This document shows, in pieces, positions 1-64,000 of a DNA stretch of 64,000 nucleotides; positions within the stretch are counted from its first letter, which is position 1; each line of letters begins with the position of its first letter. Location: assembly GCA_964651815.1 (NCBI GenBank), contig CAZYWG010000010.1, forward strand, positions 1,377 through 65,376, in the 5' to 3' direction. A model generated the notes under the pieces. The model was not told where the DNA came from, did no database searches, and saw only the letters and a program-made list of their open reading frames with translations. A program made the position numbers and the translations under genes. The stretch is from an uncultured Gammaproteobacteria bacterium. Its GTDB lineage: Bacteria > Patescibacteriota > Microgenomatia > Levybacterales > GWA1-39-11.

Positions 1-976
1 TGCCCGGCATTTGAAAACGAACTGCTTCCTCTGCAACATGACGGATAAGGCGAGGATTTTCTTCAATTTGAATTGCAGTCATATCGCGATACCAAGTTGT
101 GTGTAATCCCTCCCTTTGCTTAACCAAATCAACTCCATCTGCAACTTCTGGATTTGATGGCCTCAAAATGTCATATATTTGTTTATACCAATGAACAGTT
201 AAATATTCTTGTATCATCCCAAAACCTGTCAAATGTGCATTAGTATAACCCTTACCATGTTGATGTATTCTGGACAGAACTTCTCTTTTCCTCGCATCTA
301 TTGAAGCTTGAGAATGACCGAGTTGTAAAAGGATAATTTCAAAAGGAAGTGCATGTCCTGTCTCATCCGGGTCCCAAATATCATCATTAAAATCACGAAG
401 CCAACTGCTACCGGAAGCATCTGAACCCTCGCGAAATTCTCCGGAGTAAATTGGAGTGGCACATTCCGTATATGCTGAAAGTTCAACCATTCCTTCAAAA
501 TCATTGAGCGTCATTCCTTCCGGAAGAGTCGTTACCAATTTTTTAACATCCAAGCTTTGAGAAGCTACTTCAAGTTGTTCAGGATCAATAAAATTCATTC
601 CTATCCGACTATTCTTAATATCGGCAACATATTTATTAAGTCTTTTGACACCGCGTGGGGTCATACTATAATCTTGGCTTGGCTTAATTTTCTCGGCCAT
701 CCCCTCAAATTTAAATGTCCTAGAACTTCCTGCTTTTGGAGAATCTATTTGGGCTTCTGGTCCTAATCCTCCCAATAACTGCGGTGCTCCTAATTCCAAT
801 GCTTGATTTTGTCTACTCCTTGCATACATGAGACCTGCTGCTCCAAGACCCACAGCAGATCCCACGACTAGAGCTTTTTTTAAATTTCCGTTTTGCGGCG
901 CGCGGGAAAATTCAGTTTCTGCCGGAGGAATATTTGATGGGGTGGCTTCTCTACTCACAATCCTATAAATATACAC
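1..976 (-). CDS. Hypothetical protein, N-terminal part only (C-terminus lies beyond window start). The open frame has no stop from 979 down to position 1. Possible starts are GTG at 976 (then a hydrophobic anchor KKALVVGSAVGLGAAGL) or ATG at 830 preceded by a GGAG-like RBS.
   Basis: Manual translation of the minus strand gives a continuous ORF of more than 320 aa ending ...EEAVRFQMPG at position 1. The ORF track omits it because no in-window stop exists. Confidence 0.45.
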   Translation of the reverse strand, partial: MYIYRIVSREATPSNIPPAETEFSRAPQNGNLKKALVVGSAVGLGAAGLMYARSRQNQALELGAPQLLGGLGPEAQIDSPKAGSSRTFKFEGMAEKIKPSQDYSMTPRGVKRLNKYVADIKNSRIGMNFIDPEQLEVASQSLDVKKLVTTLPEGMTLNDFEGMVELSAYTECATPIYSGEFREGSDASGSSWLRDFNDDIWDPDETGHALPFEIILLQLGHSQASIDARKREVLSRIHQHGKGYTNAHLTGFGMIQEYLTVHWYKQIYDILRPSNPEVADGVDLVKQREGLHTTWYRDMTAIQIEENPRLIRHVAEEAVRFQMPG

Positions 977-1053
977 GATTCACATCTTAAAGTAAATGTT
1001 TTAGATTACTGAAACTTCTTGATTTTGCTGCGCTAAAAAGAGATACTATTTAT

Positions 1054-1671
1054 GTGAAAGTGCTACGTGAACATTTTAAAAAAGTAGAAAAATATAAATT
1101 TCTGCATATTCTTCTGGCTTTCGTAGCCGGATTCTTAGTTGTCTTTTTACTTCTTTCTGGAATACAAGCAATTGACCGTGCACAACAAGACAAACAATGC
1201 ACCACTCACCACAAAACATCAACCGAACCTCCACATGCCTTAATGAGTGCAAACGACTATTTCACCGCAGGAAATTACTTTTATGACTTGGGTAATTGTA
1301 AACAAGCAATAACTGATTACACTGTAGCAATAAGACAGAATCCCAACTTCGCAGAAGCTTATAACAACCGCGCATACACTTATATGCGAATGAGGGATTA
1401 TGCAAATGCACTTCCAGATTTGGACCGCGCAATTTCACTCCGCCCTACATATGTTAATGCTCTTATGAATAGGGGTGATATTTACAATTTTTATTACCAC
1501 ATAGACCGCGCACAGGCGATTTCTGATTATGACCGCGCTATAGCAACAGGGCAAACTCAGCACACAAACGTCTGTGGACACAGAATTCTTGCCGCAAGCG
1601 GCGGCTGGAGTCCTATTGCTGTTGGTGTTATTATCAGGGCAATGGGATTACATAACGTCCCCGGGTGTTGA
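1054..1671 (+). CDS. TPR-repeat protein with N-terminal membrane anchor (GTG start)
   Basis: Repeated AxxYxNRAxxY motifs (AEAYNNRAYTYMRMRDYANALPDLDRAISLRP...), typical of TPR. Confidence 0.55.
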   Translation: MKVLREHFKKVEKYKFLHILLAFVAGFLVVFLLLSGIQAIDRAQQDKQCTTHHKTSTEPPHALMSANDYFTAGNYFYDLGNCKQAITDYTVAIRQNPNFAEAYNNRAYTYMRMRDYANALPDLDRAISLRPTYVNALMNRGDIYNFYYHIDRAQAISDYDRAIATGQTQHTNVCGHRILAASGGWSPIAVGVIIRAMGLHNVPGC

Positions 1672-1715
1672 AGCTCCTGTTACCCAGCAATTTTCAGTTA
1701 AATTGAAATATACAA

Positions 1716-2285
1716 ATGGACCAAAAACTTATTAAGTCAGCACTAAAACTTGAATATATAACAATTGGCTGGAACATTATTGAGGGTTTACTTTGTGTTG
1801 TGGTCGGAATCCTGACCGGGTCTGTTTCTCTAGTTGCATACGGGCTTGAATCAAGTGTTGAGGTTGCAGCATCTGGCCTTGTTGTTTGGGATTTAAAAGG
1901 GGCTGATAAAGCACGCGAAGAAAAAGCTTTAAAGTTGATAGGCGGCGCGTATCTAGTAGTTTCGTTATATATATTTATAGACGCCGCGCAGGATTTATTT
2001 CTTGGCCATCACGCGGAACGTTCTTTTTTGGGGGTAGCCTTACTCGCCGCAACATTTGTTGGCATGATGATTCTCGGACTTTCAAAACGCTCCGTTGGAC
2101 AAAAAATGAAAAGCGCAACTGTTTTAGCAGACGCAAAATTCACGCTAATTGATGGAGCACTTGCCGTAACAGTTTTGATAGGTCTTGCGCTTAATGCTCT
2201 TTTTGGGTGGTGGTGGGCAGATCAAGCTATGGCTTTATTTTTGTCAGGTGTTGCTTTTAGGGAAGGTGTCAGAGAAGTTTTTTAA
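1716..2285 (+). CDS. Short cation-diffusion-facilitator-like membrane protein (TM domain only, no C-terminal cytoplasmic domain)
   Basis: N-terminus ALKLEYITIGWNIIEGLLCVVVGILTGSVSLVAYGLESSVEVAASGLVVW resembles CDF TM1–2; only 189 aa. Confidence 0.4.
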   Translation: MDQKLIKSALKLEYITIGWNIIEGLLCVVVGILTGSVSLVAYGLESSVEVAASGLVVWDLKGADKAREEKALKLIGGAYLVVSLYIFIDAAQDLFLGHHAERSFLGVALLAATFVGMMILGLSKRSVGQKMKSATVLADAKFTLIDGALAVTVLIGLALNALFGWWWADQAMALFLSGVAFREGVREVF

Positions 2286-2297
2286 CGTCTTTCGAAT

Positions 2298-3026
2298 TTA
2301 TTTGGATGCTTTCTTCATCCAGTCGTGAGCAAAAATTTCTGCTCTTCCTTTTTCTATTCCTTCTATTAATTTTGTTGCAACAAATTCCGGCGAATCCACT
2401 GGAGGCAAACCCTCAGTACGTGTATCGACTCCCCAATTCTCATTTTCACCAATACCGTTTTTGTAAAAATCAGTTTTAGTGATGTATGGATAGATTACAC
2501 TGACGCCTATTTTATATTTTGAAAACTCTTCGCGTGCTGTCAAGCTCAGTGCAACAAGCGCTCGCTTTAACGAGGCATATGCAGCAAGACCCGGGATATT
2601 CATTAAAGCCGTCCCGGAACTCACATTTACAATATACCCTTTTCCTTGTTTTTTCATGATTGGAAAAACGCATTGCATTGCAATAAGTGGACCTGACAAA
2701 TTTAATTCAAAAAGAGCTCTATATTTTTTAGGGTCTATGGCTTCTACTTCACTTCTATAACCGCGACCGGCGTTATTTACAAGAATGTCAATTCTGCCAT
2801 AATGTTTTAAAACTTTTTTAACCATATCTTGTATCTCACTTTTCTTAGACATATCGCATGTAACAACGAACGAGCTTGGCAACTCTCCTGAAATCTTTTC
2901 AAGCTTTTTTTTTGACCGCGCAACAAGTGCCACTTTTGCAGCGCGTTTTGAAAACAAACGCGCTACGGCCTCCCCTATCCCTTCCGAAGCACCAGTCACA
3001 ATGACAACTCTATCTTTAAATTGCAT
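2298..3026 (-). CDS. Short-chain dehydrogenase/reductase (SDR) family oxidoreductase
   Basis: TGASxGIG cofactor motif (VIVTGASEGIGEAVA), NNAG, and catalytic YxxxK (YASLKRAL). Confidence 0.75.
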   Translation of the reverse strand: MQFKDRVVIVTGASEGIGEAVARLFSKRAAKVALVARSKKKLEKISGELPSSFVVTCDMSKKSEIQDMVKKVLKHYGRIDILVNNAGRGYRSEVEAIDPKKYRALFELNLSGPLIAMQCVFPIMKKQGKGYIVNVSSGTALMNIPGLAAYASLKRALVALSLTAREEFSKYKIGVSVIYPYITKTDFYKNGIGENENWGVDTRTEGLPPVDSPEFVATKLIEGIEKGRAEIFAHDWMKKASK

Positions 3027-3047
3027 GTACGCTATTATACCAGAGCC

Positions 3048-4208
3048 TTAAATTCTTTTTTTAGTTTTGATGTTCATAAATATAAAAATAGAAATGATTG
3101 CGCAAACAACGGCAAAATAAAAAGTTGCAGCAGGCGCAACAAATGACCAAAGAAGCCCTCCAATCACAGACGCGGCGAGCGTAAAAATACTAGTCACCGT
3201 ATTTAAAACGCCATACGCTATCCCTGCACGCTCCTTATCAATGAGCGAACCAACCATAGCTTTTGAAACGCCGTCAGTTAGCGCAATATAAAATCCATAA
3301 ATTCCAAATAAAGGCCACATAAGAAGCCCGTTTGTATCAAGTGCAAACCCCAGGTAAACTAGCGCAAAGATCACGATTCCCGCAATGAAAACTTTTTTAG
3401 TCCCAATTTTGTCTGATATTATTCCCGCAGGAGTAGAAGCCGCAGCGTAGACAATGTTGTAAACAATATAAGCAGAAATTACTAAAATCAAACTAAGACC
3501 TAAGGACTTTGCCCTGAGAATCAAAAAACTGTCAGAGCTATTGCCAAGTGAAAAAATAACAAGCCCCAGAAGAAAAAGACGCAATTCTCCAGGAAAACTT
3601 TTGAATGATAACGCAAATTTGGTTTTAGTTGTAATAATTTTCTTCCGGGTCTCCTTTACCCAGATGAAAAAAATAAGGCTTAAAAAAGCAGGGATTGTGG
3701 CAATGTATAAAATCAAACGAATATTGTTATGGAATATATACAAAAGCAAAAGTGCAATTGTTGGCCCAACCACAGCTCCCGCTGTATCCATTGACCTATG
3801 AAATCCAAAAATCAAACCTTTATTATTCTCTTCTGTCGCATCAAGTAGCAACGCGTCGCGCGCGCCAGTCCTGGCACCCTTCCCCATCCTGTCAACAATT
3901 CTGCCAATTAAAACAATGGGCCAACTGTAAGACGCGGCTATAATCAATTTAGATACAGCACTCCCTCCGTATCCTGCAATCACAAACGGCTTTCTTTTCT
4001 GCAATCTGTCAGACCAATAACCAAAAGCTGTTTTAAATAATGACGCGCCTCCTTCTGCAACTCCTTCAATAATTCCCACAACAAAAACCGGCGCCCCAAG
4101 GACTTGAGTCAGAAATATTGGCATAACCGGATAAAGCATTTCAGACGCAGTGTCATTGAGGAAGGAAACGAGGCTCAAAAGCCAAACTACCTTAGGAATT
4201 TTCTTCAT
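3048..4208 (-). CDS. MFS transporter
   Basis: About 12 hydrophobic helices. MFS-like loop motif GRIVDRMGKGARTGARDAL between TM2–3. Confidence 0.65.
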   Translation of the reverse strand: MKKIPKVVWLLSLVSFLNDTASEMLYPVMPIFLTQVLGAPVFVVGIIEGVAEGGASLFKTAFGYWSDRLQKRKPFVIAGYGGSAVSKLIIAASYSWPIVLIGRIVDRMGKGARTGARDALLLDATEENNKGLIFGFHRSMDTAGAVVGPTIALLLLYIFHNNIRLILYIATIPAFLSLIFFIWVKETRKKIITTKTKFALSFKSFPGELRLFLLGLVIFSLGNSSDSFLILRAKSLGLSLILVISAYIVYNIVYAAASTPAGIISDKIGTKKVFIAGIVIFALVYLGFALDTNGLLMWPLFGIYGFYIALTDGVSKAMVGSLIDKERAGIAYGVLNTVTSIFTLAASVIGGLLWSFVAPAATFYFAVVCAIISIFIFMNIKTKKRI

Positions 4209-4254
4209 AGCAGAATTATTGTATCAAAAGGTGTGTAATTTATGGGGAGAAAAC

Positions 4255-4608
4255 CTATTTTGCTTTTTTGAGTTGGAGATATTGATAAATTACGAGTACT
4301 AACGCAATTACCATTGCAACAAAAATACCTATATCATCCCCTAGCGCCTCTTTATCTGCGTGTTCTACAACTATTGCACCAAACTTAATTACTACGCCCA
4401 AAACTGTTAATACAACCGGCGCTATTGTTTTTTTGGTAGCGTTTTTCTTGTACCAAAATATTGCAACAATTCCTAAAATCAAAAACAAAACGTCATCAAT
4501 CTTATCCATTGGGTCATCCTCCATGAAAATTTCGGATATTAGCGAGAGGGAGACAATTCCCAAAAATGAGGCCACGAAGAAGTTAAGTTTTTGTGCCATT
4601 TCTTTCAT
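4255..4608 (-). CDS. Small integral membrane protein, unknown function
   Basis: 117 aa with three or four hydrophobic segments. Confidence 0.4.
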   Translation of the reverse strand: MKEMAQKLNFFVASFLGIVSLSLISEIFMEDDPMDKIDDVLFLILGIVAIFWYKKNATKKTIAPVVLTVLGVVIKFGAIVVEHADKEALGDDIGIFVAMVIALVLVIYQYLQLKKAK

Positions 4609-4780
4609 TTATTGTCTGGGTTGTAATGACTTTTTTATAGTCGGCGTTTCTAATCTTTAGTACTATTAATATACATTTTTCGGCCTGTGTCAAGCCCTTT
4701 ACAATTTTAAAAACTTTTTGTATTATATATAAAATAACTTAAGAGTCACTCCTCTTGCAAGTTTCCGGCAGAGACACCTA

Positions 4781-6535
4781 GTGTCTTTTTTTATGGCACA
4801 AAGCATTCATAAAAAATTAGGTCAGTGGGCAGCTACCGCTATTTGCGGCAATGATATCCTGAGTTCGTGTCTGTATGTCTCTGGTATTGCTGTAATTTAC
4901 GCCGGAATTTTTGCGCCAGTTGTTCTTGTAATAATTGTTGCCATACTATTCTTCTACAAGGCCGTTTACACAGAGGTTGTTGAAGCGCTTCCAATAAACG
5001 GAGGCGCGTACAATTGTCTTCTCAACGCAACTTCAAAATCTCTTGCTGCAGTAGCCGGTGTTCTAACTATTCTTTCATACATTGCAACAGCAGTTCTTTC
5101 TGGGAAAGTAAGTATTGAATATCTTCATACCATTTTTACCACAATCCCGGTCATCCCGGCAACAATAGGACTTCTTTTGTTTTTTACTGTCCTAGTAATT
5201 CTTGGGATTAAAGATTCTGCAAAAGTTGCGCTTGGAATTTTTATTCTACACATTGTAAGTCTTGTTGCTTTTGTTTCACTTGGTATTTATACGCTTCTCA
5301 CCCACCACGCTTTATTTATAGAAAATGCCATTCACACTTTCACTTTATTGCACAAAGAAGGTGGAATAGTAATTGCTTTATTCTTGGGATTTTCGGCTTC
5401 ACTTCTTGGAATCTCCGGATTTGAAAGCTCTGCTAATTTTGTGGAAGAACAAGAGGAAGGCGTATTCCGCAAAACACTTAGAAATATGTTGATAGGAGTT
5501 GCAATATTCAACCCTCTAATTGCTTTTATTATTTTGGGTCTCTCCCCTCTATCTGCAATTGTTGCGTCAAAAGATTATCTGCTTTCTCAAGAAGCGCTTA
5601 TTATTGGTGGAAAAATTTTCCAATATTTTATAGTAATCGACGCCTTTGCGGTTTTGGCAGGAGCTGTTTTGACATCATTCGTTGGAGTCTCTGGTCTTAT
5701 TTACAGGATGGCATCCGACGCTTGTTTACCGGGATGGCTTACTCATAAAAACAAGAACGGAAGCCACCCCAGAATCATCATTTTATTTTTCCTACTTTGT
5801 ACATCAATTTTGATCATGACTGGTGGAAATATTCTTTCGCTCGCCGGTGTTTATACAATTGCATTCCTGGGTGTCATGAGCATGTTTGCTCTTGGGAATT
5901 TAATTTTACGCGAAACTAGAACTGATCTTAAACGCACATATTCGGCCCCCATTCTTTTTGTTTTAGTCGCGTTCACTGCTACGCTTTCCGGAATTGCCGG
6001 AAATATTCAAATTGACAAAAACAATCTCATATATTTTGCAATTTATTTTTTCCCTGTAATAATGCTTGTTGAAGGAATTGTTTTTCAAGATGTGAATATC
6101 AGAATTCTAAGACGTCTAACACGTGGTGTTAAATTTGTTAACAAATATCTTGAGGACCATTTTGAAGACATAACTGAGGATAGAATTGTAGCTTTTGTTA
6201 ACCATGTTGAAAGACTCCACCCGCTTCTTACGTATATAAATTCTAATGAAACGGCTTGGAATATAACGCTTGTTCACTGTGCAAATCATGATAACAAAGA
6301 CGACAGGAAACGTTTTGGAGAAATTAAGCAAGCACTCCCGTATTTACAGAAAGCCGGGGCATTCCCTTATTTTAAAATAGAATGTGATTACCTTGATATG
6401 CCATTTGGCCCGGATGCAATAATTGAGGTGGCAAAAAAATATAAAGTCAGACCAAATAGAATTATGATTGGTTCAATTCACCACTTCCACCCTTTTGATT
6501 ACGACGAGCTCGGCGGCGTCCGCATAGTATTCTAG
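4781..6535 (+). CDS. APC-superfamily amino-acid/polyamine permease with about 150-aa C-terminal cytoplasmic extension
   Basis: 12-TM core with N-terminal GQWAATAICGNDILSSCLYVSG signature of amino acid permeases. C-terminal soluble domain has no recognisable family. Confidence 0.65.
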   Translation: MSFFMAQSIHKKLGQWAATAICGNDILSSCLYVSGIAVIYAGIFAPVVLVIIVAILFFYKAVYTEVVEALPINGGAYNCLLNATSKSLAAVAGVLTILSYIATAVLSGKVSIEYLHTIFTTIPVIPATIGLLLFFTVLVILGIKDSAKVALGIFILHIVSLVAFVSLGIYTLLTHHALFIENAIHTFTLLHKEGGIVIALFLGFSASLLGISGFESSANFVEEQEEGVFRKTLRNMLIGVAIFNPLIAFIILGLSPLSAIVASKDYLLSQEALIIGGKIFQYFIVIDAFAVLAGAVLTSFVGVSGLIYRMASDACLPGWLTHKNKNGSHPRIIILFFLLCTSILIMTGGNILSLAGVYTIAFLGVMSMFALGNLILRETRTDLKRTYSAPILFVLVAFTATLSGIAGNIQIDKNNLIYFAIYFFPVIMLVEGIVFQDVNIRILRRLTRGVKFVNKYLEDHFEDITEDRIVAFVNHVERLHPLLTYINSNETAWNITLVHCANHDNKDDRKRFGEIKQALPYLQKAGAFPYFKIECDYLDMPFGPDAIIEVAKKYKVRPNRIMIGSIHHFHPFDYDELGGVRIVF

Positions 6536-6583
6536 TTTTGACTTTAGCCAGGAATAAGTTTTCTGATTGGATAAGCTTTCCAG

Positions 6584-8095
6584 TTAGAACCCAGGGAAGT
6601 AGTCTGTTATTATTTGGCGGTCAGGAATTTTCATAGATTTTAATAACTCTTTTGTTGAATCTACTACTGCTTGGGAACCTGAGATATAAAACGTGCGGCT
6701 CGAATAATCAGAAACTTCGTCTTTTATCATTTGCTGCGTGAGTCGACCAACTCTCCCCCTCCAGTCACTTGTAATCGTTTTCTCATCAGTTAATGTATGA
6801 ACGACTTTTATTCCGAGTTTATCATGTGCGTCATTTAAAACATCCATGTAAACCGCGTCTTTTGCAACTTTATTTATATGAATAACAACTATGTCCCGTC
6901 TTTCATTTTTATCAACCAAATATTTAACCATACTTCTATAAGGCGTAATTCCAATCCCACCCGCAATAAAAACCAACTTTCTATTTTGGTCTTGTGGCAA
7001 AGTAAAATCCCCTGCAAGTTGTCCGGCAAGAAGCGGTGTTTTGGGTTCTAACAATATTAAGGACTTCTTGAAACTACTTCCATTTGGATAAAAACGGACG
7101 CCAAGACGTACTGTGTCTTCTGTTGGCGACGATGCAATAGTAAAGTAGCGCCTATTTCCACGGCTGTCGATTTTAGCATGAGGCAGCGTCCATTCCATGT
7201 ATTGTCCCGGAGTAAATACAAAGCCCGTTGGACGCGGAAAAATAAAATCAACAATATTTTCTCCTATTGCTACTTTTTCTTTTAACTTTAAAATGTATTT
7301 TATTTTTGGGCTAACCGCGTATGAGAAAATATTCCCAACAAGAAGCGCAATTTCAGGAGTTGTATAGTTTCCTGCAATTTTTAATTGAGGTGAAAAAAGA
7401 ATTCCAATTAAAACGCCGTAAATTATTTGTAACTTTTTTGTAGGCGGCGCGGTCAATGGTTCTGTCAACATAACAAATGCAAAGAAAAGAATTGGGGATT
7501 CTGAAAAAGTCGCCCGTATTATTGTGAATGGGTCCGACCCTTTCAGCATCGAAAGTCCGACAATTGTCGCGAGAGCCGCTATAAAATAATAAAATACCAG
7601 ATCAAATCTTCTGATTTTACGGACAACTAAAACTCCAAGGAGTGCAAAAGGAAGCATGGGCAAGGTCCCTATCCACCAAGAAGCAGACCCAATTCCTGTC
7701 AACGCAGTTACTACAATAGCAAAAGCCGCAGGGTTAAAAATATGTTTTCTTTTATACGCAATTATAAATTTTGACGACATAGACAATACTCCTGCCCAAA
7801 AAAGAAACGGCAGATCGTGATAACTATGAAGAGGCGTTATGATAAGTGCAAGAATTAATGCAGTAATATAAACTGATTCGGCGTTTGCGGGTACATCAAA
7901 TACATAAGCAAAAATTTTATTTGTTATATAACAAACTGCAGTTAAAAATAGCGTTGAGAAAATAAGTGTAAATGGATTAAATGCTAGCCAACCTAAAAAA
8001 CAGTAAACAAATGCAACACCAACAAGCAAAATAAGATAGTACAAAAGAAGCTTGTACATTGTTATAGAATTTAGAAAATTATCAATTTGTTTCAT
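6584..8095 (-). CDS. Polytopic membrane protein fused to ferredoxin-NADP+ reductase-like FAD- and NAD(P)-binding domain (membrane flavin oxidoreductase)
   Basis: N-terminal about 230 aa with about 6 TM helices. C-terminal RRYFTIASSP (RxYS FAD motif) and FIAGGIGITP (NAD(P) motif). Confidence 0.65.
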   Translation of the reverse strand: MKQIDNFLNSITMYKLLLYYLILLVGVAFVYCFLGWLAFNPFTLIFSTLFLTAVCYITNKIFAYVFDVPANAESVYITALILALIITPLHSYHDLPFLFWAGVLSMSSKFIIAYKRKHIFNPAAFAIVVTALTGIGSASWWIGTLPMLPFALLGVLVVRKIRRFDLVFYYFIAALATIVGLSMLKGSDPFTIIRATFSESPILFFAFVMLTEPLTAPPTKKLQIIYGVLIGILFSPQLKIAGNYTTPEIALLVGNIFSYAVSPKIKYILKLKEKVAIGENIVDFIFPRPTGFVFTPGQYMEWTLPHAKIDSRGNRRYFTIASSPTEDTVRLGVRFYPNGSSFKKSLILLEPKTPLLAGQLAGDFTLPQDQNRKLVFIAGGIGITPYRSMVKYLVDKNERRDIVVIHINKVAKDAVYMDVLNDAHDKLGIKVVHTLTDEKTITSDWRGRVGRLTQQMIKDEVSDYSSRTFYISGSQAVVDSTKELLKSMKIPDRQIITDYFPGF

Positions 8096-8826
8096 ACTAC
8101 AAACTTTTCAAAACCTGACGTATATGTTGCAATCCCCTTCTTATCTATCATATAACCTTCGAGATCTTTTTGTCTCTCAATAAATTCAATTCCGGTTGCT
8201 CCCATTGCAAATGCTGCAGTAGCAAAGCGGTCAGCCTCATATATATTGGGACCTATAACCGTAATACTGGCTACAGAATCAGCCTCTTTACCCGTTTTGG
8301 GGTTATATATATGAAAGCCACGCTCATATGTGCCTGACGTAGCCACACCAACGTTCGAAACAGCTATAACCTTCACATTCTCGCTAGTTTTGAATGGATT
8401 TTTTATTCCCACCCTCCATTTTTCACTTTTCGAATTTACGCCCTGCACTTCTATATCTCCACCTGCCTCTACATAAAAATTTTTAAAACCTGCCTTGTTC
8501 AAAATACATGCGGCATTATATATTGCCCAACCCTTTACAATCCCTGACGGATCAATTTTCCCGTTCCGGTAGATATCAAAAAATCCATCCGTTTCTTGCT
8601 TAGTTTTTTCAGCGAGCTTAAAAATTTCATTCATCTCATCACTGAATTTTCTTTGCTCGATTTCTTTACGGTTTATCTTTGAAATTTCGGAAGTTTTTTT
8701 ATAAGTGCTAAACTTTTCATCTACGTATTTGAAATAATCAAAAATTCGCTCAAATATTTTCTTGGAAGAACTGCCCACAATCTCAATTGTCACGGGCATC
8801 CCCATTATTATTCTTGTCTTCTTCAT
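8092..8826 (-). CDS. apbE: FAD:protein FMN transferase (ApbE family)
   Basis: IMGMPVTIEI, DPSGIVKGWA, GGD, VATSGTYERGF ApbE signatures. Start overlaps upstream stop by 1 nt, so translationally coupled. Confidence 0.75.
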   Translation of the reverse strand: MKKTRIIMGMPVTIEIVGSSSKKIFERIFDYFKYVDEKFSTYKKTSEISKINRKEIEQRKFSDEMNEIFKLAEKTKQETDGFFDIYRNGKIDPSGIVKGWAIYNAACILNKAGFKNFYVEAGGDIEVQGVNSKSEKWRVGIKNPFKTSENVKVIAVSNVGVATSGTYERGFHIYNPKTGKEADSVASITVIGPNIYEADRFATAAFAMGATGIEFIERQKDLEGYMIDKKGIATYTSGFEKFVV

Positions 8827-9329
8827 TAGCTTGCTTTTGAGAGAGCACTCTGGAGAGATAGTCTAAACGCCTCCGATGTTTGAGTGGCGCCAGTTATAAT
8901 ATCAACGTTTGCGTTCTGAGCGACAATTGCCTCTTGTTTCAGATACGGCATTGCTTGAGTATTTATCATGACAGATGTCCCGCGGTCATTTGGATATTGC
9001 AAAAAAGTAACGTCACTAATTTTCCCGCCAGTGATTGCGACTTCAACTTGAATGTTACCGTAAAACGCGTCTGTTACGTCCCCCGTATACTGCCCATCTT
9101 TATACTTTCCTGCTTGCGGCGCTGGCGTTGATGTAGGATTTAGCACAGAACCTGCTGTAGGGGGCGGTGCTGATGAAGACGCAGTTGTTGGAATTGGAAA
9201 GGAAGTCGGCTGCACTTTTTGCGGCGGAACAACGTGTGCCGCCTCTTGTTCAGAACTTTGGTGCAACAAATATATAGCAAATATGAAAATAACAAATGCA
9301 GATAAAGCAACTTTTTTCATGAGAAACAA
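8826..9329 (-). CDS. Extracytoplasmic FMN-binding domain protein (NqrC/RnfG-like), membrane-anchored with Pro/Thr-rich linker
   Basis: N-terminal TM anchor, then a PTS-rich linker, then DIITGATQTSEAF, which matches the D-x-x-SGAT-x-TS covalent-FMN threonine motif. Confidence 0.65.
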   Translation of the reverse strand: MFLMKKVALSAFVIFIFAIYLLHQSSEQEAAHVVPPQKVQPTSFPIPTTASSSAPPPTAGSVLNPTSTPAPQAGKYKDGQYTGDVTDAFYGNIQVEVAITGGKISDVTFLQYPNDRGTSVMINTQAMPYLKQEAIVAQNANVDIITGATQTSEAFRLSLQSALSKAS

Positions 9330-9388
9330 TAGTATTTCAGCTTACTGAAAAAGAGCTGAAACTTAATATACCCTTTTTATACCCTATT

Positions 9389-10132
9389 TTACTTTTCGCC
9401 TTTTTTCCAACTGGCAGAACTCAGTACTGGCGCGTAAACATCATCATCTATACTAATTTTTAGGTCGTCGATTTCCTGTTGTGTAGGATTTCGGTCTTGG
9501 AATTTTACAAACGGAACATCAGTTATTACAACAATTGGCGTCTGCTCGTTTCCTTCCCCTCCTGATAACGCTGCCGCTGCGCCCAAAGCGTCTGATATTG
9601 CAACTTTTGTCATTTTGAGTTGACGGCCAAAAATGTCAGGCGTCCCAATTAAATCGTTTAGCGCTGCAAATCCTGAATGCGCAATAGAGATTCCTGTCAC
9701 ACCCCACCTTAAAGGAGTAGTTTTGCTGTCCGTTATTATTACTCCGAATTCCTTGAGGCCGAATTTTTTAACAAAATGCTCGCGGATCGCGTTTGCACTT
9801 TTCTGCGAATCCTCTGGCCATAAAACATAAAATCCACCAGTATTTGACTCATCTATCCCGCCGGAGACTGCAAGAATATTATTTTTTATGGTAAGGAATA
9901 AATTGTATTTATTTTCTTCTTTTGGTAAATAAAAATCTGCCTCCTGTTTTATGAGTTCATCTTTATCAGAATTTTCGACTGGTGTTACTCTCCCCTCACA
10001 AATTGCAACAACTTTACTACTCACGGCCAGAATTGAACCTTCCTCAAGTTTTTCTACATATTTATCAAGCAGCTCAAATAATCCAATAGATCCCGCTTTT
10101 ACCTTTTCCGTTTTTATTGCTACAACATTCAT
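9389..10132 (-). CDS. CofE-like protein (coenzyme F420-0:L-glutamate ligase family)
   Basis: LAVSSKVVAICEGR, ITDSKTTPLRWG, GAAAALSGGEG motifs typical of the CofE/FbiB N-terminal domain. Confidence 0.55.
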   Translation of the reverse strand: MNVVAIKTEKVKAGSIGLFELLDKYVEKLEEGSILAVSSKVVAICEGRVTPVENSDKDELIKQEADFYLPKEENKYNLFLTIKNNILAVSGGIDESNTGGFYVLWPEDSQKSANAIREHFVKKFGLKEFGVIITDSKTTPLRWGVTGISIAHSGFAALNDLIGTPDIFGRQLKMTKVAISDALGAAAALSGGEGNEQTPIVVITDVPFVKFQDRNPTQQEIDDLKISIDDDVYAPVLSSASWKKGEK

Positions 10133-10165
10133 AATCTTGTCAAGCCAGGGATGACAACTGCATTG

Positions 10166-10693
10166 TCATTTAATCACCTTATATTTTAACAAAAGCGTTC
10201 CTTTTTTATTCAATTTTTCGCTTGATATAATCTCTAGGTTTGATTCAAATTCGCCTTCACTAAATAAATTTTTTCCTTGTCCAAAAATAACCGGCTCAAC
10301 TGTCAAATAGATTTCATCCACCAAATTCTGTTCTAAAAAAGACGAATAAACTTTTGCTCCACCAACAAGAAGCATTTGTTTATATGTTTTAGATAGTCGA
10401 TTTACTAATTCAACAGGAGTTTCCGAGCTAAATTCAAGCGCCCCCTCAACTTGTTCGCCTTTATATTTTTCCTGAGAACTTGTGAGTATAATTCTTAATT
10501 GTCCTTTCTTAGTTTTAAATTTACCCCGAATCACTTCGAAAGTCGAGCTCCCCATCACTATTAATTTGTTCTTTGAAAGAAGATCGAAAAATAATTTTTG
10601 GTCTTCTGGTGACGTCCATTCATAAATATCCTGACTCAAACCGCGGGTTAATTTTCCATTTAAAGATGTTACAGCAACCATTACTATTTTCAT
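10166..10693 (-). CDS. RibD C-terminal domain / dihydrofolate-reductase-like family protein (YwjB-like)
   Basis: MKIVMVAVTSLNGKLTRG...MGSSTFE...QMLLVGGAKVYSSFL, the pattern of the DHFR-like reductase fold. Confidence 0.55.
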   Translation of the reverse strand: MKIVMVAVTSLNGKLTRGLSQDIYEWTSPEDQKLFFDLLSKNKLIVMGSSTFEVIRGKFKTKKGQLRIILTSSQEKYKGEQVEGALEFSSETPVELVNRLSKTYKQMLLVGGAKVYSSFLEQNLVDEIYLTVEPVIFGQGKNLFSEGEFESNLEIISSEKLNKKGTLLLKYKVIK

Positions 10694-10715
10694 GTGGGTT
10701 ATAAATTACAAGTTA

Positions 10716-11378
10716 TTAGTTTTTCACTTTCAGCCACTTAACTCCGGCGTAGACAAAAGGGGTTTCAATAACAGACATAACGCATTTAAGAAACCAATAA
10801 GGTAAAATGAGGCTTGTTAAAAAAGAAACATTTATTCCAAAGCCTTTATCAAATGCGTAAAATGCTAAAAACATGAATATTGCAGTATCAAGGAATTCAG
10901 AAATGAAATTGGAGGCATTATTTCTGAACCACAGAGCTTTTTTGCCAAACTTCTCGCGAATCTTAACAAAAATAAAAACATCAGTAAATTCAGCAATAAC
11001 AAATGCTGTTAGAGATGCTGCGGCAATTCTTGCAGAAAGTCCAAATATAGCGTCATAATGAACTTCTGATAATCTAAATCTTGTGGATGGCGGCAACGCG
11101 GTTGAAATAAGAGAAAAAATCAGGACCAAAAAAACTACCAAAAGTCCGGATCGGACTACGCTTCTTGCTCGTGCAACACCATGAACTTCTGTAATCATAT
11201 CATTAATTGTATAAACAAGAGGAAGAATAAGTATTGCTACACTTGAGTTAAATTGATATCCAAAAACTTTCACGAGGGGGAAAGTCTTTGCACCCATGAG
11301 TTCCGATGCAGCAATACAGAAAATATAGATTGCCACAAGCAAATCAAACTTTTCAACTTTGAATAATTTCATTAACAC
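10716..11378 (-). CDS. YhhQ/Vut-family membrane transporter (queuosine/7-deazaguanine precursor transporter family)
   Basis: YTINDMITEVHGVARARSV conserved motif; 6 TM, about 220 aa. Confidence 0.55.
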   Translation of the reverse strand: MLMKLFKVEKFDLLVAIYIFCIAASELMGAKTFPLVKVFGYQFNSSVAILILPLVYTINDMITEVHGVARARSVVRSGLLVVFLVLIFSLISTALPPSTRFRLSEVHYDAIFGLSARIAAASLTAFVIAEFTDVFIFVKIREKFGKKALWFRNNASNFISEFLDTAIFMFLAFYAFDKGFGINVSFLTSLILPYWFLKCVMSVIETPFVYAGVKWLKVKN

Positions 11379-11439
11379 AAAAAGAATTTTACCACAAAGA
11401 GAATCTAAAGTCAGTTGCTAATTGCTAATTGTTTTTGAA

Positions 11440-12072
11440 CTATTGCTGGGGCGCTACAGGGACAGTAACTTGAGGATTATTGTATTTTTTCATTATTTCT
11501 TGAATTCTTGCTTGATCTGCAGCAGACGGACCTGTTTTGCTACCGGATTGCGTTGTTGTCAAATCCTGAAACTTTACGCCGGTTGGTAAATTAAACACGG
11601 AATCATCAACTGAGGCCACGTGACAATACTGTTTGTATTGCTCAAGCGAATTCATCATGTTTTGGCCTTGGCTGGCTCCAGCCTGCGCTCCGGGAGTAAC
11701 TGTAACACTTGGCATGGCCATTACAATTGCAGAAGATGAATTCCAAAAATAAACTTTACCATCTTTAATTATTACGCTGCCGGAAGTTTGAGCAGTTTTA
11801 CCTGTAAAATCGGACCTGACCATTCCGTTTTTAATGTATGCAACGGTTTTAACTCCCTTTGCTGAGTCTGTAAAATCACATTGCAAACTCAATGATTTCA
11901 TTAAAGCGTCTTTTATTGAGGTGAATGCGTTGGCGGCGGAACCTTGCGTAGGGACGGCTTTTGTTGTGGATGTCTCAATTGGAGCTTTTGAGCTTTTTGC
12001 AAGAAAATATGCAGCCAAACCCAAAATTATTACGGCAACTGCTGCCACGGCCATCATCATATTTTTACTCAT
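11440..12072 (-). CDS. Membrane-anchored secreted protein, unknown function
   Basis: N-terminal TM anchor. Ser/Thr/Gln-rich. Confidence 0.4.
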   Translation of the reverse strand: MSKNMMMAVAAVAVIILGLAAYFLAKSSKAPIETSTTKAVPTQGSAANAFTSIKDALMKSLSLQCDFTDSAKGVKTVAYIKNGMVRSDFTGKTAQTSGSVIIKDGKVYFWNSSSAIVMAMPSVTVTPGAQAGASQGQNMMNSLEQYKQYCHVASVDDSVFNLPTGVKFQDLTTTQSGSKTGPSAADQARIQEIMKKYNNPQVTVPVAPQQ

Positions 12073-12133
12073 AAACCTATGATATCAATTAATTACTGGA
12101 AGTCAAGACCCCGAGGCCAAAAAACAACTCCCC

Positions 12134-12162
12134 TTGAAATTATTATTGGTTAATAGTATATA
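12134..12162 (+). promoter_or_regulatory. Near-consensus sigma70-like promoter: TTGAAA (12134–12139), 17 nt spacer, TATATA (12157–12162). It drives a short plus-strand transcript (12166–12425) in a 358-nt gene-free region.
   Basis: Hexamers and spacing read directly. The only downstream ORF is a 60-aa basic peptide starting at 12169 (MENRANPRSLQELLAMKQQ...). A hairpin plus T-tract lies at 12392–12425. Confidence 0.4.
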
Positions 12163-12381
12163 TAAATTTATGGAAAATAGAGCAAACCCTCGGAGCCTAC
12201 AAGAACTTCTTGCAATGAAACAACAGGATGCGCGTGCAAAAAGCTCTCCGGTTGGGGGTAAATCACGTACTCCGGAAACTCAGGGGCTTCACGGTATGAG
12301 AATCAGTGGTAATAGAAGCAGAAAAAACCATATAAGGCTAAAATATACATAAAAGTAGTATTATCTAGCTTCCGAAATTCC

Positions 12382-12425
12382 AAAAAAAACAGCCCCGGTT
12401 TCCCGAGGCTATGAAACTTTTTTAA
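12382..12425 (-). terminator. Intrinsic terminator for gene 12431..12721. On the minus-sense strand it reads as hairpin AGCCTCGGG-aaa-CCGGGGCT followed by T8. It is partly bidirectional.
   Basis: GC stem with one G·U pair, followed by a U8 tract in minus sense. Confidence 0.6.
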
Positions 12426-12430
12426 AAAGT

Positions 12431-12721
12431 TTATAGATTTCCCTGTCTATTACCACAAACAGCGCTATTGTTTAGTCCTGTCTGCTCTCCGTTAGCACCT
12501 CCTGCTAGATTGTTATCTTTTCCAAAATAACCAAATGCCCCTGAACCTGCTCCTGAGTCACATTGAGCTCCAACTTCTGTGGCTTGTTGTCTTCCGGGAT
12601 TATCATTATATCTATCTATTCCCGGTGTTGAATTTCCTGCAGCGAATGCCGGCACTACCAAACTCCCACACATTACTACAGTAGCTGCTGTCGTAAATGC
12701 AATTTTTTTAATATTTAACAT
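12431..12721 (-). CDS. Small secreted Gly-rich 2-Cys protein (paralog family with 12931..13185)
   Basis: Signal peptide MLNIKKIAFTTAATVVMCGSLVVPAFAA, Gly/Asn-rich mature part with 2 Cys. Strong RBS AAAGGAGGTGAATAT. Confidence 0.5.
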   Translation of the reverse strand: MLNIKKIAFTTAATVVMCGSLVVPAFAAGNSTPGIDRYNDNPGRQQATEVGAQCDSGAGSGAFGYFGKDNNLAGGANGEQTGLNNSAVCGNRQGNL

Positions 12722-12735
12722 ATATTCACCTCCTT

Positions 12736-12784
12736 TAGAAATTCTTAACGAACTTCGTGAGTTTTAGAATTTCTTAAGTCCGCC
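12736..12784 (-). promoter_or_regulatory. Conserved cis-element, copy C: TTAAGAAATTCTAA ... ACGAAGTTCGT ... AGAATTTCTAAAGGAGG, directly upstream of 12721 start
   Basis: Shares the TTAAGAAATTCTAA and ACTTCGTG/CACGAAGT motifs with copies at 13992–14070, 16066–16140 and 16761–16817. Confidence 0.5.
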
Positions 12785-12870
12785 AATAAGAGTATCTTAC
12801 ACATTCCTTAATGCTAGCTTGTCTATGTAAGACACATATAATAAATAAGCAAGATGAATGTAAGCTAGCC

Positions 12871-12912
12871 CAAAAAAAACAACCCTCCGGGAGCGCTCCC
12901 ATTGGGCTGTTT
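12871..12912 (-). terminator. Putative intrinsic terminator for gene 12931..13185 (GGGAGCGCTCCC palindrome followed by T8 in minus sense)
   Basis: GC palindrome plus U8. The stem is short, so moderate. Confidence 0.4.
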
Positions 12913-12930
12913 TAAAACTTCACGTCAAAA

Positions 12931-13185
12931 CTATGGAGTCGGATCTCCACCACATCCAGTCTTGTATGCTTGGTTGATTGGACCGTTATCTCCGGCCCGT
13001 TGTGAAGCGTAATAACCTACTCCACCTGCATCATGACCAAGTGATCCGTTTACTACTGCATATGCTGCGCGGTCTGAACCGAAACATCCCGGGGTTGCTG
13101 GTGCTGCTGCGAATGCAGGAGCAATTAAGCTTCCCACCATCATAGTAGTTGCTGCTGCTGTAAACGCTATTTTCTTAATACTCAT
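12931..13185 (-). CDS. Small secreted Gly-rich 2-Cys protein (paralog of 12431..12721)
   Basis: Signal peptide MSIKKIAFTAAATTMMVGSLIAPAFAA is nearly identical to its neighbour's. RBS AGGAGGTGAATAAAAAATG. Confidence 0.5.
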   Translation of the reverse strand: MSIKKIAFTAAATTMMVGSLIAPAFAAAPATPGCFGSDRAAYAVVNGSLGHDAGGVGYYASQRAGDNGPINQAYKTGCGGDPTP

Positions 13186-13243
13186 TTTTTATTCACCTCC
13201 TGCCTTACCGGCCATACGGCCGGGGTTTTATTCAAATCATATC

Positions 13244-13975
13244 CTACGGAGTTACTGTAGGACCTGCTCCTAAGTTTTTGCCTTGTGTGGCAAAGAAACT
13301 TACGCAATCTCCCTGATTCTTAAATTTGTGACCTTGACCATCGTTAAGATTTTTCCAGCCATCTTTCTTACAGTCATTAACAGTTGGCAAAATCTCTGTT
13401 ATTACTACATTATCCAAAGCAGGACCAAAAGCGCCAGGGATAGTACTTGTAAAACTGAGCGTTGAACTCGTTCCGGTTGCTACAAAAGAATATGAGTGAT
13501 TTTCCCACATCATATTGGTAAGACTATTCCCTTTTGCACTTGTGTCATAGCTATAAGTTGCCGGTGAACCTCCACCGGTTGCATTAATAGTTACTTGTTT
13601 ATTGCTTGGACTATAATAAGGATCGTTCACATCCGAACGGCTATCCGGATTTCCAGACAAATCAAAAGTGACATTGTATTTTCCTCCAGCAACAGTTGTA
13701 AGGGTTTGACTAATAGATCCTGTTGTTAAACCATTAAGATCTATACTCCGTTGTAAATCAGATGCAACCCAATAATTACCGATCCAATCTACGCTACCAG
13801 TATCCACATTCCAACCAGCAATACTGCTGTTGGGGGCGACAAGTGTATCGAATGTCTGCCCTGTGTAACTGCCTTCAAAACTTCCATTAGAACCAACAGC
13901 AAAAGCTGCTCCCGCAACGCTTCCAAATAAAAGTGCTGATGCGGCTGCACTTATTAAAATTTTCTTTATATTCAT
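13244..13975 (-). CDS. Secreted DUF642 / choice-of-anchor-C-like domain protein
   Basis: Signal peptide MNIKKILISAAASALLFGSVAGAAFA. NGSFE...GW.VDTGSVDWIG...DLNG pattern typical of DUF642. Confidence 0.5.
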   Translation of the reverse strand: MNIKKILISAAASALLFGSVAGAAFAVGSNGSFEGSYTGQTFDTLVAPNSSIAGWNVDTGSVDWIGNYWVASDLQRSIDLNGLTTGSISQTLTTVAGGKYNVTFDLSGNPDSRSDVNDPYYSPSNKQVTINATGGGSPATYSYDTSAKGNSLTNMMWENHSYSFVATGTSSTLSFTSTIPGAFGPALDNVVITEILPTVNDCKKDGWKNLNDGQGHKFKNQGDCVSFFATQGKNLGAGPTVTP

Positions 13976-13991
13976 TTTTTATTCACCTCCT

Positions 13992-14070
13992 TTAGAAATT
14001 CTTCCGATTTTAAACTTTGTTTGAAGAGGATTAGAATTTCTTAAGTTCTGCAACTCGTAATGTTGCAGAA
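13992..14070 (-). promoter_or_regulatory. Conserved cis-element, copy A: hairpin CTGCAAC-tcgtaat-GTTGCAG, then TTAAGAAATTCTAATCCTCTTCAAACAAAGTTTAAAATCGGAAGAATTTCTAAAGGAGG, then ATG of 13975
   Basis: Near-identical 45-nt core with copy B (16066–16140). Possible -35 TTCTAA / -10 TAAAAT. Confidence 0.55.
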
Positions 14071-14171
14071 CCATGCGCTAAGAATTCTTTCCGAACAGTT
14101 AACTTTATTCTTTATAGAGACAGATTGTCAAGACGGGCAAAACATGACTTTTTATATCAATCTGACAAAGA

Positions 14172-15122
14172 TTAAAGAGAGATGAGGTCCAGGAATCTGT
14201 TGAAAATATTTTCACTTGTTCCCGTAATATCTCCTGTATCAGCAGATACCGTAACGGTTTTACCTACAGATACGGGAATAAAGCCAAACAACTTTTTATC
14301 AAGAGAGCCTTTAACTTTATAAACAGGCGCTCCGTTTTCTTCAGTCAATTCTATATTGTCATTTGTTACGCTTGATATTGACTGCCCGTCAGATGAGGAG
14401 GTAGTAAACAAGACTCCGCTGCCGCTTGAACTTCCGCCAGACTCTTCTGCAGAACTTGAGGCAATGTGTCCCCCGATTTTGCTTATTATCCCTTTTGTCA
14501 AAATATTTTCCACTGCACGGTCCGGCAGAATAGTAACAACTTTTGTACCGGCAGGCGTTGTAATAATAAGCGCGTTTGTTGTGGGGTCAATTGAAATTGG
14601 AAAGTGGGATATTGCCCCCAAATGTTTACCGTGTACATCAAAGCTTCCTCCGTTAGTTGCAATATCAACATTCTCCAACTCATTCCCAACTTCAACTTCA
14701 TGCTCAACTGGTGTAGGTTTAATTAAATTTCCAATTACGGATCTTCCGTGAGTCCCAACATTCTCCGCAGAGACTTGAGTATTTCCACGGACCGAATCAC
14801 TACCAGAGCCGTGACTATCCGAATTTGATGCCGGTGGATTATGTGAACCCGATTCTATAGAATTCAATCCACCATGCTCTCCACCACTTCCACCACCGCC
14901 GATATCATCTCCGCCACGAGCCAAAAAAGAACTTGCTCCCAATACGTTTGGCTGCAAAAGCATTGTCGAAATTTTGAAAGTTACTCCTCCGAACAAAACC
15001 ATAAGAACAGATACAATTACAATTCTAAAAAGTACGCTTTGAGATTTCTTTTGTGGAGATTTTTTTCCTTTTCTTTGAGTTGACATATATATAATTTGAC
15101 ACAAAAAGCAATAGTTTGTCAA
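14172..15122 (-). CDS. Membrane-anchored Gly/Ser-rich protein of unknown function. The likely true start is the internal Met at 15086 (MSTQRKGKK...).
   Basis: Basic N-tail plus one TM, then a GGGGSGGEHGG low-complexity region and a Ser/Thr-rich C-terminal. Confidence 0.4.
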   Translation of the reverse strand: MTNYCFLCQIIYMSTQRKGKKSPQKKSQSVLFRIVIVSVLMVLFGGVTFKISTMLLQPNVLGASSFLARGGDDIGGGGSGGEHGGLNSIESGSHNPPASNSDSHGSGSDSVRGNTQVSAENVGTHGRSVIGNLIKPTPVEHEVEVGNELENVDIATNGGSFDVHGKHLGAISHFPISIDPTTNALIITTPAGTKVVTILPDRAVENILTKGIISKIGGHIASSSAEESGGSSSGSGVLFTTSSSDGQSISSVTNDNIELTEENGAPVYKVKGSLDKKLFGFIPVSVGKTVTVSADTGDITGTSENIFNRFLDLISL

Positions 15123-15192
15123 TACATACGAGGTAAACGTTTACCAATCGAATTAAAATATTAGATTATTCGAAATTGAAAGTAGTTTAAAT

Positions 15193-15741
15193 TTAGAAGG
15201 GGTAACCTTTGAGGCCTTGGACTCCTTTGATAGCAGAAATTTCTCCCGTCAAATGGGCTGCGTGCGCTATAACAAAATTGCTAATTAGCATAGCCCTAGA
15301 ACTTTTTCCCATCGGCCCCATATCTATTTCTTCATCTAAATCTTCTTCTTTAAGGGTTGCCAGATAGTCATCTGACTGTTTGTAAACTTTTTGCGCAAAC
15401 GATTTAAGTTTTGCCAAGTCAATTTTTACAGTTTTAACCCAAGCGGGATATGTTGAAAAATCGCCGGTTGGCATAGGGATAGAAAGCCCGGTGTCGGCTC
15501 CTTCCGTCATCATTTTTTTCTTCATTAGCATTTGCGAAACAATCATGTCTTCAGAAATTACAGCGTGGGCATAGGAAGCTCCGACAGATTGTGCTTTTCC
15601 GGTGTCGGAAAAATCAGCGACTTCAGGGGTAACATCATTCATAGTCCCTTCAAGGACTTCATGGTTTGATTTTAATTGGTCACGCAATAACTGAACGGTA
15701 TTCATACCACTCATTATATTAGTAGAATAAAAGCAATACAA
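15193..15741 (-). CDS. DinB/YfiT-like (DinB_2 superfamily) protein
   Basis: C-terminal SNFVIAHAAHLTGEISAIKG, reminiscent of the DinB-family His motif. Uncertain. Confidence 0.4.
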   Translation of the reverse strand: MYCFYSTNIMSGMNTVQLLRDQLKSNHEVLEGTMNDVTPEVADFSDTGKAQSVGASYAHAVISEDMIVSQMLMKKKMMTEGADTGLSIPMPTGDFSTYPAWVKTVKIDLAKLKSFAQKVYKQSDDYLATLKEEDLDEEIDMGPMGKSSRAMLISNFVIAHAAHLTGEISAIKGVQGLKGYPF

Positions 15742-15778
15742 TAAGAAAAATGTAATCTTTCCGTATCAATTTTATATC

Positions 15779-15949
15779 TTAGTTCTTGCGCATGAAATCA
15801 AGTGCTCCTGCAATAACAACTATTACTACTCCAACCAAGACGCTAGCAAGTGATGGCACAAGTGCTGCCAAAATAAGACCGAGACCAAGACCAACTGCAG
15901 AATGCATAATTGCGTGCGGCGTAAAACATTCTTTCATTTTTTTATCCAT
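15779..15949 (-). CDS. Small membrane protein (56 aa) missed by the ORF track: MDKKMKECFTPHAIMHSAVGLGLGLILAALVPSLASVLVGVVIVVIAGALDFMRKN
   Basis: Manual minus-strand translation. RBS GGAGGTGATAATAAATG. Lies downstream of conserved element copy B. Confidence 0.45.
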   Translation of the reverse strand: MDKKMKECFTPHAIMHSAVGLGLGLILAALVPSLASVLVGVVIVVIAGALDFMRKN

Positions 15950-16065
15950 TTATTATCACCTCCAATCTTTTTTCGTCCCTAGAAATAATATGAAGAAAAA
16001 GATTGGACACTGAGCACCGAGGTGCGAAGTGTAACCTATTTCTTTTGGGACTAACTATTTAATTA

Positions 16066-16140
16066 TATTCTTTCCGATTTCAAACTTTGTTTGAAGAGGA
16101 TTAGAATTTTTTAAGTCCTGCAGCACTTCGTGTGCAGGAC
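16066..16140 (-). promoter_or_regulatory. Conserved cis-element, copy B: hairpin GTCCTGCA-cacgaagtg-cTGCAGGAC, then TTAAAAAATTCTAATCCTCTTCAAACAAAGTTTGAAATCGGAAAGAAT
   Basis: 45-nt core matches copy A with 2–3 differences. Possible -10 TGAAAT. Confidence 0.55.
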
Positions 16141-16191
16141 TACAGTTAATTTTTACATATCTCTTCGATCTCTTGTCAATACTCAAAACTG

Positions 16192-16566
16192 CTATGAATT
16201 TCTCTCTAGGAATTTCTCGAGTGCATCTAGTTGCCTAGTCCAAAATTCTTTGTAAAACTCAACATAGCGATATGCGTCTTTTAATGGCTGCGGATGGAGA
16301 TGAATTATATGCTCTCTTCCCATTTTTTGACGTCTGATAAGTTTTGCTTTTTCCAAAACTTTTAAATGTTTACTGACTGCAACCAGTGACATTTTATAAG
16401 GCTCTTTAATTTCTGTGACAGTAAGAGGTTTTTTAGTAAGTCTCTCAAGAATTTTTCTTCGCGTCGGGTCTGAAAGAGATTGAAATATCAAGTCTAATTG
16501 CGGGTTGCTGTAAAGATGCTTAACCATTTGGTTAAACATAATACCAGAGGGGATTTTGGATGTCAA
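16192..16566 (-). CDS. ArsR/SmtB-family winged-helix transcriptional regulator
   Basis: LSDPTRRKILERLTKKPLTVTEI...VSKHLKVLEKAKLI HTH signature. Confidence 0.7.
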   Translation of the reverse strand: MTSKIPSGIMFNQMVKHLYSNPQLDLIFQSLSDPTRRKILERLTKKPLTVTEIKEPYKMSLVAVSKHLKVLEKAKLIRRQKMGREHIIHLHPQPLKDAYRYVEFYKEFWTRQLDALEKFLERNS

Positions 16567-16578
16567 GTGTAAGAATGC

Positions 16579-16752
16579 TTAATTTGGCTGGGGGACTTTT
16601 GCGCCTTCTCTTCTCGCCTCGGATAAACCTATGGCAATTGCCTGTTTTCTGGATTTTACTTTCTTGCCACTCGTACCCATTTTGAGCTTCCCCGCTTTCA
16701 TTTCCTTAATTGCGCGCTCTACTTTTTTTCCTGCTTTTGGTCCATATTTCAT
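16579..16752 (-). CDS. Small basic protein (57 aa): MKYGPKAGKKVERAIKEMKAGKLKMGTSGKKVKSRKQAIAIGLSEARREGAKVPQPN. It resembles a widespread small 'KGG/general-stress-like' family.
   Basis: Manual translation. Below the ORF-track size cutoff. Directly preceded by element copy D. Confidence 0.45.
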   Translation of the reverse strand: MKYGPKAGKKVERAIKEMKAGKLKMGTSGKKVKSRKQAIAIGLSEARREGAKVPQPN

Positions 16753-16760
16753 AAAAAATA

Positions 16761-16817
16761 TTTCCGAACTTCAGTGAGGATTAGATTTTTTTGCTTCAGA
16801 CACGAAGTGACTGAAGT
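16761..16817 (-). promoter_or_regulatory. Conserved cis-element, copy D (shortened): TTTCCGAACTTCAGTGAGGATTAGATTTTTTT plus hairpin GCTTCAG-acacgaagtga-CTGAAG
   Basis: Shares TTCCGA, GAGGATTAGA, an A/T tract and a hairpin with a CACGAAGTG loop with copies A and B. Confidence 0.45.
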
Positions 16818-16829
16818 TACCTTCTCCTC

Positions 16830-17078
16830 TTAAAAATCATGTATCCATATTTTTTGGGGGGATGAGAAAACTTCCCTGTTTAAAACAGCAAACAACGCAA
16901 ATTCAGAATCCGGAAATGGTTCATCTCTTAGTTCATCTGCGGCGATGAGTAAATCTTTCCTTTCGCCTTCATCTATGTTTTCGGCATGGCTCTCGAGCAA
17001 GACTTCCAACTCTTCCCAACACCTAAGTTGCATATCATTCCATAGTAAACCTATATCTTCACGCGAAACCTTTGACAT
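16830..17078 (-). CDS. Acidic hypothetical protein (82 aa)
   Basis: ORF only. Confidence 0.35.
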   Translation of the reverse strand: MSKVSREDIGLLWNDMQLRCWEELEVLLESHAENIDEGERKDLLIAADELRDEPFPDSEFALFAVLNREVFSSPQKIWIHDF

Positions 17079-17139
17079 ATGGCATACTTTAGACCCCGGG
17101 ATTCAAGAACACAAAAGAATGTTGTAAGGAAATAGAAAG

Positions 17140-17475
17140 TTATGACTTTTTGTGAGCTTGTATCGCTTTTTCAATCCATTCTTCTAGAGACTCACTGTCC
17201 TCCACAATATCCTCTGGGACTTCCCAATATGATAATGTCTGCTCTCGCCCGTTGTGGGCCTTAAAAACATATGGTTTTAAGCCACGAGATTCATAGTCAG
17301 ATTTGTTCGACTCTCCAACTTTGAAAAACAATTTTCCTTCCGCAACAATTCCAAAAATTTTCCCGTTTTTATAGTACCCATACCCTCCAAACATAGATTT
17401 AGAACTTATCCCGTCCATTCCAGCAAAAACGTCATTCATTAAATATTCATGGAAAGATTTATTGCTGTTTGTCAT
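17140..17475 (-). CDS. TfoX/Sxy N-terminal-domain protein
   Basis: SKSMFGGYGYYKNGKIFGIV matches the TfoX_N core (MFGG.G.Y). Confidence 0.5.
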   Translation of the reverse strand: MTNSNKSFHEYLMNDVFAGMDGISSKSMFGGYGYYKNGKIFGIVAEGKLFFKVGESNKSDYESRGLKPYVFKAHNGREQTLSYWEVPEDIVEDSESLEEWIEKAIQAHKKS

Positions 17476-17834
17476 ATTCCGCTTGGTTCGTTGGGACGCA
17501 TATTAAGTACCACTTGTCTTTCGTGAGTCCTGCCAATTTGTTTTAGTATAACCGCGCGTTGGCCCACCTTCAATTCTATATCAGAAGTTTTGTTCCATAC
17601 TTTACCCTTTGTATCTTCCGGCTTACTAAAAACTATAATTTCCGTATCTTTACCAAGACCGGTCGGCTTGATGCTTGCAGAATTATCAGTTACGGTAATA
17701 TTAACTTTTGAATTAGAAGAGAGTTTCATACTCAGGGATTCTTCCGTATCAATCCATTTTTCACGCTCTCTTATAATTCGGATTCCGTGACGTGGGGCAT
17801 GGCGCACTAAATAATCTAATGTCTCAAGACTCAT
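17472..17834 (-). CDS. Hypothetical protein (120 aa), 4-nt overlap with the TfoX_N gene
   Basis: ORF only. ATGA-type coupling. Confidence 0.35.
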   Translation of the reverse strand: MSLETLDYLVRHAPRHGIRIIREREKWIDTEESLSMKLSSNSKVNITVTDNSASIKPTGLGKDTEIIVFSKPEDTKGKVWNKTSDIELKVGQRAVILKQIGRTHERQVVLNMRPNEPSGI

Positions 17835-17926
17835 AAGGAGAATATTTTACAAGATAATTGCGGCAAGTTCAAACAATTCGCTTTACGGTAAGATAGAAGG
17901 ATCTAATACCTGCCGAACCAGACATA

Positions 17927-18106
17927 TTAAATCAGAGTGTAAATGAATGGGGCGACACCCGTGGCCGTTGCAAGGAATAAAATTGCTGCAAAAATTAAAA
18001 GTATTACTATAAACGGAATTATAAACCACATTTTTGCCTTCCACAAAAATGCTATTAAGTCACTTGTTTCGCCGCTTCTTGTTTTTACATTTTTTACAAC
18101 ATTCAT
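17927..18106 (-). CDS. Small membrane protein (59 aa) downstream of carbamoyltransferase (DUF5989-like)
   Basis: Manual translation MNVVKNVKTRSGETSDLIAFLWKAKMWFIIPFIVILLIFAAILFLATATGVAPFIYTLI. Confidence 0.4.
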   Translation of the reverse strand: MNVVKNVKTRSGETSDLIAFLWKAKMWFIIPFIVILLIFAAILFLATATGVAPFIYTLI

Positions 18107-18177
18107 GTGCCGACCTTAAAATATTATGGCATCCTTAGGAGTCCCGATTTGATCGGGACGACGTACAGGATTTACCA

Positions 18178-19962
18178 CTATATATCTTCTTTCAAAACGA
18201 CGTAATTTTCAAGTGCTAAAATATCAAGGCCTGATGTTTTAAAAGTGTTAAACGCATTTTCAGGACTATTTACAACCGGCTCTCCCTTCAAATTAAATGA
18301 CGTATTCATAAGGACGTAGACTCCTGTTTTTTTCCCAAACGAGGAAATTATATCGTAATAGCGTGAATTTTGCTTCCTGTTGATAATTTGGACGCGCCCA
18401 CTTCCGTCAACGTGAGTCACAGCAGGAATGATTTTTCTTTTTGATATTTTAACCGGAAAAACACCAAGCATAAATTGAGTCAAATATTTATGTTCTAATT
18501 TTCCTACTTCAAAGTAATCGCCGATTTTTCCTTCGAGAGTTACCGGTGCAAAAGGCCTATATGGTTCCCTGAATTTTATTTTTGTATTAACAATTTCCTT
18601 CATTTCTTCAGTTCTTGGAGAAGCCATAATAGACCGCGCTCCAAGCGCTCTTGGACCCCACTCGGCTCTACCATGAAAAAATCCAATCACTTTTTCTTTT
18701 GCTAAAGCGTCCGCCAGAAAATTCACGAGCTTTTTTTCATCAGGGATTTTTGTGAATTTTATTTTATTTTTGCGGAGAAACTTTTCTATCTCGGAATTAT
18801 CATATCCAATCCCAAAATAACAATTGTCTTGGACGAATTTCCGGGGATTATTTAGAATAGTGTGATACACAAATAATGCAGCACCCATTGAAGCTCCGTC
18901 ATCCCCTGCTGCCGGTTGGACAAATACTCTTTTGAAAGGTCCTTCCTGCAATAATACCCCGTTTGCAACGCTGTTAAGCCCCACTCCACCCGCGATAACC
19001 AGATTTTCCATTTTTGTTTTATTATGTAATTCATTCGCAAGGTTCAAAAGTTGTTCTTCAGTAAATTTCTGGATTGATGCGGCAATGTCTGCGTATTTTT
19101 GGTTTAAACGGCAAAGTTCTTCATAATTTTTAGGCTTGTCACCAAAGTATGAAGGATACCCTGAAGATTTTGTGAAGAAATATAAATCATGCGGACGGGG
19201 CTTCCCAAAAAGCTTTGCAAATTTTGCGTTGTAAGATTTATCAGCTGATTTGTGAAAACTAAAATATTCCATCTTTAAAGAATAAGAGCCGTCAGGATGC
19301 GAGTTTATGAGTTTGCGAACTTTTTCTAAATATTTTGGTTTTCCGTATGGCGCCATTCCCATAACTTTGTATTCCCCATCATTTACTTCAAACCCAAGAA
19401 AAGCTGTAAAAACAGAATACAAAAGTCCTATGCTATGTGGAAATTTTATTTCTTTTAAAACCGTAATTTTTTTACCTTTTCCTACACCCAAAGTTGTTGT
19501 AGTCCATTCTCCCACACCGTCAACTGTCAAAATTGCTGCTTCTTCAAAACCTGACGGATAAAACGCGGACGCCGCATGTGAAATATGGTGTGGGACAAAT
19601 AATATTTTTGAGGGGTCTATTTTTAGCTTGTCGGAAATGATAGATCTGACCCAAAGTTTGTCAGTTAAAAAATTTACCATTCCCTTTGCAAAAAGGCGGC
19701 TTGATACTGGATATGTTGAGAGCGCTGACATTAAAACCCTCTGGAATTTCCAAAAAGGTTTTTCATAAAAAACAATATGCTCTACGTCTTTTATTTTTAT
19801 TCCGGCAAACCTAAGACAAAAATCAATGGCAAGTTCCGGAAATTCACTGTCATGTTTTTTACGGCTGAATCTTTCTTCTGCACTGGCCGCAACAACGCGG
19901 CCGTCCTTTATAAGACAGACCGCCGCTTCATGATAAAAACAAGAGATTCCAAGAATATACAT
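18178..19962 (-). CDS. Carbamoyltransferase (NodU/CmcH/TobZ family). Start taken at the internal Met (MYILGISCFYHEAA...), not the first ATG at 20016.
   Basis: N-terminal ILGISCFYHEAAVCL...AASAEERFSRKKHD, and C-terminal YRPFAPV, VTHVDGSGRVQ, VLMNTSFN motifs. Confidence 0.75.
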   Translation of the reverse strand: MYILGISCFYHEAAVCLIKDGRVVAASAEERFSRKKHDSEFPELAIDFCLRFAGIKIKDVEHIVFYEKPFWKFQRVLMSALSTYPVSSRLFAKGMVNFLTDKLWVRSIISDKLKIDPSKILFVPHHISHAASAFYPSGFEEAAILTVDGVGEWTTTTLGVGKGKKITVLKEIKFPHSIGLLYSVFTAFLGFEVNDGEYKVMGMAPYGKPKYLEKVRKLINSHPDGSYSLKMEYFSFHKSADKSYNAKFAKLFGKPRPHDLYFFTKSSGYPSYFGDKPKNYEELCRLNQKYADIAASIQKFTEEQLLNLANELHNKTKMENLVIAGGVGLNSVANGVLLQEGPFKRVFVQPAAGDDGASMGAALFVYHTILNNPRKFVQDNCYFGIGYDNSEIEKFLRKNKIKFTKIPDEKKLVNFLADALAKEKVIGFFHGRAEWGPRALGARSIMASPRTEEMKEIVNTKIKFREPYRPFAPVTLEGKIGDYFEVGKLEHKYLTQFMLGVFPVKISKRKIIPAVTHVDGSGRVQIINRKQNSRYYDIISSFGKKTGVYVLMNTSFNLKGEPVVNSPENAFNTFKTSGLDILALENYVVLKEDI

Positions 19963-19963
19963 T

Positions 19964-20197
19964 TTAATATGGCTTTCGCGCCATCTCCAGACTTTCTTCA
20001 GGGTGTTCCCATTCATTAAAATTAGATTTTCTGTTTTTGGGTTTTATGTTAAGTGGATCAGAAAAATAACGGAGTATTAAACCTACAACGGACAGGACAA
20101 TAAAATAAAAAACTGTAAACAAAACTTGGGCTTGAAAATTTCCAATGATGTGGGCAAAACTAAGCCATTTCTTCCATGCACTTTTTAATAACTTCAT
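19964..20197 (-). CDS. Small membrane protein (77 aa) of the type commonly encoded next to carbamoyltransferases
   Basis: Single TM with a basic tail. Tightly coupled to neighbours on both sides. Confidence 0.45.
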   Translation of the reverse strand: MKLLKSAWKKWLSFAHIIGNFQAQVLFTVFYFIVLSVVGLILRYFSDPLNIKPKNRKSNFNEWEHPEESLEMARKPY

Positions 20198-21327
20198 TTC
20201 TTCATATCTCTTAGACTTTTTACGATTGGGACAATTTTATCATAAAGTTTGTCTGCCGCAAGAGCATGGACGTACTCATTTGGATGGGAATCAAAATTAT
20301 TTACCATAAGGCTGGTATTTTTTGTTTTAACAAGATATGGCTCGAGGTCTATAACCTCGTCATTCTGCTTTTTAAAATATGCATCCATTGTGTGATGAAT
20401 CCCAGCCGCCGGGTAATTTTTGTTGAGCAAAAAAAGGAATGGGAAAACAACAACAACTACCTTGTGTGTTGTGGTATTTTGTTGTAATACCGCTGAGAAA
20501 GTTGCTACATCATCAAGGTGCATACGCAGAACAGGCGAGTTTGTGAATTGTGAAAGATCTGCAATTCTCAAATCGCGGAATGTATTGCCGTATGTTGGGG
20601 AAAGTTTCCAATAAGCGTAGTCAAAGAAAAAAGACTGATCCAAGAAAAAATGCATGACCGGATTTATGCTATTAAACCTTTTTAAGATTATGCTTCCACC
20701 AGTACTCCCTTTACACGGCTGAATATCATTTGGGTAATACTCCCAAACTATCAGGTCAAAATTTAGTTGTTTGACGCGGTTAAATTCTATGATTTCAGAG
20801 CATGTATCAAGACCTGAAACACCCATGTTAAAAACTTCTGTTTTAAACCCGTGATCATTTAATTTTTTCTCAAGCAAATTTGAAAAACGGTTGTTTACAT
20901 TTTTGATCCCGTACCCCATTGCTAAAGAATCTCCAACAACACCAATCCTTATGACCCCAGCCTTTTTGGCGAGTTGAAAATCGCGGTCGCGATAACCGTA
21001 GGTATTAAAAACTACGTGTCTTGCCATCCATCTAACATTTGTGTCAAGAAATCCAAGACCGTCGGACTGGTCGTATCTGTAACGGAAATAAGCCTCAAAT
21101 CCACTGAAGATTAAAATTAAGAGAAAAAGTGCAAAAAACGCCGCAATTAGTTTTTTTTTACTCTCTTCTGAGAGCCTAGACTTGAAGATTTTATTGGCAA
21201 AATAAATTAGGAAAACAAATGACGCAAAAATAAGGACCAGGAAAACTTTAAAATCATTCAAAAAATAAGATAAATGCGCCCAAATCTTAAACATCATAGA
21301 ATCCCTAAATGATAGATAAATACCCAA
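20194..21327 (-). CDS. Membrane-anchored SGNH/GDSL-family hydrolase or acyl-esterase
   Basis: IGVVGDSLAMGYG (GDS(L) nucleophile motif) after an N-terminal TM. Confidence 0.55.
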   Translation of the reverse strand: MGIYLSFRDSMMFKIWAHLSYFLNDFKVFLVLIFASFVFLIYFANKIFKSRLSEESKKKLIAAFFALFLLILIFSGFEAYFRYRYDQSDGLGFLDTNVRWMARHVVFNTYGYRDRDFQLAKKAGVIRIGVVGDSLAMGYGIKNVNNRFSNLLEKKLNDHGFKTEVFNMGVSGLDTCSEIIEFNRVKQLNFDLIVWEYYPNDIQPCKGSTGGSIILKRFNSINPVMHFFLDQSFFFDYAYWKLSPTYGNTFRDLRIADLSQFTNSPVLRMHLDDVATFSAVLQQNTTTHKVVVVVFPFLFLLNKNYPAAGIHHTMDAYFKKQNDEVIDLEPYLVKTKNTSLMVNNFDSHPNEYVHALAADKLYDKIVPIVKSLRDMKK

Positions 21328-21391
21328 AGCAAATCAAGAGCCTCTTTGACAACAAATTCTAGTAAAAATTTGCTACAATTGATATTCCCGA

Positions 21392-22633
21392 ATGGATAAT
21401 TCAACCGAAGGTCGATACCCCGCCTTAAAATATTCAGACTTTAGATATTTCTGGTTTGGGCAATTTGTCTCCAATATTGGGACGCAGATGCAGATTGTCG
21501 CGCTCAATTGGCATATTTATGTCCTGACCGGATCAGCCGTTGCGCTTGGAATAATTGGCCTCTCCAGATTTATTCCAATTGTAATTTTTTCCCTAATTGG
21601 TGGAAGTTTTGCAGACGTACACAATAGAAAAGTAGTTCAATTCATTACACAAAGCACTCTCGCTTTTCTCTCTCTGGTTCTGGCTTTCACAACTTTTACT
21701 CATACCGTAAATCCTTTGATAATTTATGCTGTGACAATTTTATCTGCAGTAGTTTTATCTTTTGATATGCCGGCGCGTCAGTCTTTAGTCCCAAATTTAG
21801 TTGATAAAAAACATCTTCCCTCTGCTATGAGCCTTAATTTTATTATGTTTCAGACAGCGCTTGTCATTGGACCTGCGATTGGCGGATTCCTCATTGGTTA
21901 TGCGGGTCTTGCACCAATATACGGAATTAACGCGATTTCTTTTGGCGCAGTAATAATATCTCTACTGCTACTTAAAAATAACGGCGAACCAATCCACCGC
22001 GGCGAAGCACCTACAATTTCTTTTGCTTCAATGTTTGAAGGTCTCAAATTTGTCAGAAGTAAAACTCTCATTTGGTCAACAATGATCCTTGATTTCTTCT
22101 CAACTTTTTTTGCGTCAGCAACTGTTATTCTTCCAATTTTTGCAAAAGATATTTTAAAAGTTGGACCTGAAGGCCTTGGAATTTTATATTCAGCCCCATC
22201 AGTTGGCGCTGTTTTAATGGGTCTTGTACTTGCCAACACTCACAAAATGAAAAACCAGGGAAAAATTCTTTTAGTCTCAGTTGCCGTTTTTGGCGTCGCA
22301 ACTATTGTCTTTGGACTTTCCCATAATTTTCTGCTTTCTGTTGCGGCACTTTCTGTAGTAGGTGCTGGAGATTCTGTCTCGACTATTATTAGGAATGTTA
22401 TCCGCAATATAGAAACTCCCGATTCAATCCGTGGACGCATGACTTCAATCAACATGATTTTCTTTATGGGAGGGCCCCAACTTGGAGAATTCGAGGCAGG
22501 AATTTTGGCTGCTGCCGTTGGGGGACCATTGTCTGTTGTTGTAGGAGGAATTGGGACTTTAATAGTAGTGAGCGCCGTAACCTTTTTTATTCCGCAAGTC
22601 AGGGCCTACCAAAACCATGAAGATAAAAGCTAG
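21392..22633 (+). CDS. MFS transporter
   Basis: 12 TM with N-terminal FRYFWFGQFVSNIGTQMQ signature. Confidence 0.65.
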   Translation: MDNSTEGRYPALKYSDFRYFWFGQFVSNIGTQMQIVALNWHIYVLTGSAVALGIIGLSRFIPIVIFSLIGGSFADVHNRKVVQFITQSTLAFLSLVLAFTTFTHTVNPLIIYAVTILSAVVLSFDMPARQSLVPNLVDKKHLPSAMSLNFIMFQTALVIGPAIGGFLIGYAGLAPIYGINAISFGAVIISLLLLKNNGEPIHRGEAPTISFASMFEGLKFVRSKTLIWSTMILDFFSTFFASATVILPIFAKDILKVGPEGLGILYSAPSVGAVLMGLVLANTHKMKNQGKILLVSVAVFGVATIVFGLSHNFLLSVAALSVVGAGDSVSTIIRNVIRNIETPDSIRGRMTSINMIFFMGGPQLGEFEAGILAAAVGGPLSVVVGGIGTLIVVSAVTFFIPQVRAYQNHEDKS

Positions 22634-23592
22634 GCTGCTTCTTGGGCTTGCGAAGATGAAGCTCTTTTTGCCAATCTGCCTTCAATCCACCATCTTGGAT
22701 AAGTCAGCTCGGTCTTTGGATTTCTAACTTTGTGTTCATCCCCTAATTTTCTAATTGATGAAATCAGTCCTTGGCTTTCTCTTGCAATTAAACGTTCGTG
22801 ATAATTATCTCCTGCAGGGACTTCTTCCTCCGGTACAATAAAATCTCCACACATTCCTTCAACAAAAGTCTCATAGCCGGAAATGCTTTCCATAAGTGGC
22901 ACGCCTACATGAACCAACTCGTCGTGTCTTGAAATCATTCTAAAACCTGCATTATTAAACTGTTTTGCATAATGGATCAAAGGAAGCGGATTAAAAGATT
23001 TTTCCCGGTCGCGTCCCGCTTTAAGTTCTTTTCTGGTTTCTACTTTCCACCTACCCCAATAAGACATAACATCCTGTGGCATAGATTCTTCCATAAATGT
23101 GCTATTCCAAATTAATACTCCGTCATCTGCCAAATATTCAGCAAGCTCTTTTAAATCTTCCTCTCTTTCTTCATCGGGAATTTCATGAATGGCGTTACCT
23201 ATAACAATTACATCCAGGCTCCCTTTCTTTATATGTCCTGAAAGATCTTTTGCAGTACCTTGAAAAAAACTTACCTCCCTTTCTCCATCACTTTTGACGG
23301 TTTGCCGCGCCACTTCTACTGATCTAGCATTGGGATCACACCCCATGATTGTTGCTTTTCCCCAAGATAAGTCACGAGCGAGACTTGCCATAAGTCCTGT
23401 CCCACAACCGTAGTCAAGAACTCGGACACCGGGTTTTTGGAAAAGATCGGCATTGCGCCTCATAAAACTCTGATTTATGGAAACATATTGGGGATCTTCT
23501 GCGGTTGTTTCATACTTAGGCTCAACACGGTTAATTCCACCTGTACCTTCTACTGGTCTTCCTGGTTGTGCTGCACTTTTTTCTGTTGTCAT
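22630..23592 (-). CDS. Class I SAM-dependent methyltransferase
   Basis: VLDYGCGTGLMASLA motif I; DVIVIGNAIHE motif. Confidence 0.65.
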   Translation of the reverse strand: MTTEKSAAQPGRPVEGTGGINRVEPKYETTAEDPQYVSINQSFMRRNADLFQKPGVRVLDYGCGTGLMASLARDLSWGKATIMGCDPNARSVEVARQTVKSDGEREVSFFQGTAKDLSGHIKKGSLDVIVIGNAIHEIPDEEREEDLKELAEYLADDGVLIWNSTFMEESMPQDVMSYWGRWKVETRKELKAGRDREKSFNPLPLIHYAKQFNNAGFRMISRHDELVHVGVPLMESISGYETFVEGMCGDFIVPEEEVPAGDNYHERLIARESQGLISSIRKLGDEHKVRNPKTELTYPRWWIEGRLAKRASSSQAQEAA

Positions 23593-23626
23593 AATGTTTT
23601 GTTTATATCAATCTTAGGATTTGAAA

Positions 23627-24664
23627 TTAAGCATATATCAATAGCCCTGAATCATCAACTCGAGGTTCTTCACCTTTTCCTACCATTGGTAAAACAAATC
23701 CGGTTTCCGTCATATTCGGACTAAGTAAATGGGCGATCACTTCCCCAACTTCACCACGTTTAAGACCTCTTTCTGCATCTGTTGCTATTCGTATATCTTC
23801 TGCTTGCTCGGGTGTAACATCAGCAACCAGTTCTGTGCCAGGAACAAGTCCAGGCGCAAGAATATTAATCCCTATTTTCTCTGTTGGAGGAAAATTCTTA
23901 AGCTCAAGTGCTACGTCTTTCAGAAGACTCTCAAAAAACGCCTTTGGCGGACCATAAGAAGGTTGAACAACAGTGTGTGCAGCTGCAACGCTCGAAATAT
24001 AAACAAATCTTCCACTTCTCTGCTTGACCATTTGTTTTATAACTGCATGTGTTAGCTCTAATGGGGCATTCAAGTTAATCACCAATTCAGCTTTAAATTC
24101 ATCAAGTGGAAAACGGAAAAACGCTTTATCCTTTCTGCGGGCGGCAACCTGAACAAATCCATCAACCCTTTCAAATTTGTTCAAAGTAACTTCCATTATT
24201 CTTTCAGTCTCGCCGGGTTCTGTAATATCTGATGGAATCCATAATGAGTCTCGCCCGCTAAGTTTAGAAGCTTTACCCATAAGCTCTTTTACATCATCAG
24301 ATTCACTTGACTGTCTTGAAACTCCAACTACTCTTGCGCCGCGGCGTGCAGCTGATAGCAATCCGGCTTCACCTATCCCTCCTCTTGCTCCAATAAAAAG
24401 AACAACTTGATCAGCAAGATCCTGAGTAACAATTGCCTCTTTATTTCTGGCGTGTGAATATCCCGTGTCTTCTAATTGTCGATCGTAATATGGAGTATTT
24501 ATACCATATAATGTATTAGGTACTGCCTCAAACAATGGTTTTTCACCAAATGGAGAGGGCCTTCTTCCGCCTCTTTCGCGTCTTGCTTCACCCCGGGTTT
24601 TTGCTTGAGATTGTTCCGCTCCGTCTGGTGCACCTGGTTGCGGCATGTCTTTTGGCATTGTCAT
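23627..24664 (-). CDS. SDR-family oxidoreductase with charged N-terminal extension
   Basis: VLFIGARGGIGEAG Rossmann motif; YGPPKAF (YxxxK). Confidence 0.55.
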   Translation of the reverse strand: MTMPKDMPQPGAPDGAEQSQAKTRGEARRERGGRRPSPFGEKPLFEAVPNTLYGINTPYYDRQLEDTGYSHARNKEAIVTQDLADQVVLFIGARGGIGEAGLLSAARRGARVVGVSRQSSESDDVKELMGKASKLSGRDSLWIPSDITEPGETERIMEVTLNKFERVDGFVQVAARRKDKAFFRFPLDEFKAELVINLNAPLELTHAVIKQMVKQRSGRFVYISSVAAAHTVVQPSYGPPKAFFESLLKDVALELKNFPPTEKIGINILAPGLVPGTELVADVTPEQAEDIRIATDAERGLKRGEVGEVIAHLLSPNMTETGFVLPMVGKGEEPRVDDSGLLIYA

Positions 24665-25551
24665 TATTGACTCCCTCCTCTTAAGCTTTCTGCTCGTGCT
24701 ATCTCCCTTTCGATAACTTTATTTAATGTACTCGCAGGAAACATTAACATATCCATTCTTTTAACTTCCGCAATTTTTCCTCTGGATGAAAATGTAGATG
24801 TACCACCTGATACTACCCTGTCTACTTTACTTACGACAGGTCTCATGACAAGATAATCCCCTAACTGTGCTCTTGAGGAAAATGTTGCATCATAAAAATC
24901 CGTGAACATAGGAAGATTAGCAAGAGCACTATCAAAATCACCGTTTGCTGTCCCCGCTGCTTGTGCTGCGCGTTCAATTTCCTGAGTTGGGAGGGTTCCC
25001 GTAAGCCCTTCATATTCTGCAAGATCAACTACCTTAAACTTCATGCCCTCAATAGTTGAAAGCTTTGAATTAGTATTTGTTTTAACAGTTGCATTATACA
25101 CCGGACGCTCCAGATCATTTACAGTTCTTTCCAGGTCTATCCCCATCATTGCACCTTCAACAATTATATTTTCAAAGTGTCCGTGTTCAATACTTTCCGG
25201 CATTAAAGTTTTTCCCGGATGTACATTCTGATATCTATTTTGAGCGAGCTCAATAGCAGCTTGTGTCCTTTTCCATGCCGGCACAACTCTAAAATGACCT
25301 ACAATAAGATCCGGGGTGATTAAAATTTGTGTTGAGGAACCCGCAGTATTTCCTTCCGCATTTTTTACAAACCTTATACCTGACTCTGCAATTTGATCTG
25401 CGGTTACTGCTGCTTGTACAAAATCTCTTCCCCAACCTCTGTCAACGTATATTGCGCTCTCTGCTTGATATATTCCACCCAGAACAGTTCTTAGATTTAC
25501 TCCGCTTGGGATTTCTGGGTGTGCTCCGGGTATTTCTCCTGTCATTGTCAT
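24664..25551 (-). CDS. Hypothetical protein (295 aa)
   Basis: No recognisable motif. Co-oriented and abutting its neighbours. Confidence 0.4.
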   Translation of the reverse strand: MTMTGEIPGAHPEIPSGVNLRTVLGGIYQAESAIYVDRGWGRDFVQAAVTADQIAESGIRFVKNAEGNTAGSSTQILITPDLIVGHFRVVPAWKRTQAAIELAQNRYQNVHPGKTLMPESIEHGHFENIIVEGAMMGIDLERTVNDLERPVYNATVKTNTNSKLSTIEGMKFKVVDLAEYEGLTGTLPTQEIERAAQAAGTANGDFDSALANLPMFTDFYDATFSSRAQLGDYLVMRPVVSKVDRVVSGGTSTFSSRGKIAEVKRMDMLMFPASTLNKVIEREIARAESLRGGSQ

Positions 25552-25593
25552 ATTAATTTTGTGTTTATATCAATTTATCCTATCTTTGTCAAT

Positions 25594-26664
25594 TTACAGA
25601 GGTATTTTTACTTTATAAATCGAGCTATCCTTTGGTAATTCATGCGCTATTTGTCCTCCAGGTCCAAATACATACAATTCTTCTGGGTATGAACCCCATT
25701 TTGTGGGGTCACTTTCAAGAACCATTCTCGTTGCCTTTGCCATATCTTGTTTTAGGATAAAACCTTCCTCCGCCTGCACCCTCTCCTCAGGAGATAACAA
25801 TTTAAAGAAAACCCCTAGATTACCTCCCACACCTGTGTCTACAATTAAGTGTCCTGGAATAACTGCTAAATATTTCTTCTTTTCTGCATAACTTGGTGCA
25901 ACCTCTCGAATCCATGAATGGAGCTTGAATTTTGGACCCTCTATTACGTGATAAAAGTTTGGAACTACCATACCATCCGGCCTTGCTCCCCAAATACTGT
26001 TATAGTCTATCCCCATTCCACCCTCAGGTAGCATTTCAAGTACTCCCTCAAATAATGCTTTAGGACCGTTGAAATTTACATCAAGTGAACCAGGCATACT
26101 CTCTTCGACTCCTGCTTGAATTATTTCATGAACAGGAGCGAGTCTTCTATCTCTTTCTTCCCCTTGATACCTTGAAGCAACTTCTATTTGAAGAGGAATT
26201 CTCCTTAAGAAACCACCCATTCCACCTGCTGCTGAATGCACAAAATCTGTTATGCCGCTTCTGCTCAAAATATCAAGAGTGCTATTAACCTGATCCATAT
26301 CGCCCAAATTAGCAGCCAAAACTGGAACATCTCGTCGTCCCAGAGTCACTAACGCAGGGACTATATTTTCACTTCCTACAGAACTTGCACCAAGAATCAA
26401 TTCTCCACCTAACGCATCTATCATTTGGGCTGTGAATAAACCGCTCCCTGATGTTCCTCCAGAAACAAATATTTTTCTCCCGGCAAGTGGTCTTCTTTCA
26501 CGGTCCTCCTGAGATACAATTCTGTCTATAAATGATAATTGCACGTTTCTTCTTTCTTTAGCACTTCCAGCTTTGGGTACAATTTTCCTAGCTTCTATTT
26601 CAGCTGAAAATTTTGAAGCGGCATCACCTAATCCTGCATATTCTGGGCCAATTAACATTGTCAT
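25594..26664 (-). CDS. Rossmann-fold protein with weak resemblance to trans-2-enoyl-CoA reductase (FabV/Ter)-type N-terminus
   Basis: KIFVSGGTSGSGLFTAQMI resembles the FabV GASxGYGLA motif. Weak. Confidence 0.35.
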   Translation of the reverse strand: MTMLIGPEYAGLGDAASKFSAEIEARKIVPKAGSAKERRNVQLSFIDRIVSQEDRERRPLAGRKIFVSGGTSGSGLFTAQMIDALGGELILGASSVGSENIVPALVTLGRRDVPVLAANLGDMDQVNSTLDILSRSGITDFVHSAAGGMGGFLRRIPLQIEVASRYQGEERDRRLAPVHEIIQAGVEESMPGSLDVNFNGPKALFEGVLEMLPEGGMGIDYNSIWGARPDGMVVPNFYHVIEGPKFKLHSWIREVAPSYAEKKKYLAVIPGHLIVDTGVGGNLGVFFKLLSPEERVQAEEGFILKQDMAKATRMVLESDPTKWGSYPEELYVFGPGGQIAHELPKDSSIYKVKIPL

Positions 26665-26951
26665 AGAATACGTTTATATCAGTAGGACAGGCTAAAATCA
26701 AGAGGTAGACATTACCAATTTTATGGAAGCAATATTACAGAAACCCGCTCTTAAAATTCTTGCATTTGCAACAAAGGGCGTTTACCCTGAGAGGATTCGA
26801 AGGGTTAAGATTTTGGAGTGACTGATTCAGGGGGACGCCCAACGAACTGTTGGAGGGGGAGGCTTTCCCCCGATGAGGGAACGAGAAAATTAGCCCGACT
26901 TGCAAGCAAGAGAGCTTTTGGTTCTTTTGTCGGCACAAAAGAACAAGAAAA
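26665..26951 (-). ncRNA. GC-rich, highly structured 287-nt leader or independent RNA upstream of 25594..26664 (candidate riboswitch or ncRNA)
   Basis: Nested GGGGGA/TCCCCC, AGGGT/ACCCT and GCCGAC/GTCGGC stems in an otherwise AT-rich genome. Only junk ORFs overlap it. Confidence 0.35.
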
Positions 26952-28661
26952 CTACCTCGTTACAAACGTTTCGCAGAATTTTTGTGATGATAGATTTTCA
27001 ATTGAAAAATCTGAGATTTTAAGATTTTGAGGATAGTTATTTAATCCATAGCTTGAGCAAAGTGTGTCATTATAAATTCTATAAATTTGTCCTCCATCAG
27101 TAAGCCTTGCAATTTTTAGATATGGATTTTTTGTGTCAAAGGCTCCACACAGCTCACTTTGGTAAATAGTTGTAATATTCGAATTATAACTTTTTGCAAT
27201 ATCCCCACAATTAAAGAAATTAACTTTCCCCAAAACATATTTATTTGAGTTAACCGAATTCTTAATCTCTTCAAAATTGGTGCCACTAAAACTATTTGTG
27301 TAATAAATATATTTCCTGTAAAAATCTTCCGGATTCTTAACAAAAACGTTGACTTTTTCAGAGTCATTCGATGCGAGCATTACGTAATGAGAAAGCGTTC
27401 TTGACGGAAAATCAAAGCTACCCTGCAACGGAAATTGAAAGAAATATATAAAAGCGAAATTCGCGGCAGATACTATATAGACCAAAATTATCGAGTACAT
27501 GATTAATTTATTTTTGAATGAACCGATCAATTCAGAAATCCCATATGCAATTGGAATAATCAAAAACGCCATAAAAAGCGCCAGGTGAGGCGTAAAAATT
27601 TCAGTTGTTACATAGTGCAAAACATGTGGCAAGGTTGAAATTAAAATGAGCGAGAAGAGAAAAATTGCTGCTTTAATTTTCTTTGCGAACAAAAAGCCTA
27701 TTCCGATGACTAAAAATAACGCGTCGATAACATAAAACATTCCGTGTCCATATAAAGATGTAAAAGTATCCCCCTCAACAAATAAATAACTAGGGGAAAA
27801 TGATTCTACCGTTTTTGTTGCAAGTAATTTAAAGTAGATGGTGAATTTATTTTCAAAAATATTGGTCAGAGAATTGGGCGAGATTGAATTTTTCCGCGCA
27901 ACGTCAACTTGTCTTGAAATCTCGGGATTTGAAGGTGATGCAATTTCGCCTACCCTATTTGTTCCGCCGGAAATCCTAAAAACAAAAAATAAAACGAGTA
28001 GAACACAAATTGCATTTAAAATTAAATATTGCCCGCCAAACTTTTTCTTATTTTCAAAATATGCAAATATTGAAGCTGATATTACTATTGGAAGGAAAAT
28101 TATTTTAGTCCCTATGTATGAATAAAATGCAAAAATAAAAAGAGGAAGAGCTAAAAAAATTCTATTTCCTTTTTCTTTGATTAAAAAATAAATAGCGGTG
28201 ACAAAAAAGAATGTCGCTGGGACAGTTTCATAAGTCGTACGTCCCATAAAGACCTGCCAAGGATTAATTGCAGCTAAAAATCCGGCAACAATTCCTGCGC
28301 GTCGCCCTAATAATTTTTCCGTGAGGAAATAGATAGCAAAAACAGTGGCAATTGAAATAATTACATACGTAATTCTGGTTGTAAAAAGTCCGAGCGGCAA
28401 AAATGCAATCGCAGGATATAGTAAAAAATACGGGAGTTCTGCTTGGGGAAACGTTGTGGGATAAGAAAATATAAGTGACTGGAAAATGCTCCAATTCCCA
28501 GAAAAATTATGCCCTGAAAGCGCAATTGCTTTTATTGGAATAATATATGTAAGCTCGTCTCCAGTTATTGCGCCGGGAACACTACCAAGCCAAATTAAAC
28601 GAAAAGCCGCGGCTACTAAAAATAAAATTACTAATAAGATAATATCCTTTTTGAATTTCAT
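26952..28661 (-). CDS. GT39/ArnT-like membrane glycosyltransferase (dolichyl-phosphate-mannose protein mannosyltransferase-like)
   Basis: Polytopic. N-terminal ...GSVPGAITGDELTYI... (DE motif in loop 1) typical of the PMT/ArnT family. Confidence 0.55.
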   Translation of the reverse strand: MKFKKDIILLVILFLVAAAFRLIWLGSVPGAITGDELTYIIPIKAIALSGHNFSGNWSIFQSLIFSYPTTFPQAELPYFLLYPAIAFLPLGLFTTRITYVIISIATVFAIYFLTEKLLGRRAGIVAGFLAAINPWQVFMGRTTYETVPATFFFVTAIYFLIKEKGNRIFLALPLFIFAFYSYIGTKIIFLPIVISASIFAYFENKKKFGGQYLILNAICVLLVLFFVFRISGGTNRVGEIASPSNPEISRQVDVARKNSISPNSLTNIFENKFTIYFKLLATKTVESFSPSYLFVEGDTFTSLYGHGMFYVIDALFLVIGIGFLFAKKIKAAIFLFSLILISTLPHVLHYVTTEIFTPHLALFMAFLIIPIAYGISELIGSFKNKLIMYSIILVYIVSAANFAFIYFFQFPLQGSFDFPSRTLSHYVMLASNDSEKVNVFVKNPEDFYRKYIYYTNSFSGTNFEEIKNSVNSNKYVLGKVNFFNCGDIAKSYNSNITTIYQSELCGAFDTKNPYLKIARLTDGGQIYRIYNDTLCSSYGLNNYPQNLKISDFSIENLSSQKFCETFVTR

Positions 28662-28695
28662 ACTAACAGCTATAAGCTAAAAGCTATTAGCTAAA

Positions 28696-29328
28696 CTAAT
28701 ACTCTCGTCTTCCCTCAAGCGCTCGTTCAATTGTCACTTCATCAGCATATTCTAAGTCGGCTCCAATTGGAAGACCGCGGCCAATCCTTGTGATTTTTAA
28801 ACCATTCGAGCCATTTTGCCCATTCATTTTATTTCCAAGTTCCCGAGTTATGTAAAGTGCGGTTGCCTCCCCCTCCATTGTTGGGTTGGTTGCCAAAATT
28901 ATCTCCTTAATTTCTGATTCATTCTTCCTTATTCTGTCCATAAGCTGTGGAATATAAATATCATCAGGTCCAATACTGTTAAGTGGATCAATTATTCCGT
29001 GCAAAACGTGGTAAACACCTTTGTATTTTCCGCTGCGTTCTATTGCAAGTAAATCAAGAGCATCCTCAACTATGCAAATTATTGAATTGTCACGCCCCGG
29101 ATCCGCGCAAATAAAACAAGGGTCTGATTCACCAATATTAAAACAAATAGAACACAACGTTGTCTGTCTTTTCAATTCTGATAAATTAGTGGCAAACGCG
29201 TCCAGATCACTCTGCGGCACGTGAAGTAAGTAAAACGCCAGCCGCTGCGCGGTCTTTGGCCCAATTCCGGGAAGTCTCTCAAAGTTTTCAACAATTTTTT
29301 CAATAGCTCTAGGGAGTTTCATATTCAA
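28696..29328 (-). CDS. recR: Recombination protein RecR
   Basis: LPGIGPKTAQRLAFYLL HhH, C4 zinc finger CSICFNIGESDPCFIC, Toprim. Confidence 0.85.
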   Translation of the reverse strand: MNMKLPRAIEKIVENFERLPGIGPKTAQRLAFYLLHVPQSDLDAFATNLSELKRQTTLCSICFNIGESDPCFICADPGRDNSIICIVEDALDLLAIERSGKYKGVYHVLHGIIDPLNSIGPDDIYIPQLMDRIRKNESEIKEIILATNPTMEGEATALYITRELGNKMNGQNGSNGLKITRIGRGLPIGADLEYADEVTIERALEGRREY

Positions 29329-29517
29329 ACCATTATACTAAAAGTTGACGTGAAGTGTACTTTTTTGAAGACAACTGAAAGTCGCGAAGATCAAGTTAAT
29401 TTTTAGATGACCAAGAATATGCGACTTTCAATTAGCGAAGGAGACTAAGTTTAAAAATCGTACTAATTATCTGAGCGGGTCTGAAAAGAATGTGCACAAG
29501 CGGCAACGAAAAACTAA

Positions 29518-30078
29518 TTACAGCGTCATCAATTCACGCTCTTTTTCCGCGAGTACCGTGTCAATTTTTCCCGTAAAATCATCAGTTAATTTTTGAATTT
29601 CGTGCTCTATTCTTTTGACTTCATCCTCAGAAATGCTTTCATTTTTAGCAAATTTTTTTGCATCTTCAATTCCTTCATGCCGCACTTGCCGCAGGACAAC
29701 CTTTCCGCTTTCCGATTTTTGTTTAATAAGCTTTACAAACTCCGCCCTTCTTTCTTCAGTTAAAGGTGGTAAATTGATTCTCAAAATATCCCCGTCAACA
29801 ATAGGGTTAAGCCCCACATTGGCAGATGAAATTCCCTTTTCAATTTCCGCTGTAATCGACTTGTCAAAAGGTGCAATCACTAGCGTATTGTTATCTTGAA
29901 TATGAATTGTGGCAAGCTCCAAAACTTTTAAAGGCTGCGTCCCGCCATATGCCTGGATCACGATATTTTCCACTAGCGTTGGAGAAGCCTTGCCGGTCCT
30001 AACAGTTGCAAAATCTTCCCGCAAAACGTCAATCGCTCTCTGCATTCTATTTTTAACTTGTAAAATTATATCTTCCAT
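29518..30078 (-). CDS. frr: Ribosome recycling factor
   Basis: 185 aa, RINLPPLTEERR motif. Confidence 0.85.
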   Translation of the reverse strand: MEDIILQVKNRMQRAIDVLREDFATVRTGKASPTLVENIVIQAYGGTQPLKVLELATIHIQDNNTLVIAPFDKSITAEIEKGISSANVGLNPIVDGDILRINLPPLTEERRAEFVKLIKQKSESGKVVLRQVRHEGIEDAKKFAKNESISEDEVKRIEHEIQKLTDDFTGKIDTVLAEKERELMTL

Positions 30079-30109
30079 TCTATTAACTATTATCTAATAA
30101 CTACTTCCG

Positions 30110-31297
30110 TTACATTTTAGGCAACAGCGTCTGGCCCGGAATAAGTTTTACAACGTCAAAGAAAGTAATTAACAAAATCAGACAAAGCAAAACGGCAAGC
30201 CCAATTGCGTGCGCGGCCGTCTCATATTTTGCCGGAACCTTACGGCGTGTTACAAGTTCTATCAATATAAAAAATAATCTTCCACCGTCAAGCGCCGGGA
30301 TTGGTAAGACGTTGAAAAATGCCAATGAAATTGAAAGTAAACCTGCAAGATTTAAAACCTGCGTAAATCTTTCTTTGATATCCGGAATGCTCAAGAGATC
30401 TGTAATTATTCTGTAAATTCCAACAGGCCCGGAAAAACCCTCTGTCACAAGCCCCGCATTATGACTTGCGAATGAAAATTCAATAACCTTTTTAATTGCA
30501 TAAAGATTGTAAGCCATGAGATTTATTGGATGGATAAAACCTGAAAACAATTTCTGAATTGGAGTTGCATATGTAAGCTCAGCATTTTCATCAAGAGCAA
30601 TACCTATTGGCCCCTGCCCTTTTGGGGGATTTTTCCTTGGCGTCACAGTGAAGTGGACCATTTTGTAAGTGATTAGATTTTCCGCATCAACGCTAGTTGG
30701 CCGCCCGCGATTCTCACTGATAATTTTAATAACATTCTCAGTTGCGGTTGGCGTAATACCCGCAACTTTTATGATTTTTAAAGGAGGCCGCATACCGGCT
30801 TGGTCAGCGGGTGATCCTTTTTCTACAAAGCCAACAACATTTGCGAGATTTGCCTGGTTAACACCAAAAAATTTATAATCACCAATTAATGGAATTTCTG
30901 CCTTAAAACCTGTGATTAAAAAATAAGTGTAGAAAATAAGTGCCGCCAGGAATAGATTCATGACAACTCCGGCCAAAATAACTACAGCTCGTTGCCACGC
31001 GGGACGCGCAAAAAACGCACGTTTTAAATCATATTCCTTATCTTCTGAGGTTTTTACCTGAACGCTGCCACCGCCTGCTTCATCTTCCCCATAAAGTTTG
31101 ACGAACCCCCCAATAGGCAACCAATTAATTGAATAAAGTGTCTCGCCTATTTTTTTGCCAAGCGCGCGTGGTGGAAAACCAAACCCAAATTCTTCAACTT
31201 TTATTCCAAACTTTTTGGCTGTCAAAAAATGCCCGAGTTCGTGGATTATTACAAGGATAGAAAGTATAACCAAAAAAACAATTAGAGAAAATATCAT
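30110..31297 (-). CDS. rseP: RIP site-2 zinc metalloprotease RseP-family
   Basis: HELGHF zinc motif in TM1, PDZ region, C-terminal LDGG. Confidence 0.8.
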   Translation of the reverse strand: MIFSLIVFLVILSILVIIHELGHFLTAKKFGIKVEEFGFGFPPRALGKKIGETLYSINWLPIGGFVKLYGEDEAGGGSVQVKTSEDKEYDLKRAFFARPAWQRAVVILAGVVMNLFLAALIFYTYFLITGFKAEIPLIGDYKFFGVNQANLANVVGFVEKGSPADQAGMRPPLKIIKVAGITPTATENVIKIISENRGRPTSVDAENLITYKMVHFTVTPRKNPPKGQGPIGIALDENAELTYATPIQKLFSGFIHPINLMAYNLYAIKKVIEFSFASHNAGLVTEGFSGPVGIYRIITDLLSIPDIKERFTQVLNLAGLLSISLAFFNVLPIPALDGGRLFFILIELVTRRKVPAKYETAAHAIGLAVLLCLILLITFFDVVKLIPGQTLLPKM

Positions 31298-31336
31298 CTT
31301 GCTAGATTATACAGAATAAATCTGGAGAGTAAAAGC

Positions 31337-31645
31337 TTATCCCTCTTTTCTTCTGAAGCTTACTACACTAATATTTGGCTCTTTGGGATCAATGGGAGAT
31401 TCAAATTTTCCTATATTTCTTGCAACATAATCTCTAATTTCAGAATCGGGCGCAGATGTTGAAAACATAATTCCTAATGCTTCTTGAAATCTATTTTGCC
31501 GACCATCTATTTGAGAGTCTGTATTCTCTGATGACTTGCGCAATGCCCTTTCCTGAGCACTTATTGCCTTTTTTCCACCTTCAACCACGTGTGATAATTT
31601 TGCCTGTCGTTGTTTTTGTTGTCGCGAACCTGCAGCTGATGTCAT
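31337..31645 (-). CDS. Basic hypothetical protein (102 aa) between rseP and tsf
   Basis: ORF only; 1-nt overlap with tsf. Confidence 0.35.
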   Translation of the reverse strand: MTSAAGSRQQKQRQAKLSHVVEGGKKAISAQERALRKSSENTDSQIDGRQNRFQEALGIMFSTSAPDSEIRDYVARNIGKFESPIDPKEPNISVVSFRRKEG

Positions 31646-32100
31646 TATTTTCCTAGTTCAATGCGGTTGATACGGCCTATTGTTATGTTCTCGCCTAACT
31701 TTGCTATAGTTTCTTTTACCAAGTCGCTTATTGTTTTTGCTGGGTCGCGGACATATTCTTGCTTTTCAAGCGCTTTTACATCTTTTGGATTCATAGATGA
31801 AACCTGCAAACAAATTTCATGTGCCAAAGTATTAAATTCATCAGTTCTTGCCACAAAATCCGTTTCGCAAAGAAGTTCAACTATTACCCCCACTCTTCCC
31901 ATATGAATATAAGAATCAATTAATCCTGAGTTTGTCTCGCGGTCGCTTTTCTTGGCAGCCTTTTCAAACCCTTTTTTCTTGAGGTAATCTTCTGCTTTCT
32001 TAAAGTCATTTTTTGAGACTTCAAGCGCTTCACGACAATCCGCAATTCCCGCGCCTGTCTTTTCTCTAAGTTGTTTTATTAATGAAACGTCAACGCTCAT
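31645..32100 (-). CDS. tsf: Elongation factor Ts (short form)
   Basis: MSVDVSLIKQLREKTGAGIADCREAL UBA-like N-terminus. Confidence 0.75.
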   Translation of the reverse strand: MSVDVSLIKQLREKTGAGIADCREALEVSKNDFKKAEDYLKKKGFEKAAKKSDRETNSGLIDSYIHMGRVGVIVELLCETDFVARTDEFNTLAHEICLQVSSMNPKDVKALEKQEYVRDPAKTISDLVKETIAKLGENITIGRINRIELGK

Positions 32101-32121
32101 GTTTGAATGATAAAATTGTGA

Positions 32122-32934
32122 TTACGAATTGTGCCTTCTGTTTATTAACTCTGCTTCTTCTTTTTTTGCTTTCGCTGCGGCTGCGGCTTTCACTTTTTCT
32201 TCTTCCTTCATTCTCGTTTCTTCATTCTTGTTTCTAATCTTGGCTCCTTCTATCCACGCATCAACCAAATAGCTTGTAATTAATTTAATTGAACCAACAG
32301 CGTCATCATTTGCGGGAATTGGATAATCAATTACCGTTGGGTCTGCATTTGTGTCGGTTATTCCAACCGTTGTAACGCGGTTTGAAATAGCCTCGTGTAC
32401 TGCTGTTGTTTCAAGTTGTGTCCCAATTATTACTAGAGCATCAGGAAGCCTATCTAAATCCATGATTCCCTCATAATAGTCTTTCAACTTGTCGCGGTCT
32501 CGAGTAAACAACAAAACTTCTCGCTTGGTGTATTCTTCTTTTTTATTGCCGGTAAGAAATTCGTTTAGATCTCTGAGCTTTTTAAAATTCTTTGAAACTT
32601 CAGGAAAATTTGTAAGAGTTCCACCAATCCATCGGAAAGTAACGTGGAAAATTCCTTTTGCGTCTACAGCGCGTGCGCGGTCAACTTCGTCCGTTACAAT
32701 CTGCTTTGCTTGTCTTTTAGTCCCTACAAAAATTACATATCCACCTTTTTGGGAAAGGTCTTTTAGGTATTGCCCAGCAGCAATTAAACCTTCACGAGTT
32801 TTTTCAAGATTGATAATGTGGATGTTTGACCTGGCCTCAAAAATGTATTCGTCGGCGCGTGGATTGCGACGGTTTACCTGATGTCCAAAATGACACCCTG
32901 CAACCAATAATTCTTCAAGAGTAATATCTCGCAT
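32122..32934 (-). CDS. rpsB: 30S ribosomal protein S2
   Basis: GCHFGHQVNRRNP, FVGTKRQA, with a Lys/Glu/Ala-rich C-tail. Confidence 0.9.
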   Translation of the reverse strand: MRDITLEELLVAGCHFGHQVNRRNPRADEYIFEARSNIHIINLEKTREGLIAAGQYLKDLSQKGGYVIFVGTKRQAKQIVTDEVDRARAVDAKGIFHVTFRWIGGTLTNFPEVSKNFKKLRDLNEFLTGNKKEEYTKREVLLFTRDRDKLKDYYEGIMDLDRLPDALVIIGTQLETTAVHEAISNRVTTVGITDTNADPTVIDYPIPANDDAVGSIKLITSYLVDAWIEGAKIRNKNEETRMKEEEKVKAAAAAKAKKEEAELINRRHNS

Positions 32935-33084
32935 AATTTGTTCTTTTTACCTCCGTTTGGGGTTCGAATAATTCGAACAGAACATTATCCAAACGTGTTA
33001 AGATTTCATTATTATACTCGAACACGAGTGAAAAAACAACATTTCTTTGACAATATCAAAATTTATATACTAAAATGAATATTA

Positions 33085-34173
33085 GTGAGAAAAAAACCTG
33101 CCAGACATCTCAAAAAACATTTTAGGAAATACAAAAAGCACTTAGGTTTTGTTACTATTCTACTGCTTTTTATAATAATCGCACTCGCACTTCTACTGAC
33201 AGGATCATATTTAACTGGCAAAGATTTATCAACTCCAGTTCCAGGTGCGCCCGGGATTCCCGTAACTCCAGCAATAAGCGGACAGCAACAAAATCTCCAA
33301 TTAAAAACTTTTGGTTTTACAACTCCGGAACCAACAAAAACGTGCGCATATGATAGCGAAATGTCCGGTTGTTCTTGTCCTGACACATCCAAATGGGGGA
33401 ATTTCTATACGGACAAGCCTGAAGAAGTTTGTAGCTCTACCAACAATTGTCCTTTTGTGCAATTGTGTAAGGATACATGTGGCTGGAATTCTATCCAATG
33501 CGTAATACCAGATACTCTTGCCGGAAATCCTATTGGTCCACGACCTGATCACGGATACGCTATAAATTGTCAAGTTATAGGCACTTTACTTCAAAGCGGT
33601 AAAACATTGTGTGTTGGAAAACCCGTAATTTATCTCTATCCTGAAAAATCTACTCTTGTGGACGTGACACTTGAAATACCCGGCGAGATTTATATTAGTA
33701 TTCCAAAGTATCCGACTGAAGGATGGAAGAATGTTTTAGCCCAACCTAGCGGAACATTAACTTATCAAGGTCAAAATTATCACGAACTTTATTACGAATC
33801 AAAAGTTAAATCGAATATCAAACCCACCACTGGAATTATTATCCCTTCTTCACTACTCGCGGAAAAATTATTCGAACTGACCGGAAAACTTGGACTAAAA
33901 CCCACCGAACAAAAAGAATTTTTGGAATATTGGCTACCAAAACTAAAGGCACTTAATAAGCCGTACATTCTATTTTCCGTTTTGACTCGAGCTGAAAAAG
34001 AAAGTATTGACCATGTTGACATTAATCCAAAACCGGATGTTTTCATTAATTTCTTGGCTTACTTTAAAGGCCTTGACCTTCCGGTCGCTATTGAACCCCT
34101 TATAATCCCTCCCCAGCCTACTCGAACCGGTTTTACTGCAGTTGAATGGGGAGGAACAATTGACTCCGATTAA
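33085..34173 (+). CDS. Membrane-anchored secreted protein, paralog 1 of a tandem three-member family with a conserved about 200-aa C-terminal domain
   Basis: GTG start. Signal anchor. The C-terminal GKPVIYLYPEK...WK.VLA.P.G.L.YQ...Y.ELYYESKV...VEWGGTID is shared with 34219 and 35317. Confidence 0.55.
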   Translation: MRKKPARHLKKHFRKYKKHLGFVTILLLFIIIALALLLTGSYLTGKDLSTPVPGAPGIPVTPAISGQQQNLQLKTFGFTTPEPTKTCAYDSEMSGCSCPDTSKWGNFYTDKPEEVCSSTNNCPFVQLCKDTCGWNSIQCVIPDTLAGNPIGPRPDHGYAINCQVIGTLLQSGKTLCVGKPVIYLYPEKSTLVDVTLEIPGEIYISIPKYPTEGWKNVLAQPSGTLTYQGQNYHELYYESKVKSNIKPTTGIIIPSSLLAEKLFELTGKLGLKPTEQKEFLEYWLPKLKALNKPYILFSVLTRAEKESIDHVDINPKPDVFINFLAYFKGLDLPVAIEPLIIPPQPTRTGFTAVEWGGTIDSD

Positions 34174-34218
34174 ATCGGGGTTGACCCCAATTAATCAAGA
34201 TTCGGCAACTAAAAGACT

Positions 34219-35286
34219 TTGAGCAAAGATAAATCACTCAAAAATAACAGGAATTCCAGGGGGCAAATGATAATTGCCGCCGTCATTGTCGTCTTAATTA
34301 TTGGTTCGGTATTAATGGCCGGAGGTCTTAAATACAAAAAGGTGACTCCGTTTCCGGGCGCAATTCCCTACAGTCAAGACGATATCCTTACGCCTCCAGC
34401 CTCCCAATCAAAGAAAAATTTACAGCTCGATACTTTCAAATTCTGCACAAGAGCTCAAGGTGATGACGGAGTATGTTACGCTCAAAATTCTGGAATCTGC
34501 TGCCCCAACCAAGCTTGGGCAAAAGTTTTGTGTGAGAATAAAAAGTGCGTAGGAGTTGTGGATGATGCGCCTGGTAAGTACGTAAAGGGTCTGGCTGAAA
34601 AAGCCGGGATGAATGTTTGTGACTGGCTTGAACATCCCTCTGGAGACCCGGGAAATCATCCATCTATGCCGATAAGCGAATGGTGCTCGGCTTGCAATGC
34701 TACACCTGGATTTATGTGTTGGGGCAAACCGGTTATTCTCCTCTACCCTGAAAAACCAACACTTGTGAATGTTGAGGTTAAAACATTGGGTGAAATATAT
34801 GTATCTGACCCACTGTATCCGGCTGGTGGGTGGAAAGAAGTTTTAGCAAACCCTAACGGTTCTCTAGTTTATCAAAATAAAAAGTATAACGAACTATTTT
34901 ATGAATCTAAAGTAAAAAATTACGGAATGCCCGAAAATGGATACGTTTACAAAACGAGCGAACTTGACAATAAGATTCCCGAACTTCTTTATAATCTTGG
35001 TCTAAACAATACTAAGTCTGAAATTCCTGAGTTTATGGATTTCTGGCTTCCAAAACTTAATTCGCTTAACTCACCATATATTTTTGTTTCTCTAATTGAA
35101 AAAGAGATCAAAGAGAAAAATGACAAAGTTGTCATAAAGCCTGAACCTGATACACGAATCGAATTGATAGTTTATTTCAAACCTCTTGAATATCCTTTAC
35201 AGGTCAAACCCCTGACCATACCCACACGTCCGGAAAGGCGTGGTTTCACTGAGGTTGAATGGGGAGGGACAATTGATCTCGATTGA
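34219..35286 (+). CDS. Membrane-anchored secreted protein, paralog 2 (Cys-rich middle region)
   Basis: As paralog 1. Variable region has about 10 Cys. Confidence 0.55.
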   Translation: MSKDKSLKNNRNSRGQMIIAAVIVVLIIGSVLMAGGLKYKKVTPFPGAIPYSQDDILTPPASQSKKNLQLDTFKFCTRAQGDDGVCYAQNSGICCPNQAWAKVLCENKKCVGVVDDAPGKYVKGLAEKAGMNVCDWLEHPSGDPGNHPSMPISEWCSACNATPGFMCWGKPVILLYPEKPTLVNVEVKTLGEIYVSDPLYPAGGWKEVLANPNGSLVYQNKKYNELFYESKVKNYGMPENGYVYKTSELDNKIPELLYNLGLNNTKSEIPEFMDFWLPKLNSLNSPYIFVSLIEKEIKEKNDKVVIKPEPDTRIELIVYFKPLEYPLQVKPLTIPTRPERRGFTEVEWGGTIDLD

Positions 35287-35316
35287 ATCGAATTAGATTG
35301 TTTAAACTTTTGAAAA

Positions 35317-36576
35317 ATGACTACTATAAAAAATTCGAATCAGGGTCAAATGATGATAGCCGCGATAATAATTCTTTTGGCGGTGGGCTCATTAATGATG
35401 GCCGGAGGATTAAGGTACAAGAAACCAAATGCAAAATCCATTCCCGTCAACCCTTCCAACTACACCTGCTGTGACTCAGGTGACGGAGATACATGCAAAC
35501 CAAGTTCAACTGATAAATTTATGTGGAAAGGTACCAATGCACAACCTGAGGAGTATGCATTAATCAAATCCAACGTTATGCTCACTGAAGGGAATGGCCA
35601 CATGGCGCATGCAGTGGCGCCGGACGATAAAACACCAGACGACAAACCAATATTCATAGATACTTCTGAAAATGCCGGAGAATGCGGAGGCGGAAGTCAG
35701 GATCAGGTTTTTGGAAGCGGTTTAATGTGTGTTGCTATTCCGAATGATGAATTAATTTACGTCTGTGAAAAAAATTGCGACCAAAGTCTTAGTCAACCGG
35801 GCGTTTACGACGCGTATTACCGGACAAAAGATACTCCAATCCCTGATGTAATTAAGAACTGCACCAAGTCCCCTATAGCTCCAAATAGTAGCGGACAAAA
35901 AATAGTTTTTAATGGATCTAATTCCAAAAATAATTTACAACTCAATACTTTTAAAATAATAAATGACCAAACTCCTGCCCCTTGGCTTTCCCCATACTGT
36001 AAGCCTGCTATCTATCTTTATCCTGAGGAGAAATCTTTTGTTACGGTAAAACTTATTTCAAGCGAGGCGTTGACATATTCTGAGCCTCCCTACCCTATAA
36101 ATGGCTGGGGAGTTTTGGCAGATTCGTCTGGCCTTATTGATTACAACAATAAATTTTACGACTATTTGTATTATGAAACAAAGGTTGCAGATGATAATCT
36201 AGAAATTCCAACAAAAGGTTTTGTTGTAGAAAAGTCCGGTCTCAAACAATTGTTCGAGAATATTCTTCCAAGGCTTGGGTTAAATATTAAAGAAACGCAG
36301 CAATTTGAAGATTACTGGAACGGAAAACTTCCGCAGTCCCCTTATTATTTTGTAGGAATTATCCCACAACAAAACCTTGATAACTTAACGTCACTTAATA
36401 TAGCACCAAATCCGCAAACTGAAATCCGTGTCACACTTTACTTTAAACCGCTACAACAAAAAGTTTCAATGGAACCCCCAACAATAGTTACGCCCAAGCG
36501 GTCAGGATTTACGGTTGTTGAATGGGGCGGGATTTTCAAGAAAGACGTAAGCCATAACCTTTCCTGCTATCAATAG
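35317..36576 (+). CDS. Membrane-anchored secreted protein, paralog 3 (longer Cys-rich middle region)
   Basis: As paralogs 1 and 2. C-terminal PAIYLYPEEKSFVTV...VEWGGIFKKD. Confidence 0.55.
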   Translation: MTTIKNSNQGQMMIAAIIILLAVGSLMMAGGLRYKKPNAKSIPVNPSNYTCCDSGDGDTCKPSSTDKFMWKGTNAQPEEYALIKSNVMLTEGNGHMAHAVAPDDKTPDDKPIFIDTSENAGECGGGSQDQVFGSGLMCVAIPNDELIYVCEKNCDQSLSQPGVYDAYYRTKDTPIPDVIKNCTKSPIAPNSSGQKIVFNGSNSKNNLQLNTFKIINDQTPAPWLSPYCKPAIYLYPEEKSFVTVKLISSEALTYSEPPYPINGWGVLADSSGLIDYNNKFYDYLYYETKVADDNLEIPTKGFVVEKSGLKQLFENILPRLGLNIKETQQFEDYWNGKLPQSPYYFVGIIPQQNLDNLTSLNIAPNPQTEIRVTLYFKPLQQKVSMEPPTIVTPKRSGFTVVEWGGIFKKDVSHNLSCYQ

Positions 36577-36606
36577 TCTTATAAGTACTTGACATCTTAA
36601 TATAAA

Positions 36607-37953
36607 TTGATACTATTGGTAATGAAAATGGTGAAGAGTTTAAAACAATCAGATCCCCGAATATTTGAATTAATAAAGGAAGAAGAAAAACGCCAAAGAG
36701 ACGTCCTTGAAATGATCCCCTCAGAAAACTACGCTTCATCTGCAGTCCTGGAAGCACTTGGAACGGTACTCAACAACAAATATTCAGAGGGATATCCCAA
36801 AAAAAGATATTACCAGGGAAATGCGGTTGCTGATGAGGTTGAACAACTCGCTATAGACCGCGCAAAAAAACTATTTGGTGTACCTTATGTAAACGTACAG
36901 GCTCTTTCAGGTAGTGTTATGAATCTTGCAGTATATTTTGCAACGCTTGAGCCTATGAAAGGAAAAATTATGGGTTTATCTCTCTCCTTTGGAGGACACC
37001 TAACCCATGGCGCAAAACTTACCGCTTCAAGCACATTTTATAAGTCGGTCCAGTACACTTTAGGCCGCGACGGGCAGCTTGATTTTGATCAAATCGAAAA
37101 ACAGGCAATTACAGAAAAGCCCAATATAATTGTCTGTGGATTTACAGCATATCCCCGAGTTATAGATTTTGAAAAGTTTTCAAAAATTGCAAAAAAAGTG
37201 AACGCACTTTTACTTGCTGACATTTCTCATATTGCCGGGCTCGTTGTAGGAGGAGCACACCCCTCTCCGGTGCCGTATGTTGACATAGTAACCACAACTA
37301 CTCACAAGACTCTTCGCGGCCCTCGTGGCGCTCTTATCATGGTCACAGAAAAAGGTTTGAAGCGTGATCCGGATTTAGGTGCAAAAATTGACAGAGCAAT
37401 TATTCCAGGGCTTCAAGGTGGCCCGCATGACAATCAAACAGCTGCAATTGCCGTTGCACTTCTTGAAGCATCCCGTCCAGAATTTAAAAAATATGCTTCA
37501 CAGATAGTAAAAAACTCCCGAGCCTTGGCTGAGGCGCTTACAAGCTATGGATTTGACTTAGTAAGTGGTGGGTCTGATAATCATTTGATATTAATTGATC
37601 TGCGGAACAAAAAAGTAAGTGGAAATGTTGCAGCCCTCGCTTTAGAACGGGCAGGAATTGTGCTTAATAAAAATGGGGTGCCGTATGATACAAATCCACC
37701 ATTCTACCCCTCAGGAATAAGACTTGGAACCCCGGCAATAACTACACGCGGACTCAAGGAGGGCGATATGAAAAAGGTAGCCACGTGGATTAATAAAGCC
37801 GTAGATTTAGTATCTCCAAACGAGGCACCGTCTGAAAAAGAAGCACGGACCGCTTGGTGGAAGGAAGAAAAAAAGAAAATTATGGCGAATAAAGAGTTAC
37901 TAAAAATTGGAAAAGAAGTAAAATCTTTCGCTTCAAAACTTCTTTTACCCTAA
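36607..37953 (+). CDS. glyA: Serine hydroxymethyltransferase
   Basis: PSENYAS, TTTTHKTLRGPRG (PLP lysine), GGPH. Confidence 0.9.
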   Translation: MILLVMKMVKSLKQSDPRIFELIKEEEKRQRDVLEMIPSENYASSAVLEALGTVLNNKYSEGYPKKRYYQGNAVADEVEQLAIDRAKKLFGVPYVNVQALSGSVMNLAVYFATLEPMKGKIMGLSLSFGGHLTHGAKLTASSTFYKSVQYTLGRDGQLDFDQIEKQAITEKPNIIVCGFTAYPRVIDFEKFSKIAKKVNALLLADISHIAGLVVGGAHPSPVPYVDIVTTTTHKTLRGPRGALIMVTEKGLKRDPDLGAKIDRAIIPGLQGGPHDNQTAAIAVALLEASRPEFKKYASQIVKNSRALAEALTSYGFDLVSGGSDNHLILIDLRNKKVSGNVAALALERAGIVLNKNGVPYDTNPPFYPSGIRLGTPAITTRGLKEGDMKKVATWINKAVDLVSPNEAPSEKEARTAWWKEEKKKIMANKELLKIGKEVKSFASKLLLP

Positions 37954-38846
37954 GAGGCAATTGCTAGAGGGTCTGATCTGTAAGCAACAATCGCAGGAAC
38001 TGTAACATGAGGACCTTTAAGATACACACTGTGAGGAGGAGGAGTTAAAACTACTCTTATAATATCGTATTTGGCAAACAGAGGATCTATTATTGCTGCC
38101 TGCCTGCTATCTAGGTTTGGGGTTTGGTTCTCTCTATGAAAAGCACAAAAAGTAAACCTGCCATCAGGCTTTAATTTTGTAACTAATAGATTTGGCTGGA
38201 GTAAATCGTTAATTCCAAGTTCTTCCGGGCGTAGCTGATGTGTATCGGAAAAGAGTAAACTTATTGATCCATCTGGCATTTTAGCCAGCTCTTCATCTGC
38301 ATCCCCATTTATAACGTTTATTTCTACATTAGGTGCCCCGGGAAATCTACTTCTCAACTCTGCGCGCTTTTGGTCTGCCCATTTCTGTGCGTATTTGAAA
38401 TTACCTTCATTTAATTCTACTATTGTGTGTGTACCACCCTCTGCCCTCAATCTATCATATATTCTATCTGCAATTTTCCCAAGTCCAAATCCTCTTTCAA
38501 CTACATTTTGAGGGCCATTTTTACCTTGGAACATATGGCGAACCGTCGCGTCAACCCATGGGGTCTCAAAATCATCCATTACTTGCTCATTGTCAATTAA
38601 AAGGATTCTGCCACCACCGTAAGGGGTTCCGTCAGGATATTCTCCTTCTCCATATACAGTAATTTTAGATTGTGATTTTCTCCATTTATCTTGCAATATC
38701 TTTCTGTCTACTAATTGTGCGTCTTTCCCATTTATTGAAAAGCCGGAGGCATACGTCTGGTCACCTACCACAGTAATATCTCCCGGCTGAGGACCCGAGT
38801 TTGCATTAAAAAACCTTCCTAATATAGGAAGTCCTTCGTGAGTCAT
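37950..38846 (-). CDS. Hypothetical protein with a class-I methyltransferase-like or spermidine-synthase-like fold signature
   Basis: VERGFGLGKIADRI (GxGxG-like). Weak. Confidence 0.35.
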   Translation of the reverse strand: MTHEGLPILGRFFNANSGPQPGDITVVGDQTYASGFSINGKDAQLVDRKILQDKWRKSQSKITVYGEGEYPDGTPYGGGRILLIDNEQVMDDFETPWVDATVRHMFQGKNGPQNVVERGFGLGKIADRIYDRLRAEGGTHTIVELNEGNFKYAQKWADQKRAELRSRFPGAPNVEINVINGDADEELAKMPDGSISLLFSDTHQLRPEELGINDLLQPNLLVTKLKPDGRFTFCAFHRENQTPNLDSRQAAIIDPLFAKYDIIRVVLTPPPHSVYLKGPHVTVPAIVAYRSDPLAIAS

Positions 38847-38909
38847 ATTTTCTCACGAGATTATATCATAGCTTGAGTTCGAAATAAAGCTTATAGTTGA
38901 AAAAAAAGA

Positions 38910-40127
38910 TTGATATGCTACAATACCCTCAGAATGAAAGTTAGGGATATAATGGAGCAAAACGTTATCAGCGCCTCACCTAGTACCTCCGTTAACCAGA
39001 TAGCAAACATAATTTTTGGCCACGAAATAACAGCAGTACCCGTTATTGATACCAGAGGTAAACTTGTGGGGATAGTAAGCGAAACTGATATTTTAGACAA
39101 TTTTTTCCCAATTGAAAAACTCAAATCCGACGGTACTAATAAAGTTCTTTCCTCATCGGCAGAGGAAATAATGAGCCCAAAAGTAATCACAGTAGAAAGT
39201 GAAGCAAATGTAAGCGAAGCATATTCAATAATGGAAAAAAATAAGATAGTAAGTTTGCCTGTTTTGGACAAAAACGCTAAAGTCATTGGCATTATCTCAA
39301 AGACTGATATATTCAAATCTATTGTAGACAATCAATTCTTTTCTTCGTGGGGACAGGAAGAATTTCACGAATGGCTCGCAACCTATTTTGATAAGTATGT
39401 ATCCTGGCAAAAAAGGCTTATTAAGGAAATTGCATTTATAAAATATCAACTCAAAGGACGTTCTAAAAAGATTATTGACGTTGGTTGCGGAACAGGTGAG
39501 CATTCAATTGCGCTTGCAAGACAAGGGTTTGAAGTCTTGGGAATAGATAAAAGCTCAAGTATGATTGCAATTGCAAACAATAAACTTGAATCTTTACCGG
39601 AAAAGTTACGGAAAAAAGTCTCATTTAGAAAAGTAGGCACAGACGAACTCGCAGATAAATTAAATGAGAAATTTGATGCGGCAATTATACTTGGAGGAGT
39701 AATATCACACTACTTTGATTTGGCAAAATATCTTAAAGGCATACAATCTGTTCTCAACAGCACGAATACAATTATAATTCAGGTTCCAAATTATGAACAC
39801 ATTCTTGAAGAGAAAAATAGGTTTAGCAGTCTTAGTTTTATAAAACCTTCACCTAAAAGCCAAGAAGAATCTGCTCTCTTATCTTTTTTTGACTTTCGGG
39901 ATGACGGACTTATCAATTTAAATACTGCCGAATTTGAATTTATTGGTAAAACGTGGGAAACAAGAGGGGTTGCAACAACAGTTCTTAAACCTTATACAAA
40001 ACGTCAATTAATTCTTGTGTTAAAAAAATTAAACTACACCAAAATTGAAAGTGCGAGAGACAGGTCCCATGCTATGTTTAATCCCGATGAAGAAAAATCG
40101 GGACTTTTTATTGTTGCTAAGATTTAA
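38910..40127 (+). CDS. CBS-pair domain fused to class I SAM-dependent methyltransferase
   Basis: Two CBS motifs (ITAVPVIDTRGKLVGIVSETDIL; IVSLPVLDKNAKVIGIISKTDIF), then IIDVGCGTGEHSIALARQGFEVLGIDKS. Confidence 0.6.
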   Translation: MICYNTLRMKVRDIMEQNVISASPSTSVNQIANIIFGHEITAVPVIDTRGKLVGIVSETDILDNFFPIEKLKSDGTNKVLSSSAEEIMSPKVITVESEANVSEAYSIMEKNKIVSLPVLDKNAKVIGIISKTDIFKSIVDNQFFSSWGQEEFHEWLATYFDKYVSWQKRLIKEIAFIKYQLKGRSKKIIDVGCGTGEHSIALARQGFEVLGIDKSSSMIAIANNKLESLPEKLRKKVSFRKVGTDELADKLNEKFDAAIILGGVISHYFDLAKYLKGIQSVLNSTNTIIIQVPNYEHILEEKNRFSSLSFIKPSPKSQEESALLSFFDFRDDGLINLNTAEFEFIGKTWETRGVATTVLKPYTKRQLILVLKKLNYTKIESARDRSHAMFNPDEEKSGLFIVAKI

Positions 40128-40150
40128 ATAATACTTGACAAGCAACATTC

Positions 40151-40807
40151 TTGTCAGGCAATATTAATTTAATGGCATCCACCAAAAAATCCCACTCCTT
40201 TTCAATATCTGCTGCAATTACTTATGGATGGAATGTGGCTCTAAAAAATCTTTGGTTTTTTGTGGTTTTACTTTTAATGATTCTCGCAACTAATATAGTA
40301 CCAAGTATTCTTGCCTCAATTATTGATAATGGGCGGGCTACACTTTTTGGCTTTTTAGTAAAACTAATTGGATGGATTATACAAATTGCAATCTCAATGG
40401 GTGCAATTGGTATTGCGCTTCGTCTTTACGACAAAAAGAAAGCCGAATATAAAAATCTGCTTGATTATACTCATCTTATCATCCCCTATTTTCTTGCTTC
40501 TATCCTTTATACTTTGATTGTGCTTGTTGGATTAATCCTCTTTATTATCCCGGGCGTTATCTGGTCACTTAAATTCAGGTTTTATTCATACTTTATTGTT
40601 GACCGCGGAATGGGACCAATTGAGGCGCTACGTGCAAGTTCAAAAATTACTCGTGGAAATAAGTGGAATTTGTTTTTCCTAGGGATAATACTTGGACTTA
40701 TAGATATAGTTGGCGCACTTGCATTACTGATAGGTCTTTTTGTAACAATGCCGCTTTCAATGATGGCCGAAGCGTACGTATTCCGCAAACTTTCCGCAAA
40801 GAAATAA
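40151..40807 (+). CDS. Integral membrane protein (DUF975-like)
   Basis: Six hydrophobic helices, 218 aa. Confidence 0.4.
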   Translation: MSGNINLMASTKKSHSFSISAAITYGWNVALKNLWFFVVLLLMILATNIVPSILASIIDNGRATLFGFLVKLIGWIIQIAISMGAIGIALRLYDKKKAEYKNLLDYTHLIIPYFLASILYTLIVLVGLILFIIPGVIWSLKFRFYSYFIVDRGMGPIEALRASSKITRGNKWNLFFLGIILGLIDIVGALALLIGLFVTMPLSMMAEAYVFRKLSAKK

Positions 40808-41290
40808 TTAGCGCGTAAGGTCTACAAACTCATATTCCAATCCGTCGTCATTGTGCTTTTCTGAAAAAACTACATTTTTAAAATTGGAATAATCCGGAAA
40901 AAATGCGTCCGCCATAGGTGCTTCTGCATTAATTTTTGTTAAATAAAGCTTGTTTGCCTCGCCTATCATCTGTTCAAAAATTTGCGCGCCGCCGAGAATA
41001 AAGATTTCTTCTGATCCTTCCGAGTTTTTTGCAATTTCAACGGCTTCTTCAAGGGAGGTTGCAACTTGTGCTGCTTCGATTTTTTTATAACTGTCTCGAC
41101 TCACAATTATGTTAGTCCTATTTGGTAATATTCTGCCTATTGATTCAAAAGTTTTTCTACCCATAACAACTGGGTGTCCCAAGGTTAATTCCTTGAATCT
41201 TTTTAAATCATCGGATATTCTCCAAATTAGTTCATTCCTCTGGCCTAATTCGCGATTTATACCAATTGCCGCGATCATTGAAATTTTCAT
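40808..41290 (-). CDS. folA: Dihydrofolate reductase
   Basis: ISMIAAIGINRELGQRNELIWRISDDLKRFKELTLGHPVVMGRKTFESIG. Confidence 0.8.
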   Translation of the reverse strand: MKISMIAAIGINRELGQRNELIWRISDDLKRFKELTLGHPVVMGRKTFESIGRILPNRTNIIVSRDSYKKIEAAQVATSLEEAVEIAKNSEGSEEIFILGGAQIFEQMIGEANKLYLTKINAEAPMADAFFPDYSNFKNVVFSEKHNDDGLEYEFVDLTR

Positions 41291-41718
41291 GTGGTGTTTG
41301 CTGCGCGGACCGCTTCAAGAGTATTTGGTAGAAGTTGGTCTTCATCCGCAAGCGCATAAAGCATGTCTATTTCTATCCATTCAGGAATTGTTTCACTACT
41401 CTCTTTTAACTCCCCGGAAAAGTTTTTAACCTTAAAAACGCGCCATGCAAAATTAATTTCTGTTCCATCTTTTCTGGGGATTGAAGCTTCAAAAAAATTA
41501 TTTGGGAATTCGGAAAAATCCTTTACGTCCGATTTTAAACCAGTTTCTTCCTCAAACTCGCGATGTGCCGCGTCTATTTCCGCTTCATCAGATCCCACGC
41601 GCCCGCCCGGTAACCCAAAAATTCCCGTTATGTGTTCTGCCTGGTCTGTATGCTGTACCAAAAGCACTTTTCCGTCATTTATTGCAACTATTCCAACCGA
41701 TTTAGTCTTATCTTGCAT
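41287..41718 (-). CDS. NUDIX hydrolase
   Basis: Nudix box GLPGGRVGSDEAEIDAAHREFEEETG. Confidence 0.75.
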   Translation of the reverse strand: MQDKTKSVGIVAINDGKVLLVQHTDQAEHITGIFGLPGGRVGSDEAEIDAAHREFEEETGLKSDVKDFSEFPNNFFEASIPRKDGTEINFAWRVFKVKNFSGELKESSETIPEWIEIDMLYALADEDQLLPNTLEAVRAANTT

Positions 41719-42687
41719 TTATTTTTCCTCGTAAAAACCGCCTGCTATAGTTAATTCTCCTTTTATCATTGGGTGTGGATCATAATTTTCAAGAATTATT
41801 TTGTCGGGAGTAAAGTCTGAAAGCTTTTCCATTTTTCCTTCTATTCTGACCGTTGGAAAAGGTTTTGGCTTGCGTTTTAACTGTTCTTTAAACTGTTCAA
41901 TATGATTTTCATAAATATGGACATCTCCAAACGTGTGGATAAATTCCCCCGGTTCAAGCTTTAATATCTTAGCAAGTATCAAAGTTAATAAAGCGTAACT
42001 AGCAATGTTAAACGGTACACCTAAAAATAAATCTGCGGATCTCTGATAAAGCTGGAGCGACAATTTGTTTCCTCGTCTTGAGATTTGATACATATTGTGA
42101 CAAATTGGGAAACGGCTTGCGTCTTCTTTTGTGGCCATTGTATATAAATACTCGGGATTCCAGGAGTTAACAATTACATTGTGTGCGCTTGGATCATCTT
42201 TTAATTCTTTGATTGCCCATGCAAGTTGATCAATAGTCCTGCCGGAGCGCGTAGGCCAAGCTCTCCACATTTCGCCATAAATTCTTGGGAGATTCCCCCA
42301 CTCTTTTGCGAATTTAGAATCGGTTTTTATTTTCTCGATGAACTCATCTTTATTTTTAATTTCGGATTTTGAATTTCGAATTTTAGATTTTTTTTCCAAA
42401 AAAATCTTGTACGGATAATCATCCCAAATGTGGACATTATTATCCACAAGATATTTAATATTCGTTTGGCCGGAAAAAAACCAGTAAAGTTCGTGAATTA
42501 CGCCTTTCCAATATACTTTTTTTGTGGTCAAAAGAGGAAAGCCCTCTGACAAATCATATCTATGCTGCCTCCCAAAAAGACTGAAGTCCGCAACTTTAGT
42601 CCCACGGTCAACTTGCTTTATTCCATCGCGCAAAATTTCTTTTGCAAGATCTAAGTATTGATATTCCTGATGCTTTTGCTTTGCCAT
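41719..42687 (-). CDS. thyA: Thymidylate synthase ThyA. Start taken at the internal Met (MAKQKHQEYQYLDLAKEIL) to avoid a 113-nt overlap with dcd.
   Basis: RFPICHNMYQ (active-site Cys), GVPFNIASYALLT. Confidence 0.85.
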   Translation of the reverse strand: MAKQKHQEYQYLDLAKEILRDGIKQVDRGTKVADFSLFGRQHRYDLSEGFPLLTTKKVYWKGVIHELYWFFSGQTNIKYLVDNNVHIWDDYPYKIFLEKKSKIRNSKSEIKNKDEFIEKIKTDSKFAKEWGNLPRIYGEMWRAWPTRSGRTIDQLAWAIKELKDDPSAHNVIVNSWNPEYLYTMATKEDASRFPICHNMYQISRRGNKLSLQLYQRSADLFLGVPFNIASYALLTLILAKILKLEPGEFIHTFGDVHIYENHIEQFKEQLKRKPKPFPTVRIEGKMEKLSDFTPDKIILENYDPHPMIKGELTIAGGFYEEK

Positions 42688-42688
42688 A

Positions 42689-43228
42689 TTAAACTTGAAC
42701 TTCTTTTTTTGTTGCCGAAACTCTTCCCCCTTGCCATTGACCTCTGTACTTATTTCCCCCGCCCGCAACTTCTGAAAATTGTATATGAACAAACCTTGCA
42801 CCCATTTCTATTTCAACTATGATCGGCCCCGCATTATACAGACCGAACGTCAAACCCCCGCAATATCCCGGCGGCACATTGCCCACTCGCAAGACCAAAC
42901 CACTTCTATAAGTCGTGGATCGAGGCGTAATTGACGCAGTTAAATTTTCCGGCATATTGACTGATTCAATAGTTTTGACAAGAAAAAAGTCTCCGGGCTT
43001 TATTTTTACGGAAGTAGTTTTGGATTTGTCGTATTTTTTAACTAGTTTTATGTCTGGTGTGTGACGCTCTGTCACTCCCAAAAATGCTTTTCCTGAAATT
43101 TTGTAGACTTCATCCAACCTGAGGTCAAATCCCGCGCCTTCCGGGTTTGTTAATTCACGCTCTGACAATCCTTCAACCAGCTTTTTCTTTTTGACGAGTT
43201 CGAGTATTTTTGTGGGGCCCAATATCAT
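42689..43228 (-). CDS. dcd: dCTP deaminase / dUTPase-family protein
   Basis: GAGFDLRL, GxxxxGYxGxL (PPGYCGGLTFGLYN) trimeric dUTPase-fold motifs. Confidence 0.7.
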   Translation of the reverse strand: MILGPTKILELVKKKKLVEGLSERELTNPEGAGFDLRLDEVYKISGKAFLGVTERHTPDIKLVKKYDKSKTTSVKIKPGDFFLVKTIESVNMPENLTASITPRSTTYRSGLVLRVGNVPPGYCGGLTFGLYNAGPIIVEIEMGARFVHIQFSEVAGGGNKYRGQWQGGRVSATKKEVQV

Positions 43229-43367
43229 AATTTGAAATTTTTAATTTTAAATTTTCAATGAAATACAAATGTTTGAAAATTAAATTTTAAAAATTCACTT
43301 CAAATTTCAAATTTCGAATTGAAAATTGTTAGATAATACTAAACAAAACCGTGCGGCTTTTCAAGTG

Positions 43368-44030
43368 TTACTTTAACTTTTCATTGACTTTATTTAGAAG
43401 ATCTCGAGAGACTTCTTCAATATATTTATTTGCGTCTAAGATTTCCAATTCACTGGGAAACTTTTCAATAAGTTTTTTGTATGCCGTATCTATATTAACG
43501 AGCTTTTTTTTATCATCATAAATTTCTTTGTGTTTGTGGCTGCCTTCAATACGCTTAGCTGCTTCATCCACATTAACATCTAAAAAGAATGTGTAATCTG
43601 GACGTATAAATTGGTTATAAAAAGATAAAACCGAAAACGCTACCAGATAGAAATCAGCATTCCCATCTAAATCTGAAATTCCATATGCAACAGCTGACCA
43701 AAAATAGCGGTCCGTGACAACAATTTGCCCTTCCGATAGATACTTTTCGAGCGTAATTTGATGTTCAGCACGGTCTGCACAAAATAAATATTGCAAAGCA
43801 ATTGGAGTAATCTTTATTTCGCCGCTCAAAACGCGCCTGATCAATTTTCCCACTTCTCCGTCTGTTGGTTCTTTTGTGTAAATTGCTTTTTTACCTTCCT
43901 TTTTGAGATTCTCGACTAAAAGCTCGGCCTGAGTAGTTTTACCGGACGCATCAATCCCTTCAATTGCAATCAATTTCCCTGGGTATTTATGTTCTCTCAA
44001 TTCTAGTTCGAAGTTAATAGGATATTTCAT
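43368..44030 (-). CDS. tmk: Thymidylate kinase
   Basis: IAIEGIDASGKTTQ P-loop, DRY motif (VVTDRYFWSAVAYG). Confidence 0.85.
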   Translation of the reverse strand: MKYPINFELELREHKYPGKLIAIEGIDASGKTTQAELLVENLKKEGKKAIYTKEPTDGEVGKLIRRVLSGEIKITPIALQYLFCADRAEHQITLEKYLSEGQIVVTDRYFWSAVAYGISDLDGNADFYLVAFSVLSFYNQFIRPDYTFFLDVNVDEAAKRIEGSHKHKEIYDDKKKLVNIDTAYKKLIEKFPSELEILDANKYIEEVSRDLLNKVNEKLK

Positions 44031-44875
44031 TATCTCCTTATATATTCAGGTTCTTCACCTGCAATTAAGTCTACATCTCCTACTTGTTGTTGCTCGTTCT
44101 GTAAAGCCAATTTATCTGCATAATATCCTCTATATTGCTCTGGGAGAAGATTTGCTACATCTAGCATGACACTGTCTATCATGGCTGTTCTGCCTACTCT
44201 GTTCTGCATTCCAAAACCTGGTAGTTCTGATGCTTTACGCAATTTTCCAAAAGCCAAATAAACAGGGCCTCTTTTTGGCAAACCTCTTTTTACGGGTAGC
44301 CTTTTTTCTGTCTCCCAAATTGCCATAGGCATTACCTCCAAGTCATCAGCAATGTTTAGATATTCGCCGGTTCCCGGCAGTCCTTTGTTAAGTTGGCCAT
44401 CCCGACTTCTCCCTCCTTCAGGAAAAATTACTAATAAACGCCCTCCATTTAAAACCGCTCTGCTTGCGTTGAACGCTTTTTCGTTCATAGCTTTTTTCTG
44501 TTCTTCCTCCTTTGCGTTTCTTGCTCTTAATGACGGGGGCCAAACCGGAATTATGTTGGCTCCGCGATGAAGAGCGTTTGTAACAGGATTTCTAGTAAGT
44601 TTTATCCCAAATATAAAAACAGGGTCTATAATACCTGCCCTGCCCAAGACTGTATTAAATAACGGTCCATCAGCATTACTTAAATGGTCACCAACGCCAA
44701 GTATAGGGACTCCGGCGTCAAGCTTTGCTTTTGCTTCCGCCAGATTTTCAAGTCCATAAATATTTATCTCTGACGCCCCAAATTTAATAAGTCCTTCGAT
44801 TATTGTCCTTCTAACTTCACTCTCCGGCAATACACCGTTTGCTTTAAAATCTTTCTTTGCTAGTCTTTCTCCCAT
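44030..44875 (-). CDS. Lysophospholipid/glycerol-3-phosphate acyltransferase-family protein
   Basis: GDHLSNADGP matches the HxxxxD acyltransferase motif; FPEGGRS motif. Confidence 0.5.
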   Translation of the reverse strand: MGERLAKKDFKANGVLPESEVRRTIIEGLIKFGASEINIYGLENLAEAKAKLDAGVPILGVGDHLSNADGPLFNTVLGRAGIIDPVFIFGIKLTRNPVTNALHRGANIIPVWPPSLRARNAKEEEQKKAMNEKAFNASRAVLNGGRLLVIFPEGGRSRDGQLNKGLPGTGEYLNIADDLEVMPMAIWETEKRLPVKRGLPKRGPVYLAFGKLRKASELPGFGMQNRVGRTAMIDSVMLDVANLLPEQYRGYYADKLALQNEQQQVGDVDLIAGEEPEYIRR

Positions 44876-44878
44876 AAT

Positions 44879-45481
44879 TTATTTCTCCCTGTCGAGTTTT
44901 GATTCTATCGGGTTGCTTTGCCCAACGTATTTTGCGCCCACCTTTTTATAATAAGGTACGTCAGCTTTAGAACTCATTTGCATAAACGCTATAGCGCAGA
45001 TTCTCATCCCGGGATATAAAGCAACGGGCATTTTACCCATATTTGCGAGCTCTAAAGTGATTTTGCCGCGAAAGCCGCACTCAATTGACGCTGCGGTAGA
45101 ATGTACTATTATACCAAGTCTTCCAATGCTAGATCTACCCTCTAATGCCCCTACTAAATCATCGGGCAATTCCACGTATTCTACCGTAGTCCCCAATACA
45201 AAATCCCCGGGCTGAATTATAAATGGCTCTGTCTTACTTTTCCTAATTTCGCGCGTAACTTCTTCACCGATATTTTTTTTGAAAGGGTCAATAAATGCGT
45301 ACTTTGAGTGGTCAAAAATTCTAAAAGTGTTTCCAAGACGCAAGTCTATAGAGTTTGAACCAAGCTGTTCTTCTAAATTCAATGCGGGGCGTATTTTTAT
45401 TCTTTTTGTGGCAAGTGCCTCTTTTATATCGCGGTCTGACAAAACCATAATTGTCTGGACATTATACCAGATACTTTTCAT
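44879..45481 (-). CDS. dcd: dCTP deaminase-family protein (second paralog)
   Basis: IDLRLGNTFRIF...GFRGKITLELAN motifs of the Dcd/Dut fold. Confidence 0.65.
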   Translation of the reverse strand: MKSIWYNVQTIMVLSDRDIKEALATKRIKIRPALNLEEQLGSNSIDLRLGNTFRIFDHSKYAFIDPFKKNIGEEVTREIRKSKTEPFIIQPGDFVLGTTVEYVELPDDLVGALEGRSSIGRLGIIVHSTAASIECGFRGKITLELANMGKMPVALYPGMRICAIAFMQMSSKADVPYYKKVGAKYVGQSNPIESKLDREK

Positions 45482-45557
45482 ACCTACTATTTTTCAAACC
45501 AACCAATTGACTTACGCGCTTTTACGAGGTAATCTATAAATAGTTACTTAAAATATT

Positions 45558-46163
45558 ATGGATTCTAATAACCAAGATTCAAAAAATGACATTGCCGGAA
45601 AAGGGCAAAGCGGCGCGCCTGAAGGGACAATTGAAAATATCTCTCCAAAAGAACCAAGCACTGTTGTTATTCCCCATGTAGACAAATTTGGTTCTGGTTT
45701 GTTTTCTATTTTCCAAAAATCAGCAGGAACCATATTTCTCTTGCTAATTGTTTTAACTGTTCCGGTAACTGTTGCCCTTCTTTCAAAAGAACAAGACGTC
45801 CGACAACGCGCGAGTTTTGAACCTACTGCAGCCCCCACTCCTGCAAAATTTAATATATCGGGAAATGTTTATGAAGACACTAACAATAACGGCGTGCATG
45901 ACAATTGGGAGCTTGGACCGGGAGGCGTAAAACTTGACTTAATTAGCCAAAATATCAAAATAGAAATCTCAACTGATAAATATGGCAATTATTCTTTTGA
46001 AAAATTTGGTGGACTAGTAAGCGGAACATATACTATCACGCTTGTTGCTCCCGCCGGTTTTACGCCAATATCTACAACTAGTGTGAATGTAAATCTTGGA
46101 CCTGACGCCGTAGTAGACTTTGGTCTCAAGAAATCCACAGCTCTTCCAAAACCTACTATTTAA
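45558..46163 (+). CDS. Membrane-anchored protein with SdrD-B/Cna-B-type beta-sandwich domain
   Basis: ISGNVYEDTNNNGVHDNWELGPGGVKLDL...TDKYGNYSFE, the classic SdrD B-like repeat. Confidence 0.5.
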   Translation: MDSNNQDSKNDIAGKGQSGAPEGTIENISPKEPSTVVIPHVDKFGSGLFSIFQKSAGTIFLLLIVLTVPVTVALLSKEQDVRQRASFEPTAAPTPAKFNISGNVYEDTNNNGVHDNWELGPGGVKLDLISQNIKIEISTDKYGNYSFEKFGGLVSGTYTITLVAPAGFTPISTTSVNVNLGPDAVVDFGLKKSTALPKPTI

Positions 46164-46237
46164 AAAGTGAGTAAATCTTTTATTTTAGTTATGCAATTTT
46201 TCTTAAGATTTGCCGCCTGTTGACATATTGAAAGAAA

Positions 46238-47572
46238 TTGCTTATTCTAAGTTCAAGGCATTTTATGCAAAAGTTGCGAGGCGGTATTGAATTTATTTTA
46301 TCTTCATCTAAATGGGCTTCGCTGCTTCTTATTATCATCGCGCTTTTACTTATTTCCTCAATATTTCTTAAAAATGGGAATAAAGCATCCGCACAAGAAG
46401 CCATTGCAAAACCCAATCTTACTGTCACTCAAGTTCAGCTCAGAAGAAACGCGTACCCTAATGCAAATTGTAGCAACGGAACATTAGTCACAGAGGGAAT
46501 GATGCTTAACCCCGGCGAGACTATAGAGGTCTGTATGGTTTATTCAAACAATGGAACTGCTGTTTCATCGTCGAATTTTAAAATTGACAATTACATAAAC
46601 CAAACAACACAACCCGCTGCCGGAACGCGGGGTTATCAATCATATCCTTATCCGCTTGGCTCACTTGGGCCAGGCGGAAGTTATACGTTGGAAATTGGAA
46701 GTATAGTCCCAAGCACTTCCATATGTTCATCTAATTGTCATGCCGGAGTATTTATTGATAGCGACAACACCGTAAGCGAGTCGAATGAAAGTGACAACTT
46801 TGCATATTCAGTTTCCTACAGTCTCCCAGCTGTTACTACTAGCTTCTGCGTTTCATGTGCTGCTCCACCCGATGGATGTAGTTATACAGGTGGCAGTTGC
46901 CAAAGCTGTGGCACTGTGGTCTGTACCACTTCAACTCCTGCGCCAACCTGTACCCCACGTCCTGCTTGTTCTCTACCCGGTGCTAATCCTATATGCGGAC
47001 TTGTAGAACTTACCGGCGGTGGAACATATTGTCCTCTTACCACACTTGCCCCTACAACAGTCGGCGGAAATGGTGCTCAATGTAGTGTTTCTCTAGCGCA
47101 GGGCGCAAGCCAGCATGGCTCATGTCAAAGTGCATATATTTGTCAGATTAACGCGGCATCTGCTTGTACAGATTCTATGCCAGGTTCCTGCACCGGTACT
47201 TGTGTTGTAACAACTACTCCTCCAATTTGCCCTCTTCATAATTCAGGTGACGCAAACTGCGACGGAAAAATTGATATAGAGGACTTTAACGTATGGAAAG
47301 CCGATTTTCTTTCTACTTTCGGAAGTGGTAATAATCCCGGTGATTCACTTGGACTAGCAGATTTCAACAATGACAATAAAGTGGATACTGATGATTTTAA
47401 TATTTGGCGGGATGGATTTATAATAAAAAGCGCTAAAACTGGCTCATGTAGTGCTGTACCTGACGCAAATGGCGTATGTCCGGCAGGATGTGTAAACTAC
47501 GGGAATCCACTTGGATGTGTAACACAACAATATTATGATGAATGCCAAACGCAAGGAGGCTGTCCCAAATGA
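46238..47572 (+). CDS. Secreted Cys-rich protein with two dockerin-like calcium-binding repeats
   Basis: DANCDGKIDIEDFNVWKADF and DFNNDNKVDTDDFNIWRDGF match the dockerin D-x-N-x-D-G-x-x-x-x-x-D pattern. About 40 Cys in a Thr/Pro/Gly-rich region. Confidence 0.5.
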   Translation: MLILSSRHFMQKLRGGIEFILSSSKWASLLLIIIALLLISSIFLKNGNKASAQEAIAKPNLTVTQVQLRRNAYPNANCSNGTLVTEGMMLNPGETIEVCMVYSNNGTAVSSSNFKIDNYINQTTQPAAGTRGYQSYPYPLGSLGPGGSYTLEIGSIVPSTSICSSNCHAGVFIDSDNTVSESNESDNFAYSVSYSLPAVTTSFCVSCAAPPDGCSYTGGSCQSCGTVVCTTSTPAPTCTPRPACSLPGANPICGLVELTGGGTYCPLTTLAPTTVGGNGAQCSVSLAQGASQHGSCQSAYICQINAASACTDSMPGSCTGTCVVTTTPPICPLHNSGDANCDGKIDIEDFNVWKADFLSTFGSGNNPGDSLGLADFNNDNKVDTDDFNIWRDGFIIKSAKTGSCSAVPDANGVCPAGCVNYGNPLGCVTQQYYDECQTQGGCPK

Positions 47573-47598
47573 TAAAACATATTTTTTAAGAGAGAACT

Positions 47599-50118
47599 AT
47601 GGAAAATAATATAAAAGTACATTTACCAAATATAGATACACCAAATGTTTTAAAACAACTTGGGAGATTTAAATTTTTAATAGGTGTTGTGGTTTTGGCA
47701 ATTTTGGCAATCTCAATTCCTTTGACTCTAAATCAAGTTAAAAAATTCCAGGAAAGCCGCTCCCATGCCGCCGCAGGTGAGGTCTCCATAAAGTTAACCC
47801 CATATGGAGAACCATTCCATGTCGGTGACCGTGTTTCATTGGTGGCTACTGTAGAAGATCAAAATCCAAATTATGACATTTCAGCAATTGATATAACAAT
47901 TGATTACGATAAAAATCTATTGGAACCCATGCCTATATGTGCAACTCCTGAATCCGGACCGCCACCTACTACCCCAGTGGAAGGTTGTCCCGCCGGACAA
48001 ATTGTTACACAAGAGGTCTTTGATACTAACGGCTTGGGTTTTACTACTATAGTTAAAAATATAAATAAAGATACCGGCACAGTTCATTATGTAGGTGTTA
48101 ACCCCACTTCACAGATACGAAATGGCGGAGTTGGTAAAGCTGTTACATTTGGAGGTCTCAACTTTAAAGCAAAAGCGCCCGGGAGTGCCACTGTCGGCTT
48201 TTCAAATATTCACATAAACGCAGCGGGAGTTACGGGTGCCCTTCCAATTGATACAACCAACACAAAAATCGGCACATACACAATTAGCACCGGGGCACAA
48301 ACTATCAGAGAATACATGAAAGGTAATAGTGGTAAACATATTGTAACTTTTAAATGCGACTCAAACTGCAATGGGCTCACCGGGCAATCAATTCCGCTCG
48401 CCATAATTCAGGATACAGCTGACATGCTAAAGGGATATTATGACAATGACACCACAAAAACCGTGCGCCTTTTCAACGCACCAGGACTTGACGGTAATGA
48501 ATCCACATTCTCTCTTGCCACAGGGTCTGACGTTGCATCCACTATCATTCTTACCGGTTCTGCCAAATTGTCAGACGGTACATTACATGGAGACGCAAGA
48601 ACTAGCTCCGGCCAAATTCTTGAATGGGAAATGGACTCCTCCACTGGAACTACGTCTCCGGACTTACGAGGAAATTACAGACTTGCCGGAACCTGTGTCA
48701 CTGGCTGTACCGGAGATTTTATACATATTATGAAAATTACAGCCATGGACGGTGAAGTATTTTCAGGAACCGGATATTATATTGCTGATCCGTCAATAAC
48801 TTGGACAGTAACAGGAACCGTAAATCCCGCCACCAAAGTAGTCCTATTTCATATAGTCTATACCGGAACAACTGCAGGTTACTCATCAGAATTCACGGGT
48901 ACTTTAAAGAGCGATGGAAGCATGTCTGGGACTAACACTTCAAGCCAAAACCAAACCGGCACATGGATTTTAACACCTTTAAAAAGCCTAAAAGGTCTTT
49001 ACAATTTAGATGCCACCTGCACAATAAATTGTACAGGTGATTATATTCATACTGTGAATATTACGGATGAAAATATAGACACAGGAACCTTTTCCGGAAA
49101 AGGAATCTATAATGGCGATACTTCAGTTACGTGGGATATTACAGGTACTGAAAATTGGGTCAATAAAACTATGACTTTCCACTTAAATTACACTGGCACA
49201 GGCGCCGGCTATAAAGCAGATGGAACAGGGAAAATCCGTGATGACGGAACTATGGATGGAACTGACACCACTAGCCAAAACCAAACCGCCAATTGGAAAA
49301 TGACACCTATTAAACCTACTCACTGTGGAGGAAATACTGCAAATCCGCTCACTTGCCAGGCCGGCCAAGTTTGTATTCCAGTTCCAGGGCAAAATGCACC
49401 TGCGGGGGATGTTGGCGGAATTTGTGTCGTCTCCGAACAACCACAGTCATGCACAGATGATTCTTCATGTCCAGCAGGATACACCTGCAATGTAGTTGCA
49501 GTTGCGGGAGCTGTACCTGGCACAAATGGCACAGGTGGAGTTAACAGTTCTGAATTAAAACAGTGCGTACTCACAGGTGGAACGTCATTAAGCCTTTCTT
49601 TGAAGCTTCCTGGTGTAGGCAATGGCGCTGCCAGCCTGCAACTTAATGCAAACCCTAAAAGACTAGAAAGGGGTGTAACTATAGTTTTGTCTAATTCACA
49701 AAATCAGCAATTGGAATCTGTCACTGGAAAATTACTCTACGATAGGACAAGTGGCTTATATAAAGGAATTATAAATCTCGGCAAAACTATACAAACGGGC
49801 GCATATCTTATAAAAGTCAGTGTTGACAATAGCTTGCGCAAATCCCTACCTGGAATCCAAAATATTACGGTAGACACAATCAATCAGAGTTCAACCATAG
49901 AATTTCTTCAGGGGGATATAGTTGCAAGTGACGGAACGGCACAGCAAGATAACGTTATAGATGTAGCCGACTATACAACATTCCTTGCGTGCTACCGCAA
50001 AGCAACATCGTGTACAGCGGAAATTAAATCAAGGGCGGATTTCACAGATGATGGTGTAGTTGACGATAAGGACCTGAACATCCTTTATACTGCCTTTAAG
50101 GCAAGACAAGGAGATTAA
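47599..50118 (+). CDS. Large surface protein with an N-terminal cohesin-like segment, two internal about 105-aa tandem repeats, and a C-terminal dockerin-like repeat
   Basis: IDITIDYDKNLLEP is cohesin-like. The repeat units start RGNYRLAGTCVTGCTGDFIH... and KGLYNLDATCTINCTGDYIH.... C-terminal DFTDDGVVDDKDLNILYTAF is dockerin-like. Confidence 0.5.
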   Translation: MENNIKVHLPNIDTPNVLKQLGRFKFLIGVVVLAILAISIPLTLNQVKKFQESRSHAAAGEVSIKLTPYGEPFHVGDRVSLVATVEDQNPNYDISAIDITIDYDKNLLEPMPICATPESGPPPTTPVEGCPAGQIVTQEVFDTNGLGFTTIVKNINKDTGTVHYVGVNPTSQIRNGGVGKAVTFGGLNFKAKAPGSATVGFSNIHINAAGVTGALPIDTTNTKIGTYTISTGAQTIREYMKGNSGKHIVTFKCDSNCNGLTGQSIPLAIIQDTADMLKGYYDNDTTKTVRLFNAPGLDGNESTFSLATGSDVASTIILTGSAKLSDGTLHGDARTSSGQILEWEMDSSTGTTSPDLRGNYRLAGTCVTGCTGDFIHIMKITAMDGEVFSGTGYYIADPSITWTVTGTVNPATKVVLFHIVYTGTTAGYSSEFTGTLKSDGSMSGTNTSSQNQTGTWILTPLKSLKGLYNLDATCTINCTGDYIHTVNITDENIDTGTFSGKGIYNGDTSVTWDITGTENWVNKTMTFHLNYTGTGAGYKADGTGKIRDDGTMDGTDTTSQNQTANWKMTPIKPTHCGGNTANPLTCQAGQVCIPVPGQNAPAGDVGGICVVSEQPQSCTDDSSCPAGYTCNVVAVAGAVPGTNGTGGVNSSELKQCVLTGGTSLSLSLKLPGVGNGAASLQLNANPKRLERGVTIVLSNSQNQQLESVTGKLLYDRTSGLYKGIINLGKTIQTGAYLIKVSVDNSLRKSLPGIQNITVDTINQSSTIEFLQGDIVASDGTAQQDNVIDVADYTTFLACYRKATSCTAEIKSRADFTDDGVVDDKDLNILYTAFKARQGD

Positions 50119-50239
50119 GAGAATTTCGAAATTAGAATTTAGAATTTGGGGTTGAAAATTAAGACTTTACAAAAATTAAAATAAGTACTAACCTATTATT
50201 AGCGTTCTATTCTAGATTCTAAACTATAAATTATTAAAT

Positions 50240-50890
50240 ATGCCTAAAAAAACTACAGTTCTTATAGCAATTCTTGCAGTTGTCACAGTGGTTCTTTTGG
50301 GTCTTGCGCTTATCCAGAGCCAAAAACAAAATACACTTATGACAAGTATCTCGCCTACTCCAAAACCGGTTGAAAAAACAGCCAAAATTTTCTTTAACCC
50401 TGGGACGTGGGATTCAACTTCTGCTACAACTCCAACTGCGTCAGTTGACATCATTATAGACTCTGGAAATAGTGCTCTAGCAGGTGCGCAAGTAGAACTT
50501 CAATATGATCCAAAAGCACTTAGTAATGTAAAAGTTGCGCCAGACGTGAGTACAAACAGTTTTTTTGGTGGCACGGCCAACGTTTTATTTAATGAAAATA
50601 CACAAAGCTCAGGAAAAGTTGAATTTGCTATCGGAATTCCTCCTACTGGGACCGCAAAAAAGGGCTCGGGAAAAATTGCAACATTATCATTTCAAAAATT
50701 ACCGGGCACAACAGAGGCTTCTACTACTATAGTTTTCCTTAACAAAACCTTGGTCTTAATGCTTGATTCTTCACAATCCGTCTTGAAAGATACAACTCCT
50801 CTCATGATAACGCTTGGACAAGCACAACCCAACAAATATCTCCCTCCAACAACCCAGGCACCTTCCAAATCTACCGCCCCTTCTTATTAA
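50240..50890 (+). CDS. Membrane-anchored cohesin-like domain protein (minimal scaffoldin-like)
   Basis: Signal anchor, then SVDIIIDSGNSALAGAQVELQYDPKALSNVKV...GKIATLSFQKL, the type-I cohesin beta-sandwich pattern. Confidence 0.45.
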   Translation: MPKKTTVLIAILAVVTVVLLGLALIQSQKQNTLMTSISPTPKPVEKTAKIFFNPGTWDSTSATTPTASVDIIIDSGNSALAGAQVELQYDPKALSNVKVAPDVSTNSFFGGTANVLFNENTQSSGKVEFAIGIPPTGTAKKGSGKIATLSFQKLPGTTEASTTIVFLNKTLVLMLDSSQSVLKDTTPLMITLGQAQPNKYLPPTTQAPSKSTAPSY

Positions 50891-50980
50891 TAACCCACAA
50901 CCCTGAAAATCATCAAGTGTTGAGTTTGGGCACGCTTCTCTGTTAAAATATGTAATTCCGGCAAAAAGCGAATATTGCTG

Positions 50981-51052
50981 GGGTCGCTAGTTCATCGGTA
51001 GAACGCTTTCCTGATAAGAAAGAGGTGCTAAGTTCGACTCTTAGGCGACCCA
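50981..51052 (+). tRNA. tRNA-Ile (anticodon GAT)
   Basis: Hand-folded: acceptor GGGTCGC/GCGACCC, D-arm GTTC/GAAC with GG, anticodon stem CTTTC/GAAAG with loop CTGATAA, T-arm CTAAG-TTCGACT-CTTAG, discriminator A. No CCA encoded. Confidence 0.85.
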
Positions 51053-51077
51053 CACTGAAAAATGTTTCATTTTTAAG

Positions 51078-51110
51078 TAGCCCAAGCATTTTAATGCTTG
51101 GGCTACTTCT
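51078..51110 (+). terminator. Perfect 13-bp hairpin (GTAGCCCAAGCAT-ttta-ATGCTTGGGCTAC) downstream of tRNA-Ile; a weak U tract (TTCT) follows
   Basis: Read directly. Putative terminator or processing hairpin. Confidence 0.45.
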
Positions 51111-51239
51111 AAACCAGACGAAGCATCATTCTGGAACGTACGCTTAAACAACGTTATTTTCGATTATTATAGAACTCAAACTCTTGACAACAACTTCATT
51201 CGTCGCTTAAGCTAGATAAACATTAGGGAATATTTTCTT

Positions 51240-52859
51240 ATGAAAAAAAAACCGCTATATATTTCTGTTGTCTTTTTAATTGCTTCACTGGTCGCGATTT
51301 TCCTTGATAAATTTTCTGATTTAACAACTATTTTTGAGATCCTTTCCGTACTCATATTAGTTTCAATTATTCTTCTTAGGGTAAATATTAAAAGGCTAAA
51401 GTTTAACGTGTTAAACAACCCTATTTCAAGCTCCATTCTTTTATTCTCTCTTTCTCTTTTTATTATCCTTCTAATTACTTCAACCGGCGCATTTTTTAGT
51501 CCTCTCCTTATTACGCTTCACATTACAACTCTTTGTATAGCTTTTCTGCTTTCATTTCCGCTTGCTATGGTATTTTTGTTTTCCGGAGTTCTTGCACTAT
51601 CTATACATTCTTATACAATTTATGCTTCACACGCGGCTACTTTTGACCCTGCACTACTTATAATTCAGCTGGCATCAATAGTTGGAATCATACCTTTTTC
51701 CTCAATTGCGGCAACACGTTACCATGTTCGTGAGAAAATTGCAGATTATTTTTTTGCAGAACTATCCCTCAGTAAATCGGAAGAAAGTTTGATTCTTGAT
51801 AATATTGCCGAGGGAGTTATAACTATGAATAGAAAATTTTCTATAGTCAAAATTAATAAAATTGCGGAAAACTTGTCCGGATTTAAACCTGAAGAATTAG
51901 CGGAAAAAGATTTTTTTGAAGTTTTTAAATTATATGACATTAAAAAAGATTTAATTACAAAAGATCAATTTCCGATACATGACCTTCTCAACCATCAAAC
52001 AGGATTTTCAGAATCGGGTCTTTTTATGCAAAAAAAAGACAGCGAGCTTTTTAATATAGATTTTAAATTTTCATCAGTTGTTGGGGCTGAAGGAAAAATT
52101 GAGGCTTTTTTGTTTGTTTTTAATGAAAGGCAAAGAAACTTGGCGAGCTCCTTACCCGTTTCTGTTTTGCAAGGAAGTTTTGATAAATTTCAACGCTTAA
52201 TTAGCAGCTTAAATGAAAACATTACAACTCTAGAACAAAATTCCGACCTGTCAAGCAAGGATATAGTTACAAATCTCAATAAAAACTCAAAAAGGATGCT
52301 CCATGCATATAAAAATCTTCATACGCTTTACGAACTTTCAATGGGTGAAATTCCAGGACTTCTCTCAGACCTTGATGTAGGTAAAACAGTTGTTAAAATG
52401 ATTGATGAAGCGGGAGATCTTGCAAAACAATATAATGTATCCTTAATCAACTCCGCACCAATTGCACCCTCTCTTCCAATTAAAACTAACAAAATTATTT
52501 TTGAAGAAGCTATTGGGAAAATAATTGAGCTTGGAATTTTTATTGCCTCTTCTTCTCAAGATCAATTTATAATTGTTTCCATTGGATCCTCCCAAGATAA
52601 TATTTTTGTTTTTGTGAAAGCGGCGGCTTACGAAAATTTTCCTTGGTCCGCCGCGGACGAACTGTTAAAACCGTTTTTTGGGACGCTTTCTGATACACAC
52701 GAGTTATCAGAGGCAAGTGGACTTGAAGGATATCTTGCAGACCGCCTTCTTAAGGAAAAAGGAATATCAGGAGGAATAACAGCGGCAAAATTCGAAGACG
52801 GACTAAACCATCCCCAGCTTATTCTCACTGTTATTTTACCAAATTCCGAAAGTACATAA
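51240..52859 (+). CDS. Membrane sensor protein with a PAS domain and a degenerate histidine-kinase-like C-terminus
   Basis: 6 TM. LILDNIAEGVITMNRKFSIVKINKIAENLSGFKPEELAEKDF is PAS-like. G1/G2 ATPase boxes are degenerate. Confidence 0.45.
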   Translation: MKKKPLYISVVFLIASLVAIFLDKFSDLTTIFEILSVLILVSIILLRVNIKRLKFNVLNNPISSSILLFSLSLFIILLITSTGAFFSPLLITLHITTLCIAFLLSFPLAMVFLFSGVLALSIHSYTIYASHAATFDPALLIIQLASIVGIIPFSSIAATRYHVREKIADYFFAELSLSKSEESLILDNIAEGVITMNRKFSIVKINKIAENLSGFKPEELAEKDFFEVFKLYDIKKDLITKDQFPIHDLLNHQTGFSESGLFMQKKDSELFNIDFKFSSVVGAEGKIEAFLFVFNERQRNLASSLPVSVLQGSFDKFQRLISSLNENITTLEQNSDLSSKDIVTNLNKNSKRMLHAYKNLHTLYELSMGEIPGLLSDLDVGKTVVKMIDEAGDLAKQYNVSLINSAPIAPSLPIKTNKIIFEEAIGKIIELGIFIASSSQDQFIIVSIGSSQDNIFVFVKAAAYENFPWSAADELLKPFFGTLSDTHELSEASGLEGYLADRLLKEKGISGGITAAKFEDGLNHPQLILTVILPNSEST

Positions 52860-52881
52860 AGTTTTTAAAAGCAAAGGCTTC

Positions 52882-52911
52882 TTGACAATTGCATAATTTT
52901 CGTTTCATAAT
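52882..52911 (+). promoter_or_regulatory. Sigma70-like promoter TTGACA–17–TCATAAT upstream of the GH5 gene (TTG start at 52938, short leader)
   Basis: Hexamers and spacing read directly. Confidence 0.4.
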
Positions 52912-52937
52912 GAATTCAAGGCATACTTTTCACAACC

Positions 52938-54452
52938 TTGAAGAATTTATTAACGCACTACAGAAAATCCATCAATCCCCCATATGGCGGAAAAGATTAT
53001 CCCGCTATCGCAGCAACCTTATTGTTTCTTCTAGTTTCATTAGTTGTAATAATAAGTCTTCCCAATAAGCTAAACCAAAACGCTTATCCAAAAAGCGGCT
53101 CTGCACAAACTGTTACAAACAGAATAACATGGCAAGGAAACAACTGGTATATTCACGGCGCAAACGTTCCATGGTACAACTGGGGGTGTGATTTTGGGTG
53201 TAACTCAACAAATGGGAAAAGCGGCGGCGTTTCGAACAACCTAAGCAATCTCACTGTAGCATTCCAACAGGCAAAAAATTCAGGAGTTCATGTTTTAAGG
53301 TGGTGGGTTTTTCCGGGTGATCCGTGGCAAATCACGCGTGACAGCGCGGGCCCAACCGGAATTGATCCTGCCGTATATCCTGATTTTGATGCGGCTTTAA
53401 ATCTTGCAAACCAATATGATATGTACTTTAATTTTATGTTGTTTTCTGCACCCACTGCTATGCCAAGTGCATGGGAGACTGATACAACCCAGAGAGGCAA
53501 ATTAGTTCAAGCGCTCAGCACTCTTTTTGCGCATTATGCCGGCAATCCAAGAATACTGTCTTGGGAAATTTACAACGAACCGGAAAATGACATTTGGAAT
53601 AATAGGATAGCTCAACAACCCGTTGTTGATACCGGTACTGCTATTGCAACTGCAGTCCACTCAAGTTCTCCAGGGACGCTTGTCACGGTAGGAAGTTTAT
53701 TTGCTGATGGAATGAAAATGTGGCTAAATGCTGGACTTGACTACTATTCTCCTCACTGGTATGACTACATGAGCGGTGGCGATTATTGCATGATTTGTCA
53801 CAATTATAGTTATTATTCTGCTTGGGGAGTAACAAAACCAATTGTAGTTGGTGAATTTTATTCGGGAACAAGCGCAACGACACCGACATCTTCAAACAGG
53901 TATGATTATTGGTATAACAACGGCTATGCTGGCGCGTGGGCTTGGTCATTATTCCCAAGTCATACTAGCGACGGTTTGCAAATTGATTTTACTGCTGCAA
54001 CAAATTTTGCTTCTCAACATGCAGATATTGGGCCAATTGCCGGATTTTCCTCAACCCCAACGCCTACTCAGGCCGTATCCTTGACACCTACCCCCGCAAT
54101 CTCACAGGCACCATCTTCTACTCCCACACCATCGCCAAGCCTTACTCCTGTACCGACAGTAGGATCAAATGACGCAACCGCTCCAACTGTGACTATCACC
54201 TCGCCTTTAGCCGGCTCAACTGTAGCTGTTAGGAAGAATGTAACAATTCAAGCAACTGCCTCTGACAACGTTGGAGTTTCGAGGGTAGAATTCTATATCA
54301 ATGGAACGCTGACCTGTACCGACATTTCGAGCCCCTACTCTTGTTCTTGGAAAGTTCCTGGCTCAAAGAACAGAACTTACAAATTGTCTGCCAAGGCGTC
54401 GGATGCTGCCGGTAATAATTCAACAAGCTCAATTAGTGTTACTGCAAGATAA
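52938..54452 (+). CDS. Glycoside hydrolase family 5-like (cellulase/mannanase clan GH-A) with a C-terminal Ig-like domain. Signal-anchored with an N-terminal YRKSINPPY motif.
   Basis: WEIYNEPEN (GH5 acid/base NEP motif), then a Thr/Pro linker and a 95-aa Ig-like domain shared with four neighbours. Confidence 0.65.
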   Translation: MKNLLTHYRKSINPPYGGKDYPAIAATLLFLLVSLVVIISLPNKLNQNAYPKSGSAQTVTNRITWQGNNWYIHGANVPWYNWGCDFGCNSTNGKSGGVSNNLSNLTVAFQQAKNSGVHVLRWWVFPGDPWQITRDSAGPTGIDPAVYPDFDAALNLANQYDMYFNFMLFSAPTAMPSAWETDTTQRGKLVQALSTLFAHYAGNPRILSWEIYNEPENDIWNNRIAQQPVVDTGTAIATAVHSSSPGTLVTVGSLFADGMKMWLNAGLDYYSPHWYDYMSGGDYCMICHNYSYYSAWGVTKPIVVGEFYSGTSATTPTSSNRYDYWYNNGYAGAWAWSLFPSHTSDGLQIDFTAATNFASQHADIGPIAGFSSTPTPTQAVSLTPTPAISQAPSSTPTPSPSLTPVPTVGSNDATAPTVTITSPLAGSTVAVRKNVTIQATASDNVGVSRVEFYINGTLTCTDISSPYSCSWKVPGSKNRTYKLSAKASDAAGNNSTSSISVTAR

Positions 54453-54500
54453 CATATTCAATAGTCTAGAAACTAGCTACTGGCAAAATACGGCAGGGAA

Positions 54501-56747
54501 ATGAAATTGAAACAACTTATACAAACATATAGAAAAGGGATTAATCCACCATATTCTAAAAAAGATTTCCCAATTGTTGCAGGTACTCTACTCGTTTTGC
54601 TTATTGTTACTCTTGTTGTAGTTATTCTTCCTAATCAATATAAGAGTAAACAAACAGAAAACACTCATGCACAGGAAGTAAAAAAGATTGAGGTACAAGC
54701 TGCACCAGACGAAATTTTAGTAAAATTTAAACCAGGGGCAACAGAACGGATTAAAAATTCTGTCAGGCGGGCATTTGGACTAACCAAAAAAGATGAACTT
54801 ACGCAAATTGGTGTTGAAGTATTGAAAACAACTCCGGTGAACCGGGATCACATCGCCGAAGCGTTAAATAAACGACCTGAAGTTCAGTTTGCGCAACTCA
54901 ATTTTATTACTAAACCTGCAATTGTACCAAATGACACTAATTATTCTACACAATGGCACTTACCTGATATTTCTGCAGATAGAGCTTGGGATGTTGCAAA
55001 AGCTACTGGAATCCTAATAGGAATGTGTGATACAGGAGTAAATCAAGTTCCGGATCTAGCCCCGGTCTTGCGGACAGATCTTGGTTGGAACGCGGTTGAT
55101 GGATCTAGCAACTTCAGTGACCCCATAGGGCACGGAACCGGTACGGCGGGTGCGGCTGCGGCAGCAACAAACAATGCTCTTGGGGTAGCTGGCGTTGCTT
55201 GGGGAGCACAAATTATACCTGTTAGAGTCAGCAATCTTTCGGATGGTTCCGCGTATACAAGTGATATTGCAAAATGTATTAATTATTCGGCAGATCATGG
55301 AGCAAAAGCTATCAATGCTTCCTACGGTGTAGCCGGCGACTCAACTATCAATTCAGCCGGACTTTATGCACAGAGCAAAGGAGCATTGCTTACTATTTCT
55401 GCCGGAAATAGTGGTTTGGATCCAGGATGGTCTAACTTGCCAGGTATTATTGCAGTTTCCGCTATGGACACTCTTAACAATCCTGCTACCTTTACAAATT
55501 TCGGAAATTTTATTGATGTGGCAGCCCCAGGTGCAAGTATTTATACTACAAAAAATGACGGAAACTATTGGTATACTGCAGGTACGTCTTTTAGCGCGCC
55601 GATTGCAGCCGGAGTGATTGGCCTTATTTTCGGCGCAAAACCCTCATTAACTGCAGCTCAGGCTCAGGATATTTTGTTTAAAAATTCGGATGATCTTGGG
55701 ATCTCTGGATGGGATAAATATTTTGGATGGGGACGAGTTAATGCGCTCCGCACTGTAGATGCAGCCCTGGGTCTTGCACCGGACACTACGGCACCCATTG
55801 TTTCCATTACCAATCCTATAACAAATTCTACTGTTTCCGGCCAATCTGTATCAATTAGTACACAAGCTTCAGATAATTTTGGAGTAACTAAAGAAGAACT
55901 TTATATAGACAACGCTCTAATTGGAACAACGACCTGGTTCTTCTCCGGTGGAACTGCATCGTTCACTTGGGACTCAAGAACCGTTCCAAATGGATCACAT
56001 ACTATCATCGCCAAAGCTTATGATGGGGCAGATAATGCTGGAACTTCAACATCTGTAATAATCAATGTTGTGAATTCTTCCGATATCACTGATCCCACAA
56101 TTTCAATCACAAGTCCGGCAAACAACACCACTGTTTCCGGAACTATAAATGTTGCAGCAATAGCATCAGATAACATTGGTGTAGTAAAAGTAACTTTTGA
56201 TAAGTTTGGTGCACCGTTACAAACATTTACTAACCCTCCTTATTCTTTTTCCTGGGACACAAATGCCGCATTGGCGAGCCAATGTCCAACCACATGTATA
56301 ACAAATATTCAGGCGACAGCATATGATGCCGCTGGAAATTATGCATCTGCAAACGTAGGTATAACTTATAACAATAGTGGTGTAACTACCTCTCCTACAG
56401 CAACACCAACAATTGGTTTATCTCCCACAAATACTCCCATTCCATCCCCTACACCTTCCTTAACAGATCATACTTCGCCAACTGTAACTATCTCCTCTCC
56501 TCTCGCGGGGTCAACAGTAGCGGTTCGTTCAAATGTAAATATCCAAGCAACAGCTTCTGACAATATTGGAGTTGCCCGAACAGAGTTCTATGTCAATGGA
56601 ACTCTCACTTGTAGCGATACGAGCTCACCCTACTCTTGTTCTTGGAAAGTGCCGGGAGCTAAGAATAAAAGCTATTCGATTAGTGCAAAAACGTATGATG
56701 CTGCTGGAAATAATTCAACAAGCTCAATTAGTGTAACGGCAAAATGA
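54501..56747 (+). CDS. Subtilisin-like serine protease (peptidase S8) with I9 propeptide and three C-terminal Ig-like domains. N-terminal YRKGINPPY motif.
   Basis: Catalytic triad contexts GMCDTGVN (Asp), HGTGTAG (His), GTSFSAPIAAG (Ser). Confidence 0.8.
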   Translation: MKLKQLIQTYRKGINPPYSKKDFPIVAGTLLVLLIVTLVVVILPNQYKSKQTENTHAQEVKKIEVQAAPDEILVKFKPGATERIKNSVRRAFGLTKKDELTQIGVEVLKTTPVNRDHIAEALNKRPEVQFAQLNFITKPAIVPNDTNYSTQWHLPDISADRAWDVAKATGILIGMCDTGVNQVPDLAPVLRTDLGWNAVDGSSNFSDPIGHGTGTAGAAAAATNNALGVAGVAWGAQIIPVRVSNLSDGSAYTSDIAKCINYSADHGAKAINASYGVAGDSTINSAGLYAQSKGALLTISAGNSGLDPGWSNLPGIIAVSAMDTLNNPATFTNFGNFIDVAAPGASIYTTKNDGNYWYTAGTSFSAPIAAGVIGLIFGAKPSLTAAQAQDILFKNSDDLGISGWDKYFGWGRVNALRTVDAALGLAPDTTAPIVSITNPITNSTVSGQSVSISTQASDNFGVTKEELYIDNALIGTTTWFFSGGTASFTWDSRTVPNGSHTIIAKAYDGADNAGTSTSVIINVVNSSDITDPTISITSPANNTTVSGTINVAAIASDNIGVVKVTFDKFGAPLQTFTNPPYSFSWDTNAALASQCPTTCITNIQATAYDAAGNYASANVGITYNNSGVTTSPTATPTIGLSPTNTPIPSPTPSLTDHTSPTVTISSPLAGSTVAVRSNVNIQATASDNIGVARTEFYVNGTLTCSDTSSPYSCSWKVPGAKNKSYSISAKTYDAAGNNSTSSISVTAK

Positions 56748-58207
56748 TTAGAGAGATGAAAAAGTTATTAAAAGATTATAGAAAGGCAATTAATCCTCCG
56801 TACTTAAAAACGGATGTTCCGATTATAAGTGCTACCCTGCTCATTCTCCTGCTCGCAGTCATCCTGATCCTAAATTTACCGGATGTATTCAATTCAAAAA
56901 AAATTACTGAATCTCATGCGGCAGTTGATTGCGGAACATCACTTCAGACAAAAATTGATGGGGCTCTATCGGGTTCCACAGTGGACCTGACCGGTTGCAC
57001 ATATAGCGGGACTAATATTCAGATTTCAAAACCCTTAACAATAATCGGGGGAAGTTTTAACTCAACTTCAACTGATCGCTGGAGCAATGCTTTTGTAATT
57101 AATTCAGATAACGTAACTGTTCAGAAATGGACATTTGCTGGAGGTGGTCAAATTATTGCGGATCTTGGACACTCAAATGTAAATATTCTCAACAACAGTT
57201 TTTCCAATCAATTAGGCTCCTCTGTAGCGCTCTGGGGAGCATCAAACAACGTAATAATTGACGGAAATAAAATTGTTCAATCTGTAACAAATCAAGTTTC
57301 ACCTATAATAGCAAGAGCATCGGAAGATTGCTCTGTCTATCTTAAAAACTTAATAATAAGAAACAACTATATGGATCAGGGACCGGCCGGGGTAGGTTGG
57401 TTTGGTATAGAACTAAAATGTAATGATGGTGTCCTAATTGAAAATAATACGCTCCATGGTGGAGAAACCTTAGTCTCTCTCCCGGATACTAATAATGTTC
57501 AGGTTAAAAATAATACATTTGACATGACCGGAGATGCTTATTGGGGGGTGGAAATAGCCCATGCAAACAACGTGACAGTCGCTGGAAATACATTTTTCGG
57601 AGATGGGCCTTCTGGCACAGATCATGCGGTATCAGAAAACAGCGGCAGTCAAAACTCCTATATATCCGGTAATAATGTGCATGATATTAGAACTCTTGTT
57701 GATGTAGGTGGGGATTATATCTCAATAACTGATAATTGCCTGGTAAATGTGTTGAGGGTAACGGAATATGATAGTTCGGGAACTCATGTAATATTGTCAA
57801 ACAACGGTCCGTGTCCTTCTCCTTCTGTTACACCAACGGGTGTAATTACTACTCCATCAACGACTCCGACACCCGCACCAACTGTGACTGCATTCCCAAC
57901 TCCCGCACCAACCGTGACCTCAAACGACACAACATCCCCTAGCGTTAGGATAGATTCCCCGCTTAACGGATCAATAATAAAAGCAAAATCTACAACGTCA
58001 ATTACCGCGTCGGCTTCAGATAATTTGGGAGTGACAAGAGTTGAATTTCTAGTCAACGGTACGCTCATCTGTTCGGATACCACTTCGCCTTACACGTGCT
58101 CATGGAGAGTACCAGGTTCAAGAAATAGAACATATACTATTTCTGCCAAAGCATATGACGCCGCCGGAAATAATTCAACTAGTTCTATTAGTGTCACGGC
58201 AAAGTGA
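56744..58207 (+). CDS. Right-handed parallel beta-helix (pectate-lyase-like) protein with a C-terminal Ig-like domain. N-terminal YRKAINPPY motif. ATGA overlap with the S8 gene.
   Basis: Repeated NN(x)F/I...G..N beta-helix rungs (NVNILNNSF, NNVIIDGNKIV, IIRNNYM, IENNTLHGG, VKNNTFDMTGD, VAGNTFFGDG). Confidence 0.5.
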   Translation: MIREMKKLLKDYRKAINPPYLKTDVPIISATLLILLLAVILILNLPDVFNSKKITESHAAVDCGTSLQTKIDGALSGSTVDLTGCTYSGTNIQISKPLTIIGGSFNSTSTDRWSNAFVINSDNVTVQKWTFAGGGQIIADLGHSNVNILNNSFSNQLGSSVALWGASNNVIIDGNKIVQSVTNQVSPIIARASEDCSVYLKNLIIRNNYMDQGPAGVGWFGIELKCNDGVLIENNTLHGGETLVSLPDTNNVQVKNNTFDMTGDAYWGVEIAHANNVTVAGNTFFGDGPSGTDHAVSENSGSQNSYISGNNVHDIRTLVDVGGDYISITDNCLVNVLRVTEYDSSGTHVILSNNGPCPSPSVTPTGVITTPSTTPTPAPTVTAFPTPAPTVTSNDTTSPSVRIDSPLNGSIIKAKSTTSITASASDNLGVTRVEFLVNGTLICSDTTSPYTCSWRVPGSRNRTYTISAKAYDAAGNNSTSSISVTAK

Positions 58208-58300
58208 GGTTAACTCTTGACAAAATTACAGTATTAATACAACAATTAACTTGTTAAGCATTTGAGAAAAACTTATTTTCGACTAATTAAATAAAAAACC

Positions 58301-59620
58301 GTGGAAGAACAAAAACTTAAATTACCAAAAAAAGATTCCTCAGTTCAATTTCACGCTTTTGCTTATGTTATAGTTGGAGTTTTTATTGGTCTCATAGTAG
58401 GTTTCTTTAGTGCGTTTTTGTATCTTAAAAACATCGCGATCTCTCCAAACGTTGCAATAACTAAGACTGAAGAAAGTGCTCCTGCAGAACTTCCACCACA
58501 AGCTGCACTTCACGTACCGGTGTGCATTCCAAGAGGACCACAAGCTGTGAAATGTCATGCCCAAGTGGTAATCAATAAAAGTGGACAACCTGATTTGACA
58601 AGCGTACCTCAAGGATATGGCCCCGTACAATTCCAGACAGCATATAGCCTTTTGGGGAAAAGTTCTTCCGGAAGAATTGTTGCAATAATTGATGCATATG
58701 ATAACCCAAATATTAAGCCTGATCTAGACACATATAGCGGTGCGTTTGGGCTTCCTGTTCTCCCAACATGCCAAACAACAATTAAAGATTCCGCAACTCC
58801 TTGTTTTCAAAAAATTGATCAAAGAGGGGGAACATCCTACCCAGCTGCCGATTCTTCATGGGCTCTTGAAATTGCACTGGATACTGAAGTAGTACACGCT
58901 GCCTGCCCCGACTGTAAAATTCTTCTTGTGGAGGCAGACAGTAATACTTATGACAGTTTGTTGGCGGCAGAGGATAAGGCTGTTGCTCTTGGAGCTTCTG
59001 TTGTCTCAAACTCCTACGGTTCAGGCGAATTCAGCTCAGAAACATCATTTGACAGCCATTTCAACGTTGCGGGGGTAGCTTTCACCTTCTCCTCAGGAGA
59101 CGCGGGTTACGGGAGTACATATCCCGCAGCCTCACGTTATGTCACAGCGGTTGGCGGGACTACCCTTCTTTTAAACTCTAATAATACGTATAAAAATGAA
59201 ACTGCCTGGAGCGGCGCAGGAAGCGGTTGTTCAAATTTTGAAATTAAGCCAACATGGCAAAGTGATAAAGGATGCCCTATGAGGACAATTGTTGATGTCT
59301 CAGCTGATGCTGACCCTTCAAGTGCTGCTGCAGTTTATGATACGGTTCCTTACGGCGGGACGGGTCAAACAGGTTGGTTCCAGGTTGGCGGGACAAGCCT
59401 TGCTTCACCGCTCGTCGCTGCTGTATTCGCACTCAAAGGAGTGCCACCAGGCACACAAGCAAACTCTCTCCCATATCTTTCCGCTACCACCGGATTAAAT
59501 GACGTGACTAGAGGTTCAAACGGTGGGTGTCCTCAAAAAAACAAATATTTATGTAGTGCAGTCGTGGGCTATGATGGACCAACGGGTCTCGGGACTCCAA
59601 AGGGAATAGGTGCATTTTAA
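58301..59620 (+). CDS. Peptidase S8/S53 (sedolisin-like) family serine peptidase, membrane-anchored
   Basis: SGDAGYGSTYPAASRYVTAVGGTTL and GGTSLASPLVAAVFALKG (Ser nucleophile), typical of S53/S8. Confidence 0.55.
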   Translation: MEEQKLKLPKKDSSVQFHAFAYVIVGVFIGLIVGFFSAFLYLKNIAISPNVAITKTEESAPAELPPQAALHVPVCIPRGPQAVKCHAQVVINKSGQPDLTSVPQGYGPVQFQTAYSLLGKSSSGRIVAIIDAYDNPNIKPDLDTYSGAFGLPVLPTCQTTIKDSATPCFQKIDQRGGTSYPAADSSWALEIALDTEVVHAACPDCKILLVEADSNTYDSLLAAEDKAVALGASVVSNSYGSGEFSSETSFDSHFNVAGVAFTFSSGDAGYGSTYPAASRYVTAVGGTTLLLNSNNTYKNETAWSGAGSGCSNFEIKPTWQSDKGCPMRTIVDVSADADPSSAAAVYDTVPYGGTGQTGWFQVGGTSLASPLVAAVFALKGVPPGTQANSLPYLSATTGLNDVTRGSNGGCPQKNKYLCSAVVGYDGPTGLGTPKGIGAF

Positions 59621-59643
59621 TCTCTTCTCATAGAAGAAAATAT

Positions 59644-60012
59644 TTAGATAAGTTCTTCTAGCTCCTCAGGTGCATCATGGTCTTCAAAAACTCCTTGCTC
59701 ATCCCAAATAAGCGCTTGAAGTAGATATTCTTTCAGAAGACGAAGACGTTTTATTTCTTTTAGCAATTTTGTTGCTTTTTGAGGGTGGTTGCGGACTAAT
59801 TGATAGAAAAGCGATTCGAGTTGCTGTAATCTATTTGAAATTGCCTGATGAGTTGCAATAATTTTTCCCTGGCGGCTCCTCTTTCTGTATGTTTTAAATT
59901 CACGTAACCGCTGCCACTCGCCGGCCTGAATTTCGCGATTCAAATCTGAATCTACAACATCATCGCGCTTTTCTTGAGTACTGGACTTTTCTTCTTTATT
60001 TTTTTTCTCCAT
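59644..60012 (-). CDS. Hypothetical charged protein (122 aa)
   Basis: ORF only. Confidence 0.3.
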   Translation of the reverse strand: MEKKNKEEKSSTQEKRDDVVDSDLNREIQAGEWQRLREFKTYRKRSRQGKIIATHQAISNRLQQLESLFYQLVRNHPQKATKLLKEIKRLRLLKEYLLQALIWDEQGVFEDHDAPEELEELI

Positions 60013-60015
60013 GAA

Positions 60016-60222
60016 TTATCTTACTACTTCTGCAAGTTTTTCCGGAAGGTCTATTCCTGTACGCACAAGCCCAGAACCCACAGCGCCCCCCATTTTACGT
60101 GCGATGTTGTAATAAATCCACTTATCTTTCCTGCGAATTGCCGCAAGATAATCAAAAATATCCCAGTTTTGTGTATTGTATTCTCTTTCCATATTATTGT
60201 TTAATTTTTTGGCTCCCGCCAT
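60016..60222 (-). CDS. Hypothetical small protein. Start is ambiguous (Met at 60222 or 60192), and it overlaps a second small minus-strand ORF at 60201..60356 encoding a 51-aa membrane peptide.
   Basis: Two overlapping small frames; neither verified. Confidence 0.25.
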   Translation of the reverse strand: MAGAKKLNNNMEREYNTQNWDIFDYLAAIRRKDKWIYYNIARKMGGAVGSGLVRTGIDLPEKLAEVVR

Positions 60223-60427
60223 CGTCCAATAAAAAATATCGCAAGCCCAACTGCTACCATCGGATAGTCAACGCTTATAACACCCAAAAGCGTGAGTGCG
60301 CCTCCTAGTCCTTTTTCAAAAATTGATTCAGCTTTTCTGTAGGTTTCTTTTGCCATTTGATGTAATTATATAACTTGAACAAAAATAATCTTCACGAATA
60401 AATAACAATATTGTGATAAAGTAGATT

Positions 60428-60682
60428 TTAGGCGTGCGCTGGCATTACTTGGGCTCGTGTATTTCTTCCACCAGCTTCCTCTGGATTAAGCTTGCGATGT
60501 AAAAGGTACCTCATAACTCCAAGCCCTGCGCCAACAATTGGCAAAAACTGGGCTGCCAACCATCCATACAACACAAAACCAATAGCAATCGATACATCGA
60601 GAGGACCCTTTCCCTCAATTTCGCGAACCGTGTTTTTTACTCGACCCCAAAAGCTATCAGTATGCGAACCTCTCTCTTGCAT
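60428..60682 (-). CDS. Small membrane protein (84 aa)
   Basis: One or two hydrophobic helices; ORF only. Confidence 0.3.
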   Translation of the reverse strand: MQERGSHTDSFWGRVKNTVREIEGKGPLDVSIAIGFVLYGWLAAQFLPIVGAGLGVMRYLLHRKLNPEEAGGRNTRAQVMPAHA

Positions 60683-60779
60683 TAAAGAATATTATACTAC
60701 CTATAGGATACTTTTAGCAAATCGCGGGCATCCTAAATGTATTGCTTGTTAATATTTCTTTGACTATACTATATACATT

Positions 60780-62753
60780 ATGGATTATAGAATTCCTCCG
60801 CCTGGACAAAGCTATAATTCATTCCACGAAAAAGAAACTAAAAAAATAGACCGCGAAATTAATAAAAGCTTTATTTTCCTGACTATCTTCTCTATTTCCA
60901 TCTTTGTGATATCCACAATCTTAATCAAACAGAGCCAGGATTTAAGACAAAGAGCTGAAACCCCTTCTATTAACCAAGACGCGGCCCCTGACGAGATTCT
61001 TCTTAAATTTAAGCCGGGGGCAAAACAAAATATTAAGAATAAAATACTCTCGCTACATGCGCTCTCTGTCAAAGAAGAAATTAAACAAATTGATGTAAAA
61101 GTAGTAAAAGTTGCGCCGACTTCAAGAGATTACGTTGTTGAAGCGCTGTCTCATAACCCGGCAATAGACTTTGCAGAAACAAACAAAATTCTTAAAACTC
61201 AACTTGTTCCAAATGACCCTTATTTCAGCCAGGAATGGCACCTTGCTGATATACAAACACCCGCTGCATGGGATAGCACAAAAGCCACGGGTGTTCTAAT
61301 TGCGATGTGTGATACTGGAGTTAATCAAGTTGCTGACCTGACGCCGGCTTTACGGACAGATCTTGGCTGGAATGCAGTTGACGGAACGAGTGACTGGTCT
61401 GATCCAATTGGACATGGGACAAGCACGGCGGGAGTAATAGCTGCCGCAACAGATAATGGAATAGGTGTTGCAGGAGTCGCCTGGGGAGCACAAATTATTC
61501 CAGTTAGAGTAAGTAATTTATCCGGGGGAAATGCATACATAAGCGATATTATAAAATGCATAAATTATGGCGCAGATAATGGAGCACGCGTCATTAATGT
61601 GTCCTATGATGTTGCAGGAGATAGCGGCGTTGATGCGGCCGGACAATACGCCCAAAGCCGCGGCGGACTACTTTTTGCTGCCGCAGGCAATAGTGCATCA
61701 GACCCTGGTTATCAAAATTACCCTGGTATTATTGCCGTATCGGCAACTGCCGGAACAAATCTTACAGGGTTCTCTAGCTTTGGAAATTTTATTGATCTTT
61801 CAGCGCCTGGAACAAATATATATTCAACAAAATTTGACGGTACATTTTGGCCTGTCAGTGGAACTTCTGTTGCGTCGCCTGTTGCAGGTGGTGTTGCGGC
61901 ATTAGTATTTGGAATAAAACCGCAATTTACCGCTCTGCAAGTGCAAAATATTCTCTTCCAAAACTCTGACGACCTTGGAGCGCCGGGATACGATGTGCAA
62001 TTTGGCTGGGGAAAAATTAATGCGGCAAAAGCAGTTGCAGCGGCTTTAGGAACTACACCAACTGACACCACCGCACCTGCTACAAGTATAAGCTCACCTA
62101 CCAGCGGAAGTACAATAAGTGGACTAGTCCCTATCAACGCTGACGCAACAGATAATGTTGGGGTTGCAAGAGTTGAGCTCTATTTTGAAAACCCCGGCGG
62201 AACTCCATACGCAGTTGACACCACGTCCCCGTATTCATTTATTTGGGATACAACTCAGGTATCGAATGGCCAGCATCTCATATATACAAAGGCATATGAC
62301 ACTGCCGGTAACACTACTACGTCAAACGGCATTTCATTGACCGTAAATAACACTCTGCCCACACCAACGCCTACTATAACACCAACTTTTGCTCCAACCT
62401 CAACTTTAGCCCCAACTCAAACTCCATTTCCAACGGCAACAATTAAACCAACACCCACTACCACTTCACAAGATAAAACTGCGCCGGTTGTTACTATAAT
62501 TTTTCCACTGGCAGGTTCAACTGTTGGGGTTAGAACAAATATTAATATTACGGCAACAGCAATAGATAACGTGGGAGTAACAAAAGTAGAATTTTATGTA
62601 AACGGAACATTAAATTGTTCTGATTCCGCATCTCCTTACACATGTGGCTGGAAAGTACCCGCATCAAAGAATAAAACCTATACTCTTGCGGCAAAAGCAT
62701 ATGACGCAGCAGGAAATTTCTCAGGGGGAAGCATTAGCGTGACCGCAAAATAA
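60780..62753 (+). CDS. Subtilisin-like serine protease (peptidase S8), paralog of 54501..56747, with two C-terminal Ig-like domains
   Basis: AMCDTGVN / HGTSTAG / GTSVASPVAGG triad. Same I9 propeptide pattern (ILLKFKPGAKQNIKN). Confidence 0.8.
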   Translation: MDYRIPPPGQSYNSFHEKETKKIDREINKSFIFLTIFSISIFVISTILIKQSQDLRQRAETPSINQDAAPDEILLKFKPGAKQNIKNKILSLHALSVKEEIKQIDVKVVKVAPTSRDYVVEALSHNPAIDFAETNKILKTQLVPNDPYFSQEWHLADIQTPAAWDSTKATGVLIAMCDTGVNQVADLTPALRTDLGWNAVDGTSDWSDPIGHGTSTAGVIAAATDNGIGVAGVAWGAQIIPVRVSNLSGGNAYISDIIKCINYGADNGARVINVSYDVAGDSGVDAAGQYAQSRGGLLFAAAGNSASDPGYQNYPGIIAVSATAGTNLTGFSSFGNFIDLSAPGTNIYSTKFDGTFWPVSGTSVASPVAGGVAALVFGIKPQFTALQVQNILFQNSDDLGAPGYDVQFGWGKINAAKAVAAALGTTPTDTTAPATSISSPTSGSTISGLVPINADATDNVGVARVELYFENPGGTPYAVDTTSPYSFIWDTTQVSNGQHLIYTKAYDTAGNTTTSNGISLTVNNTLPTPTPTITPTFAPTSTLAPTQTPFPTATIKPTPTTTSQDKTAPVVTIIFPLAGSTVGVRTNINITATAIDNVGVTKVEFYVNGTLNCSDSASPYTCGWKVPASKNKTYTLAAKAYDAAGNFSGGSISVTAK

Positions 62754-62769
62754 ATTAAAATCCATCAAA

Positions 62770-63065
62770 TATTTGAGGCGCGGAAGGGAATCCCTTCACT
62801 TCGCTTCGCGCAGGGTAAACGAACCCTCGCATAAAAGTTTTGTCCTAGAAATTGCAGATGTTTTAATTGAGACACGGAAGGGAATCGGACCCTCGCATAG
62901 AGGTTTTGCAGACCCCCGCGTTACCACTTCGCCACCGTGTCAAAAACATCTTGCAATTTCAGGATCCCGTACATCTAAGTTAATTTTATCAAAATTAACA
63001 AGATGGTACTGGGACAGACTCCCGCGTTACCACACTTTCAGTGCCACCGCGCCATACAGGAATTC
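62770..63065 (-). repeat. Cluster of degenerate tRNA-derived fragments around the tRNA-Cys-like gene. A 5'-half-like copy (63020–63060) and a 3'-half-like copy (62776–62835) have complementary outer acceptor arms GGCGCGG/CCGCGCC.
   Basis: CCCGCGTTACCAC occurs twice on the plus strand; so does ACCCTCGCATA(R)AG(G)TTTTG; so does CGGAAGGGAATC. Confidence 0.45.
62869..62940 (-). tRNA. tRNA-Cys(GCA)-like gene (possibly pseudo). Cloverleaf has U73 discriminator, anticodon loop CUGCAAA, and GG in the D-loop, but C instead of U at position 55 of the T-loop.
   Basis: Hand-folded on the minus strand: GACACGG|TG|GCG-AAGTGGTAA-CGC|G|GGGGT-CTGCAAA-ACCTC|TATGC|GAGGG-TCCGATT-CCCTT|CCGTGTC|T. Confidence 0.45.
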
Positions 63066-63174
63066 AGAAATTGAAGATTCAGAATTACCACCGAACCCGC
63101 AATAGAACTCAGTTTAACACAAATCGAGCCTAAAAGCGATTGAAAATAGGAACATATTTTGAATGTGATGAGAC

Positions 63175-63693
63175 TTATTTACCTTGTGCAGTAAAGCTTA
63201 TCTCAGCAAGAGGATGAAATACTTGTGATGGAGTAAATTGCCAATAATAAAGGGTTGCTACGCAATTCGCTGCGCCATTGTGCCAAAGCCAAACAGATGT
63301 TGTGCCGCCAAGAAAGGTTTGATCTGCAGGGCCCGCCTCGCCGTATACTACAGGATCTGTTTGTGTTTGTGTCACTCCATTACCATCAACATAAGTAAAA
63401 GGTACGGGTTGAGTACAAATTACCTGTATTCTAGGAGCCTTCACTGTTTTTGGGTATGTAGTTGTGAATGTTAAATAATCTCCGAGTTTGGGGTTGGCGT
63501 TATTTAATACTATTGTGCCTGTTCCCATGGTATTTACGGTCTTATTTCCTGCAGCGTCACTTGGTGTTTGTTTTGATGTATCTTTAAGCTTATTTGGAAG
63601 AGAAACAATAGCATAAAATGCAATCAATAGAGCAATAAGGGTAATTCCTACCAAAACAAAGTCTTTCTGTGAGGATGCTGATTTTGAAGCCAT
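63175..63693 (-). CDS. Membrane-anchored secreted protein, unknown function
   Basis: N-terminal anchor VLVGITLIALLIAFYAIV, then a Thr/Gly-rich beta-type domain. Confidence 0.4.
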   Translation of the reverse strand: MASKSASSQKDFVLVGITLIALLIAFYAIVSLPNKLKDTSKQTPSDAAGNKTVNTMGTGTIVLNNANPKLGDYLTFTTTYPKTVKAPRIQVICTQPVPFTYVDGNGVTQTQTDPVVYGEAGPADQTFLGGTTSVWLWHNGAANCVATLYYWQFTPSQVFHPLAEISFTAQGK

Positions 63694-63765
63694 AATTTAT
63701 TCTTGCACAGCAATTCACTTCTTGTCAATAGTTATTAAAATACAAATATTGAGGTAAATTGCCAC

Positions 63766-63794
63766 AAAAAATCCCGCGCTCGGCGGGATTTTTC
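63766..63794 (-). terminator. Bidirectional intrinsic terminator AAAAATCCCGC-gctcg-GCGGGATTTTT, about 160 nt downstream of the 16S 3' end
   Basis: Perfect 7-bp GC-rich stem flanked by A5 and T5. Confidence 0.65.
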
Positions 63795-63950
63795 ATAAAG
63801 CTGTTAATTTTTTAGCAACTCTGATAGTGGTAGGAATGGTTTAGCCTCTCCTGCTCTTTCGAACAATCGAGAGGGCTCCATTCCTTTTGTACTAAAAGGT
63901 CCGAGAGCAACGGAAATTTACGCCTAAACTAATGTCTAGGTTTAAATTAG

Positions 63951-64000
63951 AAAGGAGGTGATCCATCCTCAGCTTCGGCTAAGGATACCTTGTTACGACT
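63951..64000 (-). rRNA. rrs: 16S rRNA, 3'-terminal part only (gene continues beyond window end)
   Basis: Reverse complement reads ...AGTCGTAACAAGGTATCC...GGATCACCTCCTTT, i.e. the 1492R/1541R region with the anti-SD CCUCC. No 23S follows. Confidence 0.85.

Follow-up and report, generated by a model that had tools for sequence, protein, structure and literature searches.

Introduction

The closest described systems belong to the NQR/RNF-like class, which was defined in 2021 and modelled in 2024. In these systems, an NqrB/RnfD-like membrane domain is fused to a PF00175 domain, and the second subunit is an anchored NqrC/RnfG-like FMN_bind protein with a flavinylation site. The genes form a flavinylation-associated cluster with an adjacent ApbE gene. 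Such a cluster was defined as having ApbE, FMN_bind or both within five genes, with a signal peptide or an anchor on one or more of them (Méheust 2021, eLife 10:e66878). The NqrB/RnfD-like subunit has not kept the Thr that is flavinylated in NqrB/RnfD (Huang 2024, bioRxiv 2024.03.13.584918, PMC10979944). The same study presented an AF-multimer model for Ktedonobacter, in which the FMN_bind subunit docks at the outer-face flavin pocket. The number of NQR/RNF-like clusters first reported was 127 (Méheust 2021, PMC8238504). In the literature searched, no biochemical study of any member of the class was found.

Every defining feature of this class that could be tested was found at the locus described here. 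Its 503-aa protein is the same kind of fusion, an anchored FMN_bind subunit with a flavinylation site is also present, and ApbE is likewise adjacent. The RnfD-like domain of the class is without the flavinylated Thr; at the locus, the whole segment bearing the site was gone. The lineages were the same, namely CPR bacteria and the Ktedonobacteria relatives of the modelled Ktedonobacter complex, and no essential difference was seen. The membrane part has the RnfD/NqrB fold, and therefore the trio of genes is an ordinary member of the described NQR/RNF-like system (Méheust 2021, PMC8238504; Huang 2024, PMC10979944).

Organization and conservation of the locus

The window, which is the whole 64-kb stretch of DNA analysed, comes from a Levybacteria-like (CPR) bacterium, as judged from its SHMT. 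The trio consisted of three overlapping ORFs on the minus strand.

6584-8095, minus strand: fusion protein, 503 aa
7310-8095, minus strand: RnfD/NqrB-like 10-TM membrane domain of the fusion protein, residues 1-262, N- and C-terminus both cytoplasmic
6584-7309, minus strand: cytoplasmic FNR-type FAD/NAD(P)H-binding domain of the fusion protein, residues 263-503 (Pfam NAD_binding_1 PF00175, E=8e-13, residues 376-481)
8092-8826, minus strand: 244-aa ApbE (FAD:protein FMN transferase), compact and leaderless (Pfam ApbE PF02424, E=6.9e-48)
8826-9329, minus strand: NqrC/RnfG-like membrane-anchored FMN_bind protein, 167 aa (Pfam FMN_bind PF04205, E=4.6e-10, residues 90-163)

The gene junctions were TAATG (1-nt overlap) and ATGA (4-nt overlap). 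The coordinates and overlaps given in the first-pass annotation were correct. The ApbE gene and the anchored FMN_bind gene were located directly upstream of the fusion gene, which is the arrangement of a flavinylation-associated cluster. We consider it probable that the trio is a single operon for an all-flavin transmembrane electron-transfer complex of the NQR/RNF-like type, with two subunits, and for the enzyme that matures it.

The 59-nt gap 5' of the trio gave no significant hairpin or terminator fold (z=-1.05). A site scan of this gap detected no terminator-like sites, and promoter-like sites were no commoner than in shuffled sequence. An Rfam scan of the window gave only 2 tRNAs and no riboswitch. 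The Vut_1, DHFR-like and folate-ligase genes upstream were rejected as functional partners and regarded as neighbours rather than parts of the system, because L027 was the only other locus in which they recurred beside the fusion gene. A second copy of the trio in the window was also rejected; the 504-aa ORF at 52938-54452 encodes an unrelated Big_7 protein. Among the window ORFs of at least 200 aa, no metal transporter, quinone or respiratory gene was found that would give a clue to the acceptor.

Conservation of the gene neighbourhood was a check suggested in the first-pass annotation. The trio recurred in 24 of 36 related loci, and in 24/36 the gene immediately upstream of the fusion gene was an FMN_bind orthologue. 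At the 50% identity level, the membrane-domain family contained about 1,700 representatives, and it is apparently far larger than the clusters first reported.

These data bear on whether the trio could be a remnant or accessory part of a complete Rnf or Nqr complex, with the remaining subunits encoded at another genomic location. In favour of this, the subunits of the trio have homologues in RnfD/NqrB, RnfG/NqrC and the FAD/NAD portion of NqrF. However, when E. coli RsxA, RsxB, RsxC, RsxE and RsxG were used as phmmer queries against the 64-kb window, nothing was obtained at E<=10, and RsxD returned the fusion gene as its only match. The fused architecture was conserved across the approximately 1,700 representatives, as was the absence of the covalent-FMN loop, and the trio was found as a self-contained unit in very different genomes. 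A leftover of a larger complex was considered very improbable.

The membrane domain has the RnfD/NqrB fold

In the 503-aa protein, an RnfD/NqrB-fold domain with 10 TM helices precedes a cytoplasmic FNR-type domain on the same chain. The membrane domain was profiled and modelled separately, as searches with the entire protein were dominated by the FNR part. A single-sequence PDB search returned FNR domains only, and the matches of the full-length model in Foldseek came mainly from the FNR half. The membrane domain alone was assigned to the RnfD/NqrB fold by profile comparison (HMMER, hhalign) and by a fold search with the AF2 model. The NQR2_RnfD_RnfE (PF03116) match scored 26.5 bits, 1.2 bits below the curated cut-off of 27.7, and the protein would therefore escape a screen based strictly on Pfam. 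The AF2 model was weakest in the outer loops, the presumed FMN docking place, with pLDDT values of 46-55 at residues 111-140.

The membrane part had been described as a 6-TM component of a different kind. Neither description held; the AF2 model and the positive-inside count gave 10 TM helices, and the fold is that of RnfD/NqrB. The PF03116 match had been missed. The shortage of His noted at the same time was real; a single His and no Cys were invariant in the domain. It is not an anomaly, however, because the RnfD/NqrB fold carries flavins and not haem.

The comparison made in the first-pass annotation was with a haem-based ferric-reductase or NOX-type enzyme, in which a 6-TM bis-haem domain is joined to an FNR domain. 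NOX/FRE ferric reductases work on the same principle, with a membrane domain and a C-terminal cytoplasmic FNR domain sending NAD(P)H electrons outward. The layout of the 503-aa protein is similar, a weak NAD_binding_6 match was obtained, and DUOX and NOX were among the Foldseek matches, but through the FNR part only. The Pfam search of the 503-aa protein gave no match to Ferric_reduct (PF01794), the 6-TM domain with four haem-ligating His. In contrast to NOX/FRE, the locus encodes a flavin-binding RnfD/NqrB fold with 10 TM helices, and its outer flavoprotein is a protein of its own. A haem-based identity was ruled out by the Pfam result, the absence of a conserved His/Cys set and the fold, and its probability was taken as negligible.

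Three sites in the membrane domain were matched to NqrB or RnfD/RsxD by alignment.

7727-7744, minus strand: H118-I-F-N121-P-A, riboflavin-pocket counterpart of NqrB N200-F-L-N203-P-A and RsxD NPFNPA (MAFFT; FNPA aligns with RsxD)
7673-7690, minus strand: outer-face loop GSASWW, counterpart of RsxD GAGWQW (MAFFT with RsxD)
7451-7465, minus strand: T211-E212-P-L-T, counterpart of RnfD/NqrB T-D-P-V-T, NqrB T345/D346 (HMMER to 8ahx_D, hhalign to RsxD)

H118, F120, N121 and P122 were invariant in 21 homologues, and E212, P213, L214 and T215 were also invariant among homologues. The NqrB residues N200, N203 and D346 are riboflavin ligands (PMC9293633). In the outer-face loop, A138, W140 and W141 were invariant, and S139 was variable (N or T in some homologues). 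Just before GSASWW, the segment of approximately 80 residues that bears RsxD Thr187, between FNPA and GWQW, was absent in the MAFFT alignment. No [ST]GA[ST] motif was present anywhere in the fusion proteins of 21 family members. A hidden flavinylation site at GSASWW was rejected on two grounds: its RsxD counterpart, GAGWQW, lies downstream of the true site, and S139 varies among homologues.

The conserved E212 is also a point in favour of a minimal redox-driven ion pump, in which the RnfD/NqrB-like domain would couple downhill electron transfer to cation export. Its match, NqrB D346, was formerly assigned to the Na+ path, and the fold is common to NqrB/RnfD, a candidate Na+/H+ path in Rnf/Nqr, and to Amt/urea channels. 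However, D346 has since been reassigned to riboflavin binding (PMC9293633). RnfA/E (NqrD/E) drive the conformational switch in current pump models (PMC12174285), and the window contained no homologue of them. In addition, unidirectional electron flow is the published view of the class. Ion pumping by the trio was regarded as quite unlikely.

The FNR domain

The first-pass annotation had proposed an FNR domain with RxYS and GGxGITP motifs. The FNR fold and the second motif were found, with GGIGITP at residues 379-385 (nt 6941-6961). The flavin motif was not RxYS; it was R316-Y-F-T319 (nt 7139-7150), a Fre-like RxFT. NCBIfam matches over residues 273-500 included flavohaemoprotein, Fre, NqrF and others. 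Foldseek with the full-length model gave TM-scores of up to 0.84 (target-length normalised) to Fre, the NqrF FAD domain and cytochrome b5 reductase. Its cytoplasmic location was supported by the positive-inside count.

The outer FMN_bind subunit

The FMN_bind ORF can start at TTG 9329, giving 167 aa, or at ATG 9320, giving 164 aa. The latter is most likely the true start, as judged from the MKK... beginning shared with the orthologues. Two features were located in this protein.

9261-9311, minus strand: N-terminal transmembrane anchor VALSAFVIFIFAIYLLH (hydropathy analysis)
8874-8903, minus strand: flavinylation motif DIITGATQTS (direct sequence reading), predicted FMN-bearing Thr149, codon 8883-8885

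The anchor is followed by a linker of approximately 49 residues rich in P, S, T, A, G and Q. P/S/T/A-rich linkers are common in extracellular tethers. All orthologues started with MKK and a hydrophobic helix, and nearly all had about 2 K/R before the helix. By the positive-inside rule, the anchor is predicted to be oriented N-in, C-out. RnfG/NqrC have one N-terminal TM helix, a linker and then an outward-facing FMN domain (PMC12174285), and the locus protein matches this architecture. The motif D..[ST]GA[ST] was conserved in 22/26 orthologue ORFs, and its equivalent in E. coli RsxG is DQFTGATIT. With its N-terminal anchor, flexible linker and canonical flavinylation motif, the protein is an NqrC/RnfG-like subunit. 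This agreed with the anchored, DIITGATQTS-bearing protein recognized at first pass, which the Pfam match, hydropathy and sequence reading all supported.

ApbE and its absent export signal

The identification of the 244-aa protein as a flavin transferase was sustained by PF02424. From the first core strand on, it could be aligned with Listeria FmnB (7esa) and further ApbE structures, with an internal deletion of approximately 48 residues. The motifs ATSGxYxR (18/26), DPSGxVKGW (21/26) and EADRxAT (20/26) were kept among 26 orthologues. By these features, the protein is a genuine ApbE with predicted enzyme activity.

Hydropathy analysis gave no hydrophobic segment in ApbE, and the N-terminal lipoprotein or Sec signal of the canonical secreted form was absent. 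The reading frame is closed by a stop 12 codons before the ATG. The absence of a signal peptide, which had been pointed out in the first-pass annotation, extended to the relatives: ApbE had no hydrophobic N-terminus in 27/27 related clusters containing ApbE. From these sequences, the missing signal peptide is a property of the whole family, and it is the remaining puzzle, since the substrate should lie outside. The feature is not commented on in Méheust 2021 or Huang 2024. Export of ApbE as a frameshift or read-through fusion with FMN_bind was rejected, since in locus L001 ApbE is leaderless even though no other gene of the cluster precedes it.

One reading of the leaderless ApbE is that the entire chain is cytoplasmic. 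In this case, an inward-facing FMN_bind protein would be flavinylated by cytoplasmic ApbE, and the trio would act on an internal or membrane substrate as an NAD(P)H-dependent reductase anchored in the membrane. It is consistent with the 27/27 clusters, and cytoplasmic ApbEs with cytoplasmic targets exist, e.g., for the Klebsiella cytoplasmic fumarate reductase (PMC12052999). However, the invariable MKK and hydrophobic helix of FMN_bind (N-in, C-out) with its P/S/T/A-rich linker, and the outward orientation of RnfG/NqrC of the same architecture (PMC12174285), argue against it. The RnfD/NqrB-fold pocket that lost its own FMN is also on the outer face, where the published AF-multimer model places the FMN_bind subunit. 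We regard an all-cytoplasmic chain as unlikely.

With an outward-facing FMN_bind subunit, the absence of a leader from ApbE in every cluster examined therefore leaves two routes. A cytoplasmic ApbE might flavinylate the NqrC-like C-terminal motif before it crosses the membrane, or ApbE might leave the cell by an undescribed route. This proposal is a tentative one.

Proposed electron path

The first-pass annotation had proposed electron flow from NAD(P)H through a membrane flavoprotein to an outer flavoprotein. The overall logic fits the evidence and the published proposal for the class; the view of the membrane component as different had to be abandoned. We infer that NAD(P)H would reduce the FAD of the FNR domain. 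The FAD would pass electrons to a non-covalent flavin in the conserved riboflavin pocket in the cytoplasmic half of the RnfD-like domain (H118, N121, T211, E212). From this flavin, electrons would move to the outer-face flavin pocket. This pocket has lost its own covalent-FMN loop, and it would be filled instead by the FMN bound to Thr149 of the outer subunit through ApbE, as in the Ktedonobacter model (Huang 2024). The last step would be transfer from the tethered FMN domain to an acceptor outside the cell. In a fermentative CPR cell, the system would probably serve to regenerate NAD(P)+ or to reduce an external substrate, possibly a metal, rather than to conserve energy.

Comparison with other known systems

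Na+-NQR (NqrA-F) of Vibrio cholerae has modules in common with the locus. The NqrB fold and riboflavin-pocket residues are homologous in the membrane domain, and both NqrC, an anchored outer domain with covalent FMN, and the NqrF FAD/NADH domain have homologues. However, NqrA, NqrD and NqrE are all missing at the locus, its NqrF-like part is without the 2Fe-2S domain of NqrF, and its NqrB-like domain is without the covalent FMN site of NqrB. These two parts are joined directly in one polypeptide. In Na+-NQR, electrons return to quinone, whereas at the locus they are predicted to leave the cell and ion pumping is not expected.

Compared with the Rnf complex (RnfABCDGE; E. coli RsxABCDGE), the locus lacks RnfA, B, C and E as well as the periplasmic Thr187 segment of RsxD. 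The donor in Rnf is ferredoxin or RnfC, whereas the donor at the locus would be NAD(P)H via the FNR domain.

Listeria-type EET (Ndh2, EetA/B, DmkA, PplA, FmnB) works similarly, with electrons from cytoplasmic NADH reaching an ApbE-flavinylated surface FMN_bind protein in a fermentative organism. However, its membrane machinery (Ndh2, quinone and EetA/B) is unrelated to that of the locus, and PplA and FmnB are lipoproteins. The PplA model gave a negligible 16.6 bits at the locus against a cut-off of 325. No genes for a PplA-type lipoprotein, Ndh2, EetA/B or DmkA were found among the annotated window ORFs.

Discussion

The locus brings no new kind of system; it is a well-conserved example of the class, which had been reported previously from its lineage. 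It sharpens the published picture in three respects. The covalent-FMN loop of RnfD is deleted outright and not merely mutated. The riboflavin-pocket residues are retained, giving a concrete all-flavin transmembrane route. The ApbE of the cluster is leaderless throughout the family. The compact three-gene operon is suited to heterologous expression, which is of practical value, and CPR bacteria have few recognisable redox systems. If it is true, maturation by a cytoplasmic ApbE would be a route undescribed for surface flavoproteins. It would also free a flavin-scavenging CPR cell from FAD export, for which Listeria has a dedicated ECF transporter.

Gene layout and domains

Three overlapping genes encode an FMN_bind protein, ApbE and a fusion protein of a membrane domain and an FNR domain.

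6584-8095, minus strand: fusion protein, 503 aa (ORF)
8092-8826, minus strand: ApbE, 244 aa (ORF)
8826-9329, minus strand: FMN_bind protein, 167 aa (ORF)
8874-8903, minus strand: DIITGATQTS flavinylation motif (sequence)

The ORF coordinates were identical to those of the first-pass annotation, and its 1-nt and 4-nt overlaps were seen at junctions reading TAATG and ATGA. Because a convergent amino-acid permease gene lies downstream (end at 6535) and a 59-nt gap upstream, the trio looks like a self-contained operon, despite three more same-strand genes upstream. All FMN_bind orthologues start with MKK, and therefore this gene probably starts at ATG 9320, not at TTG 9329. In the public annotation the fusion protein (P0001) is 491 aa long and begins at Met13 of the 503-aa reading. 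Since residues 1-12 were conserved in orthologues, with D5 and T12 invariant, the 503-aa reading with the 4-nt overlap is better than the 491-aa call.

Pfam searches placed FMN_bind in the small protein (E=4.6e-10), ApbE in the 244-aa protein (E=6.9e-48) and NAD_binding_1 in the fusion protein (E=8e-13), each where it was expected. The DIITGATQTS motif had also been read correctly in the FMN_bind protein. Residues 273-500 of the fusion protein matched many FNR-family reductases in NCBIfam. The FNR fold proposed for its C-terminus was recovered in the full-length model (pLDDT 83, pTM 0.79), where the C-terminal half gave target-length-normalised TM-scores of up to 0.84 against Fre, NqrF FAD domains and cytochrome b5 reductases. 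However, the FAD motif was not a literal RxYS as first read; it was the Fre-like R316-Y-F-T319.

Identity of the membrane domain

A near-threshold NQR2_RnfD_RnfE match was obtained at residues 155-257 (26.5 bits against a Pfam cut-off of 27.7), and weak NCBIfam matches to RsxD, RnfD and NqrB covered the same residues. When a profile of 15 membrane domains was searched against solved structures, Azotobacter RnfD (8ahx_D, E=0.033) was the sole match. The invariant TEPLTTPPT of the fusion family was aligned onto its TDPVTSP. E. coli RsxD matched residues 156-257 in hhalign (E=2e-5). We conclude that the membrane domain is an RnfD/NqrB domain. The earlier description as a different, fused membrane component was thus right about the fusion but not about the difference.

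The structure model contained ten TM helices, not six as previously counted. With the FNR domain placed inside, Lys plus Arg per protein averaged 8.1 in inner loops versus 1.2 in outer loops (21 homologues). One invariant His and no invariant Cys were present in the membrane domain, so bis-haem and Fe-S chemistry were excluded there. The shortage of conserved His for a bis-heme domain had been noted beforehand.

Flavin sites of the membrane domain

E. coli RsxD has FNPA at residue 121, flavinylated Thr187 within DGISQATPLD and GWQW at 219. The fusion protein has FNPA at residue 120 and SWW at 139-141. Comparison of the two spacings showed that the ~80-residue periplasmic segment bearing the flavinylation site is absent, not merely mutated. 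No [ST]GA[ST] motif was found anywhere in 21 fusion-family members. The conserved outer loop GSASWW aligned with RsxD GAGWQW, and its Ser139 was not invariant among homologues. Riboflavin is bound in NqrB by N200, N203, T345 and D346, and a published NqrB primer reads GR-N200-FL-N203-PA (PMC9293633). At the corresponding positions the fusion protein has H118, N121, T211 and E212, each of them invariant or almost invariant among homologues. Unlike the flavinylation site, the riboflavin-binding positions are retained in the family.

Distribution and co-conservation

Residues 1-262 of the fusion protein were searched against 1.84 billion representative proteins, giving 1,709 membrane-domain representatives at E<=1e-3, of which 383 reached E<=1e-30; complete homologues were nearly all 490-510 aa. 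When one genome per species was scanned, a full-length homologue was found at about 35 loci. These belonged to Patescibacteria (Ames-, Levy-, Davies-, Nomura-, Pacei-, Uhr-, Adler- and Saccharibacteria) and Chloroflexota (Dictyobacter, Ktedonospora, Anaerolineae, Chloroflexia, Kouleothrix), plus a few other labels. The source of the window is a Levybacteria-like organism: for its SHMT, all named relatives at 74-77% identity were Candidatus Levybacteria, Levyibacteriota or Patescibacteria.

The trio was co-conserved in relatives: a compact ApbE and an FMN_bind gene lay directly upstream of the fusion gene on the same strand in 24/36 loci, including L002, whose FMN_bind gene is truncated at the end of the contig and was recognised by a weak Pfam match. 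A distant ApbE was present in a further four, three had FMN_bind without ApbE, and five had neither within 6 kb of the fusion gene. Gene order varied (ApbE, FMN_bind, fusion in L001).

Five loci of Saccharibacteria- and Uhrbacteria-type clusters (L018, L024, L026, L029, L035) held a variant of the system, in which another small anchored protein accompanied the fusion protein. This partner had no Pfam match, and its C-terminal ...SRIAGASDTT looks like a Ser-type flavinylation motif. A distant, leaderless ApbE of ~300 aa was present in four of the five. At L046 (4650-7520) all three genes were broken into several frames, which may reflect pseudogenisation or an assembly error. In L003 (4946-5952) the FMN_bind gene occurred as a tandem pair, and ApbE was absent within 6 kb.

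ApbE without a leader

The absence of a signal peptide from ApbE was confirmed: no hydrophobic segment was found in the window protein, and its start is preceded at 12 codons by a stop in the same frame. It could be aligned with Listeria FmnB beginning at the first core strand, and it has an internal deletion of ~48 residues. The N-terminus MK.T..MGMP(I/V)T(V/I)E occurred in 23/23 compact orthologues, and none of four distant ApbEs from the Saccharibacteria- and Uhrbacteria-type clusters had a hydrophobic N-terminus. Judged from these sequences, the missing leader is a property of the whole family.

Every FMN_bind partner had MKK and a hydrophobic anchor, then a linker rich in P/S/T/A. Flavinylation before translocation is conceivable, because ApbE can modify short peptide tags (Flavin-tag; PMC9400968). 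Alternatively, ApbE may leave the cell by some unknown export route, or a second, secreted ApbE encoded elsewhere in the genome may act. The FMN_bind domain may also face inward with a cytoplasmic ApbE; known cytoplasmic ApbEs have cytoplasmic targets only (PMC12052999). The missing leader was not discussed by Méheust et al. 2021 (PMC8238504) or Huang et al. 2024 (PMC10979944), whose survey pipeline needed a signal peptide on only one target gene.

Gene neighbourhood

Window ORFs of at least 200 aa comprised housekeeping, folate and thymidylate genes, transporters and many secreted proteins, and none pointed to an electron acceptor. In related loci, an OmpR-type response regulator and histidine kinase followed the fusion gene (8 loci), a MacB-type ABC exporter was nearby (5-7), Nramp or a heavy-metal P-type ATPase adjoined the trio (3 each), and an SDR recurred (3). 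Examples of the Nramp, P-type ATPase, OmpR and MacB neighbours were L001 134-4089, L011, L029 and L009. VIT1 occurs in six NQR/RNF-like clusters (Méheust et al. 2021). Metal reduction is a possible role for some class members, unsupported for the window locus.

Other features of the window were as follows.

9389-11378, minus strand: Vut_1/YhhQ-type transporter, DHFR-like RibD_C protein, TIGR04132 'folate metabolism gamma-glutamate ligase'
12431-12721 and 12931-13185, minus strand: two paralogous Gly-rich small proteins, 84-96 aa
36607-45481: SHMT, ThyA, thymidylate kinase and dCTP deaminase, close together
45558-62753, plus strand: extended run of proteins predicted to be secreted or at the surface

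The first three genes are the immediate upstream neighbours of the trio and share its strand. In L027 (3985-5922) the same three, with 50-75% identity, adjoin the fusion gene in divergent orientation. That they occur beside it in two arrangements may point to a link with the trio (2/37 loci only). The thymidylate/folate-cycle genes at 36607-45481 are additional to those beside the trio. The Gly-rich paralogues shared very similar signal peptides (M..IKKIAFT.AAT...GSL..PAFA). The secreted run included SdrD_B, CARDB and cohesin domain proteins, four Big_7 Ig-domain proteins, two of them S8 subtilases with fervidolysin-like prodomains, and several large ORFs (539-839 aa) without Pfam match.

Membership in the NQR/RNF-like class

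Méheust et al. 2021 defined the NQR/RNF-like system as a flavinylation-associated gene cluster whose protein joins an N-terminal NqrB/RnfD-like membrane domain (PF03116) to a C-terminal PF00175 domain. In their model of the Ktedonobacter racemifer complex, Huang et al. 2024 noted the involvement of two subunits only (PMC10979944). They found the NqrB/RnfD flavinylation site not conserved in the -like subunit, and proposed that FMN of the NqrC/RnfG-like subunit samples the membrane subunit's flavin site. No biochemical study of the class was found in the literature searched. All defining features testable from the locus were present. The first-pass idea of flavin-based trans-membrane electron transfer was judged right; alongside the observed folds, motifs, topology and co-conservation, we infer the cofactor content, electron path and acceptor. 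The leaderless ApbE is the sole puzzling feature of the module. The trio belongs to the published NQR/RNF-like class and is typical of it; the class is already described and known as common in this lineage.

Follow-up and report, generated by a model that had tools for sequence, protein, structure and literature searches.

A hairpin-and-core repeat in front of four neighbouring genes of a Patescibacteria contig: a possible locally duplicated promoter-leader cassette

Four copies of a short repeat (here A to D, in order of position) lie within 4.1 kb (12.7-16.8 kb) of the 64-kb window, that is, the whole stretch of 64,000 nucleotides analysed, and the question is whether they act as operators, as promoters or as part of the mRNA, or are only remains of local duplication. 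Exact AAAWTCTAATCCTC occurs at 14026, 16096 and 16776 (3 matches versus 0.00 expected in the window), and the longer TTAAGAAATTCTAATCCTC was found on the minus strand at 12759-12777 (two mismatches), 14026-14044 (none) and 16096-16114 (one), a count of 3 versus 0.04 expected; all three CACGAAGT sites of the window are inside copies, and no further copies were found elsewhere in its 64 kb. The repeat family is real, non-random and sited in front of genes, so that a cis-acting role in expression is reasonable.

An earlier note on this DNA had described each copy as a GC hairpin combined with the core. This holds for B, C and D, where AAAWTCTAATCCTC is located 8-9 nt downstream of the hairpin, whereas copy A lacks a GC hairpin and its core deviates at two positions, the sole "hairpin" there being the AGAAWTTCT inverted repeat itself. 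The letters of that note did not match its coordinates: the ATTACGAGT loop assigned to copy A belongs to the 13992-14070 copy, and AGAATTTCTAAAGGAGG, said to follow the first and third copies, follows those at 12736 and 13992. Its statement that the hairpins are not terminators was confirmed, since none qualified by intrinsic terminator scoring. The copies were also said to lie directly 5' of genes for small secreted or membrane proteins; the first part fails for copy C, whose core is 147 nt from the start codon, and the second is true of three of the four genes, the one after copy D encoding a DUF6496 protein, basic and soluble, with no signal peptide.

Pairwise alignments revealed a mosaic with sharp homology boundaries. 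Copies B and C align over 62 nt at 87% identity without gaps, or over about 75 nt at ~88% with two gaps, and have in common the -10 and start region of their promoters, hairpin P1, the core and 22 nt beyond it; A and B are alike at the core and again from AAGAATTTCTAAAGGAGG into the signal-peptide codons, whereas a short middle part, CTCAC(T)GAAGTTCG, is common to A and D. Copy D has only the hairpin and 14 nt of the core in common with the family, and its hairpin-core spacing is the same (8-9 nt) despite a different hairpin sequence. The four copies compared amount effectively to two and a half independent sequences. The features of copies B and C are as follows.

14102-14131, minus strand: copy B sigma-70-type promoter TTGACA-N18-TAAAGT, 10/12 consensus positions
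14079-14093, minus strand: copy B 5' segment CGGAAAGAATTCTTA, predicted alternative partner of the core
14045-14071, minus strand: copy B hairpin P1, GTTCTGCAAC-ATTACGA-GTTGCAGAAC, 10 perfect pairs (14045-14054/14062-14071)
14026-14044, minus strand: copy B core TTAAGAAATTCTAATCCTC, motif match with 0 mismatches
13990-14002, minus strand: copy B SD-proximal strand AGAAUUUCUAAAG, able to pair with the core (arms of 13 nt, 92% complementary)
16149-16179, minus strand: copy C promoter read from the sequence, TTGACA, 18/19-nt spacer, TGTAAAAAT (extended -10 type)
16114-16141, minus strand: copy C hairpin P1, AGTCCTGCA CAC GAA GTG C TGCAGGACT, 9 pairs (16114-16122/16133-16141)
16096-16114, minus strand: copy C core TTAAAAAATTCTAATCCTC, matching TTAAGAAATTCTAATCCTC with 1 mismatch
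16067-16107, minus strand: copy C predicted helix P2, 5' to 3' AUUCU, AA, UCC, apical UUCAAAC-AAA-GUUUGAA, GGA, A, AGAAU
15959-16032, minus strand: copy C distal leader, a hairpin (16007-16032) and then a 12-nt perfect inverted repeat

Promoters in this window are usually of the TTGACA type, and that of copy B ranks in the top four sites of 5.6 kb. Its predicted start, the G at 14096, is within TGT, which fits the YRY start element (PMC12641261); for copy C, the start was predicted at the G at 16143. Transcription would thereby begin ~25 nt (B) or 2 nt (C) before P1, which would place the hairpin, the A-rich stretch and UCUAAUCCUC at the 5' end of the mRNA; hairpin and core are probably transcribed as a 5' leader in these two copies. 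Copies B and C agree in the -35, the -10 and TTAACTGT but in only about 4/18 nt of the spacer, the pattern of a selected promoter, and the P1 stems differ by a compensatory T-A to C-G change. The high identity of B and C could nevertheless reflect recent gene conversion rather than selection.

The first 84 nt of copy C fold into two clean hairpins, P1 and P2 (z = -6.4, MFE frequency 0.41), and farther down a 12-nt inverted repeat (15996-16007/15961-15972) would pair a U-tract with AAAAAGAUUGGA, an arm that shares bases with the SD (15959-15963) of the 56-aa gene. For copy B (fold z = -3.5) two conformations were predicted, at -29.2 and -28.8 kcal/mol: the core may pair with the SD-proximal strand (arms 13990-14002/14033-14045, SD GGAGG at 13986-13990) or with CGGAAAGAATTCTTA, which resembles the downstream TCGGAAGAATTTCT and is contained in the leader segment CGGAAAGAAUUCUUAG, one base longer, to 14078. 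Inverted repeats of AGAAATTCT/AGAATTTCT adjoin the SD in copies A and B; the long-range AGAAWTTCT repeat abutting the ribosome-binding site, as had been proposed, is present in A and B and not in C. The other two copies contain these features.

12794-12825, minus strand: copy A candidate upstream promoter TAGACA-N20-TAAGAT, seen in the sequence and absent from the promoter-scan list
12759-12777, minus strand: copy A core TTAAGAAATTCTAAAACTC, differing from the B core at 2 positions and not preceded by a GC hairpin
12733-12778, minus strand: copy A long inverted repeat, two 16-nt arms with 88% complementarity, separated by 14 nt
16794-16816, minus strand: copy D hairpin P1, CTTCAG T CAC TTC GTG T CTGAAG (sequence and folding)
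16776-16789, minus strand: copy D core AAAATCTAATCCTC, an exact AAAWTCTAATCCTC site
16753-16775, minus strand: copy D 3' part ACTGAAGTTCGGAAATATTTTTT (sequence and inverted-repeat search)

In the copy A repeat (arms 12733-12748/12763-12778) the predicted partner of the core strand CUUAAGAAAUUCU is AGAAUUUCUAAAG, which runs up to the SD GGAGG (12729-12733); the loop contains CACGAAGUUCG and the helix is retained in the centroid fold. Copy D is intercistronic: P1 starts 14 nt past the stop codon of an 82-aa gene, its central 10 nt being the reverse complement of the copy C hairpin centre, and the core would extend P1 by a lower stem formed with GAGGAGAAGGU at 16820-16829 (fold z = -2.3). Its 3' part includes a 9-nt perfect complement to the P1 5' arm (16767-16775 versus 16810-18), and no promoter was found in the 77-nt intergenic region.

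The explanation we tentatively favour, somewhat short of an even chance, is a lineage-specific, locally duplicated promoter-leader cassette acting on mRNA stability or translation. The four copies would be paralogous pieces of one promoter-plus-5'-leader unit, duplicated locally among small genes clustered in 4 kb, in a single Patescibacteria (Microgenomates-like) lineage. P1 may be a stem at the 5' end that works like a cap, protecting the mRNA and insulating it against read-through from upstream, and in A and B the A-rich/UUCU core strand would pair with a complementary strand ending where a very strong SD begins, an effect that copy C might reach through its different 12-bp helix. Such pairing could set translation initiation, protect the ribosome-binding region, or both, and D would be an intercistronic version with no SD. 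SD-adjoining helices of 12-16 nt occur in A, B and C, and strong SDs are rare in this genome (about 10/74 ORFs). The predicted partner of the core is inconsistent, being downstream in A and C, on either side in B and upstream in D.

The chief alternative, though an unlikely one, is that the core is itself an internal sigma-70 promoter, with the A-tract acting as proximal UP element and the hairpin just upstream being part of the 3' end of the preceding transcript, as a stabiliser or an insulator. A shared promoter (TTCTAA/TAAAAT) had been suggested earlier, and a -10-like hexamer does follow the -35 TTCTAA or ATCTAA at 17-18 nt in all four copies: TAAAAT (B), TGAAAT (C), AAGAAT (A) and AAATAT (D). 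That of D lies 5 nt before an ATG with no SD, a leaderless geometry shared with about ten other genes of the genome and thus favouring an internal promoter for D, and AAGAAT serves as the -10 of the gene at 63175-63693. The canonical terminator upstream of gene A (12876-12913) obliges it to have a promoter of its own, A being the only copy with a real terminator there and the only one with no GC hairpin; it has no good alternative promoter, TAGACA-N20-TAAGAT being doubtful because its 20-nt spacer is too long. However, the hexamers are weak (8, 7, 7 and 5 of 12), with better TTGACA promoters upstream in B and C; C has G instead of the essential A at -10 position 2, the genome's promoters use TTG-type -35 hexamers, matches of this kind come at chance frequency (9/12 or better: 19 found versus 13.5 expected), and transcription of A would start inside or beside the SD. 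Moreover, the putative internal spacer is identical between B and C at 18/18 nt, unlike that of the real promoter upstream, which points to constraint beyond hexamers. On the opposite strand the core (GAGGATTAGAAT) might be the -10 of an antisense promoter transcribing from the hairpin into the 3' end of the upstream gene: TTTAAA-17-TAGAAT (14009-14037) and TTCAAA-17-TAGAAT (16079-16107) both score 9/12, TAGAAT/TAGATT is retained in all four copies, and a substitution between B and C in the apical hairpin makes a G.U pair when read on the plus strand but a C.A mismatch on the minus strand. We regard this as very improbable, given a score at chance level, a poor -35 in A and D and no plus-strand genes or conserved ORFs downstream; it also leaves unexplained the constant orientation, the nearness to start codons and the SD fusion in A and B.

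The similarity could instead be a by-product of recent local duplication or of gene conversion between adjoining intergenic regions, with a functionless core and only generic promoters, SDs and hairpins of importance. All copies are inside 4.1 kb, the mosaic has its sharp boundaries, and the element, expected upstream of orthologous genes by the earlier note, is absent for three of the four gene families, none being found at orthologous loci of related CPR genomes (58-89% protein identity); two public collections gave chance-level matches only, and nothing like it was seen in any other genome searched. This reading is nonetheless improbable, as outside the promoter hexamers the flanks of B and C have diverged almost to randomness, yet 75 nt remain ~88% identical, and D keeps its hairpin-core spacing with a different hairpin. 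A last proposal is a local regulon, in which the copies would be operators for the ArsR-family protein or another factor recognising AGAAWTTCT or TCTAATCCTC. The ArsR gene sits between C and D, the third and fourth copies (not between B and D, as had been lettered), and AGAAWTTCT is enriched in A and B (5 sites versus 1.4 expected, 4/5 in copies), but this only palindrome of the element is absent from C and D, and no element of the kind lies near ArsR orthologues of 75-81% identity. A different site is found at the regulator itself.

16520-16535, no strand assigned: perfect palindrome TTAACCA-AA-TGGTTAA spanning the ArsR start codon, separate from the element

It comes directly after TTGACA-17-TATTAT (16566-16538), is conserved in the three orthologous loci examined (3/3) and is probably the ArsR operator; the orthologues keep TWAACC-N4-GGTTAA at their own start, as expected of an autoregulatory site, and it is nowhere in the four copies. 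The hairpin is kept as structure rather than sequence, which argues against a protein site on double-stranded DNA. Operators for ArsR or such a factor are thus hardly to be expected here.

Among known systems, REP/BIME, Correia, BOX and MITEs are likewise short intergenic repeats with palindromes, co-transcribed with their neighbours, but our element is limited to four copies inside 4 kb, lacks terminal inverted repeats and target duplications, and has a hairpin sequence that differs between B/C and D. As in sigma-70 promoters with A-tract UP elements, an A-rich stretch lies just upstream of a -35-like hexamer and a -10-like hexamer follows at 17-18 nt, whereas the weak hexamers, the fully conserved B/C spacer and the structured palindrome adjoining the A-tract are unlike them. 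Hairpin-plus-linear-box elements of nascent RNA, such as rrn boxB-boxA and lambda nut, show the same order of promoter, variable-sequence hairpin and conserved single-stranded box a few nt downstream; the box here does not match the boxA consensus, GCUCUUUAACAA, and the operons are short, so that processive antitermination is not needed.

SD-sequestering leaders (translational riboswitches, RNA thermometers) resemble the element in the helices that end on the first SD bases in A, B and C and in the two near-isoenergetic conformations predicted for B; unlike them, it lacks a ligand-binding fold, matches nothing in Rfam and is not conserved beyond one genome, and its SD core GGAGG is predicted to be mostly unpaired. 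Stem-loops at the 5' end stabilise bacterial mRNAs such as those with the E. coli ompA and the B. subtilis aprE and ermC leaders. Those leaders have no conserved linear box like the UCUAAUCCUC after our hairpin, and here the 5' ends are predicted, copy D is intercistronic and copy A has no hairpin; in common with them, a stable GC hairpin is predicted no more than ~2 nt from the 5' end in C and a paired 5' end in B, and the downstream genes have strong ribosome-binding sites and are probably well expressed.

The window belongs to a Patescibacteria (CPR) genome. All genes between 2.3 and 20 kb of the window lie on the minus strand, on which the element is described here, and the nearest named relatives of the ArsR and DUF642 proteins of the window are found in Candidatus Levybacteria and Daviesbacteria MAGs. 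The four copies of the element are lettered below in coordinate order; the letters used in the earlier note disagree with its own coordinates.

Copies of the upstream element and the genes that they precede
Copy A: 12721-12830, minus strand, 5' of the gene for a 96-aa secreted protein
Copy B: 13975-14131, minus strand, 5' of the gene for a DUF642/choice-of-anchor-C secreted protein, followed by the gene for an 84-aa paralogue of the A gene product
Copy C: 15949-16179, minus strand, 5' of the gene for a 56-aa membrane protein, followed by a DinB_2 protein gene
Copy D: 16752-16832, minus strand, 5' of a DUF6496 protein gene, followed by the ArsR-family regulator gene

The repeat itself is real, since a 19-mer of the core had three matches at up to three mismatches against 0.04 expected, and B, C and D each contain an exact copy of the 14-mer AAAWTCTAATCCTC (0.00 expected). 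B and C have 62 nt in common at 87% identity, or about 75 nt when gaps are allowed, and the distance from the end of the GC hairpin, P1, to TCTAA is 8-9 nt in B, C and D. The parts are unevenly spread among the copies: the GC hairpin is present in B, C and D and missing from A; the inverted repeat AGAAATTCT/AGAATTTCT adjoining the Shine-Dalgarno sequence (SD) was seen in A and B; D has the hairpin and 14 nt of the core and nothing else in common with the others, and the product of its gene is not secreted.

Pairwise alignments revealed a mosaic pattern; a MAFFT alignment misplaced the hairpins of the copies. The B/C alignment spans P1, the core and 22 more nt, ending at TCGGAAGAAT; the A/B alignment runs from ACTTAAGAAATTCTAA through the start codon into signal-peptide codons; and that of A and D covers AAGAAATTCTAAAACTCAC-GAAGTTCG. 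A compensatory change of a T-A to a C-G pair distinguishes the P1 stems of B and C, whereas the stem of D is different, its central 10 nt (CACTTCGTGT) being the reverse complement of the centre of the C hairpin. All three sites of CACGAAGT in the window lie inside copies. The four copies amount to effectively two and a half independent sequences.

The 96-aa protein encoded downstream of A (12431-12721, minus strand; paralogue at 12931-13185, minus strand) belongs to a family with about 960 matches in CPR metagenomes. The mature part of the protein, 68 residues long, hardly varies (GNSTPGIDRYLDNPGRQQATEVGAQCGSGAGSGAFGYFGKDNNLAGG...CGNRQGNL); the protein had no Pfam match, and its orthologues often adjoin sortase genes. 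In another part of the window (52938-62753, plus strand) modules of about 170 nt and about 300 nt recur, at 64-84% identity, in several large genes lying next to one another, which probably encode paralogous multi-domain surface or secreted proteins.

TTGACA-like -35 hexamers are typical of the intergenic regions of the window. At about ten genes a -10 hexamer lies 5-9 nt before the start codon without an SD, and an SD-like sequence precedes only about 10 of the 74 ORFs, which suggests that leaderless mRNAs are common in this organism. The strong GGAGGTGA sites are grouped at 12.4-16 kb, on the genes for secreted proteins. Upstream of P1, copy B carries TTGACA-N18-TAAAGT (10 of 12 consensus positions) and copy C carries TTGACA followed by TGTAAAAAT. 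The -35, the -10 and the subsequent TTAACTGT are conserved between B and C, whereas the 18-nt spacer is identical at only about 4 of 18 positions; this pattern marks a promoter that has been maintained. The G in TGT is the predicted start, in agreement with the YRY start element described across bacteria, including one CPR species (PMC12641261). In C, the 5' end would thus precede P1 by 2 nt, and in B by about 25 nt. Similarity without function, left by recent duplication or gene conversion, would also account for a local repeat of this kind; we regard it as distinctly unlikely.

Transcripts beginning at these sites would carry both hairpin and core. In C, the first 84 nt from the predicted start form P1 and a second, irregular hairpin (z = -6.4; the MFE structure accounts for 41% of the ensemble), whose 7-bp apical stem is predicted to be flanked by AUUCU..UCC of the core paired with GGA.AGAAU. 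Apart from these, a 12-nt perfect inverted repeat covers the SD of C. In A the core strand pairs with a strand ending at the SD (z = -1.7), a helix kept in the centroid structure. Copy B (z = -3.5) has two near-isoenergetic predicted folds, one at -29.2 kcal/mol, where the core pairs with an upstream segment resembling a duplicate of the SD-proximal strand, and one at -28.8 kcal/mol, with the SD-proximal strand as the partner instead. For D (z = -2.3) the predicted partner of the core is the upstream GAGGAGAAGGU, by which P1 is lengthened; a C-like fold is 8.6 kcal/mol worse. According to these models a helix abutting the SD is common to A, B and C, and the core is predicted to be without a single conserved pairing partner across the copies. 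A 5'-terminal stem-loop of the stabiliser kind is predicted for C, where the start falls at 16143 and the stem begins at 16141, and the 5' end of B is paired in the MFE structure; for A and D this geometry is inapplicable without RNA processing.

The 12-nt inverted repeat of C has its arms at 15961-15972 and 15996-16007 (minus strand); in it the U-tract after the hairpin at 16007-32 pairs with AAAAAGAUUGGA, overlapping the SD of the 56-aa membrane-protein gene, whose structured upstream leader in C measures about 190 nt and has no Rfam match. A GC hairpin, CCGGCC-GUAU-GGCCGG (13208-13223), lies between the DUF642 and 84-aa genes; it has no minus-strand U-tract and ends 9 nt before the SD of the 84-aa gene, being another SD-abutting stem.

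The reading that these observations support best is a promoter-leader cassette, duplicated locally, with a hairpin and a core that are transcribed and work as RNA, although we hold it at somewhat less than an even chance. The earlier note had offered as an alternative a promoter inside the core (-35 TTCTAA, -10 TAAAAT); taken as an internal weak promoter with an A-tract, of the form TTCTAA/ATCTAA, N17-18, TAAAAT/TGAAAT/AAGAAT/AAATAT, it seems to us unlikely. In its favour, a canonical terminator sits upstream of A, which therefore needs its own promoter, and the one candidate upstream has a spacer of 20 nt; and D, without an SD, has AAATAT 5 nt before the ATG, a leaderless geometry found elsewhere in the window. 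However, it is weaker than the promoters upstream of P1: the matches amount to 8 of 12 positions in B, 7 of 12 in A and in C, and 5 of 12 in D, and such matches occur at chance frequency; C has a G at the essential position 2 of the -10, and B and C agree at 18 of 18 positions of the supposed spacer, which is not typical of promoters. As to strand, the small A/D hairpin shows a C-G to U.G change, which speaks for the minus strand, and the C.A mismatch in the B apical stem would be a G.U pair if the plus strand were the one transcribed; an antisense promoter seems to us very improbable. Two plus-strand ORFs of 41 codons (14060-14185 and 16130-16255) begin in the B and C hairpins, have no mutual similarity and are most likely spurious.

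The other proposal of the earlier note, that the copies form an operator set for the neighbouring ArsR-family regulator, found no support. The palindrome AGAAWTTCT occurs only in A and B, so that the same operator is not found at every promoter. The ArsR gene has a different candidate site of its own: it is preceded by TTGACA-17-TATTAT (16538-16566; 11 of 12, the best promoter match of the region), directly after which a perfect palindrome, TTAACCA-AA-TGGTTAA (16520-16535), straddles the ATG. TWAACC-N4-GGTTAA stands at the ArsR start in all four loci compared, the window and three orthologous ones, its non-coding half included.

Orthologous sites of TWAACC-N4-GGTTAA
L014: about 3825-3850, at the start of an ArsR orthologue
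L015: about 515-540, at the start of an ArsR orthologue
L016: about 6035-6060, at the start of an ArsR orthologue

This palindrome sits where an autoregulatory operator is expected, and it is probably that of an ArsR-family regulator widely conserved in CPR. No comparable site was found in or near the four copies, and the three orthologous loci keep the palindrome while the element is missing from them. Since the palindrome is conserved elsewhere and has no counterpart in the copies, the ArsR-regulon reading is unsupported; a protein operator of any kind, ArsR included, is scarcely to be expected here. The putative ArsR operator is more readily testable than the cassette and would be the more general result.

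Several known kinds of element were also considered and rejected. The hairpins are not intrinsic (Rho-independent) terminators, as had been noted before: they are followed by UUAAGAAA, UUAAAAAA or CAAAAAAA, with no U-tract directly after, and none was listed in the terminator search; canonical terminators do occur elsewhere (12389-12412 and 12876-12913). Rfam 15 gave nothing at gathering score except two tRNAs, and no relevant covariance-model match to a known structured RNA family; at E up to 10 there were three weak matches on the terminator at 12360-12440 and one, to RUF1 (E = 0.77), that overlapped the distal leader of C. A mobile intergenic repeat (MITE, REP, Correia) was discarded, as pairwise alignments showed no terminal inverted repeats at the homology boundaries and the copies number only four, all inside 4.1 kb, with no others in the 64 kb. 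Integron attC sites consist of core sites flanking an imperfect palindrome of 57-141 nt, with an integrase nearby; by inspection no RYYYAAC/GTTRRRY core sites flank the hairpins, and a Pfam scan of the ten proteins between 12431 and 17475 detected no integrase. In each of the four copies the core is crossed by an ORF; a leader peptide, whose substitutions should fall mainly at synonymous sites, was rejected on the B/C differences, which fall at first or second codon positions and include a frame-shifting 1-nt indel. An anti-SD mimic fails: pairing of CCUCUU with AGGAGG would be available in B and C alone, and is incompatible with the main helix. Sigma-54, ECF and sigma-H promoters, RfaH ops and boxA each occur in at most one or two copies or fail the consensus, and the copy number is far too low for a competence uptake sequence.

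A search with TCTAATCCTC (two mismatches allowed, hairpin filter) found no further copies in the window or in the related CPR loci covered by that search. The element was not found near ArsR orthologues at 75-81% identity (three loci) or upstream of DUF642 orthologues at 58-62% (two loci), nor does it precede the orthologues of the 96-aa protein (eight loci, 79-89%); its absence upstream of orthologous genes, which the earlier note had named as counting against its proposal, thus holds for three of the four gene families, the fourth being that of DUF6496. The likeness of the leader at one of the orthologous loci (L142) to A or B was within shuffle range. Among species-representative genomes (genome_contigs), CTTAARAAATTCTAAWMCTC had 10 single matches in unrelated taxa, against about 9 estimated by hand to arise by chance. 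In JGI metagenomes (metagenome_contigs) a B/C-specific 21-mer had no matches, and a degenerate 19-mer had at least 120, none of which, among the matches listed, had the hairpin or extended similarity. Three contigs from two runs (SRR9179560/62) are 100% identical to the window and give no comparative information. Because the element is missing near orthologues and has only chance-level matches in public collections, we take it to be lineage-specific; literature searches turned up no account of a comparable element in CPR.

If the promoter-leader cassette acts on RNA as proposed, P1 would give 5'-end protection or insulation, and the helix (AGAAAUUCU/AGAAUUUCU) beside an unusually strong SD would modulate translation or stability. 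A more elaborate version, which strikes us as quite improbable, is an undescribed cis-regulatory leader RNA of one lineage, made of P1, a conserved single-stranded UCUAAUCCUC box and a switchable helix for which the SD-proximal strand competes with a 5' partner; an RNA-binding factor or a small RNA would recognise this leader, co-regulating a few secreted or membrane proteins in a Microgenomates-like CPR bacterium.

To our knowledge, there is almost no experimental knowledge of gene expression signals in Patescibacteria. Two modes stand side by side in the window: most genes are apparently leaderless and lack an SD, whereas a few secreted-protein genes have long structured leaders, very strong SDs and the shared cassette. 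A functional leader would offer a handle on mRNA stability and translational control in CPR, and might serve CPR genetics in future as a strong expression module; as a local feature of a single genome, its general importance is limited. The cassette adds one more example to a familiar class of elements and is restricted to one genome.

What the first reader, a model, noticed from the sequence alone, without database searches (positions are those of the whole stretch)
22630..26951. GC-richer four-gene operon (methyltransferase–SDR–hypothetical–Rossmann protein) with a GC-rich structured 5' leader: candidate acquired biosynthetic or modification cassette
Genes 22630–26664 are co-oriented and tightly packed (shared or 1-nt junctions). 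Three of the four proteins start MTM/MTT... with charged Pro/Gly/Ala-rich N-termini. By eye the DNA is markedly GC-richer than flanking genes, with runs like GGTGCACCTGGTTGCGGCATG; this needs computation. The cassette is preceded by a 287-nt intergenic region full of GGGGG/CCCCC and AGGGT/ACCCT stems, which could be a riboswitch or attenuator. A methyltransferase, a reductase, a possible enoyl-reductase-like protein and an unknown protein suggest small-molecule or cell-envelope modification chemistry.
Basis: partly seen in the sequence, partly recalled or inferred. Interest (0 to 1): 0.55.

Follow-up and report, generated by a model that had tools for sequence, protein, structure and literature searches.

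The report
Divergent fatty-acid-type reductase/dehydratase cassette in Levybacteria
Four neighbouring genes in a tiny-genome (CPR, Levybacteria-like) bacterium encode very divergent versions of the enzymes that process the growing chain in fatty-acid or polyketide synthesis, plus a methyltransferase; they are not clearly foreign DNA and the "structured leader" in front of them is probably not a riboswitch.

Summary
GC is 41.4% against 39.5% for the window, and 15.5% of equal-sized windows are at least as high. GC3 is below average and codon usage is ordinary, so the small excess reflects Arg/Glu/Gly-rich proteins. The 287-nt spacer matches no Rfam family and folds only moderately better than shuffles.

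The exact 10-mer TGATATAAAC occurs three times in 64 kb, each 8-12 nt before the ATG of genes 1, 2 and 4. It looks like an extended -10 promoter for leaderless mRNAs, a pattern common in this window and its relatives. The spacer therefore lies upstream of the promoter.

The "hypothetical" 295-aa protein is a tandem FabZ-like double hotdog with one composite His86/Glu193 site. It has only four distant relatives among 1.84 billion representative proteins. Gene 1 is a very divergent SDR with Tyr-x6-Lys spacing, gene 3 a FabG-like SDR, and gene 4 a class I SAM methyltransferase.

In relatives the gene-1-type SDR is fused to the hotdog protein. The locus sits beside recR, once next to FabF- and FabH-like synthases.

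Best reading: a lineage-specific keto-reduction, dehydration and enoyl-reduction module plus methylation. Substrate and direction are unknown.

The parts
25594..26664 (-). g1: 356-aa highly divergent SDR-fold oxidoreductase. It has GGTSGSG at 69-75, HSAAGG at 143-148, Ser223, Tyr238-x6-Lys245 and IPGHLIVDT at 269-277. It is the proposed enoyl-reductase-type partner of g2.
   Evidence: No Pfam hit. Weak SDR hits cover the N-terminal part: NCBIfam E 1.5e-4 and PDB SDRs E 0.0036. hhalign against a small SDR profile gives E 4.3e-4 over residues 60-296. The only homologue is the C-terminal fragment on L002, at 43% identity. The AF2 single-sequence model failed, with pLDDT 37.6.
24664..25551 (-). 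g2: 295-aa tandem FabZ-like double-hotdog protein (predicted 3-hydroxyacyl dehydratase or enoyl hydratase). It has one composite site: His86 in the first hotdog, and Glu193/Gln197 on the central helix of the second.
   Evidence: No Pfam, NCBIfam or PDB hit for the single sequence. AF2 with a 5-sequence alignment gives pLDDT 83.7 and pTM 0.85, with two helix-in-sheet units. Foldseek finds 422 PDB hits at E<=1e-3, all shown being double-hotdog thioesterases or PKS/FAS DH domains, TM about 0.5. A family profile against the whole PDB puts FabZ in the top 8 places, best E 4.5e-5. hhalign against E. coli FabZ gives 94.6% / E 7e-8 for half 1 and 62.9% / E 7e-5 for half 2, while FabA, TesB and FadM give nothing. 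G85-H86-F87, Q190, E193 and Q197 are invariant.
23627..24664 (-). g3: 345-aa classical SDR, FabG-like ketoreductase type. It has GARGGIG at 92-98, Ser225 and Tyr237-x3-Lys241, plus an 85-residue Pro/Gly/Arg/Glu-rich N-terminal extension.
   Evidence: Pfam adh_short E 7e-29 and KR E 6e-9. The best NCBIfam model is 3-oxoacyl-ACP reductase at 91 bits, far below its equivalog cut-off of 298. phmmer with E. coli FabG gives E 1e-17. It is 28% identical to the L002 gene in the same position.
22630..23592 (-). g4: 320-aa class I SAM-dependent methyltransferase (motif I LDYGCGTG at 59-66) with a C-terminal extension of about 140 aa. Its 3' end overlaps the convergent MFS gene by 4 nt.
   Evidence: Pfam Methyltransf_25/31/11/12/23 at E 5e-16 to 1e-12. 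No NCBIfam model reaches its cut-off. It is 25% identical (E 2e-8) to the L002 gene in the same position.
26672..26701 (-). Promoter-like element of g1: TTGATT, 17 nt, then TGA-TATAAA. The -10 hexamer ends 8 nt before the ATG, predicting a leaderless mRNA.
   Evidence: Sequence. The exact TGATATAAAC occurs only 3 times in the window.
25563..25592 (-). Promoter-like element of g2 (and g3): TTGACA, 17 nt, then TGA-TATAAA. The -10 hexamer ends 12 nt before the ATG.
   Evidence: The same layout (TTGACA, 17 nt, TGnTAT..., then 10-13 nt to the ATG) stands in front of the fused gene in L087 and L003.
23601..23630 (-). Promoter-like element of g4: TTAATT, 17 nt, then TGA-TATAAA. The -10 hexamer ends 9 nt before the ATG.
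   Evidence: A 21-nt repeat, 90% identical, is shared with the g2 promoter.
24671..24679 (-). Shine-Dalgarno sequence AGGAGGGAG for g3. The g3 ATG shares one base with the g2 stop codon, indicating translational coupling.
26702..26951 (-). Structured GC-richer spacer upstream of the g1 promoter. It holds a 10-bp hairpin directly after the stop of the upstream glycosyltransferase-39-like gene (26921-26944), a terminator-like hairpin with a T-rich tail (26893-26907), and GC hairpins (26855-26871 and 26776-26840). It also holds an imperfect 18-nt direct repeat with 25-nt spacing (26821-26838 and 26846-26863). Its function is unknown. It probably contains the terminator of the upstream gene and possibly regulator sites.
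   Evidence: No Rfam match. No similarity to any related locus or protein.

Best explanation
The cassette is a lineage-specific, extremely divergent set of beta-carbon-processing enzymes of the fatty-acid/polyketide type, plus a methyltransferase. It lies in a Levybacteria-like (CPR/Patescibacteria) genome.

Proposed roles: g3 is a FabG-like ketoreductase. g2 is a tandem FabZ-like dehydratase in which His86 of the first hotdog and Glu193 of the second form a single active site, as the two subunits of a FabZ dimer do. g1 is a very divergent SDR with FabI-like Tyr-x6-Lys spacing and is the candidate enoyl reductase. g4 is a SAM methyltransferase that modifies the substrate or product. Together they would carry out keto-reduction, dehydration and enoyl-reduction on an acyl thioester (ACP- or CoA-bound) and methylate it. 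This could serve to build, elongate or remodel an acyl chain.

The g1-type SDR and g2 form the conserved core, and in four relatives they are one fused protein. Expression in this genome most likely comes from three extended -10 promoters placed 8-12 nt before the start codons of g1, g2 and g4, giving leaderless mRNAs. g3 is translationally coupled to g2 through a Shine-Dalgarno site. The 287-nt spacer is therefore not a 5' leader.

Shown here: folds and homologies, conserved catalytic residues, gene order, the fusions, the recR neighbourhood, and the occurrence of the promoter motif. Inferred: the enzymatic roles, the substrate, the direction of the pathway, and the transcription start sites.
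For: g2. The model is confident (pLDDT 83.7) and has a double-hotdog fold. An unbiased profile search of the PDB returns FabZ in its top 8 places, best E 4.5e-5. Both halves align to E. coli FabZ, with H86 on His54 and E193/Q197 on Glu68/Gln72. FabA, TesB and FadM give nothing. H86, E193 and Q197 are invariant in the family. A relative gives a sub-threshold Pfam FabA hit, E 0.0017, and plain phmmer with E. coli FabZ hits the L003 fusion at E 2.8e-4. FabZ's catalytic His and Glu come from different subunits (PMC5143422).

g3 and g4. Both have family hits above the Pfam thresholds.

g1. SDR motifs are present in the canonical order, and Lys245 lies 25 residues before the PG..DT motif. The corresponding spacing is 29 in FabG and 28 in FabI.

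Functional linkage. Three of the four distant g2 homologues (P0006-P0008), and the L087/L088 protein found later, carry an N-terminal SDR that also has Tyr-x6-Lys. The order g1-g2-g3-g4 is conserved on L002 at 43, 32, 28 and 25% identity. On L003, whose RecR is 83% identical, the fusion gene lies next to a FabF-like synthase (E 5e-81) and a FabH-like synthase (E 5e-28), and is followed by a g3-like gene.

Promoters. The exact TGATATAAAC occurs only three times in 64 kb, always at these gene starts. Of 60 genes, 16 have a -10-like hexamer 5-14 nt before the start, and 8 of the 9 TGn-extended hexamers fall in that range. Only 8 of 60 have a Shine-Dalgarno core. The same TTGACA, 17 nt, TGnTAT layout precedes the homologous genes in L087 and L003.
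Against: No condensing enzyme, ACP, malonyl transferase or PlsX was detectable in the 64-kb window, nor an ACP in the related contigs. A complete synthase is therefore not demonstrated for this organism.

On L087/L088 the fusion gene stands alone among unrelated genes.

g1's assignment rests on weak statistics. E-values are 1e-4 to 4e-4, there is no Pfam hit and no usable model. hhalign against FabI finds nothing, and homology between g1 and the fused SDR domain is only weakly supported at E 0.013.

The top Foldseek hits for g2 are thioesterases, with TM about 0.5, so thioesterase activity cannot be excluded by fold alone.

The KS/KASIII association is a single observation.

The promoter and leaderless reading is consensus-based, with no transcript data. 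On L002 the genes are 2 nt apart, with no room for internal promoters.
Confidence: 0.55

Rival explanations
1. Degradative or remodelling module resembling multifunctional enzyme type 2. The hotdog protein would act as an enoyl hydratase and the SDRs as 3-hydroxyacyl dehydrogenases, converting or trimming fatty acids scavenged from a host. The methyltransferase would esterify or modify the product.
For: The fused SDR plus double-hotdog architecture in relatives matches the SDR-hydratase-2 arrangement of peroxisomal MFE-2 (own knowledge). No KS or ACP is present in the window, and the fusion stands alone on L087. CPR bacteria are thought to depend on external lipids (PMC7242380; PMC12455944). 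FabZ-type enzymes are reversible (established biochemistry).
Against: The hotdog is FabZ-like, not MaoC/hydratase-2-like. Only one family member gave a MaoC hit, at E 0.19, whereas FabZ hits are significant. One relative has FabF- and FabH-like synthases adjacent. No thiolase or acyl-CoA dehydrogenase was seen among the neighbouring genes that were scanned.
Confidence: 0.2
2. Tailoring enzymes for a non-lipid small molecule or cell-envelope component. This would be a secondary-metabolite or glycoconjugate modification linked to the flanking glycosyltransferase-39-like, MFS, SGNH and carbamoyltransferase genes. The hotdog protein would act as a thioesterase or on an unrelated substrate.
For: Neighbouring genes encode envelope or export functions. 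The top Foldseek matches for g2 are thioesterases. All four proteins fall far below any equivalog cut-off.
Against: The neighbours are not conserved with the cassette. L002, L003, L087 and the ERZ27296333 contig have different flanks. The catalytic His/Glu pair of FabZ is invariant, and thioesterase controls give no profile match.
Confidence: 0.13
3. One reading: a recently acquired, GC-richer operon transcribed as one unit and controlled by a riboswitch or attenuator in a 287-nt structured 5' leader.
For: The spacer is the most GC-rich spacer of the window (43.6%) and folds better than shuffles, with z -4.1. The locus downstream of recR is variable, and the cassette is absent from 80 related species representatives.
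Against: GC and codon usage lie within the window's range, and GC3 is lower, not higher. There is no Rfam family. The fold excess is similar on both strands and comparable to other spacers. Much of it comes from a hairpin right after the upstream gene's stop codon. A promoter-like element lies 8 nt before the ATG. Related loci lack the spacer altogether. The relatives whose neighbours can be seen all belong to the same lineage.
Confidence: 0.07

Closest known systems
FabZ, 3-hydroxyacyl-ACP dehydratase of type II fatty-acid synthesis (E. coli b0180; PDB 6n3p, 8ayd)
   Same: Hotdog fold. The GHF...P motif aligns on the catalytic His, and ExxxQ on the central helix aligns on the catalytic Glu/Gln. 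The active site is formed between two hotdog units.
   Different: Two FabZ-like units are fused in one 295-aa chain. Only one His/Glu pair is retained, because the second half lacks the His. There is an extra N-terminal segment of about 60 residues. Identity is about 20%, and there is no Pfam or NCBIfam hit. In relatives it is fused to an SDR.
Double-hotdog dehydratase domains of animal FAS and modular PKS (His in the N-terminal pseudosubunit, Asp/Gln in the C-terminal one; Pasta et al. 2007, listed in the references of PMC5143422)
   Same: The same logic of one active site shared between two pseudosubunits. They appear among the Foldseek hits: 7zmf, 2cf2, 9nju.
   Different: This is a free-standing protein, or one fused to an SDR, not a megasynthase domain. 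At sequence level it is FabZ-like and does not carry the PKS HxxxGxxxxP motif. TM is only about 0.4-0.57.
FabG (3-oxoacyl-ACP reductase) and FabI/FabL-type enoyl-ACP reductases
   Same: g3 has the classical SDR motifs and its best model is FabG. g1 and the fused SDR domain share the Tyr-x6-Lys spacing of FabI (YNVMGLAK in E. coli FabI; YHVIEGPK in g1).
   Different: g3 reaches only 91 bits against a 298-bit equivalog cut-off and has an 85-aa N-terminal extension. g1 has no profile similarity to FabI, a classical glycine motif, an insertion of about 29 residues and a 55-residue N-terminal extension.
Peroxisomal multifunctional enzyme type 2 (SDR dehydrogenase + hydratase-2 double hotdog); own knowledge
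   Same: The domain order, SDR followed by double hotdog in one chain, as in P0006-P0008 and the L087 protein.
   Different: The hotdog here is FabZ-type, not MaoC/hydratase-2-type. In the window the two parts are separate genes.
Partial FAS-II gene sets reported in CPR (Nealsonbacteria; Probst et al. 2020, PMC7242380)
   Same: A CPR lineage carrying fatty-acid-synthase-like genes without a detectable ACP-handling machinery.
   Different: A different phylum-level group (Levybacteria-like). The proteins are so divergent that standard family models miss two of the four. The set includes an SDR-hotdog fusion and an added methyltransferase.

Membership tests
FabZ/FabA-like hotdog dehydratases (g2) | Hotdog fold (a long central helix wrapped by an antiparallel sheet) | tested here: met
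   The AF2 model (pLDDT 83.7) has two such units. Foldseek finds 422 PDB hotdog hits at E<=1e-3.
FabZ/FabA-like hotdog dehydratases (g2) | Catalytic His in the HF..P motif just before the central helix | tested here: met
   H86 aligns with E. coli FabZ His54 (hhalign 94.6%, E 7e-8) and is invariant in 6 family members.
FabZ/FabA-like hotdog dehydratases (g2) | Catalytic Glu (FabZ) on the central helix of the partner unit | tested here: met
   E193/Q197 of the second half align with FabZ E68/Q72 (E 7e-5, probability 63%) and are invariant. The statistics are weaker than for the His.
FabZ/FabA-like hotdog dehydratases (g2) | Score above the curated family threshold (Pfam PF07977 FabA) | tested here: not met
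   g2 has no Pfam or NCBIfam hit. The L087 relative reaches 18.4 bits against a 23-bit cut-off.
FabZ/FabA-like hotdog dehydratases (g2) | Single-hotdog subunit forming homodimers | tested here: not met
   Two hotdog units lie in one chain. It is therefore a variant architecture.
FabZ/FabA-like hotdog dehydratases (g2) | Dehydration of 3-hydroxyacyl-ACP | not testable with these tools
   This needs an enzyme assay.
Classical SDR / FabG-type ketoreductase (g3) | Pfam adh_short above gathering score, TGxxxGxG-type glycine motif, and a Ser...Tyr-x3-Lys catalytic set | tested here: met
   101 bits against a 26.6-bit cut-off. GARGGIG at 92-98, Ser225, Tyr237 and Lys241.
Classical SDR / FabG-type ketoreductase (g3) | FabG equivalog score (TIGR01830) | tested here: not met
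   91 bits against a cut-off of 298.
Enoyl-ACP reductase of the SDR type, FabI/FabL (g1) | Rossmann glycine motif and Tyr-x6-Lys catalytic spacing | tested here: met
   GGTSGSG at 69-75 and Y238-x6-K245, with K245 25 residues before the PG..DT motif. This is motif-level evidence only.
Enoyl-ACP reductase of the SDR type, FabI/FabL (g1) | Sequence or profile similarity to FabI/FabL, or a family model hit | tested here: not met
   No Pfam hit. hhalign against E. coli FabI gives no meaningful alignment. NCBIfam gives only generic SDR N-terminal hits.
Enoyl-ACP reductase of the SDR type, FabI/FabL (g1) | SDR fold confirmed by structure | tested here: inconclusive
   The single-sequence AF2 model has pLDDT 37.6.
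Class I SAM-dependent methyltransferase (g4) | Pfam methyltransferase domain above threshold, and SAM motif I | tested here: met
   Methyltransf_25 at 59.7 bits against a 27-bit cut-off. LDYGCGTG at 59-66.
Complete type II fatty-acid synthase | Condensing enzyme(s), ACP and malonyl-CoA:ACP transacylase encoded with the reductive enzymes | tested here: not met
   None was found in the 64-kb window with E. coli or L003 seeds. FabF- and FabH-like genes are present only on the related contig L003. No ACP is found on any related contig. The rest of the genome was not available.
Riboswitch or attenuator 5' leader (spacer 26665-26951) | Match to a described RNA family | tested here: not met
   Rfam 15 gathering and E<=10 scans find nothing relevant.
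Riboswitch or attenuator 5' leader (spacer 26665-26951) | Lies within the transcript, between the promoter and the start codon | tested here: inconclusive
   The only good promoter-like element ends 8 nt before the ATG, which places the structure upstream of it. There are no transcript data.
Riboswitch or attenuator 5' leader (spacer 26665-26951) | Structure conserved, with covariation, in homologous loci | not testable with these tools
   No homologous spacer was found. L001 is 100% identical, related loci lack the spacer, and blastn finds nothing.
Horizontally acquired island | Deviant base composition or codon usage | tested here: not met
   GC z 0.55-1.1, GC3 below the mean, codon distance within range.
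Horizontally acquired island | Patchy presence among close relatives | tested here: met
   Absent downstream of recR in 80 species-representative loci. Present in differing forms on L003, L087/L088 and the ERZ27296333 contig.
Horizontally acquired island | Close homologues in a donor lineage, or mobility genes or a tRNA at the borders | tested here: not met
   g1 and g2 have no homologues outside five rare clusters. The two tRNAs of the window lie more than 24 kb away. There are no viral relatives.

The most novel reading that the evidence does not exclude
A subclade of Levybacteria (CPR) carries its own very divergent, compact acyl-chain elongation or reduction system next to recR. It would consist of FabH- and FabF-like synthases, an enoyl-reductase-type SDR fused or paired with a tandem-FabZ dehydratase, and a FabG-like reductase. 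It may work without a canonical ACP. The window's variant adds a methyltransferase to make a methylated or otherwise modified acyl product. This would mean that some CPR bacteria can build or elongate acyl chains that standard annotation says they cannot make.
Probability: 0.25. Interest if true: 0.7.

Novelty: new variant of a known kind. Interest (0 to 1): 0.45.

Why it matters
CPR/Patescibacteria are generally described as unable to make fatty acids and dependent on host lipids (PMC7242380, PMC12455944). Two of the four proteins here escape all family models. The hotdog protein has only four distant relatives among 1.84 billion representative proteins. Yet it carries the FabZ catalytic pair, is fused to a reductase in relatives, and in one relative lies beside FabF- and FabH-like synthases.

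If these enzymes process acyl chains, then metabolic reconstructions of this CPR group under-call lipid-related capacity, because the genes are too divergent to annotate. The tandem-FabZ with one shared active site is also a free-standing bacterial counterpart of the pseudodimeric dehydratase domains of megasynthases.

On the practical side, the window shows that many genes in this genome are probably leaderless. This matters for any claim about '5' leaders' in such genomes.

Tried and rejected
- **Rfam.** Scans of the window and of the spacer found nothing relevant.
- **PADLOC.** Only the generic methyltransferase domain of g4 matched mad2, so this is not a defence system.
- **Word-indexed homologue searches for g1 and g2.** Both returned only themselves. 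The third search, with the family alignment, was swamped by the SDR domain.
- **L001** is 100% identical to the window, so it is not independent.
- **The search for related loci with the 5-sequence alignment** failed for lack of a conserved stretch.
- **Viral contigs** hold no relatives.
- **AF2 of g1 alone** was unusable, with pLDDT 37.6.
- **hhalign of g2 halves** against FabA, TesB and FadM was negative.
- **hhalign of g1 and the fused SDR domain against FabI** was negative.
- **My recollection that the fused SDR resembles FabL** was not borne out. FabL appears only as a weak N-terminal hit.
- **g1 against the fused SDR domain** gave only E 0.013, with a probably spurious register.
- **Search for KS, KASIII, ACP, FabD, PlsX and FabZ** in the window and related contigs found none, apart from those on L003.
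- **Spacer as a relic of coding sequence or a repeat.** blastn and tblastn found nothing.
- **BioC-type role for g4.** This was considered, but similarity is only 29.8 bits against a 185-bit cut-off and no biotin genes are nearby.
- **Literature searches** for leaderless translation in CPR and for tandem FabZ-SDR fusions gave nothing directly relevant.

Full report
**1. What is there**

Four ORFs lie head to tail on the minus strand:
- g1: 26664-25594, 356 aa
- g2: 25551-24664, 295 aa
- g3: 24664-23627, 345 aa
- g4: 23592-22630, 320 aa

The junctions are a 42-nt gap, a 1-nt overlap (TAATG) and a 34-nt gap. "Shared or 1-nt junctions" therefore holds for one junction of three. All four proteins begin MT(M/T). 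At DNA level three genes start ATGACAATG and one ATGACAACA. The 287-nt intergenic region 26665-26951 exists as described.

**2. Composition**

- The cassette is 41.4% GC against 39.45% for the window. Of equal-length sliding windows, 15.5% are at least as GC-rich.
- Per-gene GC z-scores are 0.55-1.1.
- The excess is in codon position 1 (z 1.2-2.8). GC3 is below the window mean (z -0.55 to -1.6).
- Codon-usage distance to the other genes is 0.061-0.092, against 0.074 +/- 0.013 and a maximum of 0.101 for the other long genes.
- The proteins are rich in Arg (2.1x), Glu (1.8x) and Met, and poor in Cys, Asn, Tyr, Thr, Ile and Lys.

**3. The spacer**

Rfam 15 finds only two tRNAs in the window. Nothing relevant appears in the spacer, even at E<=10.

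| Region folded | z-score |
|---|---|
| Whole spacer, tool (200 shuffles) | -4.1 |
| Whole spacer, my 40-shuffle control | -2.9 |
| Twelve other spacers folded (>=100 nt; a 13th, 767 nt, was skipped) | +0.9 to -4.6 |
| 153-nt GC-rich core, minus strand | -2.4 |
| 153-nt GC-rich core, plus strand | -2.1 |

The core shows no strand preference. Part of the signal is a perfect 10-bp hairpin directly after the stop codon of the upstream glycosyltransferase-39-like gene (26921-26944). A terminator-like hairpin follows at 26893-26907. The spacer has no similarity to any related locus or protein.

**4. Promoters**

The exact 10-mer TGATATAAAC occurs three times in the 64-kb window, all on the minus strand. 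Each lies 8-12 nt before the ATG of g1, g2 or g4. It reads as an extended -10 element (TGn-TATAAA).
- For g2 it is preceded, at 17 nt, by a perfect TTGACA.
- For g1 it is preceded by TTGATT.
- g3 instead has AGGAGGGAG, and its ATG overlaps the g2 stop.

This layout is general in the window. Of 60 genes, 16 have a -10-like hexamer ending 5-14 nt before the start, against roughly 0-6 per 5-nt bin elsewhere. Eight of the nine TGn-extended hexamers fall in that range, and only 8 genes have a Shine-Dalgarno core.

The homologous genes on L087 and L003, and the KASIII gene on L003, show the same arrangement: TTGACA (TTGTCT for KASIII), 17 nt, TGnTAT..., then 6-13 nt to the ATG.

My inference is three leaderless transcription units: g1, g2-g3 and g4. 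The structured spacer would then lie upstream of the g1 promoter, not in a 5' UTR. This rests on consensus matches and has no transcript evidence. On L002 the four genes are only 2 nt apart.

**5. The proteins**

*g4* is a class I SAM methyltransferase (Pfam E 5e-16). *g3* is a classical SDR (adh_short E 7e-29). Its best NCBIfam model is 3-oxoacyl-ACP reductase, but far below the cut-off. It carries an 85-residue N-terminal extension.

*g2* has no hit in Pfam, NCBIfam, PADLOC or the PDB as a single sequence. An exhaustive HMMER scan of 1.84 billion representative proteins found only four distant relatives, at 24-33% identity. The evidence for its identity is:
- With these relatives as alignment, AlphaFold2 gives a confident model (pLDDT 83.7, pTM 0.85) with two helix-in-sheet units.
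- Foldseek finds 422 PDB hits at E<=1e-3. All those shown are double-hotdog thioesterases or FAS/PKS dehydratase domains, with TM about 0.5.
- A family profile searched against all PDB sequences returns FabZ in its top eight places (best E 4.5e-5, including E. coli FabZ 6n3p), and 13 of its 17 listed hits are FabZ-type dehydratases.
- hhalign against E. coli FabZ gives 94.6% / E 7e-8 for the first half, with GHF on His54.
- For the second half it gives 62.9% / E 7e-5, with E193 and Q197 on Glu68 and Gln72.
- FabA, TesB and FadM give nothing.
- G85-H86-F87, Q190, E193 and Q197 are invariant in six family members.
- The second half has Glu, not His, at the position 14 residues before E193. The first half does not conserve the Glu position.

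The protein therefore has one composite His/Glu site. This matches the way FabZ's catalytic His and Glu come from different subunits (PMC5143422). It also matches the pseudosubunits of the animal FAS dehydratase (Pasta et al. 2007, cited in that paper).

*g1* has no Pfam hit. It shows weak SDR similarity in its N-terminal part (NCBIfam E 1.5e-4; PDB E 0.0036). hhalign against a small SDR profile gives E 4.3e-4 over residues 60-296. The motifs fall in the canonical order:
- GGTSGSG, then HSAAGG
- a 29-residue insertion
- VNFNG, then Ser223
- Tyr238-x6-Lys245, then IPGHLIVDT

The Tyr-x6-Lys spacing is that of FabI (YNVMGLAK in E. coli), but there is no profile similarity to FabI. The single-sequence model was unusable.

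**6. Relatives and context**

Three of the four g2 relatives are longer proteins of 469-568 aa. Each has an N-terminal SDR domain (Pfam E down to 2e-12) that also has an invariant Tyr-x6-Lys.

- **L002:** carries the same order. A g1-like C-terminus (43% identity), a g2-like gene (32%), a FabG-like SDR (28%; E. coli FabG E 1e-45) and a methyltransferase (25%, E 2e-8) follow one another.
- **L003:** begins with a RecR 83% identical to the window's. It then carries a FabF-like synthase (E 5e-81) on the other strand, a FabH-like synthase (E 5e-28), the fusion gene, and the start of a g3-like gene.
- **L087/L088:** Frr is 75% and RecR 80% identical. The order is frr-recR-fusion gene, followed by unrelated genes (beta-lactamase, glucose/sorbosone dehydrogenase, cupredoxin, Macro). 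The fusion protein gives a sub-threshold Pfam FabA hit, E 0.0017.
- **ERZ27296333 contig:** recR is directly followed by the fusion gene.

In the window the order is frr-recR-GT39-spacer-g1-g4. The best RecR matches among 185,579 species representatives are Candidatus Levyibacteriota MAGs, at 80% and below. None of the 80 retrieved recR loci carries the cassette. Synteny is kept upstream of recR and lost downstream. The module is therefore an accessory, variable feature of a Levybacteria subclade at a fixed position. It is not a compositionally foreign import.

No KS, KASIII, ACP, FabD, PlsX or ordinary FabZ is detectable in the 64-kb window, and no ACP in the related contigs.

**7. Interpretation**

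The best-supported reading is a set of enzymes for keto-reduction (g3), dehydration (g2) and enoyl-reduction (g1) of an acyl thioester, plus methylation (g4). The SDR-hotdog pair is the conserved core.

Fold, catalytic residues, fusion, gene order and the single KS/KASIII association are shown. The individual roles, the carrier (ACP or CoA), the direction and the product are inferred.

The main rival is an MFE-2-like hydratase/dehydrogenase used to remodel scavenged lipids. It fits the absence of condensing enzymes here and the reported lipid dependence of CPR bacteria (PMC7242380; PMC12455944). The hotdog is FabZ-type, however, and not MaoC-type. A thioesterase role is not excluded by fold alone.

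**8. Comparison and novelty**

Each part belongs to a known superfamily. The distinctive features are:
- the tandem FabZ with a single shared site
- its fusion or pairing with a Tyr-x6-Lys SDR
- the extreme divergence: two of four proteins escape all family models, and only five 50%-identity clusters exist world-wide
- the occurrence in a CPR lineage

FAS-II-like genes without ACP machinery have been noted in another CPR group, Nealsonbacteria (PMC7242380). I therefore rate this a new variant of a known kind, of moderate interest.

Noticed in passing
L002:347-391 and L002:1249-1293; L003:4574-4696; window 24560-24664 (-): A 45-nt direct repeat (84% identical) lies at codons ~8-22 of two consecutive genes on L002 and encodes (P)(E/D)GAQHFRAERQ. 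The same peptide motif opens the gene after the fusion on L003 (GAPDGAQNFRAGK). A degenerate form opens the window's g3 (GAPDGAEQSQAK). It could be an N-terminal docking or targeting tag, or a 5' coding element kept for leaderless translation.
   Followed up: partly
window 23592-23612 / 25554-25574 and 24642-24664 / 25529-25551: The promoter regions of g4 and g2 share a 21-nt repeat (90% identical). The first 23 nt of g3 and g2 are 78% identical. The shared MTM start of the proteins is therefore a DNA-level repeat.
   Followed up: partly
whole window: The genome looks largely leaderless. Of 60 genes, 16 have a -10-like hexamer ending 5-14 nt before the start, 8 of them with a TGn extension. 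Only 8 of 60 have a Shine-Dalgarno core.
   Followed up: partly
window 12431-12721 (-) and 13244-13975 (-): Two neighbouring secreted proteins (96 aa and 243 aa, both with signal peptides) share an SD-containing 5' UTR (gaatttctaaaggaggtgaata) and signal-peptide DNA, 74% identical over 90 nt.
   Followed up: partly
window 18178-22633: A trio of carbamoyltransferase (612 aa), a small SxtJ-like membrane protein and an SGNH/GDSL hydrolase lies next to a divergently transcribed MFS_3 exporter. These look like envelope or polysaccharide modification genes. The 3' end of the MFS gene overlaps that of g4 by 4 nt.
   Followed up: no
window 26821-26838 and 26846-26863: An imperfect 18-nt direct repeat with 25-nt spacing lies in the spacer. 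On the minus strand it reads GCGTCCCCCTGAATCAGT / GCCTCCCCCTCCAACAGT. It could be a pair of regulator binding sites about 150-190 nt upstream of g1.
   Followed up: no
window 2298-3026 (-): A second, more conventional FabG-like SDR (242 aa; E. coli FabG E 2e-23) lies 20 kb from the cassette. It has its own TGGTATAAT element 7 nt before the ATG.
   Followed up: no
L006-L014 and other loci (record titles): Several MAG records whose RecR and Frr are 60-76% identical to this Levybacteria-like window, and syntenic with it, are titled 'uncultured Gammaproteobacteria bacterium'. These are probably mislabelled database records.
   Followed up: no
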